Assembly: GCA_017463255.1 (NCBI GenBank)
Contig: JAFTPP010000015.1
Location: forward strand, 8,803 to 72,802
Reading direction: 5' to 3'
Origin: Lachnospiraceae bacterium
GTDB lineage: Bacteria; Bacillota; Clostridia; Lachnospirales; Lachnospiraceae
DNA length: 64,000 nt
Under the pieces are notes generated by a model that searched no databases, was not told the DNA's origin, and saw nothing but the letters and a program-made list of their open reading frames with translations. Position numbers and translations under genes: made by a program. Position 1 is the first letter of the stretch. Every line of letters starts with the position of its first letter. Below are positions 1 to 64,000 of this stretch, piece after piece.

Positions 1-2157
1 ATTTATGGTTTTCCACTATTGTATGCGATAGCAATCTTTGTTTTGGGGACAGTATTACAGGTTTTTGATGTAGTGCAGTTTACACAACAGCTTCCTTTCA
101 TACATATTGGTATGATATTTACCTTAATCAGTATTGTAGGGACCATTGTTTTTGACCTGTTCAAAAAGAAACGTAAAGAATATGGTGTGGTGGGAATTGG
201 CGTTTTAGGATTGTTATTCTCAGCCATTGTAGAAATTGGACTATATTATGTGCAAATTCCTATTTCTTTAGGAACTGTTTTGGCAATAGGGTTACTGTTT
301 TTGCTTATAACAGCTATCGTTAAAGCTGGACAAGATTTGCTTACAACAGAAAAAAATGAACAACAGGCAATTTCGGCAAAGGTTGCAGAGGAACGTTTTC
401 TTGCCAATATGTCCCATGAAATCCGTACCCCTATGAATGCAATTGTAGGAATGACAGAAATTCTGTTAAGGGGCAATCTTACAGATGAGCAGCGGGAATA
501 TTTAAATCATATTAAGAGTTCGGGGAACGCACTTGTTACCATTATCAACGACATTTTGGATATTTCTAAGATTGAAGCGGGCAAGATGGAACTGGTGGAT
601 GAGGTTTATGCCTTACGCCCCATACTTGAAGATATAGAAATTATCGTAAAGAGCCGTATTGGTGATAAGCCGGTTCAGTTTTTGTGTGAGATAGATGAAA
701 GCGTACCGGAGCTTCTGTATGGAGATGGTCTGCGTATCAGGCAGATTATTATTAATCTTGCCAACAATGCGGTTAAATTCACAGAAAGCGGTCAAGTAAG
801 GATAGCCTTGCGGGCTCAGACAATGGAAGATGGCAGAATCTGTGTGTTTGTATCTGTATCGGATACCGGACAGGGAATTAAAAAAGAGGATTTAGCTAAG
901 TTATTTGGCGCCTTTACACAGGTAGATTCCTTAAAAAACAAAGGAAAAGAAGGTACAGGCCTTGGTCTTACTATTTCCCGTCATTTTGTGGAAATGATGG
1001 GCGGAAAGCTTGAAGTAAAAAGTGAATATGGCAAAGGCAGTGAATTCTTTTTTACAATCTACCAACAACCGGTATCGGAAGAAATGGCATGTGAGATTAA
1101 GGCTAAAGAGGATATTACGGATTTTACCGCCTCTGAGGCTAAGGTTTTAGTGGTAGATGATAATGAGTTAAATCAAAAAGTGGCACTAGGTTTATTAGAG
1201 CCGTTACAGATGCAGATTGATATTGCAGGAAATGGTAAGACAGCACTTTCTATGATTCAAGCAAAAAAATATGATTTAGTATTCATGGATCACATGATGC
1301 CTGTTATGGACGGTGTGGAAGCAACAAGACGTTTGCGTAAAATGGAAGGTGAATATTATAGGAAACTTCCTGTGATTGCACTTACGGCGAATGCGATGAA
1401 AGAAGCCCAACAATTGTTTTTTGATGCAGGGATGAACGGATTTGTGTCAAAACCAATTCAAATGAATGAGATTTGCAGAGTGATTAGAGAATGGTTGCCA
1501 AAAGAGTTATTAGAAAGCGGTGAAGCTTCTTTAAAATCGGCTGATGCAAACAATGCAGAAACGGCATCGGATGGATTGGTGATTCAGGGAATTGATGTTA
1601 CTGAAGGACTTAAAAATGCCGGAAATGAAAAGATGCTTTTTAGGCTTTTGGGTGATTATTGCGATTTGATTGATACTAAGTCACAAAGTATTGAACAATA
1701 TCTGAAAGAAGGAAGAATCAGGGAATTTACTATCGAAGTGCATGCTTTGAAGAGCACTTCAAGACTCATAGGGGCTTTGGAGCTATCTGATGAATTCCGG
1801 CATTTGGAAACACTCGGTAATGCAAACAGTGTTGAAGAAATTGAGAAGGAAACACCTGGGGTTCTTGCACATTATAAGGAATACAAAAAATGGTTATCTT
1901 CTTTTTCGCAAATGAAGGAAAGGGAAAAGAAGGAAGTTTCCAAAGAAGAGATGATTATGTATCTTCAGGGAATCAAGGATTCCATGGAAGCTTTTGATTT
2001 GGATACGGCTGATGCGGCCATGGAAAAACTGGAAGAATGTAAGCTTCCGGAGCAATGCATTCCGCTTATGAAGTCCTTAAGAACATTGTTTGCAGATGTG
2101 GCTATGGAGGAGATTATAGCAGTAGCAGATAAAATGATTGCGTTGCTGGAGGAATAG
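1..2157 (+). CDS. hybrid sensor histidine kinase / response regulator with C-terminal Hpt domain (5' end probably cut by window edge)
   Basis: Frame is open back to position 1. Hydrophobic N-terminal segments. H-box SHEIRTPMNAIVG. HATPase boxes DTGQGI and GTGLGL. Receiver domain (VLVVDDNELN ... LVFMDHMMP ... SKP). Hpt-like HALKSTSRLIGA. Confidence 0.9.
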   Translation: MYGFPLLYAIAIFVLGTVLQVFDVVQFTQQLPFIHIGMIFTLISIVGTIVFDLFKKKRKEYGVVGIGVLGLLFSAIVEIGLYYVQIPISLGTVLAIGLLFLLITAIVKAGQDLLTTEKNEQQAISAKVAEERFLANMSHEIRTPMNAIVGMTEILLRGNLTDEQREYLNHIKSSGNALVTIINDILDISKIEAGKMELVDEVYALRPILEDIEIIVKSRIGDKPVQFLCEIDESVPELLYGDGLRIRQIIINLANNAVKFTESGQVRIALRAQTMEDGRICVFVSVSDTGQGIKKEDLAKLFGAFTQVDSLKNKGKEGTGLGLTISRHFVEMMGGKLEVKSEYGKGSEFFFTIYQQPVSEEMACEIKAKEDITDFTASEAKVLVVDDNELNQKVALGLLEPLQMQIDIAGNGKTALSMIQAKKYDLVFMDHMMPVMDGVEATRRLRKMEGEYYRKLPVIALTANAMKEAQQLFFDAGMNGFVSKPIQMNEICRVIREWLPKELLESGEASLKSADANNAETASDGLVIQGIDVTEGLKNAGNEKMLFRLLGDYCDLIDTKSQSIEQYLKEGRIREFTIEVHALKSTSRLIGALELSDEFRHLETLGNANSVEEIEKETPGVLAHYKEYKKWLSSFSQMKEREKKEVSKEEMIMYLQGIKDSMEAFDLDTADAAMEKLEECKLPEQCIPLMKSLRTLFADVAMEEIIAVADKMIALLEE

Positions 2158-2160
2158 AGC

Positions 2161-2556
2161 ATGTGTGTATTTTGTCAGATTATTAATAAACAAGTACCTG
2201 CCCATATTGTATATGAGGACGATAAGGTAATATCCTTTTTGGATATTGAACCGATTCGTGAGGGACACGTACTTATTGTACCTAAGTTGCATGTAGATTC
2301 GTTAGATAAATTGCCGGATGATATGATTGCCGGTGTTATGCGTGTGGCAAAGAAAGTGGTAGTCGCACATAGAGAAATCTATGGCAATGAAGGTTATAGC
2401 ATGATGCAAAACGGCGGTAAGTATTGCGACTTTGGTCATGCCCACTTTCATGTATTTCCACGTTATGATAGTGATGGTTTTGGCTTTAATTATCCGGAGG
2501 GAGAATCGGAGTACTCAGAGAAAGTGGCAGCTAAGATTATCGAAAAGTTGATATAA
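2161..2556 (+). CDS. HIT family (histidine triad) protein
   Basis: N-terminal CVFCQII motif and histidine triad HAHFHVFPR. Starts 4 nt after the kinase stop. Confidence 0.85.
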   Translation: MCVFCQIINKQVPAHIVYEDDKVISFLDIEPIREGHVLIVPKLHVDSLDKLPDDMIAGVMRVAKKVVVAHREIYGNEGYSMMQNGGKYCDFGHAHFHVFPRYDSDGFGFNYPEGESEYSEKVAAKIIEKLI

Positions 2557-2568
2557 GAAGGAGGGGGT

Positions 2569-3963
2569 ATGTATATGAACAGGAAGAAAATGCGTCTGGT
2601 AAGTATTATTCTAATGCTTGTACTGGTTATTAGTACAATGGCTTGCGGTAAAAAGGAGGAAGCAGTATCTGCTGATACTGCAGTGACGGATGTACCATCC
2701 GACACGGTTGTAGATACCAATGAGTCAAGTACTGAAGAACCCACAGAACCGGCCTCCACAGAACCAAGTACCGAAGAACCCACAGAACCGGCTCCGGAAG
2801 AGCCAAGTGTTGAGAAACCCACAGAACCGGCTCCCACAGAACCAAGTATAGAGGAACCGGGTATCGATGTATCAAAATATTCCGGTATGCGTGATATTAC
2901 AACCATGGAACTTGTGGATGATATGGGAATAGGTATTAATCTGGGAAATACCTTTGAATCTTGTGGCGATTGGATTGAGCAATGGGGTGCCGGCGGATAT
3001 CCGTCAGGTACTGTACAGGCTTATGAGACTGCATGGGGAAGTCCTATTATTACGAAAGAAATCATACAGGGCTATGCAAATGAGGGATTTGATACTTTGC
3101 GAGTTCCGGTTCATTGGATGAATTTAATGTCGGCAGATTATACTTTAAGCAAGGAGTATGTTGAGGCTGTCCGTGAAGTAGTAGAGTGGGCTTTGGAAGC
3201 GGACCTCTATGTTATTATAAACATTCATCATGACGAAGATGGTTTTTTTGCTAATTTTGCAACGGATAAAGATAACTGTATGAAAGCTTATGTGCGTGTT
3301 TGGGAACAGATTGCCGACGCGTTCAGAGATTATGACGACCATTTGATTTTTGAAGCTTTAAATGAAGAAGGTGGTTGGGACAGCATCTGGAACCGATGGG
3401 GAGGAACTACCACGGGAAAAGATACGGCATTTGGTATATTAAATGATATTAATCAGACTTTTGTGGATACCATAAGAGCATCAGGTGGAAATAATGAAGT
3501 TCGCCATTTGCTGATTTCAGGTTATTTTACAGATATTGAATTGACATGTGATCCACTTTTTAAAATGCCTACAGATCCTGTAAATCGTTGTGCGGTTTCC
3601 GTTCATTACTATACACCGGCAGTGTTTGCACTTCTTGAGGAGGATGCAGAATGGGGAAAACTCCGTAGTACATGGGGTACAGAAGAGGATTATGCAGAGT
3701 TAAACCGTCTGATGGATATTATGGAATCAACCTATGTAAAAAATGGAATTCCGGTAATCTTTGGTGAATATGGTTGTCCGACCAAAAATAAAGAATTAGC
3801 TTCCGTAAGATTATTTTTATCTTCTGTGTGCGAAGCTATCTTAAAGCGTGATATGTGTCCAATACTTTGGGATGTCACAGATATTCATTATAATAGGACG
3901 ACCTGCAAGCTGATAGATCAGGAACTGAAAAGAATGTATAACGATATTTCGGCGAAATATTAA
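2569..3963 (+). CDS. secreted lipoprotein glycoside hydrolase family 5 (cellulase/mannanase-like)
   Basis: Signal peptide with lipobox (ISTMAC). GH5 motifs GINLGNTFE, acid/base FEALNEE and nucleophile VIFGEYG. The start could instead be the ATG at 2575. Confidence 0.85.
   Translation: MYMNRKKMRLVSIILMLVLVISTMACGKKEEAVSADTAVTDVPSDTVVDTNESSTEEPTEPASTEPSTEEPTEPAPEEPSVEKPTEPAPTEPSIEEPGIDVSKYSGMRDITTMELVDDMGIGINLGNTFESCGDWIEQWGAGGYPSGTVQAYETAWGSPIITKEIIQGYANEGFDTLRVPVHWMNLMSADYTLSKEYVEAVREVVEWALEADLYVIINIHHDEDGFFANFATDKDNCMKAYVRVWEQIADAFRDYDDHLIFEALNEEGGWDSIWNRWGGTTTGKDTAFGILNDINQTFVDTIRASGGNNEVRHLLISGYFTDIELTCDPLFKMPTDPVNRCAVSVHYYTPAVFALLEEDAEWGKLRSTWGTEEDYAELNRLMDIMESTYVKNGIPVIFGEYGCPTKNKELASVRLFLSSVCEAILKRDMCPILWDVTDIHYNRTTCKLIDQELKRMYNDISAKY
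2728..2860 (+). repeat. in-frame Pro/Thr/Glu-rich linker repeats (TEEPTEPA-type) inside the GH5 gene
   Basis: cccacagaaccggc occurs three times (about 2739, 2779, 2818). The protein reads STEEPTEPASTEPSTEEPTEPAPEEPSVEKPTEPAPTEPSIEEP. Confidence 0.8.
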
Positions 3964-3974
3964 GTAAAACAGAT

Positions 3975-4008
3975 AGCGGTAGGAACGAATAGGTTCCTAC
4001 CGCTTTTA
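3975..4008. terminator. intrinsic terminator hairpin between the convergent GH5 and cytidylate-kinase-like genes
   Basis: agcggtaggaac / gttcctaccgct stem followed by ttt. A second palindrome, ctgcatatatgcag, lies at 4011-4024. Confidence 0.6.
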
Positions 4009-4041
4009 AGCTGCATATATGCAGGTATCGGAAACAGGCGC

Positions 4042-4665
4042 TTATAGAGGGGTTGTAAACCACTCTTTTGCATAGGTCGCAACCATTGGGGCGAGCTGCT
4101 TGATTTCTCTTCCACCGGTATTTATGCACAGGTGATATCCGCTTTTGTCACCCCATGGTTTTTTGGATACAAGGCCATAATAGTTGGCGCGGTCCTTATC
4201 AATCCGGCGGATTTTATCTTCAAGTTCTTCTTTGGTATAAGTTTCATATTCGTGGGTACGTTCTAAACATCGTTGTACACGATGCGCCATATCTGCATAG
4301 ACGAAAATATTGAATGGTTGATACTCATGCAAAAAAATTCCCGCAGCCCTTCCGACAATAATACAGTTCCCTTTTTCAGCAAACTCAGTCAAAAGATTTT
4401 TAGTCTCAACAAACAAATCGATTTTATCCTGCTCTTGAGGGGAAACGTAGGCAAGCGTTTGATTGTAATGAATGGGAACTCCAAGGAAAACACCTTTTTC
4501 AAAAGCTGTTGAAACATAGGTTTCATCCTTTTTCATTCTCTTGGCAATTTCTGTTACGGTTTCGCGGTCATAGTAGGAATAGCCTAGTATGTCGGCCATT
4601 CTCTTTCCTAACTCACGTCCGCCGCTTCCGAATTCACGGCTGATTGTTATGATTTTATTTTTCAC
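4042..4665 (-). CDS. cytidylate kinase-like family protein (P-loop, uncharacterised family)
   Basis: N-terminal ITISREFGSGGRELGKRMADILGY signature. Paralog of 12814-13416. Confidence 0.8.
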   Translation of the reverse strand: MKNKIITISREFGSGGRELGKRMADILGYSYYDRETVTEIAKRMKKDETYVSTAFEKGVFLGVPIHYNQTLAYVSPQEQDKIDLFVETKNLLTEFAEKGNCIIVGRAAGIFLHEYQPFNIFVYADMAHRVQRCLERTHEYETYTKEELEDKIRRIDKDRANYYGLVSKKPWGDKSGYHLCINTGGREIKQLAPMVATYAKEWFTTPL

Positions 4666-4890
4666 TGTGTCATCCTCCTTTTCACAAGATTTCCTCTCTT
4701 TTATTGTACATCAAATACCTGTAGGATGAAAAGTGGAATATAGAGTTTTTTTGAGCCTGAATGCAACTAACTGATAGAAGAATAAAAACAATGATATATA
4801 AATGAGAGAATGACTCTACAGCAGAGTAATTGTGATGCGTTATTGATTACAATATGGTACAATAAGCATACATTTATGTTTATTATATAA

Positions 4891-7967
<3,077 letters not shown>

Positions 7968-7968
<1 letters not shown>

Positions 7969-8174
7969 TGAAAAGTACACTGATTAAAGATACAACGAAA
8001 TCTGAACGAATTGCAATTATCAAAGAATGGATACCGGCTGATGACGGTATCCATGATTGTGATATTGATCTCTGGGATATGTACCATGATTATATAGAAG
8101 GTAAAAAAGAGATTGCAGAAATCAATGCAGAATTCAGTGAAAAATATTGTTTAAAAAATAAAAATATTTGTTGA
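7968..8174 (+). CDS. small hypothetical protein (68 aa) translationally coupled to lacZ
   Basis: Its ATG overlaps the lacZ TAA by 1 nt (TAATG). No recognisable motif. Confidence 0.4.
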
Positions 8175-8199
8175 CAAAGTGCATATAATATATTAAACT
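8171..8199 (+). promoter_or_regulatory. sigma-70-like promoter upstream of feoAB
   Basis: TTGACA at 8171-8176, a 17-nt spacer, then TAAACT at 8194-8199. The dyad GGTTAGA-GGCA-TCTAACC follows at 8208-8225. Confidence 0.45.
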
Positions 8200-8300
8200 C
8201 AGAATCGGTTAGAGGCATCTAACCCAAAATAAATGGTAAAATACGGAAATTCTTAAGATGCGTATGCAGGCTTATATGCAGGCAGTAGTTGGAGGCAGAT

Positions 8301-8513
8301 ATGAATTTAGCAGAAGCAGTTGAAGGAACAGAGTATATTATTAAAGAGATTGTAACAGACGATGATGAACTTAATGCTTTCTTGTTTTCTTTGGGATGTT
8401 ACAGTGGTGAACCAATAACCGTTATTTCCCATTTAAAGGGTGGATGTGTGGTTTCTATTAAGGATGCCAGATATAACATTGATAAGGAATTGGCAAGAGC
8501 TATTTCTATATAA
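8301..8513 (+). CDS. feoA: ferrous iron transport protein A
   Basis: 70-aa FeoA-like SH3 protein. GGAGG RBS at 8291-8295, then ATG at 8301. Lies directly upstream of feoB. Confidence 0.85.
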   Translation: MNLAEAVEGTEYIIKEIVTDDDELNAFLFSLGCYSGEPITVISHLKGGCVVSIKDARYNIDKELARAISI

Positions 8514-8520
8514 AAATAAA

Positions 8521-8545
8521 ATAGTGATGGAAATCACTATTTTTT
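8521..8545 (+). terminator. hairpin plus T-run between feoA and feoB (possible partial terminator)
   Basis: atagtgat-ggaa-atcactat followed by ttttt. Confidence 0.5.
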
Positions 8546-8595
8546 ATCACAACAAGTTAGTTGAAACTAACGATGGTTTCGGAATGGAGGAAATT

Positions 8596-10593
8596 ATGAG
8601 AATCGCATTGGCGGGAAATCCAAACAGTGGAAAGACTACGATGTACAATGCTTTAACCGGCAGAAATGAAAAAGTCGGAAACTGGGCAGGTGTAACAGTA
8701 GAAAAAAAAGAAAGTCCAATTAAAAAAAGTTATTACGAGGGAGAAGAAACACTTGTAGCAGTAGACCTGCCGGGTGCATATTCAATGTCTCCGTTTACAT
8801 CGGAAGAAAGCGTTACAAGTACTTATATTAAGAATGAAAATTCTGATGCAATCATTAACATCGTGGACGCAACTAACTTAAGCCGTAGCTTATTTTTTAC
8901 GACACAGTTATTAGAACTTGGTATTCCTGTTGTAGTAGCTTTGAACAAGAGTGATATTAATGAAAAGAAAGAGACGGATATCAACGTTTCTTTATTATCT
9001 GAAAAATTAGGATGCCCTGTGGTTGAGACTGTTTCCACATCCAATGACGGATTAAAAGAAGTGGTGGAAAAGGCGGTTTCCTTAGTTGGCAATGTTCAGG
9101 TGGCTCCATATGAACAGGGCGATGTAGATTTACAGGATAAGTCAGCTGTTATGGCTGCCGATAGAGCGCGTTTCGATTTTGTAAACGGCGTGGTAAAAGA
9201 AGTTGAGACACGAAAAGTGCTTACTAAGGAGAAGAACAAACAGGATAAGTTAGATGAAATCCTAACAAACAAATTGATCGGCATTCCAATTTTTGCAGTG
9301 GTAATGTTCTTAGTATTTTACATATCACAGTCTACCGTAGGAACATGGATTGCTGACTGGTTAGTAGGCTATATCGAAACTTTCCAGGAATGGGTTGGCG
9401 GACTTCTTGAAGGCAAGACCTCTGATTTCGTATATTCGTTGTTAGTGGATGGTATTATTGGTGGCGTTGGTGCTGTAGTTGGTTTCCTTCCGCTTGTAAT
9501 GGTTATGTATTTCTTAATCGCGTTATTAGAAGATTGCGGATATATGGCCCGTGCAACAGTTGTACTTGATCCTATTTTCAAAAGAGTAGGTCTTTCCGGT
9601 AAATCAGTTATCCCTATGGTAATTGGTACAGGTTGTGCAATCCCCGGTATTATGGCTTGTCGTACAATCCGTAATGAAAGAGAACGTAGAACCACAGCAA
9701 TGTTAACACCGTTTATGCCATGCGGTGCTAAGCTTCCTGTTATTGCATTATTTGCAGGCGCATTCTTTGCAGATGCTCCATGGGTGGGACCTGTAATGTA
9801 CTTTGTTGGTATCCTTTTAATTCTCTTAGGCGCATTACTTGTTAAGAAGATTACAGGATATAAATACAGAAAGTCATTCTTCATTATTGAGCTTCCTGAA
9901 TATAAGGCTCCAAGCTTATGGAGAGCATTCTGTTCTATGTGCTCCCGCGGTAAGGCTTATATTATCAAAGCCGGAACCATTATTCTTGTATGTAACGCAG
10001 TCGTTCAGATTATGCAGACATTTAACTGGAAATTAGAGACTGTAGCAGAAGGAATGGAAGATACATCCATTCTTGCAAGCATTGCTTCACCAATTGGCGT
10101 CATCTTACTTCCAATCGTAGGTGTTGCGGCTTGGCAGCTTGCAGCGGCAGCAGTTACAGGTTTTATTGCAAAAGAAAACGTTGTTGGTACATTAGCTGTA
10201 TGTTATGCATTAACAGACTTCATTGATACAGAAGAACTTGCACTAATGGGAGGAGCAAATGAAGTCGCGGTAGCTATGGGTATTACAAAGGTTGCTGCTT
10301 TAGCATACCTTATGTTTAACTTATACTCACCACCTTGTTTTGCTGCACTTGGTGCTATGAATTCAGAAATGCAGGATAAGAAATGGCTATGGGGAGGTAT
10401 CGCTCTTCAGCTTGGAACCGGTTATACAGTAGCATTTCTTGTATACCAGATTGGTAGCCTTGTAACAGGTGCCGGCCTTGGTAAAGGATTTGCTCCGGGA
10501 CTTATTGCGGTTCTCGTGATGGCAGCAATTCTTGTAGCAATCATTATTAGAAGCAACAAGAAGTTTAAAGCAGAGCATGAATTAAAAAAATAA
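8596..10593 (+). CDS. feoB: ferrous iron transporter B (GTPase plus membrane permease)
   Basis: G1 motif LAGNPNSGKTT directly after the ATG at 8596 (RBS GGAGG at 8586-8590). G-domain motifs DLPG and NKSD. Long polytopic C-terminal part. The longer track ORF from 8440 overlaps feoA and is rejected. Confidence 0.92.
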   Translation: MRIALAGNPNSGKTTMYNALTGRNEKVGNWAGVTVEKKESPIKKSYYEGEETLVAVDLPGAYSMSPFTSEESVTSTYIKNENSDAIINIVDATNLSRSLFFTTQLLELGIPVVVALNKSDINEKKETDINVSLLSEKLGCPVVETVSTSNDGLKEVVEKAVSLVGNVQVAPYEQGDVDLQDKSAVMAADRARFDFVNGVVKEVETRKVLTKEKNKQDKLDEILTNKLIGIPIFAVVMFLVFYISQSTVGTWIADWLVGYIETFQEWVGGLLEGKTSDFVYSLLVDGIIGGVGAVVGFLPLVMVMYFLIALLEDCGYMARATVVLDPIFKRVGLSGKSVIPMVIGTGCAIPGIMACRTIRNERERRTTAMLTPFMPCGAKLPVIALFAGAFFADAPWVGPVMYFVGILLILLGALLVKKITGYKYRKSFFIIELPEYKAPSLWRAFCSMCSRGKAYIIKAGTIILVCNAVVQIMQTFNWKLETVAEGMEDTSILASIASPIGVILLPIVGVAAWQLAAAAVTGFIAKENVVGTLAVCYALTDFIDTEELALMGGANEVAVAMGITKVAALAYLMFNLYSPPCFAALGAMNSEMQDKKWLWGGIALQLGTGYTVAFLVYQIGSLVTGAGLGKGFAPGLIAVLVMAAILVAIIIRSNKKFKAEHELKK

Positions 10594-10619
10594 GCTAGTA
10601 TTTAGAAGGGGATGACAGT

Positions 10620-10805
10620 ATGACAGGAACGGATTTTTTGGTTTTGGGAATTGTACTAATCATTATTGCGGCAGCAATAATTTACATCGTAAGAGCAAAG
10701 AAGAGCGGCGTAAAATGTATCGGTTGTCCGGCGGGTGGTAGTTGTTCTGGAAATTGTGGTGGACATTCAAAAGAACAGGGTGAGTGCAACTGTCATCAGG
10801 AATAG
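10620..10805 (+). CDS. FeoB-associated Cys-rich membrane protein
   Basis: 61 aa with one TM helix and a Cys-rich tail (CIGCPAGGSCSGNCGG...CNCH). Lies immediately after feoB. Confidence 0.75.
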   Translation: MTGTDFLVLGIVLIIIAAAIIYIVRAKKSGVKCIGCPAGGSCSGNCGGHSKEQGECNCHQE

Positions 10806-11008
10806 CTACAAAGTCATAATTTATCATAGATTTCATAGAGATTTAAGGGGAATTCAAACAGGGGGTGCACGAATGTGCGGCCCCCTGTCCTCATTTAGGA
10901 TAAATTCAAAAAAATTAGGCTGGATTCTTAAAAAAGGTTGTGCTATAATGTGCAAGGCGAGCGGGGGTAGCAAGCTACATAGTCTGTATTTAATCGGAAG
11001 TGATTGAG

Positions 11009-11392
11009 ATGTGCGAGAAGCATAAATCGAAAGTTTTGGCGATTTTAACATTCATATTAATTATGGCGGGAATGTATTTTGAAAAAGACAAAATGCATTC
11101 CTTGTTTGCGTATAATACTAATGAGTGTGTGATTCAGACTATAGAGGAATGTGATGATGCGGTTACGGATTCCATTGGTATGTATCATTCTTCCGTTGTG
11201 GATCGGATGGAACATAAGAAGATAGAGTATAAGCAGTTGAGAATGTATTCGGCAATGGCATATACGGTTCCATCGGTGGAAATATCACAAGAGGTCTTAT
11301 GTGCAGAATGGGAGATAAATCTGCCTAAATTGTACGGTCAGTCTGAGGTGTTAAACTATATCCATAATGAAGACGGAAAAAAACGTGTTTAA
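11009..11392 (+). CDS. hypothetical membrane-anchored protein
   Basis: One N-terminal TM helix (VLAILTFILIMAGMYF). No known motif. ATG at 11009 is preferred over GTG at 11000. Confidence 0.45.
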   Translation: MCEKHKSKVLAILTFILIMAGMYFEKDKMHSLFAYNTNECVIQTIEECDDAVTDSIGMYHSSVVDRMEHKKIEYKQLRMYSAMAYTVPSVEISQEVLCAEWEINLPKLYGQSEVLNYIHNEDGKKRV

Positions 11393-11442
11393 TACGATTA
11401 CATACTATTAATATTATTATTTCATAAGAAGAGGAAGAGAAA

Positions 11443-12795
11443 ATGGCATCAATATTTGCAACAATTATTTTCGTAGCAATGTTTATTTTCATTGTTACAG
11501 AGATTGTGGAAAGACATATTATTTCATTGGTATGTGCTGCACTTACTTTAGTGTTTGTATTTGGAGTAGGTATGCAGAGCATGGACGCAGTAGTGGAAAC
11601 ACTGAATGTTCATTCTATTTTTAATTCGGGATTTTGGTATCATTCCGGTGAAGCCGCAGAATCGGCAAGCGGTATTAACTGGGAAACAATCATATTTATT
11701 TTTGGTATGATGGTAATGGTAGAAGGTATGGCCAAGGTGGGATTTTTCAGATGGTTATGTATGAGAATTGCCAAAATGGTTAAATACAAAGTAATTCCCA
11801 TCTTTATCACTTTTATGGTATTATCTACTATATTAGCAATGTTTATTGACAGTATCACAGTTATTCTGTTTCTTGCAGCAGTAACTATTGAGCTGTCACG
11901 TTTGTTGAAATTTAATCCGATTCCAATGATTCTTGCTGAAGTGTTCTGTGCAAATCTTGGCGGTTCGGCTACTATGTGTGGTGATCCACCAAACATTATT
12001 ATCGGAACTTCATTAGGATATTCTTTTGCGGATTTTATTACCAATACGGGATTAATTGCTGCAGTATCCACTGTGGTAGTGTTATTGTATTTCTATTTTG
12101 TGTATCGTAAGGATTTGGCAGTAAAAACCGGAGAAAGCGTAGATTTTGCGACTTTACCAAGCCCTGAGTCAGCAATTACCAACAAAAAAGGATTTATAAT
12201 CAGTTGTATGATTTTCGGCGTTACAATTGTGCTGTTAATTACCCATGCACAGACTGGTTTAACAGTGGCTACTATCGGAGTTTTTGTTGCAATTGTTACA
12301 TTGATTGCAGCAGGTAAGGGTGCTTTAGAACTGATGAAGAAAGTGGACTACAAAACATTGTCCTTCTTTATCGGATTATTTGTAGTTATCGGCGGATTAG
12401 AGCAGACCGGTGTGTTAGAGGTAATGGCAGGTTTTATCGGCAAAATTAGCGGTGGTAATACAATGGTTATGATTGCTATTATTATCTGGTTATCAGCAAT
12501 TGCAAGTGCATTTGTCGATAATATTCCATTTGCAACAACTATGATTCCGATTATTAAGAGTTTATCTGTAACCTTCGGAGTGGATTTAGAGGTTCTGTCA
12601 TGGACACTTGCAATGGGAACGGATATCGGTGGTAGTGCTACTCCAATCGGAGCTTCTGCAAATGTTGTTGGTATTGCAACAGCAGCAAGAGAGGGTTATG
12701 TCATCAAATGGGGAACCTATTGTAAGAAGATGGTTCCGGCAACATTGATTGTTATTCTTATTTCCATGGTAGTTATTTATTTGAGATATTTGTAA
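11443..12795 (+). CDS. ArsB/NhaD (IT superfamily) permease
   Basis: 450-aa polytopic protein with permease repeats such as GGSATMCGDPPNIIIG and GTDIGGSATPIGASANVV. Confidence 0.75.
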   Translation: MASIFATIIFVAMFIFIVTEIVERHIISLVCAALTLVFVFGVGMQSMDAVVETLNVHSIFNSGFWYHSGEAAESASGINWETIIFIFGMMVMVEGMAKVGFFRWLCMRIAKMVKYKVIPIFITFMVLSTILAMFIDSITVILFLAAVTIELSRLLKFNPIPMILAEVFCANLGGSATMCGDPPNIIIGTSLGYSFADFITNTGLIAAVSTVVVLLYFYFVYRKDLAVKTGESVDFATLPSPESAITNKKGFIISCMIFGVTIVLLITHAQTGLTVATIGVFVAIVTLIAAGKGALELMKKVDYKTLSFFIGLFVVIGGLEQTGVLEVMAGFIGKISGGNTMVMIAIIIWLSAIASAFVDNIPFATTMIPIIKSLSVTFGVDLEVLSWTLAMGTDIGGSATPIGASANVVGIATAAREGYVIKWGTYCKKMVPATLIVILISMVVIYLRYL

Positions 12796-12813
12796 GTAAA
12801 AGGGAGGAAAAAG

Positions 12814-13416
12814 ATGGGTTCACAATTAATTATTTCAGTAGGACGTGAGTTTGGAAGTGGCGGTCATGTGATAGCTGAAGCGTTGGCGAAACATTATGAC
12901 ATTCAGTTTATTGATCATCATTTGATGGAAGAGGTTGCTCTTGAGAGAAATCTCAATTATGAAGAACTGAAGGAATATGATGAAAAGGAAAAGAAACCTA
13001 TTATTACCAGAAGAATCCGTGGCTTAAGTAATTCACCGGAGGAAAATCTTGCATATTTACAGTTTGATTATCTGAAAAAAAAGGCTGTAAAAGGTGATTC
13101 TTTTGTGATTGTTGGCAGATGTAGTGAGCATGTACTGCGAGAGTTTAAGACTATGGTTTCCATATTCGTTTTGGGTGACAGAAATTGTAAAGTTAAACGT
13201 GTAATGGAAAGATATAACTTAAAGGAAAGCGCAGCAATAAAGCTTATGGACGAAAAGGACTTTAAGAGAAAGCGTTATCACAACAGTCACTGTGAAGGGA
13301 AATGGGGAGATTCCAGAAACTATGATATTTCTGTAAACAGCAGCAAACTTGGAATTGATGATACGGTAAAGATGTTAATTGACTATATTGACATGCGTAG
13401 AGGAAAAATGGACTAA
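12814..13416 (+). CDS. cytidylate kinase-like family protein (second paralog)
   Basis: ISVGREFGSGGHVIAEALAKHYDIQFID signature. Starts 18 nt after the permease stop with a GGAGG-type RBS. Confidence 0.8.
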   Translation: MGSQLIISVGREFGSGGHVIAEALAKHYDIQFIDHHLMEEVALERNLNYEELKEYDEKEKKPIITRRIRGLSNSPEENLAYLQFDYLKKKAVKGDSFVIVGRCSEHVLREFKTMVSIFVLGDRNCKVKRVMERYNLKESAAIKLMDEKDFKRKRYHNSHCEGKWGDSRNYDISVNSSKLGIDDTVKMLIDYIDMRRGKMD

Positions 13417-13420
13417 AAAA

Positions 13421-13448
13421 ATGGCAGCACGTAGGTGCTGCCATTTTT
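13421..13448. terminator. bidirectional intrinsic terminator
   Basis: atggcagcac-gtag-gtgctgccat stem flanked by an A-run and a T-run, between convergent genes. Confidence 0.7.
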
Positions 13449-13451
13449 GCA

Positions 13452-13841
13452 CTATCGATTTAAAACTGATAAAATGTGCTTTTTTATTGCATCAAAACTT
13501 TCAGGACTTATATCATGTTCCATTTTGCAGGCATCAGTTTTTGCAACGGAAGGTTCAACACCTATGTGAATCAACCATTCGGTGAGGAGAGAGTGACGTT
13601 CATAAACAGCTTCTGCTATATCTCTTCCTTCAGGTGTTAATGTAATGAATCCTTCTTCTGAAATGGATATATACTGATTCTCACGCAAATGCTTCATGGC
13701 TACACTGACACTGGGTTTGGAATAGGATAGCTCATTGGCAATGTCAATGGAACGGACATTGGATATTCTCTTAGACAATACCAGTATTGTTTCAAGGTAA
13801 TCTTCAACAGATTCTTCGGAACGATGCTTGTTATGGTTCAA
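13452..13841 (-). CDS. DtxR/MntR family metal-dependent transcriptional repressor
   Basis: EDYLETILVLS ... IANELSYSKPSVSVAMKHL wHTH. TTG start with GGAGG 9 nt upstream. Confidence 0.8.
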   Translation of the reverse strand: MNHNKHRSEESVEDYLETILVLSKRISNVRSIDIANELSYSKPSVSVAMKHLRENQYISISEEGFITLTPEGRDIAEAVYERHSLLTEWLIHIGVEPSVAKTDACKMEHDISPESFDAIKKHILSVLNR

Positions 13842-14059
13842 AATGAATAACCTCCATCAAAATAATTTATCTTATCTTACCATTTACCTGCAGTGATTAC
13901 AAGAAAATATTGACAATTAAAAAGTGTGGAAAATTCTTGGCAGTAATAAAGATAATGTGTTTTTTACTTTCTTGGCGAAATATGTCGAAAATAGGTGCAA
14001 TATGTATGGATTAGTGGTAAAATAAACTAAATATACATAATTATTCAGAGAAAGGAAGA

Positions 14060-16153
14060 ATGAATATGGAATATAATGAAAAACATTTTAAAGCGCTTGC
14101 TAACAGATATGTGCAAAGAGTGTGGTTTATTGTTAATATTGTGTTTACAGTTGCATACCTTTTAGAGGTTACCAAAGGAGCCAGAACATGGGGATATTAT
14201 GGTATTTTTATGGCATTGGCATGGGGACCTTTGATTGCAGGTTATCTTTTGTTGAAACTGAGGGGAGAGGATTCCAGATGGTACCGTGAGATTATGTGTG
14301 CCGGCTATGGTGTTTTTTTCGCTTTTTCTTTATTTACATGTGAGTCGCTGCTTACATTCAGTTACGTGTTTCCGATTGCTGCTTTGTTAATTTTATATAA
14401 GGATCATAAGCTACTTCTTCGTATTGAAGGGCTAAATATTGCCGTTATTATAGCGTACGCGGTGTATATCTTTAATACAAATCAGGATAACCACAGATTT
14501 TTAGCGGATGTAGAGATTATGGTTGCAGTAACTATATTGATGTATAGTGCATTCCTATTGGCTTTGATTTATCTTAGAAGCTCTGAAAATGCATTACTTG
14601 GTTCAGTGCAGGGAAACCTTGATAAGGTGGTTCAGACCATTGAATCTGTAAAAGAAGCAAGTAATTCTATTGTGGATGGGGTAACGGTAGTACGTGAGCT
14701 TTCTGATGAAAATAAGGATAGCGCAGATAGCGTTGTTAAGAGTATGAATAAGCTTACTGCCAATAATGAAACATTACAGGAAGCTACAACTTCTTCACTT
14801 GAAATGACTCAGAAGATTGATAAACAGGTTGAAAATGCGGCAACACTGATTCAGGAAATTGTAGGCTTAATGCAACAGTCAGTGACAAATGCAAAGGCAA
14901 GCTCTGAACAGCTTGAAGAGGTAGTTAAGTCAACTACGGAAATGGCAGACCTTTCTGCAGAAGTAGAAGAAATCTTAAAAGAATTTAAGACTGAATTTAA
15001 CATGGTTAAAGAAGAAACCGGAACCATTGAAAAGATTACAAGCCAGACCAACTTACTTGCATTAAATGCTTCTATTGAAGCCGCAAGAGCAGGTGAGGCA
15101 GGTAAAGGTTTTGCTGTAGTTGCAGATGAAATCAGAAATTTAAGTACAGGAACCAAAGATTCATCAACCAGTATTATGGAAGCACTTACTCATTTGGAAG
15201 ATACTTCTGATAAGATGATGTCCTCTATTTCTAAGACGCTTGAGTTAATTAATCTTACACTTGAAAAAGTTATGCAGGTTAATGAAAGTGTTAACAGTAT
15301 TACGGAAGACTCCATTAAGCTTGGTGATAATGTTCAGGTTGTGGATTCTGCAATGCAGGAAGTGGAAGAATCTAATAAGAACATGGTTGCTAACATGCAA
15401 CAGGTTACAGAGGTTATGCACCTTATGACAGAGAGTATCATAGATGCAGACGAGAACTCAAAAGTTATGAGAAGCAAATACGAAGAAACTTCTGCTAACG
15501 TTATTCATATTGAAGAGGTTGTGGGTAAGCTTGTAGAAGAGCTTGGTGAAGGCGGATTCATGGGTGTTAAAGACATAACAGAAGGTATGTTTTTATCACT
15601 TGGCATAGAGGAAGGCTCTGATAAGAAAGAACTGAAAGGTCGCGTTACGGCTACTTCAGAAGATACTGTTACATTTAACTTGCTGGTTGGAGCAGTCCAT
15701 GTAGAAAAAGGAGCAAAATACTCTCTGAGTGTTGTTGTAGATAATGAGTTATATATCTGGAATCATGTGAAGCTTCATGCTAATAAAAACGGTACATATA
15801 CAGCAACCGTGGAAACACATCCTAAGGTAGTAAACAGAAGAAAACATCCACGTATGCCGATTAAGAATACCTGTACCATAGCTTTAGAGAAGAGTGGAAT
15901 TACCGTTAACGGAAAAATGTTAAATATTTCTGCGGGCGGATTTGCCTTTGCTTCTTATGACAAGGCTTTATTAGTTGGTAAAGGACAAAACGTAAAAGTT
16001 GCTATCAACAACTGTGAAATAGATTCCGTGAAGGAATTGGAAGGATGTATTATCCGTGTAACAGATAATGAAGGTCAGTTCATTGTAGGTTGTCGAATGT
16101 TTGAAGAACGTGAAGACATTATGAAGTATGTAAATACACATTACGCTGAGTAA
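14060..16153 (+). CDS. methyl-accepting chemotaxis protein with multi-TM N-terminus and C-terminal PilZ domain
   Basis: MCP signalling hairpin [34 protein letters not shown]. PilZ motifs RRKHPR and NISAGGFAF near the C-terminus. Confidence 0.88.
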
Positions 16154-16158
16154 AAGTT

Positions 16159-16196
16159 ACAGGCATATCCTGTGGGGATGGGATATGCCTGTTATT
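16159..16196 (+). terminator. intrinsic terminator after the MCP-PilZ gene
   Basis: acaggcatatcc / ggatatgcctgt 12-bp stem followed by a T-rich tail. Confidence 0.55.
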
Positions 16197-16215
16197 CATT
16201 AAGGGGGATTAGAAA

Positions 16216-17241
16216 ATGAGTTTAAAAATTCCGTGGAGAAGATATTTTGCCAGAAGTCTGGATATCGTGATTTATTCATTTATCTTTGATCTATTTATAT
16301 TGGTGTTTTTAAATGAAAATGTGTTGGAAAGAAGTATAGGGTGGGAAGTCATTGATACATTTGCAGTATTAGTGTTAATGTATGTGATAGAACCATTTTT
16401 ACTGCATTGGTTTAAAACAACACCGGGTAAATGGATTTTCGGAATTACGGTTCAGGGAAGAGACGGAGAAAAGCTTTCCTGTCAAGAGGCAAGGAGCAGA
16501 ACATTTGGTGTAATCATTTGGGGAATGGGTGGAAGTATTCCTATCCTTTCTTTGATTATGCAGTTAAAAAGCTATGAAGCAGTAAAGGAAGGAAAAACAC
16601 TAGACTGGGAATATGATTCTGAATTAGTCTTAAAGGATAAGAAAAAATGGAGAATCGTAGCGCATATAGCTGCATGGTTTGTGTTGGGTGCTTTAATGAT
16701 TTTTTCTATTTTTCAGACTGCTTTGCCAAGACATAAAGGAGAGTTAACCGTTGAAAAATTCAGTGATAACTATAATCGCCTTGCGACATTCTATGGAATA
16801 GATGATTTAGGACGGCTTAATGATGAAGGTGAATGGGTTGTACAAGATAATGGAAGCAGACCGTATTTAGATAGAAGTAAAGACGTTCCGCATCTTGAGT
16901 ATGTGGTTGAAAATGGAATTATTAAGAGCATCAGTTTTGAAACAATCATTGAAAATGGAACCGGACGCGCACCCGCTTATGCGGACGTGAGGCGCGTGCT
17001 GATATTGGCATATGTATTTGCTAAAGACGAGTGCGGTATTCTGCCGATACGTGATTTTAATGCGCTTATCGATATAATTCATTATCCATATGAGGATTAC
17101 CATAAAGAGTTATATGGTGTGAATATTTCATGTGATGTAGAGTATACCGGCTATTTACCATTGGGATATGAAATAATGTATGCGGAAACAGAAGAAGATA
17201 CCTGTTACTCTATCCGTTTTAAGATGGAAGATATGCAATAA
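16216..17241 (+). CDS. RDD family membrane protein with C-terminal soluble domain
   Basis: N-terminal WRRYFARSLDIVIY and multiple TM helices, typical of RDD. Confidence 0.6.
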   Translation: MSLKIPWRRYFARSLDIVIYSFIFDLFILVFLNENVLERSIGWEVIDTFAVLVLMYVIEPFLLHWFKTTPGKWIFGITVQGRDGEKLSCQEARSRTFGVIIWGMGGSIPILSLIMQLKSYEAVKEGKTLDWEYDSELVLKDKKKWRIVAHIAAWFVLGALMIFSIFQTALPRHKGELTVEKFSDNYNRLATFYGIDDLGRLNDEGEWVVQDNGSRPYLDRSKDVPHLEYVVENGIIKSISFETIIENGTGRAPAYADVRRVLILAYVFAKDECGILPIRDFNALIDIIHYPYEDYHKELYGVNISCDVEYTGYLPLGYEIMYAETEEDTCYSIRFKMEDMQ

Positions 17242-17307
17242 ACAATATATGAATAGTTTTTTTCTTTTTACGAATAATATGTAATAAAGAATTCTTTGGA
17301 GGAACAT

Positions 17308-18135
17308 ATGAAACTAAAATGGAAAAAAACGATATGTTGTTTGATGATAATATTACTTGGTACTATGTGGGGATGTGGCAATAAAAAAGAACCGCAGAGT
17401 GATGGGGAAAACAATAGTCCTAACGGGAATGTGATACATGAGGAAGTTGATCAGAATGTCCCGGAAGACGTTTCTGAAACTGATAAAAAAGAATATTTAA
17501 AGCAAGTCAGTATAATTGCAAACAACAAAGATATTTGGTATTTGCCTGCAGAGTATGAGAATGAAACCTATGAATATGCCATAACTGATCTGGACGAAAA
17601 CGGAAGGTTGGAAATTATTATTTCCGATATGGGAGGCAGTGGCTCTTATAGTCATAACTTCTTTTATGAAGTAAATAAAGAGCTGGATGGCATTGTAAAA
17701 ATGCATAATCCTACAGAACAAGAGAAAACCCAGCCTGACATTTTGATTGACTTGGAACGGGTATTTATTGATTCGGATGGAATTCATCATTATATTGTGA
17801 CAGACTATTTAAAGCAGGATGAAAACACATATTATATAACAATTGGAGTTATGAGTGTTTCGGAGAATCAGATTAGCCATGAATATTTGGCGAGCAGAAC
17901 AGAAGTGGAAACAGATAAAGGTGTAAAAGCGGCCCATAAGGATTTTGCAGGTAATGATATTTCGGAAGATGAATATTATCGCATTGTTAAGGAGTATTTT
18001 GAAGGATATCCGGAATGGAAGGTTCATATTGAGTGGCAAAGTGCCAGAGAATTAAAAGATATGAATGAGAAAGAACTGTTAGAGGAATTATCTAAGTCGG
18101 CAGAAGGATTTGTTTTCGAAAAAGTAAATAGTTGA
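17308..18135 (+). CDS. hypothetical lipoprotein
   Basis: Signal peptide with lipobox (TMWGCGN). GGAGG at 17298-17302 precedes the ATG at 17308. Confidence 0.6.
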   Translation: MKLKWKKTICCLMIILLGTMWGCGNKKEPQSDGENNSPNGNVIHEEVDQNVPEDVSETDKKEYLKQVSIIANNKDIWYLPAEYENETYEYAITDLDENGRLEIIISDMGGSGSYSHNFFYEVNKELDGIVKMHNPTEQEKTQPDILIDLERVFIDSDGIHHYIVTDYLKQDENTYYITIGVMSVSENQISHEYLASRTEVETDKGVKAAHKDFAGNDISEDEYYRIVKEYFEGYPEWKVHIEWQSARELKDMNEKELLEELSKSAEGFVFEKVNS

Positions 18136-18217
18136 CATCTTTTTTATCTCAGAATAGAATTTAAGATGTGAAAAAACATAGGGGAAGGAAGCAGAATGCT
18201 TCCGGATAGGAGGATTC

Positions 18218-18934
18218 ATGTTAAAGATTAGTCATTTGACCAAAAAATATGGCGATAAGAAGGCGGTAGATGACCTTTCACTGGAAATTGGAGCCGGTGA
18301 GATTTATGCATTTATCGGTCATAACGGCGCCGGTAAAACAACTACGATAAAAGCATGTTGCGGTCTTTTGAATTTTGATGAAGGAGACATTTGGATTGAC
18401 GGTATTCCGGTAAAAGAAAAGCCGTTGGAATGTAAGCAAATGTTAGCATATATTCCGGACAATCCGGACTTATATGATTTTATGTCCGGTATTAAATATT
18501 TGAATTTTGTAGCAGATGTTTTTGGGGTATCGAAAGAGGACAGGGAAAAGAGAATTGCAGAGTATGCAGATACCTTCGGCTTGACCGAGGATCTTGCGCA
18601 GCCCATTAGTGCATATTCTCATGGTATGAAGCAAAAGCTTGCCATTATCAGTGCGTTGATACATACCCCTAAATTGATTATTATGGATGAACCATTTGTG
18701 GGACTTGACCCGAAAGCGGCACATTCTCTTAAATTGATTATGAGAAATATATGTGACAATGGCGGAGCTATATTCTTTTCTACCCATGTGTTGGAAGTGG
18801 CAGAAAAGTTATGTGACAAGGTTGCTATTATCAAAGAAGGTAAGCTTGTGGTATCAGGCGGAATGGATGAAGTAAAAGGCGACTCCTCTCTTGAGAGTGT
18901 ATTCTTGGAATTGGAGGGAGAACAGGATGCTTAA
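18218..18934 (+). CDS. ABC transporter ATP-binding protein
   Basis: Walker A GHNGAGKTT, signature SHGMKQKL, Walker B LIIMDEP. Confidence 0.9.
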   Translation: MLKISHLTKKYGDKKAVDDLSLEIGAGEIYAFIGHNGAGKTTTIKACCGLLNFDEGDIWIDGIPVKEKPLECKQMLAYIPDNPDLYDFMSGIKYLNFVADVFGVSKEDREKRIAEYADTFGLTEDLAQPISAYSHGMKQKLAIISALIHTPKLIIMDEPFVGLDPKAAHSLKLIMRNICDNGGAIFFSTHVLEVAEKLCDKVAIIKEGKLVVSGGMDEVKGDSSLESVFLELEGEQDA

Positions 18935-20543
18935 AATATTGGTGAAAGCCCGCTTGCAGGGGATGTTTTCCACCATGTTCAGAGGGTCTAAGAAAAAGAA
19001 GGAAAAGAAGAAAAAGAATTCCCTTATTATGAAGATACTGATTGCGCTGTTGGCAGTTTATGTTATTGGAGTTCTGGGATTTTTGTTTGGTTTCTATTTT
19101 GATATGATGGCAGTGCCATTCCATACATTTGGAATTGATTGGCTATACTTTACTTTTATGGCGATTTTTGCATTTGCGCTTATGTTTATCAGTAGTGTTT
19201 TTATGACCTACTCTCAATTATATGAAGCCAAGGATAATGAGTTGCTGTTAGCTATGCCAATCCCGCCGGGAGCGATTTTGGGAAGCCGTATGATTAGTCT
19301 TTATGTAATCAATTTGGCTTTTGAACTGTTGGTAGTGGTTCCTGCTATGGTTGTATATGGTATGAATATAGGACTTGAGGTGATAAGCGTAGTCATGACC
19401 ATACTTATTTCTTTATTATTACCGTTGTTTTCTTTGGCACTGTCCAGTATTTTAGGCGGCCTGTTAGCAATCATCGGTTCTAAGATTAGAAATAAGAACA
19501 TATTTACAATGATCTTTTCGTGTGCATTTTTATTTGCATATTTTTACTTCTATACAGGAATTATGGAATATATGCAGATGTTAGTGAATAACGGCACCAT
19601 AATAGCAGCGAAGATAAAAGCGGTAGCGTTGCCTGTTTATTGGATTGGTAATGGTATTGCAGAGGGAAATCTGTTAGAGACATTGTATGTTATAGCAATT
19701 TTTGCTGTAGTATTTGGGATTGTATATGCAGTGTTGTCAGCTACATTTATTAAGGCGGCGACTACTAAAAAAGGTGTTGCAAAGCGTGTGTACCGTGAGA
19801 AGAGTCTTGTGGTTAGTAATTTAAAAGCTGCCTTATTAAAAAAAGAATTACGTCACTTTGTTTCATCCCCTACATATATGTTAAATGCAGGGCTTGGTGT
19901 TTTATTCAATTTAGTGGCAATTATTGCCATGATAATTAAACGCGATGATTTGGTTGTTTTGATTTCGGGTATCCCGGGAGTTAATAAGATGGTGGGTGTT
20001 ATTGTGGCAGCAATGCTAACGATGTTAGCGACATTGAATATTATTACAGCACCATCTATCTCTATTGAGGGAAAAACGTTGTGGATATCCAAGTCTTTCC
20101 CGATTAAAGCGAAAGACTTTTTACTTGCCAAATTAAATCTTCATGTGGTAATTACCATGCCTCCTATTGTTTTGGGAGCTATTGCTGCAATTTGTTGTTT
20201 TGATGTTACCATTACGGATTGTGTGATAATGCTTGTGTTACCGGTGGCTGCTAATTATGTGTGCGCGCTGTTAGGATTAATTATTAATCTGTATATGCCT
20301 AAGTTTAACTGGGATACAGAGGCGATTGCGATTAAGCAGAGTGGAAGTACTGTAGTTGCTATGTTTGGTTCATTTGCATTATGGCTTGTTCCTCTTCTTT
20401 TATATGCTCTTTGGTTATATAAGGTTATCAACATTGTCAATTTTGTTGTGGTGGTAACTGTCATTATGGTTCTTTTGGCAGTTGCATTATATGCCCTTTT
20501 GATGACAGCGGGAAGTAAGGTATACGGACGCCTTCAGTCGTAA
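18927..20543 (+). CDS. putative ABC exporter permease (multi-TM)
   Basis: Start ATG overlaps the ATPase stop (ATGCTTAA). Roughly 12 or more hydrophobic helices. The N-terminal KKKEKKKK segment resembles putative-ABC-exporter family proteins. Confidence 0.7.
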   Translation: MLKILVKARLQGMFSTMFRGSKKKKEKKKKNSLIMKILIALLAVYVIGVLGFLFGFYFDMMAVPFHTFGIDWLYFTFMAIFAFALMFISSVFMTYSQLYEAKDNELLLAMPIPPGAILGSRMISLYVINLAFELLVVVPAMVVYGMNIGLEVISVVMTILISLLLPLFSLALSSILGGLLAIIGSKIRNKNIFTMIFSCAFLFAYFYFYTGIMEYMQMLVNNGTIIAAKIKAVALPVYWIGNGIAEGNLLETLYVIAIFAVVFGIVYAVLSATFIKAATTKKGVAKRVYREKSLVVSNLKAALLKKELRHFVSSPTYMLNAGLGVLFNLVAIIAMIIKRDDLVVLISGIPGVNKMVGVIVAAMLTMLATLNIITAPSISIEGKTLWISKSFPIKAKDFLLAKLNLHVVITMPPIVLGAIAAICCFDVTITDCVIMLVLPVAANYVCALLGLIINLYMPKFNWDTEAIAIKQSGSTVVAMFGSFALWLVPLLLYALWLYKVINIVNFVVVVTVIMVLLAVALYALLMTAGSKVYGRLQS

Positions 20544-20575
20544 TTGTATAGGAAACGGATTGAAAGGATGTTAGG

Positions 20576-21418
20576 ATGGAACAGATAGATACTCTTTACA
20601 TATCTGATTTGGACGGAACCTTATTAAATTCAAAAGCGGAACTTGAAGGTGAGGCCGCTTATCGATTGAATGAATTGATTGCACGGGGCATGTGTTTTTC
20701 CGTTGCTACGGCAAGGACATATGCAACGGTGGATAGAATGCTTACTGCTCTTAACCGGAAGTATCCTGAGGTTCATATGAATGGAGTTATGTTGTATGAT
20801 CCTGTGGAAGGAAAGTGTATGGAAGCAGTCAATATTTCCAAGGAAGCTGTGAAACTGTGTTTTCAAGTGATGCGGGAATGTAATGTGACAGGATTTATTT
20901 ATACCATTGAGGATGGTGAGTTGATTCCATGCTATGAAGAGCTTGCAACACCACAGATGCAGGAATTTCATGATGAGAGAGTATTAAAGTATAATAAGTA
21001 TTTCCGTAAAGTTGAGAGTTTGGAAGTATTGTGTCAGACCCAAGTAATCTATATGTCTCTTTTGAATACAGAAGAGAAATTACAACCGGTCTATGAGCGC
21101 TTATCAAAGTGCAGTGATTTGCATATTTCCTATTATAAGGATATTTATGCAGAAGAGTTGTGGTATTTGGAAATATCAGATGCAAATGCATCCAAGGAAA
21201 ATGGTGTAAAGCGCTTGATTGAAATCTTAAGTCCAAAACGTGTGGTTGGATTTGGAGATAATCTGAATGACATCCCGTTGTTTGAAGCTTGTGACGTGGC
21301 AGTTGCGGTTGAAAATGCCAGACAGACGGTGAAAGAAAGAGCAGACTATGTGACTTTATCCAATGAGGAATTGGGAGTTCCGGTATTTATCGAAAAGGAT
21401 TTCAAATGTATAGGATAA
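20576..21418 (+). CDS. Cof-type HAD-IIB family hydrolase
   Basis: Motif I ISDLDGTLL and motif IV GFGDNLNDIPLF. Confidence 0.85.
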   Translation: MEQIDTLYISDLDGTLLNSKAELEGEAAYRLNELIARGMCFSVATARTYATVDRMLTALNRKYPEVHMNGVMLYDPVEGKCMEAVNISKEAVKLCFQVMRECNVTGFIYTIEDGELIPCYEELATPQMQEFHDERVLKYNKYFRKVESLEVLCQTQVIYMSLLNTEEKLQPVYERLSKCSDLHISYYKDIYAEELWYLEISDANASKENGVKRLIEILSPKRVVGFGDNLNDIPLFEACDVAVAVENARQTVKERADYVTLSNEELGVPVFIEKDFKCIG

Positions 21419-21497
21419 ATCTGTGAAAAAAGCGTTGACAGAATAGAAAGCTTATGATAATCTAGTAAAGGTTGTGACAGGTGAACAACCTTTACAT

Positions 21498-21569
21498 GCG
21501 CGAGTGGCTCAGTGGTGGAGCATCTCCTTGCCAAGGAGAGGGTCGCGGGTTCGAGTCCCGTCTCGCGCT
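21498..21569 (+). tRNA. tRNA-Gly (anticodon GCC)
   Basis: Manual cloverleaf. Acceptor GCGCGAG/CTCGCGC. D-arm GCTC-AGTGGTG-GAGC. Anticodon arm TCTCC-TTGCCAA-GGAGA. T-arm GCGGG-TTCGAGT-CCCGT. CCA is not encoded. Confidence 0.85.
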
Positions 21570-21576
21570 TAGAAAA

Positions 21577-21612
21577 AATAAGAATCGGTCGAAAGACCGG
21601 TTCTTATTTTTT
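21577..21612 (+). terminator. intrinsic terminator after tRNA-Gly
   Basis: aataagaatcggtc-gaaa-gaccggttcttatt followed by tttt. Confidence 0.7.
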
Positions 21613-21712
21613 GTGAGCACGAGTGCTCACGAACCCATGCATAAATGCATGGGTTCAAGGTCTCCGCTTCGCTCCGGTCGGCGCAAAACCAAGGTCCACC
21701 GGACCTTGTGCG

Positions 21713-21725
21713 CCGTCTCGCGCTT
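21713..21725 (+). repeat. 13-nt duplicate of the tRNA-Gly 3' end (ccgtctcgcgctt, also at 21558-21570)
   Basis: Exact match read directly. It is followed by a second terminator hairpin at 21729-21760. Confidence 0.7.
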
Positions 21726-22112
21726 CAATAAAAAACTCATCCATTCGGATGGGTTTTTTTATTGGACTCGATGACAGCTACAAGAGTTCCGGTCCGGTCG
21801 GCGAAAAACTGACATCCACCGGATGTCATGGAGCACCTACTTAGATCGGTGCAAAACAAAGAGCGGGGTCTGTACAAGCAAAATAAAATGCTGAGACCCC
21901 GCATAGTGCTAAAAATGCAAGTATTTTCATAAAATCATGTGCGAAAAGGGTATATAGAAGGAAAATAGAAAACTAGACCCCGCTTTTCTAATTTTGTGGG
22001 GTCTGGTGGAGTTATCTGTAATATATAAACCCTAGGGAATCAGTGATGCATGACTAAAAACTAACAGAACCTGTGTGCCTATATAATACAAAGGCTATGC
22101 ATAAGCCACGAT

Positions 22113-23486
22113 TTAAACATCAAATTTTGGAATTGCATTAATTGCTTTTGCAAGTTCTTCGTCAGTAGGAATGTAATCTGACATCTTTCCATCATTGTAT
22201 GCCTGATAAGCGTACATATCAAAGTAACCTGTACCGGTAAGACCGAATACGATGTTTTTAGCTTCGCCTGTTTCTTTGCATTTTAATGCTTCATCGATTG
22301 CAACCTTGATAGCGTGGCTGCTTTCAGGAGCAGGAAGAATACCTTCAATTCTTGCAAAGGTTTCAGCAGCTTTGAATACTTCTGTCTGTTCAACGCTTCT
22401 GGCTTCCATTAATCCCTGGTGATATAACTCTGATACAACAGAACTCATTCCGTGATATCTTAATCCGCCTGAATGGCTGGCAGATGGCATGAATCCGCTT
22501 CCTAATGTGTACATTTTAGCAAGTGGGCATACCTTTCCGGTATCACAGTAGTCATATGTATATACGCCTCGTGTAAGGGTAGGACATGAAGCAGGTTCAA
22601 CCGCAATCAGTTTATAATCAGCTTCACCTCTTAACATTTCACCGGCAAATGGAGCAATCAAACCACCTAAATTAGAACCGCCACCGGCACAACCGATGAT
22701 AATATCAGCTTTTACGCCGTATTTATCAAGTGCAGCCTTGGTTTCAAGACCGATGATTGACTGATGTAACATTACCTGAGAAAGAACAGAACCTAATACA
22801 TAGCGGTAACCATCCTGTGAGGTAGCAGCTTCTACTGCTTCTGAAATAGCGCATCCGAGACTTCCGTTTGTACCCGGGAATTCTGCATTAATTTGTCTTC
22901 CTACATTTGTTAACATGGAAGGAGATGGTGTAACATTAGCACCAAAGGTTCTCATAACTTCACGACGGAAAGGCTTCATCTCATAAGAGCATTTTACCAT
23001 ATATACCTGGCAGTCTAAGTCAAGATAAGAGCATGCCATGGAAAGAGCTGTTCCCCATTGGCCGGCACCTGTTTCAGTGGTAACACCTTTTAACCCCTGT
23101 TTCTTGGCATAAAAAGCCTGAGCGATGGCAGAGTTTAATTTGTGGCTTCCTGAAGTGTTATTTCCTTCAAATTTGTAATAAATGTGAGCCGGAGTCTGAA
23201 GCTTTTCTTCAAGGCAATAAGCTCTGGTAAGAGGAGAAGGACGATACATCTTATAGAAATTTAAGATATCTTCGGGGATGTCAAAATATGGTGTTGTATC
23301 ATCAATTTCCTGAATTGCAAGCTCTCTACAGAAAACTTGTGATAATTCGTCAACAGTGCTTGGTTTTAATGTTTTCGGATTTAACAGAGGAGCAGGTTTC
23401 TGTTTCATATCTGCACGGACATTATACCACTGCTTTGGCATCTCGTTTTCTTCTAAATAAATTTTGTAAGGGATTTCTTTGTTCAT
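22113..23486 (-). CDS. trpB2: TrpB-like PLP-dependent enzyme (tryptophan synthase beta, TrpB2 type)
   Basis: Start taken at MNKEIPYKIYLEENEMPKQWYN. PLP-lysine motif SGSHKLNSA and GGGSN loop. The longer track ORF to 23657 runs into the T-box leader. Confidence 0.85.
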   Translation of the reverse strand: MNKEIPYKIYLEENEMPKQWYNVRADMKQKPAPLLNPKTLKPSTVDELSQVFCRELAIQEIDDTTPYFDIPEDILNFYKMYRPSPLTRAYCLEEKLQTPAHIYYKFEGNNTSGSHKLNSAIAQAFYAKKQGLKGVTTETGAGQWGTALSMACSYLDLDCQVYMVKCSYEMKPFRREVMRTFGANVTPSPSMLTNVGRQINAEFPGTNGSLGCAISEAVEAATSQDGYRYVLGSVLSQVMLHQSIIGLETKAALDKYGVKADIIIGCAGGGSNLGGLIAPFAGEMLRGEADYKLIAVEPASCPTLTRGVYTYDYCDTGKVCPLAKMYTLGSGFMPSASHSGGLRYHGMSSVVSELYHQGLMEARSVEQTEVFKAAETFARIEGILPAPESSHAIKVAIDEALKCKETGEAKNIVFGLTGTGYFDMYAYQAYNDGKMSDYIPTDEELAKAINAIPKFDV

Positions 23487-23568
23487 AATCATTTCCTTTC
23501 TGGCGGAAGGTAGTGTTGTATATGACAATTTTGCGAGAAGAGTATTCCGCCCGGTTAACTTCTTGCAC

Positions 23569-23887
23569 AAAAAACTCCTGCCATATCTTACGATAGGACA
23601 GGAGTAATAACTTCTGCGGTGCCACCTAACTTCATTCTTACGAATGCACTCATTCATGTACGAACATACATGTTCTGCTGTAACGTGCAGTCACGTCTTA
23701 CCTAATCTCATCTGAATGACGATTTCAGCTTGCCCTCACAGGTCCATTCGCCAATTGTTCCATTACCGCGTTTCCACCAGCAGCGGCTCTCTGAGAATGT
23801 TCGAAAAGGTTACTTCTCCTGATCAAAGGTTTTGTTAGTTTTGTTTTTAACTAGTGACAATATAACTCTTTATAAAGTAAAAGTCAA
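23569..23887 (-). promoter_or_regulatory. T-box leader (probable Trp specifier) with promoter and terminator, controlling trpB2
   Basis: Minus strand. Promoter: -35 TTGACT (23887-23882), 17-nt spacer, -10 TATATT (23864-23859). Stem I AGAGAGCCGCTGCTGGTGGAAA. GAA-UGG-A in a specifier-like context (UGG = 23746-23744). T-box motif AGGTGGCACCGC (23626-23616). Terminator ctcctgtcc...ggcaggag plus U6 (23604-23569). Confidence 0.8.
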
Positions 23888-23902
23888 GAAGTTTTATTTT
23901 CA

Positions 23903-25969
23903 TTAGTCTAATTTGAACTGTTTAATAATACCGCTCAATTCTTCGGAAGAACGATGAATTTCAACGCCACTGTCACGGATTGTACTTACGCTTGAAGCAA
24001 CAGTATCGGTTGTTGCAGCAAGTTCCTCGGAGGTAGCAGCATTTTCTTCGGCAGTTGCACTTAAGCCGGATACTAAGTCAGAAACAATAATACATTTTTC
24101 GCCTAATTCCTGATTTACCTGCTTCAAACTGATAATCTCGCTATCAACAGTCTGGATAGACTGAACAATGGCATCAAATTTATTCTGAGTTTCTAATACG
24201 CTTTCATTTTGTCTGTTTACACAATCCTGAACACGTTCACTCTGTTCTGTTGCCTTTGTTGTATTGATGTGTAATTCTTCCAACATCTTGTTAATTGTCT
24301 TAGCAGATTCAGCTGACTGTTCAGCCAATGCTCTGATTTCAGTAGCAACAACTGCGAATCCACGGCCTGCTTCCCCGGCTCTTGAAGCTTCAATACTTGC
24401 ATTCAAGGACAGAAGATTGGTCTGTGATGCAATGGAAGAAATTAAATTGCTGGCTTTGTTAATATGTTTTGCACTTGAAGTAATGTTTTCAATAACATCG
24501 AAAATCTTCTGGAATGCTTCCATACTCTCTGTAGTAATTTCAGTAAGCCGTTCAATGGTTTCCTTACCGTCCCGGGTAATGAGTGTAATCTCAGAACTTG
24601 TATGGGTAAGGGTTTCGGTGCTTGCAGTACTTGTATGCATTAATTCGGATAATTCTCCGATTTCGCCGGCAATCTTTTCAGTATCAGCTGCCTGGTGATA
24701 AGCAGTAGTAGCAAGTTCGGAGTTGGCTTCCTGAATGTTGGTCATATTATTGGAAGCGTCTTCTGTAATGTTACGCATGTTCTCGCTGGAAAGCGTAAGC
24801 TGCTCTGAAGAAGTATTTAATACACTGATAATCTCGCGGAACGAATCCTGTACGGTTTTTGCCGAATTAGACAAAATTGCAATTTCATCACCGGTATCAA
24901 GGGTTTTAATATCCATGGATAAATCCTTGGAGGCAAGCTGGTTCATAAGAGAAGTAGCCCGTTTAATATTTCTTGTGATATAAAATGCGTTTTTCAGTGC
25001 ATAGATTGTTAATGAAACTAATAATGCCAGTATTATAACAATTGTAATAATTAATGTTACAAGAGTAGAAGATTCCATGTCGGCACGTTCTTCTTCTGTG
25101 TACGTAGATACAATCTCTTTGATGGTATCTAAATTTGCAATTGTTTTTTCAAAGGTACCGGCTTTTTGTTCGAAATTACCCATTCCGGTTTCAGGGTTAT
25201 ATGTCTTTTGCCATCTGCTGAAAGAGAGCGTAAACTCTGAAAGAATACTATAGAATGTATCGGAGCTGCCTTCTAAGGTGTATTCTTCGTAAAGGTATTT
25301 ATCGCTTGATGCATAAGCTGTAATCTCATCAATAGAAGCAAGAATTGAATTCACTTTTTCTGTGTACTGGGTTACTAAAGCGGTCTTGTTGGAGCCATCA
25401 CCATAGTAAACCTGAGATTCCAAATAACTTGCCTGGCTAAAGTCGTTTTCAACAGAAGTAAGAGTTGAATTAATGCGATACAGCTTATCATAATATAACT
25501 CCTTGGCATCATTTTGAACGCCTATCTGCTTAACGGCAAAGAAGATTACGGTAATCAGTAAAATGGCCTGAACAGGAAGAATCATCAGAAGAATTTTAGT
25601 TTGAATACTGTGTTTTCTACCATCCACAGTTTTCACTTTTTCCTTCTTTTCCTTTACCGGTTTTTCTTTTTTCTCTTTCAACGGTTTTTCCTTTTTCTCT
25701 TTTACAGGCTTTTCTTTCTTTTCCTTTACCGGTTTCGCTTTTTTTTCTTTTTTTGCTTTCATCGGGGTATCGGAATCCTCATTGGAAGATTCGCCGGAGT
25801 CAGAAAGAGACTGTTCAAGTTCGGCGATAATTTCGTCAGAGGAAGAAATTGAATCCGCATTGAGTTCGGGATTCATTTCGTCAATCTCTGCAAGTCCGTC
25901 GATTAAAGTGTCACTGTCAGTCATAGTATCCATTACGTCATCGGGGGTTGTTATTTTTGTATCCTCCAT
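23903..25969 (-). CDS. methyl-accepting chemotaxis protein with long acidic/Lys-rich N-terminal extension
   Basis: [37 protein letters not shown] and a HAMP region. Start at MEDTKITT, with GAGGAGG 7 nt upstream. Confidence 0.88.
25626..25758 (-). repeat. 24-nt in-frame tandem repeats encoding (KEKKEKPV)n
   Basis: The protein reads [43 protein letters not shown]. The nucleotide periodicity is visible on the plus strand as ttttcctttaccgg units. Confidence 0.8.
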
Positions 25970-26077
25970 AGAGAGTACCTCCTCATATTTTTCCCTTTTT
26001 ACAAGCACAATACGCTTATTCTATAATTCTACAATAAGTGACAAAAGAAAAATACGATAATAATTATTGATGTTTTA

Positions 26078-27484
26078 CTACTCTTTTCCATCCCAACAGT
26101 AAGTACAGAGCTTGCACTTGTCTATTCCTACAGAATCTAACATATCATCAAGGCGGTTGAAACGAAGAGAAGTGAAGTTTAATTCCTTACGGATCTCTTC
26201 TACCATGATCTCGTATTTTTCTGATTCAGGGTTAGCATATTCTGATAATATTTCATCGGTTACGTTGCCATTTTCGAGTCTTGCAATGACACGTCTTGTA
26301 ATCAAATCCATTTCTGAGGATGAGCGTGAAAAATTCAAGTATTTACATCCGTACAAAAGAGGAGGGCAGGCAGGTCTGATATGAACCTCGCGTGCGCCGC
26401 TTTGATATAGAAATTCTGTGGTTTCCCTTAACTGTGTTCCACGTACTATGGAATCATCAATTAAAAGAAGACTTTTATCTTTGATCAAGTCGTCTACGGC
26501 CAACATTTTCATCTTCGCAATAAGATTTCTCTGGCTTTGAATGGTGGGCATAAAGGAACGCGCCCAAGTTGGTGTGTATTTAATAAACGGTCTGCTAAAC
26601 GGGATACCGGATTCGTTGGAATACCCGATTGCGTGAGCAAGTCCTGAATCGGGAACACCTGCAACGATATCCGGTTGAACGTTATCGCGGCGAGCCATTT
26701 TTTGACCACAGATATTACGCATTTTTTCTACGCTGATACCTTCGTAAGAACTTGCGGGATATCCATAGTAAACCCATAGGAAAGTACAGATTTTCATATC
26801 TGTTCCCGGCTGAACCAAAGTCACACAGTTTTTTGGGGTGATGACAACAACTTCTCCGGGACCCAGTTCTTTATAATCTGAGTAGCCAAGATTTTTGTAG
26901 GCATAATTTTCGAAAGAAGCACAGAAAGCATCATTTTTACGTCCGATGACAACAGGGGTTCTTCCTTTAAGGTCTCTTGCAACATAGATACCGTTTTGGT
27001 TCATTAATAAAAGAGACAGGGAACCATCAATTTGCTCCAATGCATAACGGATTCCGTCAATGAGGTTTTCTTTTTGGTTAATTAAGGATGCTACAAGTTC
27101 TGTTGCATTAATGTCGCCACCGCTCATTTCCAAAAAGTGAGAATGTCCATTCTCAAAAAGCAAGTCCACAAGCTTGTTTGTATTATTTATTTTACTTACG
27201 GTTGTGATTGCGTAAGTGCCATGGTGAGAACGTACAATTAACGGTTGTGGTTCATAATCGGAAATACATCCGATACCGTAATATCCCTTCATGTTTTGCA
27301 TGTCTTTATCAAATTTTGTTCTGAATGCAGCATTTTCTATGTTATGGATTGCACGGTCGAAACCTTTTTCACCATATACAGCCATACCGCCACGTCTTGT
27401 TCCCAGATGTGAATGATAATCAATTCCAAAAAATAAATCAAATACGCAATCCTGCTGCGCAGCTACGCCAAAAAAGCCACCCAT
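26078..27484 (-). CDS. amidophosphoribosyltransferase-like (PurF family) protein lacking the N-terminal Cys nucleophile
   Basis: Ntn-amidotransferase-like N-domain. PRTase motif LLLIDDSIVRGTQLRE. C-terminal Cys cluster CKLCTYC. The N-terminus is MGGFFGV rather than MCG. Confidence 0.75.
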   Translation of the reverse strand: MGGFFGVAAQQDCVFDLFFGIDYHSHLGTRRGGMAVYGEKGFDRAIHNIENAAFRTKFDKDMQNMKGYYGIGCISDYEPQPLIVRSHHGTYAITTVSKINNTNKLVDLLFENGHSHFLEMSGGDINATELVASLINQKENLIDGIRYALEQIDGSLSLLLMNQNGIYVARDLKGRTPVVIGRKNDAFCASFENYAYKNLGYSDYKELGPGEVVVITPKNCVTLVQPGTDMKICTFLWVYYGYPASSYEGISVEKMRNICGQKMARRDNVQPDIVAGVPDSGLAHAIGYSNESGIPFSRPFIKYTPTWARSFMPTIQSQRNLIAKMKMLAVDDLIKDKSLLLIDDSIVRGTQLRETTEFLYQSGAREVHIRPACPPLLYGCKYLNFSRSSSEMDLITRRVIARLENGNVTDEILSEYANPESEKYEIMVEEIRKELNFTSLRFNRLDDMLDSVGIDKCKLCTYCWDGKE

Positions 27485-27682
27485 TTTAGTAATCCTCGCT
27501 TTATGTTAGTAATAAATCTGTCCGAAATGGCTTCGGATATTATGATTTTAGCAAAACATAAATAATTAAGCAATTATCTTGCTAAAAAAAGATAGAAGAA
27601 AAAGTAATTATGGTATATAATAGTGTTAAACATAAAAAATGGGTTAATAGAAACCGATGGACTTATGAAATGGGGTGTCATT

Positions 27683-29995
27683 ATGAGTGACAGAATTAAT
27701 ATTGCTTTATTTATAGCAAATGTGGAAGACCAGTTTAGTAATGATATTTTAAGGGGAGCTTATTTGGCGGCAGATGAAGTGGAAGCCAATATCATTGTAA
27801 TTCCCGGTAAGTATTTTGAATTAGATAGAAGTGCGGACCCAAGGCAGCGTTATGAGTATCAGTACAATGCCCTTTTTTCTTATGCAAAGGGGAATGATAT
27901 TGATATTATCGTGGCGGGTATCGGAACCATTGGATATATGGTGGACTCTAAGAGAAAACGTGAGTTTTTGAATGAGTTTGAAGGGATTCCTATCATTACC
28001 ATAGCATCTAAGGAGGGAGATTTCCCATCCATTATGTATGATAATTATTCCGGACTGCATGCGGCAATGGAATATTTGATCCAGCATAAAAAATGTAAAA
28101 AGTTCGGCATTTTAAGCGGATACAAGACCAATGATGATGCAGTGGAACGGTGTAAAATCGTAATGGATGCAATCAAAGAACATGGTCTTACATTTGAGGA
28201 CGATGCCGTAATATATACAGAACCTACAGAGTATTGCGAGGGAGAGGCAAAGGAACTTATTGAACGTTATTCTGATTTGGATGCCATTATTTGTACCAAT
28301 GATTCTATGGCAATAGGCTTATATAGGGCATTAAAGAAAAAGGGTATCGTTCCGGGACAGGATATCATGGTCTTGGGATTTGATGATATCCCGGTTGCAA
28401 AGGAAATGGATCCTCCTCTTGCTACAGTGCGTGCAGATGCGGTAATGCTTGGGTATCAGGCAATTGTGGATGCTTATCATAAAGTAAAAGATAATATTCC
28501 ACACCATGAATTGATTCCTTCAGAATTTGTGCCAAGAGAATCTGTAGGATTCTTTAATACGGATGCTCAGGCAGAGGTTGATTTCTTTGTACGGCAGCTT
28601 GCAGTATTAGATGATCCGATTATGATTGGTAATAAAATTGCGGATTATCTGTTCAGTGATTTGAATATCGATGTAAAAAAACAGATGAACAGAAATCTTT
28701 ATATTGAATTTTTAAGCAATTTCTTTGAAATTACCTTCGGCAATTCGGTGGATGAAGAAACAGTAATCTTTTTATACAGTTCATTTAAAAAGGTGGTTAA
28801 TAAAGGTAATTTTGAACTTATTAACGTAAGCAGATTAAAACTTATTATTGAAACGGCTTATAGTCGTTTCTGTGAGCATTGCCCGAATTTGAAGGAACAA
28901 ATGCTTTTGTTCAGATTGATTTCTCAAATGAACCAAAAGTTTTTGGATTACAAGGCAACCCAAATTACTGAAATCAAGAACAAACATTTTTATGCTAACC
29001 ACATTACTAACATTTTGGCACGTGATTTATTGATTTTTGATAATGATACGGAGCAAAGTTATGCTGAGTTAGTAAGAAACCTCATTATGTTGGAAGTGAC
29101 GGACAGTTACCTATATATTTTTGAGGAACCCATTAAGCATAGAAAAGAGGATAAATGGGAACTTCCGGAGAATATTCTTTTAAAGGCGTATTCGTGGAAT
29201 GATGAGATACATGCAGTATCAAGAACGCAGCAAAGAATTAAAACAGCTGATATGTTTAAAATTCCGCAGCTATGTGAGAGATATCAGAGATTATATATTG
29301 TGATAGATTTATACTGTGGTGAGATGCAGTATGGTATTTTGGTTTGCAATATTCCGTATAAGTTCTATACTTCGGTAGAACTTCTTACCTATCAGGTTAG
29401 TGCGGCAGTAAGAACCATTCAATTGTTCCAGCAGCAGAAGTTGACCCAGAAGATGTTAGAAGAGAGTATGGAGCAGTTAAAGCTGAATAATGTGGAGCTT
29501 GAAACGGCGGCTAAGTTAGATGAATTAACAGGCGTATTGAACCGTAGAGGCTTCTACAGACAGGTTGAACACCGTATGAGGGATTCTGTAGGGCAGGATA
29601 AGTATTACATAGCAGTTTATGCGGATATGGATAACTTAAAGCAGATTAACGACCAATTCGGACATGAAGAAGGTGATTATGCCATTGAATCCAGTGCAAA
29701 AATCCTTGGAAAAGCTATGAAGGATATTGGTGTTTATGGTCGTATCGGCGGCGATGAGTTTGCTGCTTTTGCTATTGTGGATGATGCAGGTATCAGAGAA
29801 GTTATTCTTGACAGAATCAAACAATATACGGACGAGTTAAATGATGAGTCAGGAAAGCCGTATTATGTGAATCTATCTGTGGGAATTTGTGAGTTCCCTA
29901 ATAATAGCGATTTATTGCTTAAGGATATGCTTGACCAGGCCGATGACTTGTTATATGAGGCAAAGAAGAAAAAACGTAAGAAAGTAAGCCGATAG
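27683..29995 (+). CDS. diguanylate cyclase with N-terminal LacI/PBP1-type sugar-binding-like domain
   Basis: Periplasmic-binding-fold motifs (DAIICTNDSMAIGLYRAL, GFDDIP) with no HTH. C-terminal GGDEF domain (RIGGDEFA). The start is uncertain: 27623, 27665 or 27683. Confidence 0.75.
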   Translation: MSDRINIALFIANVEDQFSNDILRGAYLAADEVEANIIVIPGKYFELDRSADPRQRYEYQYNALFSYAKGNDIDIIVAGIGTIGYMVDSKRKREFLNEFEGIPIITIASKEGDFPSIMYDNYSGLHAAMEYLIQHKKCKKFGILSGYKTNDDAVERCKIVMDAIKEHGLTFEDDAVIYTEPTEYCEGEAKELIERYSDLDAIICTNDSMAIGLYRALKKKGIVPGQDIMVLGFDDIPVAKEMDPPLATVRADAVMLGYQAIVDAYHKVKDNIPHHELIPSEFVPRESVGFFNTDAQAEVDFFVRQLAVLDDPIMIGNKIADYLFSDLNIDVKKQMNRNLYIEFLSNFFEITFGNSVDEETVIFLYSSFKKVVNKGNFELINVSRLKLIIETAYSRFCEHCPNLKEQMLLFRLISQMNQKFLDYKATQITEIKNKHFYANHITNILARDLLIFDNDTEQSYAELVRNLIMLEVTDSYLYIFEEPIKHRKEDKWELPENILLKAYSWNDEIHAVSRTQQRIKTADMFKIPQLCERYQRLYIVIDLYCGEMQYGILVCNIPYKFYTSVELLTYQVSAAVRTIQLFQQQKLTQKMLEESMEQLKLNNVELETAAKLDELTGVLNRRGFYRQVEHRMRDSVGQDKYYIAVYADMDNLKQINDQFGHEEGDYAIESSAKILGKAMKDIGVYGRIGGDEFAAFAIVDDAGIREVILDRIKQYTDELNDESGKPYYVNLSVGICEFPNNSDLLLKDMLDQADDLLYEAKKKKRKKVSR

Positions 29996-30003
29996 GATAA
30001 AAA

Positions 30004-30879
30004 ATGGAACAGAGTAAAGGAATACATCAAATTTTTAATGAAAAAAGACCGGTATTATCTTTTGAAATTTTTCCACCAAAGCGGGATACTACTTTGGAGA
30101 GCATTGATGATACTTTAAAAGTGCTTGCGGAACTAAAACCGGACTTTATCAGCATCACCTTTGGTGCCGGCGGCAGTGCAACCAATAATCTGACGGTGGC
30201 CCTTGCCAAGAAGATGAAACAGGAATACGGAATTGAGCCTGTAGTGCATCTTACCTGTTTGAATTATGCTAAAAGTGAAATCGATATTCTACTCGACGAA
30301 TTGGAAAAAAACGATATTCACAATATTCTTGCATTACGTGGCGACAGGAATCCGGATATTGAACCTAAGAAAGAGTTTTTATATGCTACAGATTTGGTGA
30401 AATATATTAGTGCCAGAGGCGGATTTGACGTAAGCGGTGCATGTTATCCGGAAGGTCATTTGGAAAGTGCGAACCGTATTGAAGACATCAGACACTTAAA
30501 GGAAAAAGTGGATGCAGGAGCAGGGCATTTAATCTCGCAATTGTTTTTTGACAATGAATATTTCTATTCTTTTGTGGAAATGGCAAGAGTTGCAGGAATT
30601 GATGTTCCTATTGAAGCAGGGATTATGCCTGTGATTAATGCAGCGCAGATAGAAAGAATGGTTAGTTTGTGCGGAGCATCTTTACCGCCCAAGTTTAAAA
30701 AAATAATGGATAAGTATGCGGAGAATAAGGAAGCGTTATTTGATGCAGGAATGGCTTATGCCATTAATCAGATTGTGGATTTGCTTGCAAATGGTGTAGA
30801 TGGTATTCACATATATACTATGAATAATGCAACGGTAGCAAAAAGAATTTGTGACGGAATACGTAATTTGATTCCGTAA
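30004..30879 (+). CDS. metF: methylenetetrahydrofolate reductase
   Basis: FEIFPPK, ISITFGAGGS, HLTC, ALRGD and YPEGH motifs. Confidence 0.88.
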   Translation: MEQSKGIHQIFNEKRPVLSFEIFPPKRDTTLESIDDTLKVLAELKPDFISITFGAGGSATNNLTVALAKKMKQEYGIEPVVHLTCLNYAKSEIDILLDELEKNDIHNILALRGDRNPDIEPKKEFLYATDLVKYISARGGFDVSGACYPEGHLESANRIEDIRHLKEKVDAGAGHLISQLFFDNEYFYSFVEMARVAGIDVPIEAGIMPVINAAQIERMVSLCGASLPPKFKKIMDKYAENKEALFDAGMAYAINQIVDLLANGVDGIHIYTMNNATVAKRICDGIRNLIP

Positions 30880-31005
30880 GCAGGTGAGAAAGTGAATAAA
30901 GTAGCATGTTTGGTCCCTTTTCGTTAATTGACAGTAAATGTGATGGTTTTTTATAATAATGTAATATGTAATAAAAGACTAAAAACATATGACACGGAGG
31001 AACGT

Positions 31006-31797
31006 ATGACAGAGTTAGAGATTAAACAACAGATATGCGAGATTGGCAAGAGAATTTATAATAGAAATATGGTTGCTGCCAATGATGGAAATATTTCAGT
31101 GAAGTTAAATGAACATGAATTTTTGTGTACACCTACAGGAGTTTCCAAAGGATTTATGACTCCGGAATATATTTGTAAGGTGGATGAAAAAGGAAATGTG
31201 ATTGAAGCAAACGGTAATTTCAGACCATCTTCAGAGATTAAGATGCATATGCGTGTGTATGAAAAACGTCCGGATGTAAACAGCGTGGTTCACGCACATC
31301 CAAGCTACGCAACAGCATTTGCCATTGCAGGAATTCCATTGACCCAGCAGATTATGCCAGAGGCAACAATTTCACTGGGAAGTGTTCCCATTGCAGAATA
31401 CGGAACTCCGTCTACTATGGAAATTCCGGATAACATTGAAAAGTATCTTCCATATTATGATGCGTTGTTATTGGAAAGTCATGGGGCACTTACTTATGGA
31501 CAGGATTTGTTAACTGCTTATCATAAGATGGAATCAGTGGAGTTTTATGCAGAATTATTGTACAAAGCCAGAGCACTTGGCGGACCAAAAGAGTTTGACA
31601 AGGCTACTGTAGAAAAATTATATGAAGTAAGAAGAAAAATGGGAATTCCGGGAAGACATCCGGCAGACATGGAAATGCCTAAGGATAATTATGGTAACGG
31701 AACCGGAACTATTAAGGCAGGAACTGGAATGGAGGTGTCGCCGGAGTTAGTGGAAGAGATAACGAGAAGAGTTCTCGCGCAGTTATCAGGAAAATAA
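31006..31797 (+). CDS. class II aldolase/adducin family protein (fuculose/rhamnulose-phosphate aldolase-like) with ~45-aa C-terminal extension
   Basis: GNISV, SSEIKMH and VVHAHP motifs. GGAGG at 30996-31000 precedes the ATG at 31006. The C-terminal tail ends PELVEEITRRVLAQLSGK. Confidence 0.85.
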   Translation: MTELEIKQQICEIGKRIYNRNMVAANDGNISVKLNEHEFLCTPTGVSKGFMTPEYICKVDEKGNVIEANGNFRPSSEIKMHMRVYEKRPDVNSVVHAHPSYATAFAIAGIPLTQQIMPEATISLGSVPIAEYGTPSTMEIPDNIEKYLPYYDALLLESHGALTYGQDLLTAYHKMESVEFYAELLYKARALGGPKEFDKATVEKLYEVRRKMGIPGRHPADMEMPKDNYGNGTGTIKAGTGMEVSPELVEEITRRVLAQLSGK

Positions 31798-31853
31798 AAT
31801 AGAATACAGATAATTAATTTGGTACTAAGGAAAATTATTGGAGGGACAAATGT

Positions 31854-33554
31854 ATGAAACTTAAGACGAAATTATTGATGATTACTTTATTACCGATTGT
31901 TATTTTAACTATTGCGGTGGTGGCTGTTACTGCTATAAAGGCAGAGGAAGCCATTGTACATGAAATCGAGGTTGCACTTGATGCAAGTGCTGTATCTTTA
32001 CGGGATGCTATTGAAATGACGGCAGATGGCGACTACACTTTGGATTACGAAGGGCATTTGCGTAAGGGGGATTTTGATGTCGCTGAGTATCAGGGATGGA
32101 TGGATGAATTAAGAGAAGAAGTGGGAATTTACCTTACTATTTTCTATAAAGATACCCGAATTCTTACCGGTGTTCTTGATGATAACGGCAATTATATTGT
32201 AGGAACAAAAGCCAGTGATACTGTTATATCAAAAGTATACTATGGAGGAAACACATATACTGCACAGAATGTAGATGTAAACGGTGAACCATTCTTTGCT
32301 TATTATATTCCTATCTTTAATGAGGGCTCTGAGCAGGCTGTCGGTATGATTTTTGCCGGAAGACCACAGCAGGGTGTGGAAGATGAAATAAGCGGAATTA
32401 TCCTTGCTATTGCAGGTATCTCAGCTGTCATTTTTGCAATTTCCATTGTAGTGTTACTCATCATTGTAAGTAAGCTTACAAAAGGATTGAAGACCAGTAT
32501 TTCAGCCTTAAACGAAGTGGCACAGGGTAATTTAACTGTTTCTGTTTCTGAAAAAGATAAGAAGCGTAAAGATGAAATCGGTGATATCGGAAGGGCAACA
32601 GCAGGATTAATTGACGGTTTGGTTGGAATTGTCGGAGCAATCCGTACACAGAGTGCTTCCTTAAATGAAGCTTCCATCGTTTTAAGCCAGACTGCTGAAG
32701 AAACAGCAAGCGTTGTGGAACAGGTTGAAAAGGCAGTTCAGGATATTGCTTCCGGAGCTACTTCCCAGGCTGATGAGACCCAGCAGGCAACAAGCAATGT
32801 TATCGTTATGGGTAACATGATTGAAGAGACTAATGAAGAAGCAAAACAATTAAATGAGCGTGCTCAGGATATGCTGAATAAAGGAAAGCAGGCAAATGCA
32901 ATTCTTGATAGCCTTAAGGGTATCAGTGTTCAGTCAGGAGAGAGTCTTGAAGCAGTGTATAAACAGACCATGACAACCAACGATTCAGCGATTAAGATTA
33001 AGGAAGCAATTGACCTTATTACTGCAATTGCTGAGGAGACTAATTTGCTTTCACTGAATGCTTCTATTGAAGCTGCCCGTGCAGGTGATGCAGGACGCGG
33101 ATTTGCGGTTGTTGCAACTCAGATTCAGAAGTTGGCTGAACAGTCTAATGAATCTGCATTAACCATTGATCAGATTATCAATGAATTATTAAATGATTCG
33201 GCTCAGGCAGTTGAAATCATGAAAGAATTAAAAGAAATTATTGAAAAACAGAACGAGCACGTAGCAGAAACGGGAGCAATCTTTGCGGAAGTAATGGATG
33301 GAATTGATTCTTCTATTGTGGGTGTTGGAAACATCCGAGAAAAATCAGCTGAGCTTGACGGAGCAAGAACGGGAGTTGTAGACATCGTTCAGAACCTGTC
33401 AGCAATTGCAGAAGAAAATGCTGCAAGTACAGAAGAAACATCAGCTTCTACAGCAGAAGTGGCAAGTATCGTAGGCGAAGTTGCAGATTCTGCAAAACAG
33501 TTAAGCCAGATAGCAGAGCATCTGGAAAATGAAATTTCTGTATTTCGAGTTTAA
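31854..33554 (+). CDS. methyl-accepting chemotaxis protein (Cache-like sensor, HAMP)
   Basis: Two TM helices flank an extracellular domain. [37 protein letters not shown]. Confidence 0.9.
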
Positions 33555-33568
33555 TATGAAATAATTTT

Positions 33569-33600
33569 GTTTACCTCAGGACTTTCCTGAGGTAAACTTA
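33569..33600 (+). terminator. intrinsic terminator after the MCP gene
   Basis: gtttacctcagg-actttc-ctgaggtaaac followed by ttatt. Confidence 0.6.
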
Positions 33601-33645
33601 TTATTGAAATATATTTTGATTTTTTTTGGAGAAAACAACAGAATT

Positions 33646-34944
33646 ATGACAGAGTATAAAGTAAGACCATTTGTAAATCCTATTCGCGCCCAGGTAGAAG
33701 TCCCCGGTTCTAAAAGCATGACAAACCGGGCTTTGTTTATGGCCGCTATGGCAAAAGAAACAACCTTATTAAAGGGTGTATTGTTCAGTGATGATTCCAG
33801 ATTCTTTTTAAGTAGTTTGCAGTCCTTGGGATTTGATGTGCAAATAGATGAAGAAAAAAAAGAAGTAGTAATTCATGGAACAGGCGGAAAAATTCCCAAT
33901 AAGGAACCTGAAATCTATGTTGGCAGCGCAGGGACAGCAGCCCGTTTTCTTACGGCTTTTCTTGCATTAAATGATGTTAATGGGGTGATTCGTTGTTCCG
34001 AGCAAATGGCCAAAAGACCCATGAAGGCACTGTTTGATGCTTTGACATCTCTGGGGGCTGAATTTGAATGGCTGGGAGAAAAAGACCATCTTCCGGTGCA
34101 TGTACGCGGGAAAAAACAGGATGTTAAAGCTGAAGTTAATATAGATATTAGTAAGAGTACCCAGTTTTTAAGCGCTCTTATGATGTCAGGTCCTTTGTTT
34201 GAGGAAGGTCTTACGATTACAGTGACAAGCGATAAAAAAACAGGTTCCTACGTGCGTATTACCCAGAAGATGATGGAGCAATTTGGCTGTCAGGTTGTTT
34301 TTGACGGAAATAGTTATTTGGTTTTACCCCATAGCAGTTATGAATGCAAAGAATATCAAATTGAACCGGATGTGTCTGCCGCGGATTATTTTTATGCCAT
34401 GGCTCTTTTAACAGGAAGCGCAATCCTTGTAAAGAACGTGTATTTTGATTCGATGCAGGGAGATATTAAGTTATTAGATGTGTTTAGGCAGATGGGGTGT
34501 GATGTACGCGAGGAAGAAGCTGGAATCCGGGTAACCGGTAGAGATGATATGCAGTACGAGGCAGTGACCGTGGATATGAATGATTTTTCAGACCAGACCA
34601 TGACCCTTGCAGCTGTGGCAGCTTACTTAAAAGGCGTAACCAGAATATGTAATGTGGGTCATATCAGAGGGCAGGAGTCTAACCGCATGTTAGCCATTGT
34701 GACAGAATTAAATAAGGTTGGAATTGATTGTTTTGAAGAGGGCGACGATTTGGTGATTCAGGGAGGAATGCCGAAAGCAGCAGCCATGGATACCTATGAA
34801 GACCATAGAATGGCAATGGCATTTTCTTTACTTGGTTTAAGAACAGAAGGAATTGTGATTAAGGACCCATTATGTTGCGGGAAGACCTTTGAAAACTATT
34901 TTACGGTTTTAGACAGTCTAATTGACATATCACGTGGAGAATGA
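33646..34944 (+). CDS. aroA: 3-phosphoshikimate 1-carboxyvinyltransferase (EPSP synthase)
   Basis: VPGSKSMTNRAL, GSAGTAARFL, DHRMAMAF motifs. Confidence 0.9.
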   Translation: MTEYKVRPFVNPIRAQVEVPGSKSMTNRALFMAAMAKETTLLKGVLFSDDSRFFLSSLQSLGFDVQIDEEKKEVVIHGTGGKIPNKEPEIYVGSAGTAARFLTAFLALNDVNGVIRCSEQMAKRPMKALFDALTSLGAEFEWLGEKDHLPVHVRGKKQDVKAEVNIDISKSTQFLSALMMSGPLFEEGLTITVTSDKKTGSYVRITQKMMEQFGCQVVFDGNSYLVLPHSSYECKEYQIEPDVSAADYFYAMALLTGSAILVKNVYFDSMQGDIKLLDVFRQMGCDVREEEAGIRVTGRDDMQYEAVTVDMNDFSDQTMTLAAVAAYLKGVTRICNVGHIRGQESNRMLAIVTELNKVGIDCFEEGDDLVIQGGMPKAAAMDTYEDHRMAMAFSLLGLRTEGIVIKDPLCCGKTFENYFTVLDSLIDISRGE

Positions 34945-34957
34945 GAGGACGTATCAG

Positions 34958-36784
34958 GTGAATTTATTATCACTGGAACATATCAGTAAGTCATATGGTG
35001 TGAAAAAAACACTGGATGACGTAAGCTTTTTCTTGCAGGAAGGAGAAAAAGTAGGGATTATCGGGATTAACGGAACAGGAAAGTCTACTTTGCTTAGAAT
35101 CGTAGCAGGATTTGAAGAACCGGATGTCGGGAAAGTAACGTTAGCGAATCATGTTGTGATTCGTTTTTTGTCACAGCATCCTGTGTTTGAAGATAAAAAA
35201 ACAGTTTTGGAAAGTGTTCTTGCAGATTGTGCGAGACAAAACAATGTAAAAGACGGAAATGGACTAAGCTGGGATTTAGAAGCTAAGGCCAAAGAAATGC
35301 TAATGCGATTTGGCATCTATGATATGAATGAAGAAGTGGGGCATCTATCGGGTGGTCAGAGAAAACGTCTGGCCCTTGTGGCGGTTTTACTTGCAGATTC
35401 GGATATCTTAATTCTGGACGAGCCTACCAACCATTTGGATGAGAATATGTCAGCATGGCTTGAAGATTATCTTAAGAATACAAAAAAAGCATTGATTATG
35501 GTGACCCATGACAGATATTTTTTGGACAGCGTTACCAATAGAATTGTAGAGATTTCTAAGGGGAATCTCTATTCCTATCAGGCTAATTACAGCGAATATT
35601 TAAGGCTGAAGCAAGAACGGATTATGATGGAAAATGCCAGTGAAAGAAAGCGTCAGTCGATTTTGCGTAAAGAGATTGCCTGGATGCAGCGTGGAGCGAG
35701 AGCCAGAAGCACAAAACAAAAAGCTCACATTCAAAGGTATGAAGAGTTGGCAGCAATGGAAGGTCCCACCAGGGAAGAACAGGTGTATTTAAGCAGTGCA
35801 TATTCGCGATTGGGAAAAACGACCATTGAACTTAAGGACATTAGCAAGCGATACGGGGAAAAAACGTTAATCAACGATTTCTCATATATCTTTTTAAAAG
35901 ATGACAGAGTGGGATTTGTGGGCGCCAACGGATGTGGTAAGACTACGTTAATGAAGATCATTGAAGGTAGTCTTATGCCTGATTCGGGTACGATAGAACG
36001 GGGACAGACTGTAAAAATCGGGTACTATGCCCAGGAAATCGGTACAGATATTATGAATCCTACAGATAGGGTAATTGACTATATCAGGGATGTGGCAGAA
36101 TATGTAGAAACTGCCGATGGAAAGTTGTCAGCATCGGCAATGTTGGAACGGTTCTTATTTGAAGGAGAAGTTCAGTACGGATTATTAGGAAAACTGTCGG
36201 GTGGTGAAAAAAGAAGATTGTATTTGTGCCGCGTTCTGATGGAAGCTCCTAATGTACTGATTTTAGATGAACCTACCAATGATTTGGATATAGCAACGTT
36301 GCAGATTTTGGAAGACTATTTAGATTCTTTTGCAGGCATTGTTATTGTGGTAAGTCATGACAGATATTTTCTGGACCGCGTTGTAAGAAGAATTTTTGCA
36401 TTTGAAGGTGGAAAGCTTACCCAATATGAAGGTGGTTATTCCGATTATGCGGCTAAGAGAAACAATGGGATTGTGCAGAACGCAAGCACCCCTAAAAAGA
36501 GCGAAAAAGACGAAAATCAAAAAAATTCATACAAAATCCGACAGAAAAAATTAAAATTTTCCTTTGCAGAACAGAGGGAGTATGAGACAATAGAAGAAGA
36601 GATAGCAAAACTGGAAGCACTTCTTATGGAATTGGAACAGGAAGAGATTAAGAATGCGACCAACAGCGTCAAACTAAATGAATTGGCTCTTAAGAGAACG
36701 GAAACGGAAGAAAAGCTTGAGGAGAGAATGCAACGCTGGATGTATCTTGAAGAACTGGCAATGAAAATTGAAGAGCAAGGTTAA
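34958..36784 (+). CDS. ABC-F family ATPase (two ABC domains, C-terminal coiled coil)
   Basis: Walker A GINGTGKST and GANGCGKTT. Signatures LSGGQRKR and LSGGEKRR. GTG start at 34958 after the aroA stop, with a GAGAGG RBS. Confidence 0.85.
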   Translation: MNLLSLEHISKSYGVKKTLDDVSFFLQEGEKVGIIGINGTGKSTLLRIVAGFEEPDVGKVTLANHVVIRFLSQHPVFEDKKTVLESVLADCARQNNVKDGNGLSWDLEAKAKEMLMRFGIYDMNEEVGHLSGGQRKRLALVAVLLADSDILILDEPTNHLDENMSAWLEDYLKNTKKALIMVTHDRYFLDSVTNRIVEISKGNLYSYQANYSEYLRLKQERIMMENASERKRQSILRKEIAWMQRGARARSTKQKAHIQRYEELAAMEGPTREEQVYLSSAYSRLGKTTIELKDISKRYGEKTLINDFSYIFLKDDRVGFVGANGCGKTTLMKIIEGSLMPDSGTIERGQTVKIGYYAQEIGTDIMNPTDRVIDYIRDVAEYVETADGKLSASAMLERFLFEGEVQYGLLGKLSGGEKRRLYLCRVLMEAPNVLILDEPTNDLDIATLQILEDYLDSFAGIVIVVSHDRYFLDRVVRRIFAFEGGKLTQYEGGYSDYAAKRNNGIVQNASTPKKSEKDENQKNSYKIRQKKLKFSFAEQREYETIEEEIAKLEALLMELEQEEIKNATNSVKLNELALKRTETEEKLEERMQRWMYLEELAMKIEEQG

Positions 36785-36795
36785 GGGGATAAGGA

Positions 36796-37851
36796 ATGAA
36801 GAAATTCATCAGTCGTTTGCTCGTTACGGTTACGGCAACAATGTTTGTGCTAACCGGATGCGGTAAGGATGAACAAATTGAATATATCAATAAGGGAATA
36901 AAAGAGATAGAGGCAACCAATTACGCTACGGCTTTGGAGCATTTAAACGCTGCCAGTGAGATATCTTCGGAAGGCATGGCGTTATATAGGGCATATGGAT
37001 TAGCATATATGGGTATGTCAGAATATGAAAAAGCGGTAGAGGCCTTTGAGCATGCGCTTACCTATTCAAGCGGTGAACTTACGGATTATGAGTATGATAT
37101 TAATTATTATCTGGCAACGGCTTACTATAAGTGTGGCATGTATAAAGAGGCAGAGGCGGTATATTCAGCTATCCTTGCTTTAAAGCCAAAGGAAAGAGAT
37201 GCTTACTATCTTCGCGGTGTGGTTGAGTTAACCAATGGGGAACACGACGCTGCGGTAGAGGATTTTGAAAAGGCCATTTCCCTTGATAGAAATGATTATT
37301 CCATTTACATTAATATCTATACTACTTTGGCTGAGTACGGGTATGAAGAAGAAGGAATACAATATTTAAACAGTGTTATGGCTTCTGAAAATTCCGGGAT
37401 GTCTAACTTTGATAAAGGACGGGTGTGCTACTATCTTGGAGATTACGCCAATGCGTGTATTTATTTGGAAGCAGCATATAAGGGAAGCGTCAATGAAGAA
37501 GTTATTCTTTTTTTAGGCAGGTCTTATGAAGCAGAAGGGAATTTGAATTATGCAATTACCTTGTATACCAAGTTTTTGATGGAAAAGAGTCAAAGCGCCA
37601 TGGTATATAATCAGCTTGGTTTATGCAAGCTTGAGCAAGGCAATTACAAGGAAGCTTTGGAAGCATTCCAGACAGCTATGATGAGTGAAAATAATAACAT
37701 GATGCAGACTCTTAAGTATAATGAGATAGTGGCATATGAGTATCTCGGTGAGTATACCAAAGCGTTGATTTTGATGGAAAGCTATTTGACAAGCTATCCT
37801 GATGATGTGAATGCCCAAAGAGAGTATGAATTTCTAAAGACACGCGCTTAG
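36796..37851 (+). CDS. tetratricopeptide-repeat lipoprotein
   Basis: Lipobox LTGC. Repeated A..Y..G.Y..A...F..AL TPR units. Confidence 0.7.
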   Translation: MKKFISRLLVTVTATMFVLTGCGKDEQIEYINKGIKEIEATNYATALEHLNAASEISSEGMALYRAYGLAYMGMSEYEKAVEAFEHALTYSSGELTDYEYDINYYLATAYYKCGMYKEAEAVYSAILALKPKERDAYYLRGVVELTNGEHDAAVEDFEKAISLDRNDYSIYINIYTTLAEYGYEEEGIQYLNSVMASENSGMSNFDKGRVCYYLGDYANACIYLEAAYKGSVNEEVILFLGRSYEAEGNLNYAITLYTKFLMEKSQSAMVYNQLGLCKLEQGNYKEALEAFQTAMMSENNNMMQTLKYNEIVAYEYLGEYTKALILMESYLTSYPDDVNAQREYEFLKTRA

Positions 37852-37870
37852 GCAGAAAGGCGGTATTATT

Positions 37871-38266
37871 ATGAATAATATGTATGTACGCGTAAAGGGA
37901 ATTGTAAAAAAAGAAGATAAGTACCTTGTGTTAAAACGCTGGGTGGATGATAAGATTCCGGATCCCTTTGTGTGGGAATTTATTGATGGTGAAATCAATC
38001 ACGGTGAATCGCCGGATGATGCTATTAAGCGTATTGTCCATGAGAGTATGGGGGTGGATTGCGGTATCAGTAAGCTTATTTATACCTGGTCTAATATGAT
38101 TGGAGATACCCAGTGCGTAGGAATTGCCTATCTATTAAATGTAGAAGATGAAGACTTTAATCTACACGAAGATTTTGGCGAATGGGCATGGATTACAAGA
38201 GATGAATTTGAGTATTATATCGAAAACAGGTATGTACTAAAAGACCTTGACGGTGTAGAATTATAA
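37871..38266 (+). CDS. NUDIX family hydrolase (divergent Nudix box)
   Basis: GEINHGESPDDAIKRIVHESMGV fits GX5EX7REUXEEXGU loosely. Confidence 0.6.
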   Translation: MNNMYVRVKGIVKKEDKYLVLKRWVDDKIPDPFVWEFIDGEINHGESPDDAIKRIVHESMGVDCGISKLIYTWSNMIGDTQCVGIAYLLNVEDEDFNLHEDFGEWAWITRDEFEYYIENRYVLKDLDGVEL

Positions 38267-38290
38267 CAAATCAAATAAGCGGAGGCAGAC

Positions 38291-39211
38291 ATGATTAACA
38301 AACTTGTAGCAAAGATTAAAAAAACGGAAGCACCAATTGTTGTGGGTTTAGATCCTACACTTAAGTTTATTCCGGAACACATTTTGAAAAAAGCGTATGC
38401 GGAATACGGAGAAACATTGAAAGCAGTTGGAGAAGCTGTATGGCAGTATAACAAAGGAATTATTGATAATACATATGATTTGATTCCGGCAGTAAAACCT
38501 CAGATTGCTATGTATGAGCAGTTTGGTATTGAAGGATTAATCGCATATCAGAAAACAGTAGAATACTGTAAGGAAAAAGATTTGGTAGTAATCGGTGACA
38601 TTAAGCGTGGTGATATTGGCTCTACATCAACAGCTTATGCAATCGGACATCTTGGTAAAGTGAAAGTAGGAAGCAACGAATACAGAGGCTTTGATACTGA
38701 TTTTGTAACCGTGAATCCATATCTTGGTTCTGACGGAGTAAATCCGTTTATCGATGTATGTAAGGAAGAGAAAAAGGGTATTTTTGTTCTGGTTAAGACT
38801 TCTAATCCAAGTAGTGGAGAGTTCCAGGACCGTATTATTGATGGCAAACCCTTATATGAATGGGTTGGTGAGAAGGTTGATGAATGGGGCAAACAGTGCA
38901 TGGGTGATGATTACAGCTATGTAGGTGCCGTAGTTGGAGCAACCTATCCTGAAATGGGTAAGGTTTTAAGAAAAGTAATGCCAAAATCGTACATCCTTGT
39001 ACCGGGCTATGGTGCACAGGGCGGAACCGGAAAAGATTTGGTTCACTTCTTTAACGAAGACGGCCTTGGAGCAATTGTTAACTCATCACGAGGCATTATT
39101 GCTGCGTACCAGCAGGAAAAATACGCAAAATACGGAGCTTTAAATTATGCGGATGCTTCAAGGGCAGCAGTTGTTGATATGATTGATGACTTGAAGAATG
39201 CTTTAAAGTAA
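38291..39211 (+). CDS. pyrF: orotidine 5'-phosphate decarboxylase (long, type 2)
   Basis: VGLDP, VKPQIAMYE, VIGDIKRGDIGST motifs. Confidence 0.88.
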   Translation: MINKLVAKIKKTEAPIVVGLDPTLKFIPEHILKKAYAEYGETLKAVGEAVWQYNKGIIDNTYDLIPAVKPQIAMYEQFGIEGLIAYQKTVEYCKEKDLVVIGDIKRGDIGSTSTAYAIGHLGKVKVGSNEYRGFDTDFVTVNPYLGSDGVNPFIDVCKEEKKGIFVLVKTSNPSSGEFQDRIIDGKPLYEWVGEKVDEWGKQCMGDDYSYVGAVVGATYPEMGKVLRKVMPKSYILVPGYGAQGGTGKDLVHFFNEDGLGAIVNSSRGIIAAYQQEKYAKYGALNYADASRAAVVDMIDDLKNALK

Positions 39212-39232
39212 GTTATTTGTATTTAACATAAT

Positions 39233-39266
39233 AGTGCGGCTTTCCATATGGGAAGCCGCACTTATT
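39233..39266. terminator. bidirectional terminator between pyrF and the GGDEF-EAL gene
   Basis: agtgcggctttcc-atat-gggaagccgcact, followed by a T-rich tail. Confidence 0.65.
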
Positions 39267-39287
39267 TATGTACAAAATAAATATACT

Positions 39288-41258
39288 TTATCCGTCGGTT
39301 AACAAAACGTTGAAATCATCCCGTTGGATATAGGATTGATGCAGATCTTTAATAAAATCAAAGTCCTTAGTTTCGTTATAAATTACTAATTCGCATATAT
39401 TACCTGTGAAGGATTGTTGGAAAACATCACCGCCAAGAATAATGGATTTCACATAGCGGTTGGTAGGAACATTTTGAACAATACCAACAACTTCACCGTT
39501 AATAAAGGCAACAGCAGTTTCTGTTTTAGCATTATAAGTGGCTGCGTAGTGTACCCATTTTCCCGGTAAGAGAGGAGCACCACTTACGTCGTACCAGCCA
39601 TTCACCTCTTTAGAATCACGGACTCTAAAGTCTGATACGCTATCCCATGCATATGGAATAATAGCACAGAAGCCGGTTTCGAATTTTGCATAAAAAGTAG
39701 CCGACCAAGCATGAATGTTATCAGGTTTAACCCACATGGAAATGGTATAGCTGTCATTTGCCATGGCAGTGGTAGGAATCCTGACAGTATTGGTTTCCAA
39801 AGGACCGCCGGGGAAATGTAAGGATTTTGCACCTTTAAAGATGCCGTCCTGATATTCAAGTCCCTCTCCGTGAATATATCCTTCCATGGTACCGTCCTCG
39901 GAACGAAGGTTTCCGTTAAGACGGAATGTATAATTGGAACGGATATGTGAAGTATATTCATCTGCAAAGGCTAAGAATTCCTCTAACTGTAATGGCTTGG
40001 CATACAAGAAGCCTTGTACAATAGGACAACCACAGCTGATAATAAAGTCAGCTTGTTCTTTTGTCTCGATACCTTCTGTTACTACGTCCATTTTTAAGTC
40101 ACGGCAAAGAGAGATTACGTTACGGATAACCTTTTTACCGCGAAGGGTATTAGAAGAAACATGGAGAAAATTCCTGTCAAGCTTAATGGTATCTACTTCC
40201 AAGTCTTTTAATAAGTTTAATGCTGAAAATCCGGAACCAAAATCGTCAATGGATACTAGAAATCCCAATCTTCTTAAGCGGTCTACTGTTTTAATTAATT
40301 CCTCATGGTCTTTAATAAAAATACTCTCCGTAATCTCAATTTCCAATTCTCTGGTAGGAATATGATATTTGTGCGCAAGGGACGCAAGGGTTTCCGGAAA
40401 GTTTTTGTGATATAAATGAAGGCGTGACATATTGACGGAAACAGGAATATGCTCAAAACGCTGTCCCACCCAAGATGATTTAATACGGCACACTTCTTCA
40501 AAAATATACATATCAAGCTTGGAAATAAATCCGTTCTTTTCAAAAAGAGGGATATAGGAAGCTGGGGGTCTGACTCCGTCTACGGGATGAACCCAGCGGG
40601 AAAGACCTTCTGCACCATACAATTCTGAGGTAATCATGTTAACCTTCGGTTGAAGATATACCACGAATTCTCCGTTTGCAAGAGCGTCTTCCATTTCCAA
40701 TTCAATATTACGGTTAATCTCAATGGTTTTATCATATGCTTTGTATACAGTATAACGGTTTTTACCGTCATATTTTGCCTGATACATGGCGGCATCACAT
40801 TTGGCTAAGACTTCGTCCAAAGACTGGGATACGGATTGGTCCATTACGATACCGATACTTAGTGAAATGAGGGATAATACGTCTTTACGATAGTCCATAT
40901 GTTCCAAGTTTAAAAGAAGCTTGTCCGCAATGTCCGTAATCTCTTTTTCAGTTGCAGAACCATCGAATAAAACAACGTATTCATCGCCACCGATTCTGGA
41001 GGCAAAACCATTGGTATAGGTTTCAATCATCTGGCTGATTCCGATTAAGAGCTTATCACCCATACTGTGTCCGTATACATCGTTGACACGTTTAAAATTA
41101 TCCACATCAAGAAACATTGCATGAACAATATTATCCTTGCCTAAGGAATAATAGTAGTCATACAATCCGCGACGGCTTGCAAGTCCGGTTAAGTAGTCTC
41201 TGTCAATGGGAGATACATTGAGACCGAGTCGTTTTTCTCTTTCTTTGATATTGTTCAT
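39288..41258 (-). CDS. GGDEF-EAL protein with C-terminal LamG/concanavalin-like domain
   Basis: GGDEF region RIGGDEYVVLF. EAL-domain motifs QPKV..AEGLSRW, ELEIEITES, DDFGSGFS, KLDR, EGIET, QGFLYAKP. C-terminal YTISMWVKPD...GKWVHYAATYN...INGEVVG resembles LamG. AGGAGG RBS before the ATG at 41258. Confidence 0.85.
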   Translation of the reverse strand: MNNIKEREKRLGLNVSPIDRDYLTGLASRRGLYDYYYSLGKDNIVHAMFLDVDNFKRVNDVYGHSMGDKLLIGISQMIETYTNGFASRIGGDEYVVLFDGSATEKEITDIADKLLLNLEHMDYRKDVLSLISLSIGIVMDQSVSQSLDEVLAKCDAAMYQAKYDGKNRYTVYKAYDKTIEINRNIELEMEDALANGEFVVYLQPKVNMITSELYGAEGLSRWVHPVDGVRPPASYIPLFEKNGFISKLDMYIFEEVCRIKSSWVGQRFEHIPVSVNMSRLHLYHKNFPETLASLAHKYHIPTRELEIEITESIFIKDHEELIKTVDRLRRLGFLVSIDDFGSGFSALNLLKDLEVDTIKLDRNFLHVSSNTLRGKKVIRNVISLCRDLKMDVVTEGIETKEQADFIISCGCPIVQGFLYAKPLQLEEFLAFADEYTSHIRSNYTFRLNGNLRSEDGTMEGYIHGEGLEYQDGIFKGAKSLHFPGGPLETNTVRIPTTAMANDSYTISMWVKPDNIHAWSATFYAKFETGFCAIIPYAWDSVSDFRVRDSKEVNGWYDVSGAPLLPGKWVHYAATYNAKTETAVAFINGEVVGIVQNVPTNRYVKSIILGGDVFQQSFTGNICELVIYNETKDFDFIKDLHQSYIQRDDFNVLLTDG

Positions 41259-41408
41259 ACAACCTCCTAAGCTCAAAAAAGGATGCCAAAGGTACTATTT
41301 TTTTCATTATAGCACTATTGTATATAAAAGCCAACAAATCATTGTAAAGTTACAAAATTTTTGGTATAGTAGGAGTACAAAAAATTGAGAAAAGGATAAG
41401 GTGAAGCT

Positions 41409-42965
41409 ATGATAAAAAAACGTCTTATTTCCCTAATTTTGTGTAGTGTTATGACATTATTTTCTTTGGTCGGATGCGCGGGCAAAGCGGAGAATGTCAA
41501 AGTGGATACATCAAAATTTGACTATACGGTTGACTATTCCGATGTAGCTACCGGTTCTGTCAATGCAAGGGTATCCGTTCATGATCCGTCCATTATTAAA
41601 GCGGATGGTAAATATTATATTTTTGGCTCTCACATGGTGGGAGGAAGTACAGAAGATTTAAGATCCTGGACGAGACTTGGAAATGGTTATTCAGAAAAAA
41701 ATACCATTTACGGCAACCTGTTTGAAGAAGGATTGCATGTGTTTGATTATGCGGGAAGTGGTGACAGTATTATTCCTACAGATGATGGAGGAGTACATGT
41801 TTGGGCACCTGATGCAATCTATAATCCGACTACAGGATTGTACTATCTTTATTATTGTACCACTTCTACATGGAATGCTTCCAACCTTTGTTACGCAACT
41901 TCTGAAAATGTAGAAGGTCCTTATGAGTGGCAGGGAGCTTTGATTTATTCCGGATTTTCTAAAAAAACAGTACATGATACCAATGTTTTAGATGTGGTAG
42001 ATGAAGACTGGGTATTGGATAATTATATGGGGTCAGACGGATACAATTTTAGAAAGTATCCAAACGCAATTGACCCAAGTATCTTTTTTGATGAAGACGG
42101 AAGATGGTGGATGGTTTATGGCTCTTGGTCAGGCGGTATGTATCTGTTAGAACTTGATGTAAATACCGGCAAGGTAATTCATCCGGAAGCAGACCCTGAG
42201 AATAATGTGGATCCGTATTACGGAAAATGCCTGATGGGTGGTGGACATTCTTCTATGGAAGGACCGTACATCTTATATGATGATAAGAGCGGATATTATT
42301 ATTTATTTGTATCCTATGGTTCACTTACTACATATGGTGGATATCAAATCCGTGTATTCCGTTCTGAAACAGTAGATGGTGATTATGTAGATATGAACGG
42401 ACAGTATCCGCCTAACGTGGGGGATCATGCATTGTACGGATTGAAAATGTCAGGCAACTACATGCTTCCAAGTTTAAAACGTGCGTATATGGCCACAGGA
42501 CATAATTCAGCATTTATTGATGATGATGGAAAAATGTATGTGGTATATCATACAAGATTTGATGACGGAACGGAGAATCATTCTCCCCGTGTGAAACAGT
42601 TCTTCTTAAACAAGGAAGGCTGGCCTTGTATGCTTCCTTATGCTACCAACGGGGAAACGATTTCTGAAACAGGATATGATAAGTCAGAAGTAGAGGGAAG
42701 ATATTACGTTGTGAATCAGGGAACCAAGATTGATGCAAAGGTTGCTGAGCCGTTTATCTTATATTTGGCAGCAGACGGTAAGGTTTATGGTGATGGCATT
42801 GAGGGTACATGGACTACAACAAAGGACAGCTACTATATGACTGTTTCTTATAAGAATAAAGAATATAGTGGTGTATTTTGTAAGATGCTTGATGAAGCAG
42901 GAACAGAGGTTATGGCCTTTAGCGCAGTGGGCAGCAATGAAAGTGTCTGGGGCGTTAAATACTAA
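41409..42965 (+). CDS. GH43 family glycoside hydrolase lipoprotein (arabinanase/arabinofuranosidase-like)
   Basis: Lipobox LVGC. VHDPSIIKADGKYYIFGSH, VWAPD and SMEGPY motifs of the GH43 beta-propeller. Confidence 0.85.
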   Translation: MIKKRLISLILCSVMTLFSLVGCAGKAENVKVDTSKFDYTVDYSDVATGSVNARVSVHDPSIIKADGKYYIFGSHMVGGSTEDLRSWTRLGNGYSEKNTIYGNLFEEGLHVFDYAGSGDSIIPTDDGGVHVWAPDAIYNPTTGLYYLYYCTTSTWNASNLCYATSENVEGPYEWQGALIYSGFSKKTVHDTNVLDVVDEDWVLDNYMGSDGYNFRKYPNAIDPSIFFDEDGRWWMVYGSWSGGMYLLELDVNTGKVIHPEADPENNVDPYYGKCLMGGGHSSMEGPYILYDDKSGYYYLFVSYGSLTTYGGYQIRVFRSETVDGDYVDMNGQYPPNVGDHALYGLKMSGNYMLPSLKRAYMATGHNSAFIDDDGKMYVVYHTRFDDGTENHSPRVKQFFLNKEGWPCMLPYATNGETISETGYDKSEVEGRYYVVNQGTKIDAKVAEPFILYLAADGKVYGDGIEGTWTTTKDSYYMTVSYKNKEYSGVFCKMLDEAGTEVMAFSAVGSNESVWGVKY

Positions 42966-42991
42966 GATTCAGTATAAGTTAAGTGCAGATG

Positions 42992-44083
42992 TTATGAAAC
43001 ATCTGCACTTATTTCTTTTCTTTTTTTTCTACGGACACGATTGATATGACGCTCAAAATCTCCGTTATTGATAAGCTCAGTGAGAACGTATTGAGTAAAA
43101 GAGGGTACTGCGCAGGAATAAAACCCCAGTCTTTGACGGAATTGTTCTACCAAATGCAGGGGCAATACCATATATCCAACTCGTAAGGAGGAGGAAATGG
43201 TTTTGGAAAAAGTATTTAAGTATATTACATTATCCCGGTTGGAAATTGCAAATAAAGTCTCTGTGGGTTTGGTAGAAACAGAAAATTCTGATTCAAAGTC
43301 ATCTTCAATAATGTAACGGTTGCCTTGTTTGGACCAATGGATGTATTCATGCCGCTTGGATGCACTGGCTGTAACACCACTGGGGTAACTGCGATAAGGG
43401 GTTGTATGCAAAACAGTTGCCTTGGTATCAGAAAGAAAATTACTGTCAATTCCTTCGGTGGTTAACGGGAGAGAATCGTAAGTAATCCCGGTTGCCTGGT
43501 ATACCTGTTCTATTTTGTTATAGGAAGGTGATTCAATGGCATAAATAAGATCCCTACCCAGTAAATCTATAATCAACCGGTAGAGATACTCGGAACCTGC
43601 ACCAATCACAATTTGTTCTACACTGACAGTAAGCCCCCTGTTTCTGGTAAGATAGTGACGGATTGCCTCACGAAGCTCAATGCATCCGAAATTTGGTGAT
43701 TTATCAAGTAAGACATCGTTGTACTCAGATAAAACCTTGCGGACGGTTTTACTAAATACGGATACCGGAAAGTCGGGGTATGCATGAGCATTATGATGCA
43801 AGGGTTCTTTGGAATGCAGGGTGTCTGAAACGGCAAACCCATCGGCTTTTCTAAAGATAACGATAAAGCCGCTGCGTTCCTTGGACTCTATATATCCTTC
43901 GTCACAAAGCAGGGCATATGCATGCTCAACGGTAATAACACTGACACCGGTTTCTTCTGCAAGGCTACGCTTGGACGGGAGTTTGGTATGGTATCTAAAG
44001 TTTCCGTTAACGATATCTTCCCGCAGCTGTTCGTAGAGTTGCAGGTACATTGGACGATTATTATTATCAAGTCTATATTTCAT
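42992..44083 (-). CDS. MocR/PdxR-like GntR-family regulator with C-terminally short aminotransferase-like domain
   Basis: wHTH LPSKRSLAEETGVSVITVEHAY. AAT-fold region with TFSKTISSSLRVGY (PLP-Lys). Only ~68 aa follow the Lys. Divergent from pdxK. Confidence 0.75.
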   Translation of the reverse strand: MKYRLDNNNRPMYLQLYEQLREDIVNGNFRYHTKLPSKRSLAEETGVSVITVEHAYALLCDEGYIESKERSGFIVIFRKADGFAVSDTLHSKEPLHHNAHAYPDFPVSVFSKTVRKVLSEYNDVLLDKSPNFGCIELREAIRHYLTRNRGLTVSVEQIVIGAGSEYLYRLIIDLLGRDLIYAIESPSYNKIEQVYQATGITYDSLPLTTEGIDSNFLSDTKATVLHTTPYRSYPSGVTASASKRHEYIHWSKQGNRYIIEDDFESEFSVSTKPTETLFAISNRDNVIYLNTFSKTISSSLRVGYMVLPLHLVEQFRQRLGFYSCAVPSFTQYVLTELINNGDFERHINRVRRKKRKEISADVS

Positions 44084-44200
44084 CTGGTTATATAAAATAC
44101 TCCTTATTTGGTAATAGTTATATGGTCAGATTAAATATAAACTATCTGATATGAAATGTAAAGAAATATAAAAAAGTAAATGAATATAAGGAGACTAACT

Positions 44201-45034
44201 ATGGCAAATCAGAAAATACTTACGATTCAGGATATATCATGTGTGGGACAGTGCTCACTTACAGTAGCTCTTCCGGTTATTTCAGCCTGTGGTATTGAAA
44301 CCTGTGTGCTTCCTTCGGCAGTTTTATCTACCCATACAGGTGGCTTTTCAGGGTATACTTTCAGGGATTTAACAGAGGATATGCCGGGGATTAATGAACA
44401 TTGGAAAAAAGAAAACATTAAGTTTGGGGCAATTTATACAGGATATCTTGGAAGTACAAAACAGATTGACTATGTGAAGACAATTTTCAAGGAAGCAGCA
44501 GATACAGAATGTCTCAAAGTGGTAGACCCTGCAATGGCCGATAATGGTAAATTATATGCAGGATTTGATGAAGTATTTGTAGAAGCCATGAAGGGGCTTT
44601 GTTCTACGGCTGATTATCTTCTTCCTAATATTACAGAAGCTTGTCTGGTGACAGGAGTAGAGTATAAAGCAGAGTATGACAGAGCATATGTTGATTTGAT
44701 ATTAGCTAAATTACAGGAATTAGGTTGCAAGAATATTATACTTACGGGAATCTCTTATTCAGAGGGAAGAACCGGGGTGGTTGTCTTTGAAAACGGCAAA
44801 TATTCTTACTATGAACATGAAAAGGTAGCTAAAGGATGCCACGGAACCGGTGACATCTATGCTTCAGCATTTGTGGGAGCACTTATGAGAGGAAAGAGTG
44901 CATATGATGCAGCAAAGATTGCAGCGGATTATGTTGTGTTGTGTATTAAAGAAACGCAAAAAGAAGAGAATCATTGGTACGGCGCAAGATTTGAACCTGT
45001 ACTTGGTAAGTTAATTGAGATGTTAGAACAATAA
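44201..45034 (+). CDS. pdxK: pyridoxal/pyridoxamine kinase
   Basis: ILTIQDISCVGQCS N-terminus, YTGYLGS, and the ribokinase-family C-terminal GTGDIYASAF motif. AAGGAG RBS before the ATG at 44201. Confidence 0.85.
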   Translation: MANQKILTIQDISCVGQCSLTVALPVISACGIETCVLPSAVLSTHTGGFSGYTFRDLTEDMPGINEHWKKENIKFGAIYTGYLGSTKQIDYVKTIFKEAADTECLKVVDPAMADNGKLYAGFDEVFVEAMKGLCSTADYLLPNITEACLVTGVEYKAEYDRAYVDLILAKLQELGCKNIILTGISYSEGRTGVVVFENGKYSYYEHEKVAKGCHGTGDIYASAFVGALMRGKSAYDAAKIAADYVVLCIKETQKEENHWYGARFEPVLGKLIEMLEQ

Positions 45035-45181
45035 TGATTATAAGCGAAAAGACCATGTGTTAGATACGAGCACATGGTCTTTTTCATAGAATCTTAAGAA
45101 AATTATAAAGAAACATTAAAAACATAATGCGGTAAATCTGCTAAAATTATTTTTATAAATAAATTCAGGGGATGACAGAGG

Positions 45182-45838
45182 ATGAAAAAAGTAATGTTTG
45201 TATTTTTTTGCATTGTGTTTATAGGCGTATTGGTGCTATCGGGGATAAATCTGTATGTTAAAAAAAGTGGGAAAGGAAGGTTTATTAACGTATCGCAGGC
45301 CTGCAAACTGGAAGATATAGATTGCATACTGGTTTTGGGGTGCGGCGTGAAAGATCATAAGCCAAGCCTTATGCTTAGAGACCGTCTGGAAAAAGGTGTT
45401 GAATTATATAGTGTTGGAGCGTCTTCAAAGCTTTTAATGAGTGGTGACCATGGAAGAGAAGATTACAATGAAGTACAGGTAATGAAGCAATATGCCATAG
45501 ATGCAGGCATTGACTCCTCAGATATTTTTATGGATCATGCGGGTTTTTCTACTTATGAAAGCATATATCGAGCCAAAGAAATCTTTGATGCTGATAGGAT
45601 TATTATCGTATCACAGGAATATCATCTGTATCGGGCATTATACATCGCAGAGAGATTAGGTATAGAAGCATACGGAGTTCCTGCTGAGGACGTTGATTAT
45701 GCAGGACAGACGATGAGGGAATTGCGGGAAATTTTGGCAAGGATAAAAGATTTTATGACCACCATATTTAAGCCGGAACCAACTTATTTAGGGGATGTAA
45801 TACCGGTAAGCGGAGATGGTAATGTGACAAATGATTAA
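45182..45838 (+). CDS. SanA/YdcF (DUF218) family protein
   Basis: N-terminal TM helix, then ILVLGCGV ... LLMSGDHG ... VSQEYHLYRALY. Confidence 0.75.
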   Translation: MKKVMFVFFCIVFIGVLVLSGINLYVKKSGKGRFINVSQACKLEDIDCILVLGCGVKDHKPSLMLRDRLEKGVELYSVGASSKLLMSGDHGREDYNEVQVMKQYAIDAGIDSSDIFMDHAGFSTYESIYRAKEIFDADRIIIVSQEYHLYRALYIAERLGIEAYGVPAEDVDYAGQTMRELREILARIKDFMTTIFKPEPTYLGDVIPVSGDGNVTND

Positions 45839-45845
45839 GAAACGT

Positions 45846-45875
45846 GAAAGCGTAGCCAGTTGCTACGCTTTCTTT
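45846..45875. terminator. bidirectional terminator between sanA-like and GH51 genes
   Basis: gaaagcgtagc-cagtt-gctacgctttc stem followed by tttg. Confidence 0.65.
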
Positions 45876-45881
45876 GAATAT

Positions 45882-48551
45882 CTACTGTATATGTGGAATC
45901 CTTAAAATGGTTACGGAGTATTTAGGTACAGTATAGGTAAACGCTTCGTTAATAGGAGTGCTGCTTTCTATAGGAGTAATCAGATTTGGATTTTCCCAAG
46001 AATTTGCATCGCTCATTTCATTACCGGAAAGTGTTGTTACGATGGCAGAGGAGCTAAAGCTACTTGCGTTAAAATTATTAAGTGTAATATTAATGTCTGT
46101 ACTGTATGCTGTAGGGTTTACAAATTTTAAAATGATGTCTCCGTTTGCATCAACACATGCAGTTTCATATAAAGAGTTAGGAGTTTCAATGGTGTAATCT
46201 ACATATACGGCTCCGTCAATGTAACACTTGATACGGTTGCCGCTTACTATGACTTTTAACTCGTAATCGTGATTCTTTTTTAACGACATGTTTCTGACGG
46301 TACCTGTTACCTGGTCGCTTTTGGAACCGTTTTCAACAATCTGCAGGCAGGATACGGTATTTCCCCAACCACCAATGTTCCAAAAGATATTATTGTCGGT
46401 ATCTTTTACACAGATAGGGATTAGGAATCCTTCTTGACCGGAAAGAATCTTGGCGTTTACGGTAAGAGTGTAATCCGTCCATGAGGTATCACCAACGTAG
46501 ATAGCGTCTCCGGTGTTTGTATCGTAAGGAGCGCCGGTGTTGTCCTGAATAAGTCTGCCATCTTTGATATACCAGTCACCTTCATGTTCTGTCCAGTTAT
46601 CTTCTTTTATGGTTGCATCAGAAGAAAAGTCTGTTTCATATAATACTTCATTCGTTTCGTTATCTGTAACCTTTAGATTATCATAGGAAACAGATGTCAT
46701 CCAACTTCCGAGACCTACCTTACCGGTAAGATTGGTTTCACTTTCCGGAAGTTCATTTATTTCAAGGGTTGATTCTAAAGTATTGGTTCCCACGTTGTTG
46801 GCAAACATGTGTTGAACGTAGTAATTTGCTGTAAGTAATGCGGAATCATTGGAAAAGAATATCATATCAGGTGTCCACTGATTTAAGGTTTTATTACCAA
46901 ACAGTGGGGCATAGCAAGCCATTTTAATAATATCAGCATTCCGTTCAATTCCTGTCATATAGGAAGCTTCTGCAAGGGCTGCCCTCATGGTGTTGGATTT
47001 TGCGGCGTATTCCCCTAAGAATACTGCGGCTTGTCCGTTGCGGTCGTAGTTATCATATCTTGTGTTATTGGTAAAGTACCATTCGGGAGTCTGATAATAA
47101 TGTTCATCCACCAAAGTGGTAATGCCATCATCACAATCTTCCATATATTCCCAACCCTCTGTGCTGCTTGAAGCAGTACCGTTAGCTACGATAAGTTCAA
47201 TTTCACCGTAGAGTTCCGGTTTTTCCTTAGCAGCATTTAAGAATGCATCTACAAAAGCATCATAATGAGTGTGGTATTCATGTTGCCATTGTTCATTTCC
47301 GATGGCTACATATTTTAAGGCAAAAGGTTCTTCATGTCCCATGGCAATTCGGACAGAGCCCCAATAGGTACTTTCATCCCCGAGACAGAATTCCACTAAA
47401 TCAAGAGCATCCTGTACACATTGTTTAAATTCATCACTGTCTAATGAATGTACAATGTATTTGGGACTTTGGATTTCACAAGTCATACCTGCATTTAGTA
47501 CCGGAACAGGAAGGCAATCAAGGGCTTCACAAAGTAAAAAATATTCATAAAAGCCGATTCCGTATGTTGTGTAATAGGGGTGGGCATTGTTACCGCGCCA
47601 AATATCTTCTCCTTGCGGACGCACGGCTACATCACCAACGGTTAATTCACCGTTTATTTCAAATTCCATGGCATTTCCGATGGAATCCTTCCAGCTATAC
47701 ATAGTGTCAAGACTTCTTCCTTCAATAACGCAACCACCCGGGAAACGTATGAAAGAAGGGCTTAGTGCTGCTAAGTGCTCTACCAAGTCCTTGCGGAAGG
47801 GCAGTCCTTTGTAAGTATCTGTTGGCATCATGGATATCATGTCCAGACAAACAGAACCGTTTTCTATTTCTACATATAAAATCAAATCATTATTTATGGT
47901 GTCAACTGCTGTAAGTGTGGTTTCAAATTTAAGCCATTGGTCAGTGATGCCGTTAATAATGCTTTCGCCATATGTATTGTTGTCAGAGTCCCTAAGAGAA
48001 ACACGGATATCACCGTTATAGCCGCTTGTGGTTTTGGCGTAAAGTGAGATGGTATACGTAGCGTCTTTGGAGACTGAAAGACCATCCAGATATCCCATGT
48101 TACCGATTCCTGCATAAGTATCACCGCTATTTTCAAGGATGGCATAGTGAGTATTTGCGGTATTTAAATGGCTGCCGTCTACGGAGCCGTCTGTAACAGA
48201 AAAAACGATGGAGTCAGAGTTACTCTTTTTCCAACCGTGGCGGTTAGAGTTACTTGCCTCTGAACCGTACTCAAAGGAACGGTTTTTGATTAATTCCGCG
48301 TAAAGTCCACCATCTACTGCAAAGTTAATGTCTTCTAAGAAAAGACCATAGAGAATGTCCGATATTTCTGAGTCCTTTGCAAGGGATGAGGTATCAGTGT
48401 TTACTGTGTATGTAGCGGTGGCATGCATACCTGTGCTGGAACTATTGGTAGTGTCCGGGTTTGACGTATTTTCATTTTTGGCACCACAGGCTGATAATAT
48501 GCATGCAAGTAAGCAGGTACATAGGAAAGCTTTGAGGGATGAATGTTTCAT
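45882..48551 (-). CDS. multidomain alpha-L-arabinofuranosidase-like lipoprotein (CBM4/9-like N-domain, GH51-like core, C-terminal DUF1080/LamG-like domain)
   Basis: Lipobox LSAC. LIKNRSFE (CBM/GH51 N-terminal style). IRFPGGC and VAIGNEQW catalytic-region motifs. C-terminal WTEHEGDWYIKDGRLIQ. The family call is by eye. Confidence 0.7.
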   Translation of the reverse strand: MKHSSLKAFLCTCLLACILSACGAKNENTSNPDTTNSSSTGMHATATYTVNTDTSSLAKDSEISDILYGLFLEDINFAVDGGLYAELIKNRSFEYGSEASNSNRHGWKKSNSDSIVFSVTDGSVDGSHLNTANTHYAILENSGDTYAGIGNMGYLDGLSVSKDATYTISLYAKTTSGYNGDIRVSLRDSDNNTYGESIINGITDQWLKFETTLTAVDTINNDLILYVEIENGSVCLDMISMMPTDTYKGLPFRKDLVEHLAALSPSFIRFPGGCVIEGRSLDTMYSWKDSIGNAMEFEINGELTVGDVAVRPQGEDIWRGNNAHPYYTTYGIGFYEYFLLCEALDCLPVPVLNAGMTCEIQSPKYIVHSLDSDEFKQCVQDALDLVEFCLGDESTYWGSVRIAMGHEEPFALKYVAIGNEQWQHEYHTHYDAFVDAFLNAAKEKPELYGEIELIVANGTASSSTEGWEYMEDCDDGITTLVDEHYYQTPEWYFTNNTRYDNYDRNGQAAVFLGEYAAKSNTMRAALAEASYMTGIERNADIIKMACYAPLFGNKTLNQWTPDMIFFSNDSALLTANYYVQHMFANNVGTNTLESTLEINELPESETNLTGKVGLGSWMTSVSYDNLKVTDNETNEVLYETDFSSDATIKEDNWTEHEGDWYIKDGRLIQDNTGAPYDTNTGDAIYVGDTSWTDYTLTVNAKILSGQEGFLIPICVKDTDNNIFWNIGGWGNTVSCLQIVENGSKSDQVTGTVRNMSLKKNHDYELKVIVSGNRIKCYIDGAVYVDYTIETPNSLYETACVDANGDIILKFVNPTAYSTDINITLNNFNASSFSSSAIVTTLSGNEMSDANSWENPNLITPIESSTPINEAFTYTVPKYSVTILRIPHIQ

Positions 48552-48716
48552 TATATTGAATCCTTCTTTCTGCTGATATTATTGTTTTATATTATAAATT
48601 TAAAACCGGGGTGAGTCAATGTTTGGGCGGGTGCATGGGTTTTTCTAATAGATAGTGCGTTTTATAAAATAAAACAATATGTTTATTTTGAAATAAATAT
48701 ATTTTTTTACTTGTGA

Positions 48717-48767
48717 AGTGTTGAAAAAAATATACTTTTATTCGCGCAGAGTGTTGAAAAAAATATA
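48717..48767 (+). repeat. two perfect 18-nt direct repeats (agtgttgaaaaaaatata) upstream of the first DUF4143 ATPase gene; the second contains a promoter-like -35
   Basis: Copies at 48717-48734 and 48750-48767. TTGAAA at 48754-48759, 16-nt spacer, then TGATAAAAT (extended -10) at 48773-48781. Confidence 0.6.
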
Positions 48768-48833
48768 TTTTTTGATAAAATGAATAAAAAGAAGTATGAT
48801 CATCAGAATATCAGTAGATGGAAGGTGAAGATA

Positions 48834-50171
48834 ATGTTTAAAAGAAAAGTATACGAAGAATTACTGGCATGGAAAAAAGAATGGGACGGAAAATATGCAT
48901 GTTTGCTTGAAGGGGCAAGACGTGTAGGAAAGACAACTATCGCAGAGGAATTTGCCCGAAATGAATATGATTCTTATATACTGATTGATTTTTCGAATGC
49001 CAGTAAGGAAATGCTGGATATATTTGAAGACATTTCTAAGCTTGACCGTTTCTTTTTAAGATTGCAGATGGAAGCCGGTGTAGAACTTTATGAAAGAAAA
49101 TCAGTAATTATATTTGATGAGATTCAGTTGTTTCCAAAGGCGAGGCAGGCAATCAAACATCTTGTGAAGGATGGCAGATATGATTATATTGAAACCGGTT
49201 CTTTGATATCTATAAAGAAAAATGTAAAGAATATATTGATTCCGTCTGAAGAGCATAAAATTCATGTGTATCCAATGGATTATGAGGAGTTTTTATGGGC
49301 TACGGGAGGAAATCCCAATGTTCTGGATATGGCGTATAAGAGCAATATGGAACTTGGCAACGCTGCGAATCGTAATGCCATGAGAGATTTTCGGATTTAT
49401 ATGGCTGTGGGAGGAATGCCCCAGGCAGTAGAATGCTATATTTCCACAAATAGTTTTGAGTCTGTGGATAAAGTGAAGCGCGAAATACTGGAACTGTATT
49501 ATGATGATCTGAAAAAGATTGATGCATCAGGCAGAATAACAGATATGTATAAATCTGTTCCTTGCCAGCTTGCAGCAAAGAAGAAACATTATGCGATTAC
49601 TACAGCTACCGGAAAACAAAAAACAAGAAAAGATGAGGAACGTCTTTTTGAATTAATTGAATCAGGACTGGTATTACCTTGTTATAATGTGTTAAATCCA
49701 AGTGTTTCATTAGCACAGACAAAGGATATGAACTGTTTTAAGCTGTATTTGTCAGATATAGGTCTTTTTACTACGATGCTTTTTAATGATGCGCAAAATG
49801 GCGTAGAAGACATTTATAAGAAATTGTTGAGTGATACATTAACGGCAGATTTAGGATATTTGTACGAAAATGTAGTGGCGCAAGCGATAAAGGCCAGTGG
49901 AAGAGATTTGTATTATCACACATGGAGAAAAGAGGGAAGCACGCATTCATTTGAAATAGATTTCCTTATCACTTCCAAGAATAAGGTGGTACCAATAGAA
50001 GTAAAATCTGCGGCAATCAATAATCATAAATCAATTGACAACTTTGAAGTCAAATATTCAAAGCAGGTGGGAGAACGTTTCCTTTTGTCTCAAAAAGATG
50101 TGGGAAAAAACGGTTCATTGAAATTGAAACCGATATATATGATTTTGTTTTTACTAAAAGACTTGCAATAA
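48834..50171 (+). CDS. AAA-family ATPase with C-terminal DUF4143-type domain
   Basis: Walker A GARRVGKTT and Walker B IIFDEIQ. The C-terminal half resembles the DUF4143 architecture. Confidence 0.75.
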   Translation: MFKRKVYEELLAWKKEWDGKYACLLEGARRVGKTTIAEEFARNEYDSYILIDFSNASKEMLDIFEDISKLDRFFLRLQMEAGVELYERKSVIIFDEIQLFPKARQAIKHLVKDGRYDYIETGSLISIKKNVKNILIPSEEHKIHVYPMDYEEFLWATGGNPNVLDMAYKSNMELGNAANRNAMRDFRIYMAVGGMPQAVECYISTNSFESVDKVKREILELYYDDLKKIDASGRITDMYKSVPCQLAAKKKHYAITTATGKQKTRKDEERLFELIESGLVLPCYNVLNPSVSLAQTKDMNCFKLYLSDIGLFTTMLFNDAQNGVEDIYKKLLSDTLTADLGYLYENVVAQAIKASGRDLYYHTWRKEGSTHSFEIDFLITSKNKVVPIEVKSAAINNHKSIDNFEVKYSKQVGERFLLSQKDVGKNGSLKLKPIYMILFLLKDLQ

Positions 50172-50279
50172 CTGATGGAGAAAGTACGCAAGATAATACG
50201 CAAGATGACAATTCCTGACAAGCCAAATAGTAGAAACCAGAGATATGTAAAAGAGTAAAATTGGCAGGTGCATGGGGTT

Positions 50280-50315
50280 TTTCGAAAGTATAAAAATTTT
50301 AAAGTTTCGAAAGTG
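50280..50315 (+). promoter_or_regulatory. 36-nt element with two TTTCGAAA palindromic boxes 25 nt apart (third copy of the 61.5-kb repeat)
   Basis: tttcgaaagtataaaaattttaaagtttcgaaagtg is 31/36 identical to 61582-61617. It overlaps a putative -35, with TATACT at 50328-50333. Confidence 0.55.
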
Positions 50316-50364
50316 GCAGGAAATGCCGTATACTATATGTAGAGAATTAAGTGGAGGTGGTATC

Positions 50365-50724
50365 ATGGAAGTAAGAGAATTACGTTTACAAACAGGATTA
50401 AGCCAGAGTAAATTTGCTAAAATGTTTGATGTTCCGGTTTCTACTTTGAAAGACTGGGAACAGGAAAGAAGAAATCCTCCGGCATACGTTGTTAATATGA
50501 TGAGAACTATTTTGCAATATAAGGGGATGCTTATGAGCCAAAGTTATGTGGAAGCATGTGAAGCGAGAAGAAAGAGCGTGGAAAATGCTATGGCTATTAT
50601 GCTAAGTGCTACAAATGGTCCGGATGAATTGTTTTTAGAGGTTTTGAATTCCTATATTCTTGGGGAAATAACACTGGAAGAAATGGAAGATAGAATTGAA
50701 CGATTTGAGTATTTGGGAGCGTAA
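50365..50724 (+). CDS. XRE-type HTH protein fused to a VbhA-like (Fic antitoxin) C-terminal domain
   Basis: HTH LRLQTGLSQSKFAKMFDVPVSTLKDWEQ. The C-terminal ...NAMAIMLSATNGPDE...ILGEITLEEMEDRIERF resembles VbhA-family antitoxins in length and spacing. GGAGGTGG RBS. Stop lies 3 nt before the Fic ATG. Confidence 0.65.
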   Translation: MEVRELRLQTGLSQSKFAKMFDVPVSTLKDWEQERRNPPAYVVNMMRTILQYKGMLMSQSYVEACEARRKSVENAMAIMLSATNGPDELFLEVLNSYILGEITLEEMEDRIERFEYLGA

Positions 50725-50727
50725 TAT

Positions 50728-51437
50728 ATGAGTGGTGGAAAGAATTGTTACCCGGAAAGTGATGTCCTTATTAATAAATATAACATTCGCGAAAAGGAAC
50801 TTTTGGAAAAGTTTGAAATACAGAAAGTATTTGCAAAACTGTTAGGCTTGGATGTGAAGCCGACAAGGATTGCCTATACTTATGATGTGGGCACATGGTA
50901 AACGTTCATAAGTATTTGTTCGGGGATATTTATGAATGGGCAGGAACATTCCGAAAAGAGAATTTGTACAAGAGTGAGCGTGTTTTGTCCGGTGGTTTTG
51001 CAGAGTATGCGGACTACCATGAGATTGAGACGCGATTAGAAAGGTTGCTGCAAGAACACGCAAACATTGATTGGAGAAAGAATGCGAAGTGTGGAGAGGT
51101 AGTTTCGGATTTTTTGTTGGAATTATGGACTATCCATCCTTTTAGAGAAGGAAATACCAGAACCTGTATCACATTTCTGTGGCATTATTTAAAGGGTAAA
51201 GGTGTAGAGTTTCAAGTGGCTTTACTTAGGAATAACCCAATGTATGTGAGAGATGCGTTGGTTATGGCAAATTATGACCAGAAAGAGTACTTGAGACGGA
51301 TTATAGCAGATGCATTACAGGGAGAAACACAGGAGTCTGAATATTTAATGAATGAGGAGCAGGCAGGAGAGCAATATAAAATTGCGCAAGCAGATTATGA
51401 AGCGTTTAGAGAAAAGTATTCGATAAAGAAGGACTAA
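50728..51437 (+). pseudogene. Fic/DOC family protein, split by a -1 frameshift at a GGG run (50889-50891)
   Basis: Frame 1 reads MSGGKNCYPESDVLINKYNI...TYDVGTW*, stopping at 50899-50901. Frame 0 continues ...HMVNVHKYLFGDIYEWAGTFR...HPFREGNTRT. Adding one G gives a continuous 236-aa Fic-like ORF. Confidence 0.8.
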
Positions 51438-51541
51438 TGAATGAAGATAGTTTCTGCTATCTTTCCTCATTGAAAAACAACAGAATCTATGATAGGATGT
51501 TTTAGAGAAATGAAGCGATATAAAGCGCAGGAGGATATACA

Positions 51542-51586
51542 ATGGAAGCATACAAGCAGGAATTTATAGAATTTATGCCTGCCTGA
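51542..51586 (+). pseudogene. 14-codon fragment resembling the 5' end of orotate phosphoribosyltransferase (pyrE), with intact RBS
   Basis: AGGAGGA at 51529-51535, then ATG...MEAYKQEFIEFMPA*. YKQEFIEF matches the conserved PyrE N-terminus (E. coli MKPYQRQFIEFAL). Recognised from memory only. Confidence 0.5.
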
Positions 51587-51849
51587 TTTTCAGACTTCCT
51601 GAAATGCCGAAAAACCCAGTGCTTTCAAGGGTTTGCGGACTTTTGCCAAAAAGACAGATGTATCATATTTTATCGCAAATTGGTGTAATTTCACACCGAA
51701 ATGGTGTAGTAGATTGTAGCTGGTTTGGGGACGGAGACGTCAAATATCATAAAGAAAAAAGTGTAGAGACCCATGTGCTTGCCGGGAGGCGGGCGCATGG
51801 GTTTTTAGCTAGATTATATCTTGATTAGAACCATTTAACGTAATTTGAA

Positions 51850-51878
51850 TTGAGAAAGAAGAGTTTGTTTGATATAAT
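51850..51878 (+). promoter_or_regulatory. promoter-like sequence upstream of the NB-ARC/TPR gene
   Basis: TTGAGA at 51850-51855, 17-nt spacer, then TG-extended TATAAT at 51873-51878. Confidence 0.45.
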
Positions 51879-51986
51879 TTTTTATATTCTACAAATCACC
51901 AATGAAATTGTGGCTTGAGGAAATGAAACATTATCTAAGAAAGAAAACAAAGGATTGAAATGAAATATTGGAAAGGAGATACGGTC

Positions 51987-54900
51987 ATGTCATTAAAATC
52001 AACATTTTTAAAAGCTGCGATAAATATTTCTATTGCACTAGCCTTTCCGGAAGCAGTAATATTCCAGGGATTGTCAAGTGCTTCATTGGATTTTTTGGCA
52101 GATTGTTATGAGGATAAAAAAGAGAAGAAATCTAATGATATTACTTATAAACTTACGAAATTATATGAAAAATATTTTTCAGAGGCGTATTTGAAGGAAA
52201 ATGGTATTAATTATAAGAAGGTAGAATATTACAAAAGTCAGATTTTGGATGTTCTTGAGTATTCGAAAACAAGCGTTTCGCTTTTGGCGGAATGTAATAA
52301 TGATGCAGTGGCTCTGTGTGATTATATGATTTCGATATATAGAGATAATTGTTTGCATGGTATATTGGAAGATGAGGCGGATATTCGTAAGATATGTATA
52401 TTAATTCTTACGGAGATGATTGAGATTATTTGTTCTGAGCCAAGTTTTCTTTTAGATGGAATATTAGAATTATACCCACGTGTAATTCAAAATGAAAATG
52501 AAATAAGCGAATTAAAGAGATGTGTGGAGTTATTACAACATAAAATACTTCAGGAAGAGCCATTAGTTCCTAAATTTATAACTAATCCCCCATATGCTTT
52601 GGTACGTCATTTCATTGGAAGAGAGAGAAACGTTGAAGAAGCTTTTGAAGCTCTTGTAAATGACCATGCTGTTTTAATGTATGGTATTGGTGGAATTGGT
52701 AAGACTGAGATTGCAAAGCAGGTGATCAATTTAATTATGAATGTGCCTTGTGATAAACATGGTATTGAGCAGATTGCCTGGATAGATTATGACAATAAAG
52801 ATATTCAGACATGCATTGCAAGGTGTATTCTTGCAACTAGCCAAATTACAGATAAGAATGAGGCTTGGATGCATGCATTAAGGATAATTTTAGATGAGGG
52901 AAAGAGATTACTTTTGGTTATAGATAATGTTGAGCGGCTTGATGATGAAAATTTGTTGAGACTTACACAATTACCATGTAAAATTTTACTCACAAGTCGT
53001 GTAAGAGAATTAGCTAACTTTTCTATACTTGAAGTAGAACATTTATCAAAAGCAGAATGCATTACCCTTTTTCAAAAGTATTATACAAAACAGCCAGATA
53101 CTCGGAGAACAATAGAAGAAATTGTTGACTTGGCAGATTATCATACGGTGACAGTAGAACTGTTGGCGAAAATAGCTAATTTAGAAGAATGTTCTCTAAT
53201 GAAATTTTTAGAACGATTAAGGTTGCTAGGTTTTAAACTGAGTGACGAGGAGGTAACAGCAAATCATGAAAAACTTCATAGAGAAGAAAAGATTATACAA
53301 CAGCTTTCAAAATTGTTTTCTATTGTGCATCTTACAAAAGAGGAAGCTTCTTTGATAGTACCTGTATCGGTTATTCCATCCATGGCTTTCTCATACACAA
53401 ATGCAAAGGAGTGGTTTGGTCAGAAAAATCATAAAAACTTAGAGCGTTTAGTAAATACGGGGTGGCTGCAGGATGCTTCAAAGGATGGGGTAAAATATTA
53501 TATGATTCATTCCGTTATTGCCTCGGCTATCCGTTTCCAGTATCAAGAAGTATTATACGAAAAATGTAGAGATTTCATGGTGATACTTACAAAGGAAATG
53601 CAATATCCAAATGATGAACATGGAGCGAGTAAAAAGTATCTTATACAATTTTGCTGGTCAATCAATGACTTGCTTGGGGATCATATGGAAGAAGAGCTGG
53701 ATGCAGATTTTCTTTTGTATTTATCCAGAATTTATTGTGATGTTGCTAATTTTGAACAGGCATTTCAGATACTCCGACGTTGTGTTCGTATCTATAAAAG
53801 AAATGAGGAGTATATTGTAAAATTAATCAGTTGTTATAATCAAATAGGCATCGTATATAAAGGGCAGGATAAAAATAAATATGCATTAACGCAGTATGCT
53901 AAAGCGTTCAAATTGGCAAATAATTATCCTATAGAAGGTGCTCTTTGGGTTACTTTGCTTACCGATGCCGCTTTAGTATTTCTTAAAACAGATGGAGAAA
54001 TGCTTGGAGGATTTGCAGATTGCTATTTTAGAGAGGCTTACAATATTGCTCTTCAAGTATATGGAAATGGTCATTCAGAAACGCGAAAGATTAAAACCTT
54101 ATGGAATCATTGTATTGCGTCTTATGATCCAGAATCTGCAAATCAAAAATTCCTTGATATTATTCAAGAAGAGGAGCAGATATATTCAGAGAATAGTATG
54201 CAATTAGCTGAGACATATGCATCATATGCTATTTTTCTTTACGAAATGGGCGAGTATTCACAGGCTTTAGTTTATATTAATAAAGCCTATAATATTAAGA
54301 ATGTTGTTTTAGGAGAGGAACATCCAGAAACAACAGATTTACGTAATTATCGCGGGTTAATTTTGGAATACATGGGTAGTCGTGATGAAGCAAGGGAGGA
54401 ATTTGAAGTTTGTTTAGAAATTGCCCAAAAAATAGATGGTGAAGAAAGTACGACAGCGGCAGTGGCTTATAATAACTTGGCACTATTTTATTTTGATAGT
54501 GAAGAGTATTCCGCAGCTTTGGAATATTTTAAAATGGCAGAACATATTTATAGGAAATTTCAGAGGTTATATAATGAGGATTTCGTGCAAGGGTTAGCAA
54601 CGGCACTTCGAAATGAAGGGCAGTGTTATAGCGAATTAGCTGATAAAGAGGGTGAAAATTTTATTGTGGCTACTGACAATGCTATAGAAAAATTTAAAGA
54701 AGCTATTAGCATTCTGAATAGTGATTTTATTCGTTATAAATTTGATATTGCACAGGTATACGGAGCACTTGCTTCCACTTATGCACGAAAAGGTTGGAAA
54801 AGAGATGCAGAGTTTAGTTTCAAAAGAGCAATTAAAGATACTATTGATAGTAAGAATGAAACGCATCCGGGATTAGCATATTTATACAATAACTATGCCA

Positions 54901-55064
54901 TGTTTTTAGATGCCATTGATAGGAAAGAAGAAGCACTAGAACATCTTATTAAAGCAGAACAGATACTAGTTGTTAATGGTGTGACTTCGGATAATAATAA
55001 TTTGCGTATCGTTAGGGGAGCTATAATTGCGATTAAGAATAATTTGCAGAAATCCACAGATTGA
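51987..55064 (+). CDS. STAND NTPase: unknown ~215-aa helical N-terminal domain, NB-ARC-like P-loop ATPase, C-terminal TPR array
   Basis: Walker A GIGGIGKTEIAK, Walker B LLLVIDNVE and ILLTSR (NB-ARC-like). The C-terminal repeats are of the kinesin-light-chain TPR type (LA..Y...G.Y..AL....A..I). ATG at 51987 has AGGAGA 7 nt upstream; ATG at 51960 is also possible. Confidence 0.8.
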   Translation: MSLKSTFLKAAINISIALAFPEAVIFQGLSSASLDFLADCYEDKKEKKSNDITYKLTKLYEKYFSEAYLKENGINYKKVEYYKSQILDVLEYSKTSVSLLAECNNDAVALCDYMISIYRDNCLHGILEDEADIRKICILILTEMIEIICSEPSFLLDGILELYPRVIQNENEISELKRCVELLQHKILQEEPLVPKFITNPPYALVRHFIGRERNVEEAFEALVNDHAVLMYGIGGIGKTEIAKQVINLIMNVPCDKHGIEQIAWIDYDNKDIQTCIARCILATSQITDKNEAWMHALRIILDEGKRLLLVIDNVERLDDENLLRLTQLPCKILLTSRVRELANFSILEVEHLSKAECITLFQKYYTKQPDTRRTIEEIVDLADYHTVTVELLAKIANLEECSLMKFLERLRLLGFKLSDEEVTANHEKLHREEKIIQQLSKLFSIVHLTKEEASLIVPVSVIPSMAFSYTNAKEWFGQKNHKNLERLVNTGWLQDASKDGVKYYMIHSVIASAIRFQYQEVLYEKCRDFMVILTKEMQYPNDEHGASKKYLIQFCWSINDLLGDHMEEELDADFLLYLSRIYCDVANFEQAFQILRRCVRIYKRNEEYIVKLISCYNQIGIVYKGQDKNKYALTQYAKAFKLANNYPIEGALWVTLLTDAALVFLKTDGEMLGGFADCYFREAYNIALQVYGNGHSETRKIKTLWNHCIASYDPESANQKFLDIIQEEEQIYSENSMQLAETYASYAIFLYEMGEYSQALVYINKAYNIKNVVLGEEHPETTDLRNYRGLILEYMGSRDEAREEFEVCLEIAQKIDGEESTTAAVAYNNLALFYFDSEEYSAALEYFKMAEHIYRKFQRLYNEDFVQGLATALRNEGQCYSELADKEGENFIVATDNAIEKFKEAISILNSDFIRYKFDIAQVYGALASTYARKGWKRDAEFSFKRAIKDTIDSKNETHPGLAYLYNNYAMFLDAIDRKEEALEHLIKAEQILVVNGVTSDNNNLRIVRGAIIAIKNNLQKSTD

Positions 55065-55348
55065 AAGTAGTAATATTTTCTATTCGCGGTACAAATCACA
55101 TGAAATAATCATAATTGTCAATGATGTGATATACTATATATCAAAGAATTTATAAAGAAACATATTTGTATTTGAGGTGTCTTGTGACAATAGAAGAATT
55201 TAATAATTGCGGTAAGAAAATAGATGTGGAATTTAAGAAGACAGAGAATATTACTACTTCTATCAATAATGTAATAGGAAGTACAAATAATGTGGAAAGT
55301 ATTATTGCAAAATAGTATGAGTATTCCAGTGTAAAAGAATTATATGAA

Positions 55349-55423
55349 ATCGTATATTATCATTATCTTATCCACCACACAAAAATGATAGGAAGATAAG
55401 TTGGATAATATACGATTTTTTTT
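55349..55423. terminator. long imperfect hairpin plus T8 run between the STAND gene region and the recombinase 3' end
   Basis: atcgtatattatc ... gataatatacgat arms (55349-55361 / 55404-55416) with inner cttatc/gataag pairing, then tttttttt. Confidence 0.6.
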
Positions 55424-56342
55424 ATATATGAAAATCTTTTCTAGGATGTTTAGAGGTAAGAATATCTCTTTGTTTGGACATTGCAACATGTGTATATATT
55501 TCTGTAATGTTTATGGAGCTATGACCTAACATTTCTTGAATGTAACGTATATTAACATCAGCTTCTAAAAGGCAGGTTGCAAAAGTATGCCGAAACATGT
55601 GTGGTGTGATGTGTAGTTCTATTGCGGCAAGTGAAGTGTATTTGTTAATCATTCTTCGAACTGCTTGATCAGACAGTGGTCTGCCGGATTGATTCACAAA
55701 GAAACAATTGCATGCTTGAATTTCATTTACGAAGTCTTCCTTATATTCTTGTAAAATTGTAATCACGTCATCATTTCCTATTTGAATTTTTCGCTCTTTT
55801 GAACCTTTTCCATAGATTAAAATTGTTTTCTCGTACAGATTGACATCAAATGGTTTTAGAGAACATAATTCGGTGACTCGAATACCGGTTGCAAATAGAA
55901 GTTCAATTATGGTAGCGTCTCTTAAGGCATTTCGCTTTTGGAATGTAGTAGGAGCAGTAGTACGTTGAGTGTAAATTGTGGATAAAAATGTTTCTACTAT
56001 GTACAAGGGTATCGTTTTAGGTAGAATGGCAGGCTCGCGAAACTTTATTTGAATCCGATTAAATGGATTTCTTTCAATTATTTCTTTGTATTCAAGATAG
56101 CGAAAAAATGCTTTTGTAGACGCTAGCTTTCTTTTTACAGTTTTAGGTTTGTATGTTTGATGGAGTTCTGCTATATATTGTTCAATTATATCAGGGGTGA
56201 TTCGGGTTATTTCAGTTGTTGGAATGTCTGAACAAAACTGTTTCAAATCTATTTGGTATGCTTTTAGGGTTTTTGAATCAAGACGTTTTTGTTCTTGGCA
56301 GTAAATGAGGTAATTATTGATTTGATTTTGTAAACTATTCAT
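55422..56342 (-). CDS. site-specific tyrosine recombinase, XerC/XerD-like (306 aa, no arm-binding domain)
   Basis: SAM-like N-domain (KTLKAYQIDLKQF). Catalytic motifs ATGIRVTELCSL (Arg), HMFRHTFAT (HxxR) and LGHSSINITEIYTHV (Tyr). Confidence 0.88.
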   Translation of the reverse strand: MNSLQNQINNYLIYCQEQKRLDSKTLKAYQIDLKQFCSDIPTTEITRITPDIIEQYIAELHQTYKPKTVKRKLASTKAFFRYLEYKEIIERNPFNRIQIKFREPAILPKTIPLYIVETFLSTIYTQRTTAPTTFQKRNALRDATIIELLFATGIRVTELCSLKPFDVNLYEKTILIYGKGSKERKIQIGNDDVITILQEYKEDFVNEIQACNCFFVNQSGRPLSDQAVRRMINKYTSLAAIELHITPHMFRHTFATCLLEADVNIRYIQEMLGHSSINITEIYTHVAMSKQRDILTSKHPRKDFHI

Positions 56343-56433
56343 GTTGATTTCTCCTTGTGTGCATCTATAAGTATTTTGGTTACATATTAATATAACACAG
56401 CTGGAAATAGATGATATAATGTAGTAAAATAAA

Positions 56434-56463
56434 TGAAGGATAATCGTTTGTTATCCGTTAAAT
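56434..56463 (+). repeat. left copy of perfect 30-nt inverted repeat (TGAAGGATAATCGTTTGTTATCCGTTAAAT) with internal dyad GGATAA-N7-TTATCC
   Basis: Read directly. Exact reverse complement at 61114-61143. Lies 23 nt upstream of the STAND ATG (56487) and 91 nt from the recombinase start codon. Confidence 0.9.
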
Positions 56464-56486
56464 ATATAAAATATTAGGAGAAACAA

Positions 56487-58880
56487 ATGGGATTTTACAA
56501 AGAAGAAAAAGTGCAAAATATAGATAGGGTATTTTTAGATAGAGAGGATATTTTAAAAAAAATAGAAGAAAATGTACTTTCATATAAAGACAATGAAAGA
56601 TTCTACAAACTATTCTCATTCTATGGCATGGGTGGAATAGGAAAAAGTCGATTAGTTAGTCAGATTTATGATACATATAATGGTACAGATTTAACATTAT
56701 ATAAATTTCATTTAGAAATATTGAATCACGAAACAATACCTTCTATTTTATTACATATCAGAAGAGAGTTTTCGTATACTCCTCATTTTGACTACGTTCT
56801 GCTTAGATATTGGGATTTTATTAATTATGACAGGGCTAACAAAGAGATCTTTGAAAATGTCATAAGTAAATCTATTAGATTAATAAGTAGTACAGTCGGT
56901 AATCTTCTATTATCTGGCTGCTGTAACCTGGAGAACATTGTTAAAATAATATTAGAGGAATACGAGGAGAGAGAAATTAATAGCGACGAAATAGATGATG
57001 TTACCAAATTGCTACAGGGGAAAATTGAAGATTTGCATTATTATATGTCTAAAACCCTAGCACAAGACATTGAAAAAGAAATTAAAGAATTAAAACATCT
57101 TTTCATATTTGACGCATATAATCGGGATAGAACTTCTAGAAAATATGACTGGCTAAAATATTTTATTAATAATTTTGAGAACGGAATGTTTATTGTCACT
57201 TCAAGAGAACCGTTAGAATGGTTTGAACAATGCAAAGTAGATACGTCTGTGGTGGAAAATATTCCTATAGATTCTATTCCGCAAGATGTTGTACGAGAGT
57301 ATTTGTTAGAACAAAAGTATAGTAATAATCAAATTAATTTGATTATTGAGAAAACTGATTGTATTCCATTGTACTTAGACATAGCATTAAGAATTTCAGA
57401 AAAAGGCTTCGGTAATGAGACGTTTGTAGGATTTTATGATAAAAAAGATTTAGTAAAACATTTGCTTAGCCATTTATCATCGGACGAACAAATTATTATA
57501 GAATATTTAGCAGTAGTTAGGTTATTTAACGAAGAAATATATAATAATGCATTAGAATTTAATAAACTATCATATTTAAATCATTCTTTTTCTAAATTTA
57601 AAGAATGTACTATTTTGCGTTATGTTGAAGAATTTAATGGATTATATAAGATACATTCTATCTTAGCAAATAATATTTCTGTTCTGATGGAGAAACGTTT
57701 ACGTCATAAAATAATAGAAGACTATATTAACTTCATTTGGGCAAGAATCACCACTAGTGAATTATTATATAATGATATAAAATATAACTTCGTTTTGAAC
57801 GTTTACATTTTAGTAGAAAAGGAACACATATCTGTGGATAAGGATATTTCAGAAAAACTGCTAGATATGTATTTCTATTTAGTTGATAAAAGTTATGAAA
57901 TGGAATTTATTAACCGTGTTATTTCTTTGGAAAACGAAGAACAGAGCCCATTAAAGTATATTTATCAATATTTTAAAGGGAATACGGAGAGATTAAGTAA
58001 TATTAAAAAAGGACTACGAAGTTTAGAAAGTATTCCAATTTCTGAATGTAATTTTGGAAAGCATATAAACTCTCTACAATGTGACATTAACTATTTATTG
58101 TCCATATCTGGTAAATATAATGAAGCAGAAGAAAAGATGGATGAATTTGTAAAAAAATTAAAAGAAAGTGACGTTGGTGAACGTTATTATCTAAAAGGCA
58201 TTATTTATGATTGTGACATGAAAATGTTACGCGGAAAATTCAATTCATCTATTGAAGGATTATTACTTTTAATAAACCAAGAGACAAATCAGAACCTTTT
58301 ATTTGAAATTAACAAAGCGATTGGACACAGCTATCGATTTAATTTTCTTTTAGATAAGGCGATTGAACAGTATTCAATATGTGGCATAGATAAGAATTTA
58401 GACTATTATCTTACTGTATATTGTGAAACAAATTGTTACTTTAATCCAAAAAAAGTGTTTAAATATTATAACCACGCAATAGAAGAAAATAGAAAACATA
58501 ACAACCATAATAATCTTGGAAAAATATATTATTCGATGGCAATTGCAAAAATTGTTAAAACAGAATATTTGTCAGCAGAAAAATATATAAAAAAGGCATA
58601 CACTGAGTTTAAGGGCACAAAATATCAAGCGGGAAATTTATTTGTTTTAATTGCAGAAGCCTATTTAGAATATGGCAAATTTAGAAGAATATCGTCTAAG
58701 ACAATTAAGAAAATTACTGAATATGTAGATGGTATAAATGGAATATACGAATATCTTCTCTTGCCACTATATGTAGCAAGAAAAGATATTAACAAAGTAA
58801 ATGAATTCAAAGAAAAGTTTGAATGGATTTCATATAATGAAACTATTGAAAATATAAATACATTTATTAATCAACTATAA
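56487..58880 (+). CDS. STAND-type P-loop ATPase without N-terminal effector domain, C-terminal helical/TPR-like repeats
   Basis: Walker A at residue ~47 (YGMGGIGKSRLV), Walker B HLFIFDAYN, MFIVTSREP. Long AT-rich helical C-terminal region with TPR-like segments. Confidence 0.75.
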   Translation: MGFYKEEKVQNIDRVFLDREDILKKIEENVLSYKDNERFYKLFSFYGMGGIGKSRLVSQIYDTYNGTDLTLYKFHLEILNHETIPSILLHIRREFSYTPHFDYVLLRYWDFINYDRANKEIFENVISKSIRLISSTVGNLLLSGCCNLENIVKIILEEYEEREINSDEIDDVTKLLQGKIEDLHYYMSKTLAQDIEKEIKELKHLFIFDAYNRDRTSRKYDWLKYFINNFENGMFIVTSREPLEWFEQCKVDTSVVENIPIDSIPQDVVREYLLEQKYSNNQINLIIEKTDCIPLYLDIALRISEKGFGNETFVGFYDKKDLVKHLLSHLSSDEQIIIEYLAVVRLFNEEIYNNALEFNKLSYLNHSFSKFKECTILRYVEEFNGLYKIHSILANNISVLMEKRLRHKIIEDYINFIWARITTSELLYNDIKYNFVLNVYILVEKEHISVDKDISEKLLDMYFYLVDKSYEMEFINRVISLENEEQSPLKYIYQYFKGNTERLSNIKKGLRSLESIPISECNFGKHINSLQCDINYLLSISGKYNEAEEKMDEFVKKLKESDVGERYYLKGIIYDCDMKMLRGKFNSSIEGLLLLINQETNQNLLFEINKAIGHSYRFNFLLDKAIEQYSICGIDKNLDYYLTVYCETNCYFNPKKVFKYYNHAIEENRKHNNHNNLGKIYYSMAIAKIVKTEYLSAEKYIKKAYTEFKGTKYQAGNLFVLIAEAYLEYGKFRRISSKTIKKITEYVDGINGIYEYLLLPLYVARKDINKVNEFKEKFEWISYNETIENINTFINQL

Positions 58881-59862
58881 ATTGTATAATCTGTTTTGGC
58901 TGGCAGCATTTGTTCTTTTCAGCAAAAGGAATATTTATATCATTGGTTTCATATATTTGAAATAATACATCATAATCTGATATCCAATTATTTCTTATAT
59001 ACTTTTCAGCAACTTTTAAGTTTGTTTTTGAACCGTTACGTAAAGGAAAGTAGACCATACTTTCCTTTTTTACTAATGCCTCATATATTCCAGATGTTTC
59101 TTGACCATAAAGGTGACTAAACGAACATAGAGATTGATTATAAGCAGATTTATGGATGCATTCTAATAAACCATCGGAACTATTAGTTGCTTCTATTATT
59201 AAATCATATTCTATGTTGGGTTTAGCTTCTTTACATAAAAATAAATTTACAATATTAGTTCGTTTAGCTTCATTTATGTCATATATATATACGTTTTTTT
59301 TTATACAACAACTTAAATAGAATGTACACAACATTCCTATATTTCCTGTTCCATACACTAGAATGGAATTGAGTTTTGTTATATCATAATGATTCATTGC
59401 GTGTATTATACAAGATAGTGGTTCGATACATGTTGCCCTATAAATATACTGTGATGAAATATTAGTCTTTACCAAATAACTATAGTGTATATCTGCATAT
59501 ATAGAAAAGGCTCGATTGGTAAATAACGCAATATCATTGTCTTTACATAAATGGCTCTTATTTTGATTACAGTATTCACATTCCATGCATCTATAATTAA
59601 AATCTGAAACAACAAAATCTCCAATGTCGTAATCTAAGCAAACATCGCAATTATAATCTAAGACTTCTGCAACAAATTCATGGCCTAACGAAACTGGATA
59701 ATTTTTTCTATATCCTAAAAACTGAGAATAGTCGCCTCCACATATTCCACAGTATAGATATTTAACACGTACATAATTGAGAGGTATCTCATTGGGTAGA
59801 TTAGTAGATACATTAACAAAATTATGTGCGTTTTTAAGATATGAAACAATATTTTTAGGCAT
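58867..59862 (-). CDS. zinc-dependent medium-chain dehydrogenase/reductase (threonine/sorbitol dehydrogenase-like)
   Basis: CGICGGD, GHEF, structural Zn lobe CMECEYCNQNKSHLC, Rossmann GTGNIG. Start ATG overlaps the upstream gene by 8 nt, with an AAAGGAG RBS. Confidence 0.8.
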   Translation of the reverse strand: MPKNIVSYLKNAHNFVNVSTNLPNEIPLNYVRVKYLYCGICGGDYSQFLGYRKNYPVSLGHEFVAEVLDYNCDVCLDYDIGDFVVSDFNYRCMECEYCNQNKSHLCKDNDIALFTNRAFSIYADIHYSYLVKTNISSQYIYRATCIEPLSCIIHAMNHYDITKLNSILVYGTGNIGMLCTFYLSCCIKKNVYIYDINEAKRTNIVNLFLCKEAKPNIEYDLIIEATNSSDGLLECIHKSAYNQSLCSFSHLYGQETSGIYEALVKKESMVYFPLRNGSKTNLKVAEKYIRNNWISDYDVLFQIYETNDINIPFAEKNKCCQPKQIIQFIVD

Positions 59863-61096
59863 TATCGACTCCTTTAATTTCTATAATAAATTGCTCTATT
59901 TCCTTATGTAACGAAGAACTATATTCTATTTCATAATACGAAGTTGCGAGTAAAGATGCAAGTTTAGGAATATCATTTTCGCATAATCCACACACGGTAG
60001 CTGCTGATAAGCCTAGACGAATACCATAGCCTAAATCATAAGGAAGTAATCTATAATTTGTTAAAAATCCGTATTTCCCCCAACGCTTATATAATTCAAA
60101 TGCGTCTTTTTTATCTGCACACTGAATCCAAATATGATGGGTATGCGTTTCTGATGGATACAATTCACATTGTTGTACAACATTCAATCCATGTCGTATC
60201 AATTCTTTTTTTAATAATTCCGTATTTATTAACATTTGGGTCGATAATGTTTTATATGTCTCAAACTTATCTAACATTAATCCTAAAGAGTAGATTGCGT
60301 ATGGATGCATATTTGAGACATAAGTTCCAATATTTGAATAGATTTTCTCCCACATAGCATCTTTTTCTTTTGAACAATATAATGCACGTTGAGGTCCGGG
60401 GAAATTTTTATGTGTGGTAGATAAAATTGCATCAAATCCCATATCAAATGGAGAAACATAATCGCCTGCTAATATATTCGTTAGATACTGAGACGCATCA
60501 TAAATTTTATAAATTTCTTTATATTCCGATAGCCATGAAAAATCTTCGTAAATCATTCCCTCGCTTCTATCAATAAAAATAACCTTAGGGTTTACTCGTT
60601 CTATTAGTTGCTTGCTTTTCATAACATCGATGCGTTTATTACTGTAATCAATTTCCAACTCATATACATTTAGCCCTAATCGTTCTAGAATAGTTTTTGT
60701 TGCCATGTGCCCACCAGCCTTTTCTGGCAAAATAATAACAGTATCGTTGATGCTTGTAATGGACATGAAAACCGTTGTATGTGCGTGTAATCCTGAAAAA
60801 AAGCGCATAGATATAGTTTTTGCATTTAAAATTTCACACCATGAGTTATAAATTTTATCAATATCGTAGGCAATTACATCTCGATTGGCAAACTGGATTT
60901 TTGTATTTAATTGTTGCTCGCTCGAACGCATTTTATCACTGTTATAGATCCCATATATAAAACCAGTTCCTAATTCTATGCATTCTAAATCTGGAACATT
61001 TTCTACAGGATTCAATATTAATTGCTTTTTGGAAAGCTCTTCTTGCTGTTTTAATCCATTTTTAAGTGACTCTACAAGTTTGGTATATTTCCCCAT
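59855..61096 (-). CDS. serine hydroxymethyltransferase-fold PLP-dependent enzyme (divergent GlyA-like)
   Basis: LSTTHKNFPGPQRA matches the SHMT PLP-lysine motif (TTTHKTLRGPR). LNPVEN resembles the SHMT N-terminal LI(A/P)SEN. Start at MGKYTKL, with AAAGGGGA upstream. Confidence 0.7.
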   Translation of the reverse strand: MGKYTKLVESLKNGLKQQEELSKKQLILNPVENVPDLECIELGTGFIYGIYNSDKMRSSEQQLNTKIQFANRDVIAYDIDKIYNSWCEILNAKTISMRFFSGLHAHTTVFMSITSINDTVIILPEKAGGHMATKTILERLGLNVYELEIDYSNKRIDVMKSKQLIERVNPKVIFIDRSEGMIYEDFSWLSEYKEIYKIYDASQYLTNILAGDYVSPFDMGFDAILSTTHKNFPGPQRALYCSKEKDAMWEKIYSNIGTYVSNMHPYAIYSLGLMLDKFETYKTLSTQMLINTELLKKELIRHGLNVVQQCELYPSETHTHHIWIQCADKKDAFELYKRWGKYGFLTNYRLLPYDLGYGIRLGLSAATVCGLCENDIPKLASLLATSYYEIEYSSSLHKEIEQFIIEIKGVDNA

Positions 61097-61113
61097 TTCT
61101 TGTTCCCCTTTCA

Positions 61114-61143
61114 ATTTAACGGATAACAAACGATTATCCTTCA
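61114..61143 (-). repeat. right copy (reverse complement) of the perfect 30-nt inverted repeat
   Basis: The plus strand reads atttaacggataacaaacgattatccttca. Lies 17 nt upstream of the SHMT-like ATG on the minus strand. Confidence 0.9.
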
Positions 61144-61288
61144 GAAACGTAGATTTTAGAGAAATGGAAAAAGTTATATTAATGAGAAGATAATATAAAA
61201 AATTGGAGAAATATCTGCTTCACCAATTATACTTGTGAGAGCCATTTCCTTATAAGGAAAAAAATTATGGTGAGGTAAATAAGAGATC

Positions 61289-61516
61289 ATGGAGGAGGTA
61301 TTCAAAGAAGCGCAATTATGCAAAATGATTGGCGAGGATGATGCTTTAGAAATGCCGATAGATGCGAGATATATTAACGCAGACAATATTGTTACGTTAA
61401 TCTCATATGATTTTATGAAATGGAGACCTACATTTGAAAAAGTAGTTGAATTGATAGAGGTGCGAGGACTACCACTTTTTTACCAACAACCATTTGTTGC
61501 ACTTTCAAAACAATAA
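61289..61516 (+). CDS. hypothetical small protein (75 aa)
   Basis: ORF only. Weak RBS (GGTGAGG 12 nt upstream). No motif recognised. Its 3' end overlaps the first 36-nt repeat. Confidence 0.3.
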   Translation: MEEVFKEAQLCKMIGEDDALEMPIDARYINADNIVTLISYDFMKWRPTFEKVVELIEVRGLPLFYQQPFVALSKQ

Positions 61517-61617
61517 AAAAATTAAAGTTTTGAAAGTGAACTGTTGAATAAGTTATATATAAGGTGTTATAATACAATTGGTTTCAAAACAATAAAAAAA
61601 TTAAAGTTTCGAAAGTG
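61503..61617 (+). promoter_or_regulatory. two 36-nt direct repeats (35/36 identical, 79-nt period) flanking a strong promoter-like sequence upstream of the second DUF4143 ATPase
   Basis: Copies at 61503-61538 and 61582-61617 (tttcaaaacaataaaaaaattaaagttt[t/c]gaaagtg). Between them: TTGAAT at 61544-61549, 18-nt spacer, TG-extended TATAAT at 61568-61573. Confidence 0.7.
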
Positions 61618-61625
61618 GTGAAGAT

Positions 61626-62825
61626 ATGAAGACGATTGTAAGAGAAAGATATTTTGAAAGAATTAAAGCATTAAAGGATACTCCTGATATAAAGATTATT
61701 ACTGGTATCAGACGTTCTGGGAAATCTAATTTGATGCAGGCATATATTAATTATTTAAGAAAAGAGTTTGAAGATGTCAATATTATCTTTATTGACTTTA
61801 TGGATTTGGAATTTGAAGAAATAAAGGAATATCACGCTTTGCACAAGTATGTGGAAGATAGATACAATAAGGAAAAGCAGAATTATCTATTTGTGGACGA
61901 AGTACAGTTATGTCCAAATTTTGAGTTGGCAATCAATAGCCTATATTCAAAAAATAAATATGATATCTATATAACCGGTTCAAATGCTTTTTTGCTTAGC
62001 GCTGATTTGGCAACTCTATTCACTGGGAGATATATTGAAATTCATATGTTCCCATTCAGTTTTAGGGAGTATTGTGAATATTATAGTGACCAAGCTGACA
62101 AGGACAAATTGTTCGAAGAATATTTTGTCAAGGGTGGTTTGGCAGGTTCATATGCATACAACACTGACTTGGATAGAACTACTTATATCAAAGAAGTGTA
62201 CGAAACTATTGTAAATAGAGATTTAGTACAAAAATATAATTTGCCTGATACGCAGGTGCTCCGTCAGTTAAGTGAGTTTCTGATGGATAATATAAGCAAT
62301 TTAACTTCTCCGAATAGGGTAAGTGATATTTTGACCGCTAATGAAGTACCGACAAATCATGTGACAATAGGAAAATATATCAAGTATTTATGTAATGCAT
62401 TTATATTTTATGATATTAAGAGATACGACATACGAGGCAAGAAATATTTAGAAACCTCGGATAAGTTTTATATGTGTGATACCGGAATGCGTTATGCAAT
62501 ATTGGGTAGTCGAAACATGGATTATGGACGTGTATATGAAAATATTGTATGCGTAGAGCTTCTGCGTAGGGGATATGAAGTTTATGTTGGAAAACTCTAT
62601 CAAAAAGAAATTGATTTCGTTGCACAACGTGGTAGTGAGAAAATATATATTCAGGTAAGCGATAATATATCTAATCAGGAAACTTTTGAGAGAGAATATT
62701 CTCCGTTGCTGCAAATAAAGGATGCCTATCCAAAGATGATTATAGCAAGGACGAAACATCCTAAATACACATATGAGGGAATTGAAGTGTACGATATCGC
62801 TGATTGGTTACTAAATACTGTCTAA
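61626..62825 (+). CDS. AAA-family ATPase with C-terminal DUF4143-type domain (second copy)
   Basis: Walker A GIRRSGKSNLM and Walker B LFVDEVQ. Same architecture as 48834-50171. Confidence 0.75.
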   Translation: MKTIVRERYFERIKALKDTPDIKIITGIRRSGKSNLMQAYINYLRKEFEDVNIIFIDFMDLEFEEIKEYHALHKYVEDRYNKEKQNYLFVDEVQLCPNFELAINSLYSKNKYDIYITGSNAFLLSADLATLFTGRYIEIHMFPFSFREYCEYYSDQADKDKLFEEYFVKGGLAGSYAYNTDLDRTTYIKEVYETIVNRDLVQKYNLPDTQVLRQLSEFLMDNISNLTSPNRVSDILTANEVPTNHVTIGKYIKYLCNAFIFYDIKRYDIRGKKYLETSDKFYMCDTGMRYAILGSRNMDYGRVYENIVCVELLRRGYEVYVGKLYQKEIDFVAQRGSEKIYIQVSDNISNQETFEREYSPLLQIKDAYPKMIIARTKHPKYTYEGIEVYDIADWLLNTV

Positions 62826-62839
62826 AGAAAGGAATGTGT

Positions 62840-63799
62840 ATGGATACAAATAGTAAGGAGTATGCTCTTAAAAACATTTATAATGATTTTATAAAAGAAT
62901 TAGAAATTGTAAACAGATTTTATCAAATAACTATCGGTTCGTATGGATTGTTCTCAATTATGTCAGAGTCATCCGTCGAATTTAAAAGAGACAAAATTAA
63001 AGATCAAATAGCAGGAAATAAGAAACGTTCATATTCACCTGCGGATAGTGAGGTGGAGACTCCGATTTTGCTATGTGAATGGGTAAGTATGGAGGAGTAT
63101 GCAGATAGAGAACATGTGAGTATGGATGAGTTGGTTTTACAAGGAAACGCGGGAGAACTAGGCGAGATAGTAGAAGATAATGGGATCAAATATATTATAT
63201 GGCCATCTCAATATCAATTTAGTGATAAAAAACCTCAATTCAGAAAAAAACTTTTTAAAGTACCGGTAAAGCAAGAAATGGGGGTCGAAATTGATGTGTC
63301 TAGTCAAGAAGATTTGCTGGGACTTTTAAAATTTCAATATGGGAATCCAGATAAAGCAACTTATGCGGCAACAAAAGTGCTAAACAGAGAAACGTTTCTG
63401 CTATATTGGTCAGCGTTTGAACAATATATAAAGCAAATTGCTATAGCGCTATTTGAAATATATCCGGAGGAAGTTTTTAAAAACAAGAAATATGGAAAAG
63501 AAAATATGAGTTACATGGATATTTATATTAAATCGAATCATTTTACGGATATTCAAGAACTGCGCCTACACATTTTAGATATGATTATTGGAAGTGTTGG
63601 GCAGGCGAATCGTGATTCGATTAGTAAAACAATACAGTTCATAAAAGATTGCTTTATTGATGGTAAAGATAATCCGTATGAAACATGGTATGTATTCGAA
63701 GGTGAAAAAATTAGGACATCATATGTTGCAGTTGATGAAATAAGACGTATAAGAAATGTTCTGGTACATGAGAATGGGATAGCGGGGGGGATGAGATAA
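62840..63799 (+). CDS. hypothetical protein with C-terminal HEPN-like Rx4H motif; the reading frame ends just after a G7 tract and may continue to 63939 in the +1 frame
   Basis: EIRRIRNVLVHENG (RNVLVH = Rx4H). G7 at 63784-63790. One extra G extends the ORF by ~50 aa (GDEIRENSLVNETEDGRIVVTKEMLEKVMLIIKSVSYNLYNCVLRKIKEK*). Confidence 0.6.
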   Translation: MDTNSKEYALKNIYNDFIKELEIVNRFYQITIGSYGLFSIMSESSVEFKRDKIKDQIAGNKKRSYSPADSEVETPILLCEWVSMEEYADREHVSMDELVLQGNAGELGEIVEDNGIKYIIWPSQYQFSDKKPQFRKKLFKVPVKQEMGVEIDVSSQEDLLGLLKFQYGNPDKATYAATKVLNRETFLLYWSAFEQYIKQIAIALFEIYPEEVFKNKKYGKENMSYMDIYIKSNHFTDIQELRLHILDMIIGSVGQANRDSISKTIQFIKDCFIDGKDNPYETWYVFEGEKIRTSYVAVDEIRRIRNVLVHENGIAGGMR

Positions 63800-64000
63800 G
63801 AGAAAACTCGTTAGTTAATGAGACGGAAGATGGACGTATTGTAGTAACTAAGGAAATGTTAGAAAAAGTAATGCTGATTATAAAATCAGTTAGCTACAAC
63901 CTTTACAACTGTGTTTTACGGAAAATAAAAGAAAAATAACTACACAGTAGGCATAATGGAAAGTGGTCGGGGTGCCAACAAATAAAGGGATTATTGGACA

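Follow-up and report, generated by a model that had tools for sequence, protein, structure and literature searches.

A segment of 4650 nt (56464-61113) in the 64-kb stretch of DNA analysed here (the window), from a gut Acetatifactor-like bacterium, is bracketed by perfect inverted repeats and occurs in both orientations in natural populations. The segment contains two convergent units, apparently without promoters of their own: a gene for a STAND-type P-loop NTPase and an operon for two enzymes. We put the probability at roughly two in three that the locus is a reversible tyrosine-recombinase switch, in which promoters fixed outside the segment would be re-assigned from the NTPase gene to the enzyme operon and back.

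The left repeat (IR-L, 56434-56463, plus strand) is the 30-nt sequence TGAAGGATAATCGTTTGTTATCCGTTAAAT, and the right repeat (IR-R, 61114-61143, minus strand) is its exact reverse complement, with 30/30 identity in the window sequence, as the preliminary description of this DNA had stated. Only these two copies of the 30-mer are found in 64 kb with up to three mismatches allowed, the expectation from dinucleotide shuffles being 0.00 copies, and a search with a relaxed core gave no extra site in the same 64 kb. The internal dyad GGATAA-N7-TTATCC, also claimed earlier, is present in both repeats and nowhere else in the window. The core site of the left repeat reads GATAAT-CGTTT-GTTATC (56439-56455), and GTTAAAT at the repeat end resembles the E. 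coli dif sequence. Both repeats have the same orientation relative to their own downstream gene and each lies within a 5' leader, where their positions are those first described: IR-L ends 23 nt before the ATG of the STAND gene (56487), and IR-R ends 17 nt before the ATG of the SHMT-like gene (61096, minus strand). An exact 29-mer of the repeat gave zero matches in JGI metagenome contigs.

A flip of 56464-61113 had been proposed from the repeats, and it is borne out by metagenome contigs encoding identical proteins, which carry the segment in both orientations with junctions exactly at the repeat. In contigs with an identical recombinase, the left outside flank runs through the repeat either into the STAND gene (L001/L007, one contig; L004; L009/L015, one contig; L010; L014) or into the SHMT-like gene (L003, L005, L006). 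The reciprocal junction, in which the right outside flank runs through the repeat into the STAND gene, is seen in one contig (L016), from the same sample as L003. These junctions are read-supported, because the assembler k, inferred as 55 from contig ends or given as 141 in contig names, exceeds the 30-nt repeat. In a second lineage (P0079), whole contigs span both junctions in each state, and the exchange point lies inside a 19-nt core. Inversion of the segment is thus supported by natural variants in both lineages, in which the two orientations occur naturally and break at the repeats, as in programmed site-specific inversion. Furthermore, breaks of the assembly graph at the repeat in three samples suggest mixed populations. 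Cassette-sized Logan contigs were also considered as a sign of population heterogeneity and rejected, as k=31 breaks contigs at repeats of at least 30 nt; Logan presumably assembles with this k, so that its contigs end at such repeats.

The 306-aa Xer-like recombinase that had been reported near the left repeat (REC, 55422-56342, minus strand, divergent from the cassette) is confirmed by its domains, and its start codon lies 91 nt from IR-L. Pfam finds Phage_integrase (2.3e-41) together with the SAM-like domain Phage_int_SAM_1, and REC can be aligned from end to end with E. coli XerD (1a0p), the motifs ATGIR, GKGSKER, HMFRH, LGHS and IYTH matching the catalytic motifs of XerD by reading of the alignment. 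A C-terminal domain with the catalytic residues R-K-H-x-x-R-H-Y and an N-terminal SAM-like core-binding domain characterize tyrosine recombinases, and the sequence of REC places it in this superfamily as an Xer-like member. Because its NCBIfam scores are under the equivalog cut-offs (XerC, 236 bits against 335; XerD, 229 bits against 330), REC is not XerC or XerD proper, and we classify it by sequence as an Xer-like paralogue rather than an XerC/XerD orthologue. FimB/E-type models score only 63 and 48 bits, versus about 230 bits for XerC/XerD. A second recombinase candidate, a 306-aa ORF at 38291-39211, is unrelated to REC and was discarded. No resolvase/invertase-type gene appears in the ORF listing of the flanking region, in which all long ORFs were Pfam-scanned. 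Assignment of the cassette to the Gin/Hin-type serine-invertase systems would fail because the linked enzyme is, as judged above, a tyrosine recombinase.

Within the segment, the plus strand encodes the STAND-type P-loop NTPase (797 aa, 56487-58880), which has a weak Pfam NB-ARC match at residues 21-68, the Walker A motif GMGGIGKS at residue 47 and a C-terminal TPR-like helical array. The top PDB fold match of its AlphaFold2 model (mean pLDDT 83) is 6mfv, a STAND protein with TPR (E 2e-9), and these features together assign the protein to the STAND NTPases. Its family forms 213 clusters (50% identity, E<=1e-30); of the 150 matches listed, almost every complete protein has a length of about 800-835 aa. 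A neighbouring 1034-aa NB-ARC/TPR protein was considered as a paralogue and rejected, as the two have the P-loop alone in common. On the minus strand, the enzyme unit begins with an SHMT-like PLP enzyme (413 aa, 59855-61096; Pfam SHMT, 2.5e-10), whose ATG at 61096 is preceded by the SD-like AGGGGA, and continues with a Zn-dependent alcohol/threonine-dehydrogenase-like protein (331 aa, 58867-59862; Pfam ADH_N, 1.1e-12). The first enzyme scores 113 bits with the NCBIfam SHMT model (cut-off 335) and 84 bits with fluorothreonine transaldolase, its PDB profile matches include archaeal SHMT 4uqv and 7k34 (deposited as 'threonine aldolase'), and it has an invariant HKNxPGPQ motif and Lys230; by sequence it is a divergent paralogue in the SHMT/threonine-aldolase-like fold family. 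The dehydrogenase-like protein has weak NCBIfam matches to L-threonine 3-dehydrogenase, all under cut-off. The 3' end of its gene overlaps that of the STAND gene by 14 nt, and no terminator-like site was found between the two convergent units. PADLOC-DB v2 models gave zero matches to the REC, STAND, ADH-like and SHMT-like proteins. The neighbourhood of the cassette contains defence-like genes, and a neighbouring AAA_14/DUF4143 gene matches PADLOC model PDC-S01.

Promoter-like sequence outside the repeats had been claimed as well, and TGATATAAT is indeed present at 56412-56420, as part of a consensus match on the recombinase side (ATAACA-17-(TG)a-TATAAT, 56392-56420, plus strand) that carries the TG extension and reads into the cassette. 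Its -10 element ends 13 nt before IR-L, and 1% or fewer of random same-locus windows score as high. The distal flank has a weak motif reading into the cassette (TTAATA-18-TAAAAT, 61153-61182, minus strand, 9/12 matches), which is at locus background level (p about 0.31), and a good extended -10 motif occurs in the window on the recombinase side only. One-sided strong motifs at the site are found in the window and in L044, L049, L056 and L073, and flank promoters show a modest enrichment when pooled over 22 loci (P about 0.003), the flank promoter of most single loci being unconvincing. Such counts come from consensus matching in AT-rich DNA, and across the window region promoter matches are no commoner than in shuffles. 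Start codons lie at a median of about 21 nt inside the sites, and transcription therefore would usually have to enter from outside; the cassette does not appear to be a promoter inverton of the fimS type, with the promoter inside the element. A strong motif on one flank and a weak one on the other would fit an asymmetric promoter swap, and from this layout we infer a swap rather than ON/OFF switching.

In the switch that we propose, the adjacent Xer-like recombinase would most likely bind the dif-like core in each repeat, and strand exchange within the core would flip the 4.65-kb segment, in which the STAND/TPR NTPase faces the SHMT-like and dehydrogenase-like operon. The units begin 17-23 nt inside the repeats, so there would be no room for a promoter of their own, and transcription would cross the repeats from fixed flank promoters. 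Given the strong recombinase-side motif and the weak distal one, inversion would set which unit is strongly transcribed, and with overlapping 3' ends and no terminator this unit would probably send antisense transcription into the other. The outcome would be a heritable two-state toggle between NTPase-high/enzymes-low and enzymes-high/NTPase-low. Four points are our inference: REC as the catalyst, the promoter positions, the consequences for expression and the biological role. For the last of these, a phase-variable conflict or defence-type module is our guess, from the gene neighbourhood and the patchy, mobile distribution; if NTPase and enzymes work jointly, mutually exclusive expression would be hard to rationalise.

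With the SHMT-like protein as query, a scan of genomes returned 52 loci, whose phyla include Firmicutes, Actinobacteria, Acidobacteria and Proteobacteria. Inverted pairs of the dif-like core RATAAY-N5-RTTATY are present at 30 of them, in addition to the window, at a spacing of 3.96-5.4 kb (three at 6.3-7.3 kb), and each pair encloses an SHMT-like unit convergent with a P-loop/STAND NTPase of 743-898 aa (about 740-900). The core dyad is conserved across phyla while the surrounding sequence is divergent. Relatives with a single copy of the site would have spoken against inversion; what they have is site pairs, usually with a recombinase alongside. A REC homologue stands beside the cassette at about 29 of the 52 loci, and its neighbour is either the NTPase gene or the SHMT unit, depending on the genome. 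Where it is co-directional, the recombinase ORF ends at the site or a few nucleotides away, and in L073 its stop codon falls inside the core site. Because four loci (L055, L059, L062 and L069) have no recombinase in the DNA at hand, it is possible that a recombinase in trans, or host Xer proteins, act on the sites.

At these loci both inward-facing units have their start codon 4-70 nt downstream of the site; the first large ORF on either side starts about 21 nt (median) inward of its site, and in Actinobacteria the repeat itself includes the SD and start codon. The repeat of L018 has 103 nt and two cores, with the genes beginning 156-204 nt further in; it contains TTGAAG-18-TAGAAT and could, by its sequence, drive both units in either orientation. 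Multi-site variants occur as well (L055, L059, L063). The cassette enzymes vary by locus and include SHMT-like, dehydrogenase, GNAT, amidohydrolase and methyltransferase proteins. Distribution of the cassette is patchy, and its carriers include a conjugative plasmid (L069) and a conjugative element. A plasmid search recovered Sulfitobacter pSpoCB-3, annotated as hypothetical proteins, as the sole true family member; the remaining plasmid matches were ordinary Streptomyces SHMT genes and were set aside. No SHMT-like homologue was found in the phage collection.

Could the inversion be a by-product without regulatory purpose, the dif-like sites marking a mobile or exchangeable Xer-type module? 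The Acinetobacter plasmid Xer/dif or pdif (pXerC/D) modules likewise combine an Xer-type enzyme, a dif-like short dyad core and opposed bracketing sites, and reversible inversion of pXerC/D-bounded modules is documented (PMC9947245). The patchy occurrence across phyla, the carriage on conjugative elements and the differing enzyme content of the cassettes also fit this explanation. However, pdif modules rely on host XerC/XerD, carry assorted cargo, e.g. resistance genes, and are viewed as mobile, whereas here the cassette has a dedicated recombinase paralogue fixed at its side and the cargo is not arbitrary but the same gene pair at every locus. Moreover, two inverted sites make excision of a circle impossible, and the precise, conserved placement of the sites at translation starts, sometimes supplying the SD and start codon, points to a role in expression. 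A purely mobile module seems unlikely to us on these grounds.

The preliminary description had offered as its own alternative that the 30-mer is a shared operator or leader-RNA hairpin co-regulating both units. Were this its primary role, the identity of the two copies would be kept for binding. Both copies do lie in 5' leaders and point the same way with respect to the gene that follows, the dyad could be the target of a dimeric regulator, and a recombinase sitting on the site immediately after a promoter could also be a roadblock. Yet the segment occurs in both orientations with exchange at the repeat, an operator would have no need for an identical asymmetric spacer or identical flanks, and the motif is confined to the two repeats in 64 kb. 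A leader hairpin or riboswitch was rejected, as the predicted folds of both leaders are not significant, their stability not exceeding that of shuffles (z -1.7 and -0.4), and neither leader has an Rfam match. The alternative is unsupported as a primary role, and we hold it to be highly improbable. We can hardly credit that the orientation differences stem from assembly artefacts or from rare RecA-dependent recombination acting on short repeats: 30 identical bases can sustain homologous recombination at low frequency, and many contigs stop at the repeat, as repeat-induced graph breaks would also produce, but the junction-spanning contigs come from assemblies with k (55, 141) above the repeat length and the second lineage exchanges within 19 identical bases only. 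In addition, neither the core dyad kept across phyla despite divergent surroundings nor a linked recombinase with intact catalytic motifs would be expected from RecA-dependent recombination.

As a proposed promoter-swapping switch, the cassette would share its topological logic with the Mu G, P1 C and e14 P segments (Gin, Cin, Pin), which are likewise gene-carrying invertible segments with two units facing each other and a fixed outside promoter reading into the adjacent unit. Inversion there depends on a serine invertase and a Fis-bound enhancer, and the two alternatives are paralogous pieces of a tail fibre that join in frame to an outside constant region; here an Xer-like tyrosine recombinase is linked to unrelated genes, each complete and with its own ribosome-binding site, and the repeat lies in the 5' leader. 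E. coli fimS (FimB/FimE), the C. difficile RecV switches and the Bacteroides invertible promoters share the tyrosine recombinase, the short inverted repeats and the heritable, reversible expression states proposed here. However, they flip a promoter-bearing element of a few hundred bp, ON/OFF, whereas the 4.65-kb segment has no evident internal promoters and promoter-like motifs lie outside it. In the R64 Rci shufflon and the S. pneumoniae PsrA/CreX type I R-M hsdS invertons, a locus-adjacent tyrosine recombinase also inverts coding segments, and the multi-site loci described above recall shufflons, but recombination there falls within coding sequence and swaps protein domains in frame. Here both cassette ORFs are complete inside the segment, with sites upstream of the start codons, so that whole unrelated transcription units would be exchanged, and the cassette does not belong to this type. 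The NTPase resembles Avs and related STAND/NLR-like antiviral ATPases in its P-loop STAND core, C-terminal TPR-like array and defence-like neighbourhood, but differs in that no fused effector domain was detected in the 797-aa protein, no PADLOC model matched it, and it is partnered with enzymes.

No description of the system or of its core sequence was found in the searchable full-text literature, and this DNA-flipping design, which recurs in many bacterial phyla, is apparently undescribed. Small promoter flips and in-frame coding-sequence swaps make up most of the invertons catalogued. To our knowledge, inverton-detection pipelines such as PhaseFinder limit region size, so a 4-5-kb segment would be missed; the design would also explain why such loci appear as cassette-sized assembly fragments annotated as hypothetical proteins alone. 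We suggest, tentatively and with more doubt than confidence, a previously undescribed multi-phylum phase-variable family in which a dedicated Xer-like recombinase flips the cassette and one strong fixed promoter drives either the NTPase or the enzyme operon. If so, clonal populations would split into two heritable states expressing alternative halves of a conflict or defence system, and in some lineages the recombination site would double as the ribosome-binding site of both units. Spanning gut Lachnospiraceae, soil Actinobacteria and marine Proteobacteria, the design would represent a conserved switch in which entire gene units that are unrelated to each other trade places, and it connects a STAND NTPase with the chemistry of SHMT-like, dehydrogenase, GNAT and methyltransferase enzymes. 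It offers a defined recombinase and site pair (RATAAY-N5-RTTATY), cultured hosts, with Schaedlerella arabinosiphila DSM 106076 and Blautia schinkii DSM 10518 among the carriers, and the testable hypothesis that a sensor-type ATPase and a metabolic module are deployed alternately.

Finally, an ATG is present at the junction of the left outside flank with the repeat. In one orientation it opens a 14-codon uORF, and in the other it gives the SHMT-like ORF a 16-residue N-terminal extension.

Two perfect inverted repeats bound the segment that the preliminary description had proposed to be invertible. The 30-mer TGAAGGATAATCGTTTGTTATCCGTTAAAT at 56434-56463 has an exact reverse complement at 61114-61143; with up to 3 mismatches allowed, no further copy turned up in the window, and dinucleotide shuffles gave none. 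The dyad GGATAA-N7-TTATCC lies inside each repeat and nowhere else in the window, and the relaxed core RATAAY-N5-RTTATY again marks the two repeat positions only. The repeat has GTTAAAT at its end, reminiscent of the XerD arm of E. coli dif. Outside the left repeat, a tyrosine recombinase of 306 aa (REC; 55422-56342, minus strand) starts 91 nt from it. Inside, a P-loop (STAND) protein of 797 aa (56487-58880, plus strand) starts 23 nt from the left repeat, and the SHMT-like gene, first of the enzyme unit, has its ATG at 61096 on the minus strand, 17 nt inside the right repeat. It is followed by an ADH_N-domain (ADH-like) gene (58867-59862, minus strand), whose 3' end overlaps that of the STAND gene by 14 nt. 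Repeats, dyads, gene order and distances all agree with the preliminary description.

Natural variation in two lineages, together with conservation across the family, shows that inversion takes place at these repeats. Among public contigs encoding exactly the same proteins as the window, each copy of the 30-mer (IR) was typed by its outside flank (LO on the recombinase side, RO on the distal side) and its inside flank (STAND or SHMT). The window orientation, LO-IR-STAND, is present in L001/L007 (one contig), L004, L009/L015 (one contig), L010 and L014, and the inverted orientation, LO-IR-SHMT, in L003, L005 (with 1.3 kb of SHMT after the repeat) and L006. The reciprocal junction, RO-IR-STAND, is carried by L016, a 4735-nt contig that reads RO-IR-STAND...SHMT-IR and comes from the same sample as L003. 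With both orientations and the reciprocal junction found on same-protein contigs, the suggested inversion between the copies is supported. The assembly k exceeded the 30-nt repeat ('k141' contig names indicate MEGAHIT, and ends made of the repeat plus 25 nt are a k=55 signature), and therefore reads must span the junctions, which rules out collapse of the repeat as their source. In three samples (SAMN15829952, SAMN15829955 and SAMN15829957), several contigs end exactly at the repeat or 25 nt past it, which would fit a fork in the assembly graph, with both orientations coexisting in the sample.

The second lineage, independent of the first, is represented by P0079, a GNAT-SHMT fusion protein recorded in 170 blocks of the collection, and the ten places listed for it include contigs spanning both junctions in each state. 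L073, L074 and L075 read REC, site, GNAT-SHMT, ADH, the convergent STAND gene, site and then a 210-aa gene; L072, L076 and L077 have the same flanks with the cassette reversed, as it also is in L078 and L079, where one of the two sites coincides with a contig end. Sequence comparison confines the exchange to 19 identical nt, the core AAAGGATAATACTGGATTA, with the outer flanks fixed and the inner sequences swapped. For homologous recombination, 19 identical bases are very short, which argues for a site-specific mechanism. The linked REC is the probable catalyst of inversion.

The same architecture recurs across phyla. The SHMT-like protein has 1046 homologues at E<=1e-5, and a scan with it against one genome per species yielded 52 loci, the nearest (92% identity) in an Acetatifactor sp. 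MAG. The hosts include Lachnospiraceae, Acutalibacteraceae, Solirubrobacterales, Acidimicrobiales, Acidobacteriota, Cloacimonadota, Chitinophagales, Pseudoalteromonas, an Acholeplasmataceae genome and others. Cultured strains among the carriers are Schaedlerella arabinosiphila DSM 106076 (L018), Blautia schinkii DSM 10518 (L022), Anaerocolumna sp. AGMB13025 (L056), Ruminiclostridium sufflavum DSM 19573 (L059) and Pseudoalteromonas byunsanensis JCM 12483 (L039). As in the window, the SHMT-like gene is bracketed in 30 of the 52 loci by an inverted pair of RATAAY-N5-RTTATY cores, whose spacers are mutual reverse complements within each pair and which lie 3.96-5.4 kb apart, with three exceptions at 6.3-7.3 kb; most of the other loci are truncated where their contig stops. 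Both ends of five contigs fall at a core or no more than 2 nt from it, and two more contigs start there (L022, L029, L033, L047, L052, L060; also L080). The aligned sites give the consensus (A/T)AAG-GATAAY-N5-RTTATC, with a subfamily CTTAC-AATAAC-N5-ATTATT-GTAAG. The far end of the segment is always occupied by a P-loop NTPase of 743-898 aa convergent on the enzyme unit; these NTPases form two sequence clusters, the window type with Walker A near residue 47 (11 loci) and a second type with Walker A mostly near residues 115-153 (19 loci). The enzyme unit varies: it consists of SHMT-like and ADH-like genes or of a GNAT-SHMT fusion, and in some loci an amidohydrolase or a methyltransferase is added to one or the other. 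A REC homologue stands beside the cassette in about 29 loci, and no recombinase is nearby in some (e.g. the plasmid locus L069). REC is found next to the NTPase (L018, L023, L024, L027, L030 and L065) or next to the SHMT unit (L019, L035, L048, L051, L057, L067 and L068), and genomes have therefore been fixed or sampled in either state.

REC aligns with E. coli XerD over its full length and matches the conserved catalytic motifs. It is not a bona fide XerC or XerD by the defining equivalog cut-offs, under which it scores, and is for this reason regarded as a Xer-like paralogue. An AT-rich hairpin at 55349-55424, with perfect arms of 12-13 nt (TCGTATATTATC ... GATAATATACGA) followed by a T run, overlaps the REC stop codon between the NB-ARC/TPR gene and REC; it contains GATAA/TTATC half-site-like motifs and, judged from its sequence, is probably a terminator missed by the G+C-based scan. 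The structure model of the STAND protein (mean pLDDT 83) consists of a P-loop core and a TPR-like array and matches 6mfv best in structure; no effector domain was detected. The window-type family comprises 213 clusters at 50% identity (E<=1e-30). The SHMT-like protein retains the PLP-lysine motif; it comes closest to archaeal SHMT and to the L-threonine transaldolase ObiH (PDB 7k34, entered there as 'threonine aldolase'). The ADH-like dehydrogenase has a weak likeness to threonine dehydrogenase, and PADLOC returned no match for any cassette protein.

How inversion could affect expression is suggested by the positions of the start codons. In the window, both start codons lie too close to their repeats for a promoter to fit in between, and over the 30 loci the median distance from the core inward to the first large ORF is ~21 nt on each side; actinobacterial repeats themselves provide the Shine-Dalgarno sequence (AGGAA, within the spacer) and the start codon as well. 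With ORF starts so near the cores, transcription must enter from outside in most loci. The promoter-like sequence reported outside the left repeat was found again as ATAACA-17-TGaTATAAT, ending 13 nt before the repeat on the recombinase side, and TTAATA-18-TAAAAT is all that the distal flank offers. In AT-rich DNA such motifs count for little as evidence, and the window region as a whole shows no excess of them. Across 22 low-GC loci, the better flank scores a mean of 8.82 against 8.11 for random windows (P about 0.003), and clear one-sided motifs are seen in the window, L044, L049, L056 and L073; both results support one strong entry point and one that is weak or depends on read-through. In the P0079 lineage, REC points the same way as the cassette and has its stop codon within the core site, so that read-through into the cassette is expected; on the distal flank, a near-consensus TTGAAA-17-TATAAT stops 8 nt short of the repeat. 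Under the promoter-swap mechanism that we infer, inversion would shift strong expression from one unit to the other. The 3' ends of the units abut or overlap, with no terminator-like structure found between them, and the strongly transcribed unit would also send antisense transcription into the opposing one, which, if real, would bring the switch closer to either/or. In addition, an ATG is created where the left outside flank meets the repeat (56433-56477). In the window orientation, a uORF of 14 codons (MKDNRLLSVKYIKY, then stop) begins at this ATG and ends in the STAND Shine-Dalgarno sequence; in the inverted orientation the ATG reads in frame into the SHMT-like ORF, which gains 16 residues (L005 1240-1305, minus strand); because of this junction ATG, gene callers give the SHMT-like protein as 413, 424 or 429 aa.

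Among known systems, the phage Mu G-segment type is closest in logic, having two convergent units in an invertible segment and an external promoter, whereas the cassette uses a tyrosine instead of a serine recombinase and swaps whole unrelated genes. Closest in enzymology and site type are Xer/dif and the pdif modules of Acinetobacter plasmids, for which inversion is likewise documented (PMC9947245); unlike these modules, the cassette has a dedicated linked recombinase and conserved cargo. It is not a fimS-type promoter inverton, since it has no internal promoter, nor a shufflon or hsdS inverton, since there is no in-frame exchange. A literature search that included the core sequences found no description of the cassette system. 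Programmed inversion by tyrosine recombinases is already known, and we rate the architecture, the site and the cargo as new.

Several loci depart from the simple two-site plan. In L018 (Schaedlerella arabinosiphila), the repeat (copies at 9770-9872 and 14769-14871) is 103 nt long with two cores, genes start 156-204 nt inside and the repeat holds a plausible promoter, so both units might be expressed whatever the orientation. Two different cores per repeat arm are present in L017, L018, L024, L041 and L045, and the additional core might serve for accessory binding, as another crossover site or as an operator; in Acutalibacteraceae, the outer of the two forms an extended palindrome, CTTACAATAAT-ACTGA-ATTATTGTAAG. 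Three or more sites in L055, L059 and L063 hint at shufflon-like complexity. L055 (Lachnospiraceae bacterium 28-4, KE159599.1) has an array of same-type sites at 2900-21161: an inverted pair (2925/7145) encloses the gene for a P-loop protein of 1020 aa, which runs convergently to a GT2 glycosyltransferase, an IS (DDE_3) and then a GNAT-SHMT/NTPase cassette lie beyond it, and extra sites (13680, 14778 and 21105) surround a 2173-aa ORF, with scaffold gaps (N runs) at several sites. L059 (Ruminiclostridium sufflavum DSM 19573, 6317-13463) has three copies of one core, direct at 6317 and 9496 and inverted at 13447, each just upstream of one unit (a 994-aa RTX-repeat protein, a GNAT-SHMT gene and an NTPase), which suggests a three-unit switch with several units sharing one expression site. 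In L063, REC (6649-7530) lies between two different inverted site pairs, 4252-6578 and 8240-13557, the former a second candidate invertible segment of 2.3 kb on the opposite side from the SHMT/NTPase cassette. In L025 (108-7083, one MAG contig), the SHMT-ADH unit is flanked by two NTPase homologues, one co-directional upstream and one convergent downstream, and may be a duplicated or composite cassette.

Members of the family ride on mobile elements. The P0079 lineage (L070-L079) adjoins TraC/TraG-like P-loop, NLPC_P60 and DUF5697/DUF6100 genes, neighbours typical of a Firmicutes conjugative element, and L069 is a cassette on the 131-kb conjugative plasmid pSpoCB-3 of Sulfitobacter with no recombinase adjacent, where RefSeq annotates the cassette genes as 'hypothetical protein' except for a class I SAM-dependent methyltransferase. 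Defence-like neighbours of the window cassette lie at 48780-55064 and 61626-63799; they comprise an AAA_14/DUF4143 ATPase, an HTH_3 and Fic pair, an NB-ARC+TPR protein of 1034 aa, another AAA_14/DUF4143 ATPase, which matches the PADLOC candidate PDC-S01 at E 1e-153, and a protein of 331 aa with a faint CARF-like match. From these neighbours and the mobile, patchy distribution, a role in conflict or defence is our guess, held with low confidence. The interval between a 75-aa ORF and the AAA_14/DUF4143 gene starting at 61626 holds two copies of a 36-nt element with an internal palindrome, TTTCAAAACAATAAAAAAATTAAAGTTT(T/C)GAAAGTG (61500-61617); the copies are 97% identical, stand 79 nt apart and may serve that gene as a pair of operators or terminators.

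Follow-up and report, generated by a model that had tools for sequence, protein, structure and literature searches.

A programmed DNA inversion flips a gene trio encoding a STAND NTPase, an SHMT-fold PLP enzyme and a Zn-dependent MDR dehydrogenase in the 64,000-nucleotide stretch of Lachnospiraceae DNA analysed here (the window). Public metagenomes contain both orientations of the inverting segment at a single locus, the window's own element included, and the crossover lies inside a dyad core, GGATAAT-N5-RTTATCC, carried by the inverted repeats at the segment ends. The functional unit includes a fourth gene, absent from the trio set out in an earlier note on this DNA: a tyrosine recombinase (REC) that probably catalyses the flip, to judge from its adjacency and the architecture of the sites.

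Layout of the cassette

The three genes do not form one operon, as the STAND gene converges on the enzyme pair from the opposite strand, with a 14-nt overlap of the 3' ends in the window. The earlier note had reported an identical 30-nt element, TGAAGGATAATCGTTTGTTATCCGTTAAAT, before both units, and the two copies are indeed 100% identical (Table 1). Because the units are convergent, these copies are inverted repeats bracketing the whole trio; they are the sole long inverted repeat of the region and form the perfect ends of a 4,710-bp segment (56434-61143). The repeat core of the window, GGATAAT-N5-GTTATCC, is laid out like a tyrosine-recombinase site, with two inverted half-sites and an asymmetric spacer between them. 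In virtually all loci with enough flanking sequence, the cassette is bordered by repeats that have this type of core.

Table 1 Features of the invertible cassette and its surroundings (window positions)
Feature	Position	Strand	Remarks
XerC/D-like tyrosine recombinase (REC), 306 aa, presumed invertase	55422..56342	-	Divergent from the cassette, just outside the segment
Candidate outside promoters into the cassette	56392..56430	+	ATAACA-17-TGaTATAAT (56392-56420); TGGAAA-17-TAAAAT (56402-56430)
Left inverted repeat	56434..56463	+	Core recombination site GGATAATCGTTTGTTATCC at 56438-56456; crossover mapped in the homologous core of L025/L026/L027
STAND NTPase, effector-less, C-terminal TPR-like domain, 797 aa	56487..58880	+	Sole gene on that cassette strand
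Zn-dependent MDR dehydrogenase, 331 aa	58867..59862	-	Stop overlaps STAND stop by 14 nt; Pfam ADH_N 1e-12
SHMT-fold PLP enzyme, 413 aa	59855..61096	-	Pfam SHMT 3e-10; stop overlaps MDR start by 8 nt
Right inverted repeat	61114..61143	-	Core at 61121-61139
Weaker promoter-like match in the far flank, uncertain	61153..61182	-	TTAATA-18-TAAAAT, 5/6 -10 match

The REC translation shows the catalytic R-K-HxxR-H-Y motifs and matches Pfam Phage_integrase (2e-41), together with a SAM-like N domain, and XerD in the PDB (1a0p, 3e-32). Its scores lie below the cut-offs of the XerC model TIGR02224 (236 bits vs 335), the tyrosine-type DNA invertase model NF007370 (63 vs 221) and the integron-integrase model TIGR02249 (98 vs 265). 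REC homologues adjoin the cassette in 22 loci, beside the STAND gene in 11 distinct places and beside the enzymes in 10; for L001 and L032, no homologue of the REC family was found within the available sequence.

Both orientations at the same locus

In two pairwise comparisons, of L025 with L027 and of L024 with L029, a central stretch of 4.83 kb aligns collinearly at 99.6-99.9% identity, while both flanks exchange sides, reversed, at 96.7-99.5%. For the window's own element, the flipped form is provided by L063, which encodes an identical STAND protein: here the far flank TCCATTTCTCTAAAATCTACGTTTC is joined to the repeat and the STAND leader, whereas in the window and in L059-L062 it is joined to the SHMT leader instead. 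In L005 the recombinase-side flank is present at both segment ends. The crossover is marked by SNPs in L025/L026/L027, the outer SNP belonging to the flank in either orientation and the inner one to the segment, and the same is seen in L068/L069, which carry an unrelated cassette.

Conservation and exchange of cassettes

That the trio might be a conserved module was checked, as the earlier note had proposed, by examining gene neighbourhoods across genomes. The three genes are co-inherited in the same convergent architecture in 39 loci, to 25-29% STAND identity, and the repeats and usually the recombinase are retained with them down to 25%. The cassettes are found in gut Lachnospiraceae. In sister cassettes STAND is paired with other enzymes, and here too it stands alone on one strand, with all the enzyme genes on the other (NTP_transf_5, SHMT, MDR, dTMP-kinase-like, GHMP kinase). 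REC relatives also flip unrelated two-gene cassettes, such as the convergent GT2 / 442-aa pair of L068/L069. Cassettes that are 98-100% identical adjoin recombinases only 50-82% identical, and in L066 a different cassette adjoins a recombinase that is 90% identical and has the same flank, so cassettes move between docks.

Predicted expression

We think it fairly likely that a fixed promoter and the invertible cassette together make up a choice between STAND and enzymes, with STAND on in the window. Neither unit appears to have a promoter of its own, the 30-nt repeats ending 23 nt upstream of the STAND ATG and 17 nt upstream of the SHMT ATG. As the units converge on overlapping stops and no terminator separates them, a fixed outside promoter on the recombinase side (56392-56430) would transcribe one whole strand. 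In the window orientation this would yield STAND mRNA and RNA antisense to MDR-SHMT; in the flipped orientation, SHMT-MDR mRNA and RNA antisense to STAND. The outcome would be heritable, reversible and mutually exclusive (or strongly biased) STAND-on and enzymes-on cell types.

Several observations bear on this. In 39/39 loci the 3' ends of STAND and MDR either overlap, by 4-26 nt, or are no more than 2 nt apart, and no terminator-like site was found in 55000-62000. Of the 45 distinct flanks, 10 have a perfect TATAAT ending 4-22 nt upstream of the core, compared with 2.6% of random same-locus windows; nine independent loci have it on exactly one flank and no locus has it on both, and several of these flanks have a good -35 at 17-18 nt (TTGACT, TTGAAT, TTGCTA, TTGAAA). 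The strand split of the sister cassettes and the flipping of the GT2 / 442-aa pair by REC relatives fit the same logic. The second of the window's candidate promoters is conserved in related recombinase-side flanks (TGGAA...TAGTAAAAT in the window, L004 and L066), although such candidates are consensus matches in AT-rich DNA and a whole-region scan does not exceed chance. With a -10 box on one side and the convergent units too close for a terminator to fit between them, the flip most likely picks the expressed strand. This geometry suggests that expression alternates between STAND and the enzymes instead of being simultaneous, which weakens the idea of the enzymes as STAND's effector.

A less probable but still serious reading is that the trio is one co-expressed system with promoters on both flanks, STAND being the sensor or regulator and the enzymes the effector or ligand-maker, whilst the flip tunes their ratio or is a side reaction of cassette capture and exchange between recombinase docks. 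The strict co-inheritance of STAND and enzyme set over deep divergence fits proteins acting together, the movement of cassettes described above fits dock exchange, and the TAAAAT of the window's second flank could serve as a -10. The 159-nt repeat of L028 holds TTGGAA-17-TATAAG at both ends (read by eye), and adjacent operons run into the cassette from its second side in some loci (L001, L068); such loci may transcribe both units in both orientations. Simultaneous expression would, however, entail head-on collisions and full-length double-stranded RNA at the overlapping, terminator-free stops, and the restriction of the perfect -10 to one flank also argues against it. Furthermore, the two orientations are about equally common in assemblies, as expected of a switch that is used.

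Other readings of the repeats

According to the earlier note, the 30-nt element was a shared leader, and it could on that basis be a transcription-factor site or RNA element that co-regulates the units without DNA rearrangement. Like an operator, the element is a dyad, and it would fall in the 5' UTR of both units. We nevertheless regard this as very unlikely: the two orientations and the exchange point within the dyad make it a site-specific recombination site, a recombinase adjoins the cassette in most loci, the leaders have no Rfam match and the cassette encodes no DNA-binding regulator.

Least credible of all are two further readings, a mobile element such as a transposon bounded by terminal inverted repeats and an assembly artefact created by the repeats: such repeats exist, GC content is 28% in the segment against ~38% in its surroundings, and many Logan contigs are of repeat-to-repeat length, which the 30-nt repeat alone would yield at k=31, but the segment lacks a transposase and target-site duplication, the flanks are identical in both forms (inversion in place, not re-insertion), the L025/L027 arms differ by SNPs and share no exact stretch longer than 20 nt, so that de Bruijn graph ambiguity cannot explain both forms and the junction k-mers come from real reads, and L063 and L005 start exactly at the flank-plus-repeat k-mer and run on into orientation-specific sequence.

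The encoded proteins

The Walker A motif of STAND, GMGGIGKS, occupies residues 47-54, in agreement with the position of about 47 given earlier, and there is a weak NB-ARC match at residues 21-68. In the AlphaFold model (pLDDT 83.6) just 18 disordered residues precede the NTPase, bearing out the claim that the protein has no effector domain, and the C-terminal half is TPR-like; the top PDB fold match is 6mfv, a STAND-TPR protein. The STAND face may be a ligand-sensing NTPase switch. Avs/AVAST and other NLR-like STAND defence proteins likewise combine a P-loop STAND NTPase with a TPR-type sensor region, and the present protein also sits in an island with other defence-type genes. Unlike them, it lacks an effector domain at either terminus and is not hit by PADLOC, and its C-terminal region is highly conserved, not diversified.

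The sequence features reported for the enzyme pair are all present: the TTHKNFPGPQ lysine motif of the SHMT-like protein, the 8-nt overlap of the two genes (ATGCCTAA) and the CGICGGD, GHEF, CMECEYCNQNKSHLC and GTGNIG motifs of the MDR protein, which comprise both zinc-site motifs and the dinucleotide-binding motif (GTGNIG). The SHMT-like gene starts at an ATG at 61096 with the RBS AAAGGGG. Its product shares the SHMT-type fold, fold-type I PLP binding and the PLP lysine with SHMT and the L-threonine transaldolases (ObiH, LipK, FTase). PGPQ after this lysine is common to ObiH and the SHMT-like protein; SHMT proper carries RGPR in its place. The closest relative is the L-threonine transaldolase ObiH, the best PDB match in both sequence and fold (7k34, E 4e-18, TM 0.86), albeit at only ~19-20% identity. 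ObiH residues H131, D204, K234 and R366 (PMC10495429) align with the family-invariant GGH, D200, K230 and R360. NCBIfam scores are below cut-off for both SHMT (113 vs 335) and fluorothreonine transaldolase (84 vs 650). The reaction of the enzyme face might be an aldol or transaldol one, with a beta-hydroxy amino acid, e.g. L-threonine, as substrate, perhaps coupled to NAD(H)-dependent interconversion of alcohol and aldehyde. No described counterpart of the SHMT-like and MDR pairing within an invertible cassette was found.

Relation to known systems

To judge from the literature searched by keyword, a phase-variation switch with this cargo is new. As the earlier note had supposed, the trio corresponds to no described defence system: it gives no PADLOC hits and no NCBIfam match above cut-off, and keyword literature searches returned no paper on it. 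Nor is it mentioned as cargo in the phase-variation literature searched by keyword, and comparison with viral contigs and plasmids gave no match. Defence-type genes abound in the islands that carry the cassettes and, judged by these neighbours, the switch is probably a bet-hedging device against phage or some other fluctuating stress.

Gut bacteria commonly carry tyrosine-recombinase switches (PMC7672463, PMC9881135, PMC11892184). In fimS with FimB/FimE, C. difficile RecV, Bacteroides invertible promoters and the Type I R-M hsdS 'epigenetic invertons' with PsrA/CreX, as here, a recombinase lies beside inverted repeats and the population contains both orientations. In those systems, however, either a promoter a few hundred bp long is flipped or parts of a single coding sequence are rearranged, whereas here 4.7 kb with three complete genes flips past a candidate fixed promoter.

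The phage Mu G and P1 C segments (Gin/Cin) are similar in size (a few kb), in their short inverted repeats and two convergent gene sets and in the recombinase gene adjoining the segment; there, a fixed outside promoter expresses the facing set, a role that the candidate promoter would play here. Both Gin and Cin belong to the serine invertases and depend on Fis and an enhancer, in contrast to the XerC/D-like tyrosine recombinase beside the cassette. Mu, moreover, swaps homologous tail-fibre variants with a shared constant 5' part, whilst the two faces of the present segment, a STAND NTPase and metabolic enzymes, are complete genes unrelated to each other, on a bacterial chromosome.

Integrons (IntI, Pc, attI) also have an XerC/D-related recombinase divergent from a fixed promoter that reads across the recombination site into promoterless cargo, an arrangement predicted here. 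Cargo is exchanged between platforms in both; here the same cassette is found by 50%-identical recombinases and another cassette by a 90%-identical one with the same flank. Unlike integrons, the present system has no attC hairpin site or cassette array; it has two inverted double-stranded core sites and one two-faced cassette, and the reaction observed is inversion.

Inversion of the three-gene segment

The STAND ATPase gene and the two enzyme genes, encoding an SHMT-like PLP enzyme and a zinc-dependent MDR dehydrogenase, are convergent, with the STAND and MDR stop codons lying in a 14-nt overlap, and the trio is enclosed by perfect 30-nt inverted repeats that delimit a segment of 4,710 bp. 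The earlier note had described a 30-nt leader preceding both units: the element is indeed present and identical in both places, but since the units converge with overlapping stops, the supposed leader is the inverted-repeat pair around the trio. An operator-only role for the element was also considered and rejected. In relatives, repeats of 24–159 nt are found at the equivalent position. A first hint of inversion came from the many public contigs encoding STAND homologues whose length of ~4.7 kb is that from repeat to repeat.

Comparison of public loci, mostly metagenomic contigs (here L001–L069), shows that the segment carrying the trio undergoes site-specific inversion at a core within the repeats. 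In two pairs of human-gut metagenome contigs (L025 and L027, L024 and L029), a central stretch of 4.83 kb aligns collinearly at 99.6–99.9%, whilst the flanks match at 96.7–99.5% with their sides swapped and in reverse orientation; each pair thus represents one chromosomal locus seen with the segment both ways round. Four contigs share the arrangement of the window, with the STAND protein identical in L060–L062 and 99% identical in L059. In L063, which encodes a STAND protein identical to that of the window, the far flank (TCCATTTCTCTAAAATCTACGTTTC) is joined, via the repeat, to the leader of STAND and not to that of SHMT, and in L005 the recombinase-side flank is present at both ends of the segment. 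L063 and L005 begin exactly at the flank-plus-repeat k-mer (55 and 77 nt), as would be expected of an assembly graph with both junctions in one sample.

The crossover point can be located using L025, L026 and L027, whose repeat arms have two differing positions. The outer SNP (AAAG[A/G]ATAAT) travels with the flank and the inner SNP (ATTAT[C/T]TAAT) with the segment, placing the crossover inside ATAAT-ACACA-ATTAT. As exact matches between these arms are all shorter than 21 nt, a graph artefact cannot account for the two forms, and an assembly artefact arising from the repeats was rejected on these grounds. A transposon with terminal inverted repeats was likewise rejected: the three genes are alone inside, there is no transposase and the flanking bases are not duplicated.

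The sequence of the inversion core site is GGATAATCGTTTGTTATCC, and the consensus among loci is GGATAAT-N5-RTTATCC, in which two inverted half-sites flank an asymmetric spacer. This is the core layout of tyrosine recombinase sites such as lox, FRT and dif. When the window was scanned with the core pattern, the two repeat cores were the only good matches; in distant loci, searching with this pattern found repeat sites that local alignment had missed. Four loci (L001, L009, L028 and L030) have long repeats of 73–159 nt with two core-like dyads, which are perhaps traces of nested capture. In two isolate or MAG assemblies, L007 (contig end 11719) and L008 (contig end 9879), the break lies not at the repeats but inside the cassette, in the N-terminal part of SHMT and in MDR, respectively. 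G+C content is 28% inside the cassette (56000–61000) and ~37–41% over most of the window, which fits horizontal acquisition.

Features of the cassette and its surroundings (window positions)
Feature	Position	Strand	Remarks
GGDEF-EAL protein	39288–41276	-	C-terminal Laminin_G_3 (concanavalin-like) domain; among carbohydrate-use genes (GH43, arabinofuranosidase)
AAA_14/DUF4143 ATPase, second	48780–50171	+	Pfam scan only
HTH protein	50272–50724
Fic protein	50895–51437
Second, unrelated STAND, 1,034 aa	51960–55064	+	~215-aa N-terminal region, NB-ARC, strong TPR_12/TPR_10
Tyrosine recombinase, 306 aa	55422–56342	-	91 nt outside left repeat
Left inverted repeat, 30 nt	56434–56463
STAND ATPase, 797 aa	56487–58880	+	ORF; weak Pfam NB-ARC match
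MDR dehydrogenase, 331 aa	58867–59862	-	Pfam ADH_N 1e-12
SHMT-like PLP enzyme, 413 aa	59855–61096	-	ATG with RBS AAAGGGG; Pfam SHMT 3e-10
Right inverted repeat, 30 nt	61114–61143
36-nt direct copy 1	61503–61538
36-nt direct copy 2	61582–61617
AAA_14/DUF4143 ATPase	61626–62825	+	PADLOC candidate family PDC-S01, 1e-153

The adjacent recombinase

Adjacency and site type together point to the neighbouring recombinase as the probable invertase of the segment. The protein is XerC/D-like (236 bits against TIGR02224, where the cut-off is 335; match to XerD structure 1a0p at 3e-32) and has intact catalytic motifs (ATGIRVTEL, GKGSKER, HMFRH, LGHSS and EIYTH). Homologues adjoin the cassette in 22 loci, on the STAND side in the window (L060 being the same place), L004, L009, L013, L024, L025, L030, L033, L052 and L053, and on the enzyme side in L026–L029, L035, L038, L039, L041, L056 and L057. 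Where the recombinase gene reads towards the cassette, its stop codon falls within the core (...N E G * = AATGAAGGATAA). The family is a large one, with at least 7,834 clusters at E ≤ 1e-40.

Proposed expression from outside the segment

From repeat to start codon there are only 23 nt for STAND and 17 nt for SHMT, gaps so short that neither unit is likely to have a promoter inside the segment. A perfect TATAAT ending 4–22 nt upstream of the core is present in 10 of 45 distinct flanks, whereas random windows drawn from these loci have it at a rate of 2.6%. Nine independent loci carry it on a single flank, often with a good -35 element at 17–18 nt, and none on both flanks. In the window, the recombinase-side flank has the promoter candidates ATAACA-17-TGaTATAAT and, overlapping it, TGGAAA-17-TAAAAT, the latter conserved in L004 and L066, whilst the far flank offers only a weak match (TTAATA-18-TAAAAT). 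A generic promoter scan of 55000–62000 returned 41 sites against 47 expected, not above chance overall, and could not by itself tell which flank is active; the position-specific test across loci was the more informative of the two. The orientation of neighbouring genes was also surveyed but yielded no useful signal.

Between the units, the STAND and MDR stops overlap or are no more than 2 nt apart in all 39 of 39 loci, leaving no room for a terminator, and a scan of 55000–62000 found no terminator-like site. An Rfam search of the leaders gave no RNA family, only a chance alpha_tmRNA match (E 0.1) inside the SHMT gene. On the simplest reading, a single outside promoter would transcribe one entire strand of the cassette, the transcript serving as mRNA of the facing unit and as antisense RNA of the opposite one, and inversion would pick which strand is transcribed. 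The window orientation would have STAND switched on, with SHMT-MDR off or expressed at a low level. On this evidence from promoter positions and gene layout, we think it rather probable that an outside promoter combined with inversion amounts to a choice of strand between STAND and SHMT-MDR. Three points weaken this: promoter-like sequence lies on both sides in some loci, L028 having, by eye, a TTGGAA-17-TATAAG match in both arms of its long repeat; neighbouring operons read into the cassette in some loci, L068 being an example; and read-through from the recombinase gene may occur where it is co-directional.

The proteins of the cassette

Every sequence motif that the earlier note quoted for the three proteins was found in the translated ORFs, as was the 8-nt overlap between the two enzyme genes (ATGCCTAA). 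For the SHMT-like ORF, the alternative upstream TTG start in the ORF listing falls within a repeat.

That the STAND protein has no effector domain, as had been proposed from the position of its P-loop, is borne out by its AlphaFold model (pLDDT 83.6), in which 18 disordered residues lead into a STAND NTPase, with its helical and winged-helix parts, and TPR-like helices make up the rest of the chain. The top fold match in the PDB is a STAND-TPR protein (6mfv, E 1.4e-9). Avs/AVAST defence proteins share with it the STAND NTPase core and a repeat sensor domain but carry a fused effector (nuclease, protease, SIR2, TIR and similar), of which the window protein has none. The C-terminal half is strongly conserved, so that a fixed ligand would be a better fit than a rapidly changing phage protein.

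SHMT (GlyA) enzymes have an N-terminal YAEG...RYYGG motif for substrate and folate, and RGPR after the PLP lysine. In the SHMT-like enzyme, alignments to SHMT begin only at residue 88, inspection by eye does not reveal the N-terminal motif and PGPQ stands in place of RGPR. The SHMT profile NF000586 is not reached (113 bits, cut-off 335), and the Pfam SHMT score (39.9 against 27) supports the fold only. The nearest structure is the L-threonine transaldolase ObiH (7k34, sequence E 4e-18), with a TM score of 0.86 that is slightly above those to SHMTs (~0.80). Alignment to 7k34 gives H130, D200, K230 and R360 as the equivalents of ObiH residues H131, D204, K234 and R366 (listed in PMC10495429), and all four are invariant in the family. 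The score against fluorothreonine transaldolase TIGR04506 is far below its cut-off (84 bits against 650).

The MDR protein has the motifs of both zinc sites (CGICGGD, GHEF, EPLS and Cx2Cx2Cx7C) together with the Rossmann motif GTGNIG. It is nearest to polyol and threonine dehydrogenases and reaches no equivalog, the top one being TDH (62 bits, cut-off 380). Transaldolases release acetaldehyde and require an aldehyde acceptor (PMC10495429), which makes a dehydrogenase partner chemically sensible: the MDR protein may supply the acceptor or remove acetaldehyde. A housekeeping glyA/tdh pair was rejected, as every SHMT-like or MDR homologue whose neighbourhood was examined sits in this cassette.

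Conservation, variants and exchange of cassettes

The suggestion that the trio forms a conserved module stood up to gene-neighbourhood analysis. The convergent layout is kept down to identities of 25–29% for STAND, 40–47% for MDR and 48–50% for SHMT, in unrelated genomic contexts of gut-sample Lachnospiraceae and other Clostridia. STAND homologues form a small, uniform family of 304 representatives (50% clustering, E ≤ 1e-3), with lengths of mostly ~800–835 aa in the best 150 of the 304. The enzyme complement varies: a GNAT domain can be fused to SHMT; the 6.3-kb cassette of L038 and L014 has NTP_transf_5, SHMT and MDR on one strand and STAND on the other, plus, past STAND, a dTMP-kinase-like gene that shares the strand of the enzymes; L011 and L012 have NTP_transf_5, a 155-aa protein and the dTMP-kinase-like protein, without SHMT or MDR; and in L042 a GHMP kinase is the only enzyme. 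In all variants, STAND is single on its strand and every enzyme lies on the opposite one.

Related recombinases also adjoin quite different cargo. In L068 (8922–11359) and L069 (4247–6684), an unrelated 2.4-kb cassette bounded by the same core (GGATAATTCGTAGTTATC) carries a GT2 glycosyltransferase gene convergent with that for a 442-aa protein. The recombinases of these loci are identical to each other (P0268) and 75% identical to that of the window. Between the two loci, which come from two samples, the cassette is inverted, and SNPs partition as they do in L025–L027. The recombinase family thus appears to serve generally for the flipping of two-faced cassettes, each face being the gene set of one strand. 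In L066, a recombinase 90% identical to that of the window (3787–4707), with a nearly identical recombinase-side flank, adjoins a cassette (89–3693) in which an ATP-grasp (Ddl-like) enzyme is convergent with an 812-aa P-loop NTPase; BLAST finds no similarity between the latter and the STAND protein of the window, so it was not counted as a family member.

Cassettes that are 98–100% identical at the protein level (L024, L025 and L028, each ~3900–8800) adjoin recombinases only 50–82% identical, with differing flanks. Cassettes therefore appear to be exchanged between docks, by which we mean the recombinase gene, outside promoter and core site; double recombination at two cores would be one possible route. 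In the Roseburia sp. 499 chromosome (CP135164.1, L064), a single perfect dyad (GATAATTCTGTATTATC, 8996–9012) comes after a recombinase 77% identical to that of the window, and a search within 8 kb gave no partner site for it. This dyad adjoins an HNH and AAA_15/SMC_N gene pair, a domain pairing similar to that of the Septu defence system.

Comparison with known inversion systems

Programmed inversion is a known kind of switch; what appears new here is the cargo and the architecture. Like the G segment of Mu and the C segment of P1, the cassette has convergent alternative gene sets and, as proposed here, an outside promoter acting by the same mechanism, but it differs from these in its tyrosine recombinase and in the unrelated, complete genes on its two faces. 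A tyrosine recombinase is shared with the fim, RecV and hsdS switches. The dock with exchangeable cargo is similar to an integron, although the score against TIGR02249 (98 bits, cut-off 265) does not place the recombinase in the IntI type and the cassette sites are simple inverted dyads rather than attC. A keyword search of the literature, including programmed inversions and invertons, found no paper describing this cargo or architecture. As short-read assemblies break or scramble at repeats, such loci will be under-reported.

An unexplained gene trio thereby becomes a defined device, consisting of a recombinase, a GGATAAT-N5-RTTATCC core, a putative outside promoter and a two-faced cassette. 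In abundant gut Firmicutes, whole multi-gene units flip, beyond promoters or parts of coding sequences, and the recombinase family serves further cargos (glycosyltransferases; an ATP-grasp enzyme with another P-loop NTPase). For STAND biology, an effector-less NLR-like protein is probably expressed in a mutually exclusive manner with a conserved enzyme set, which constrains models of the roles of both.

Defence context and proposed role

The PADLOC screen that had been suggested was run on the trio and eight proteins of sister cassettes, in which STAND is paired with other enzyme sets. It gave no family, including none for STAND and its distant relatives, the sole weak match being PDC-M51B for the dTMP-kinase-like protein. 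An NCBIfam search placed neither the trio nor the recombinase in a family above cut-off, and STAND relatives were absent from IMG/VR viral contigs and PLSDB plasmids. The neighbours of the window cassette are of defence type (NB-ARC-TPR, PDC-S01 and Fic), and other cassettes have HD-CE and HicB (L004), PIN_8 (L038) or SLATT_3 and AAA_15/AAA_21 (L068) nearby. With its AAA_14/DUF4143 ATPases, Fic and HTH proteins, this end of the window looks like a defence or variable island.

As a role we propose bet-hedging, with cells switching between two states, STAND or enzyme, in possible connection with phage or another fluctuating stress. A more elaborate reading, which we consider improbable, is that Lachnospiraceae possess an integron-like platform, in which a core site and a fixed promoter accompany a XerC/D-type recombinase and which captures, exchanges and flips two-faced cassettes, and that the STAND cassette is a single system whose two faces are antagonistic: a small molecule derived from threonine would be made or destroyed by enzyme-on cells and sensed by their STAND-on sisters via the conserved TPR pocket. 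If that were so, flipping would divide a clonal population, giving producers alongside responders or else two alternative states of anti-phage defence.

The second, unrelated STAND lies across the recombinase gene from the cassette and has no core site flanking it. The interval from a 75-aa ORF to the PDC-S01 gene contains two direct 36-nt copies, 97% identical and 79 nt apart, each of which is itself a hairpin (CACTTTCAAAAC...GTTTTGAAAGTG). The GGDEF-EAL protein with a Laminin_G_3 domain, elsewhere in the window, is unrelated to the cassette.
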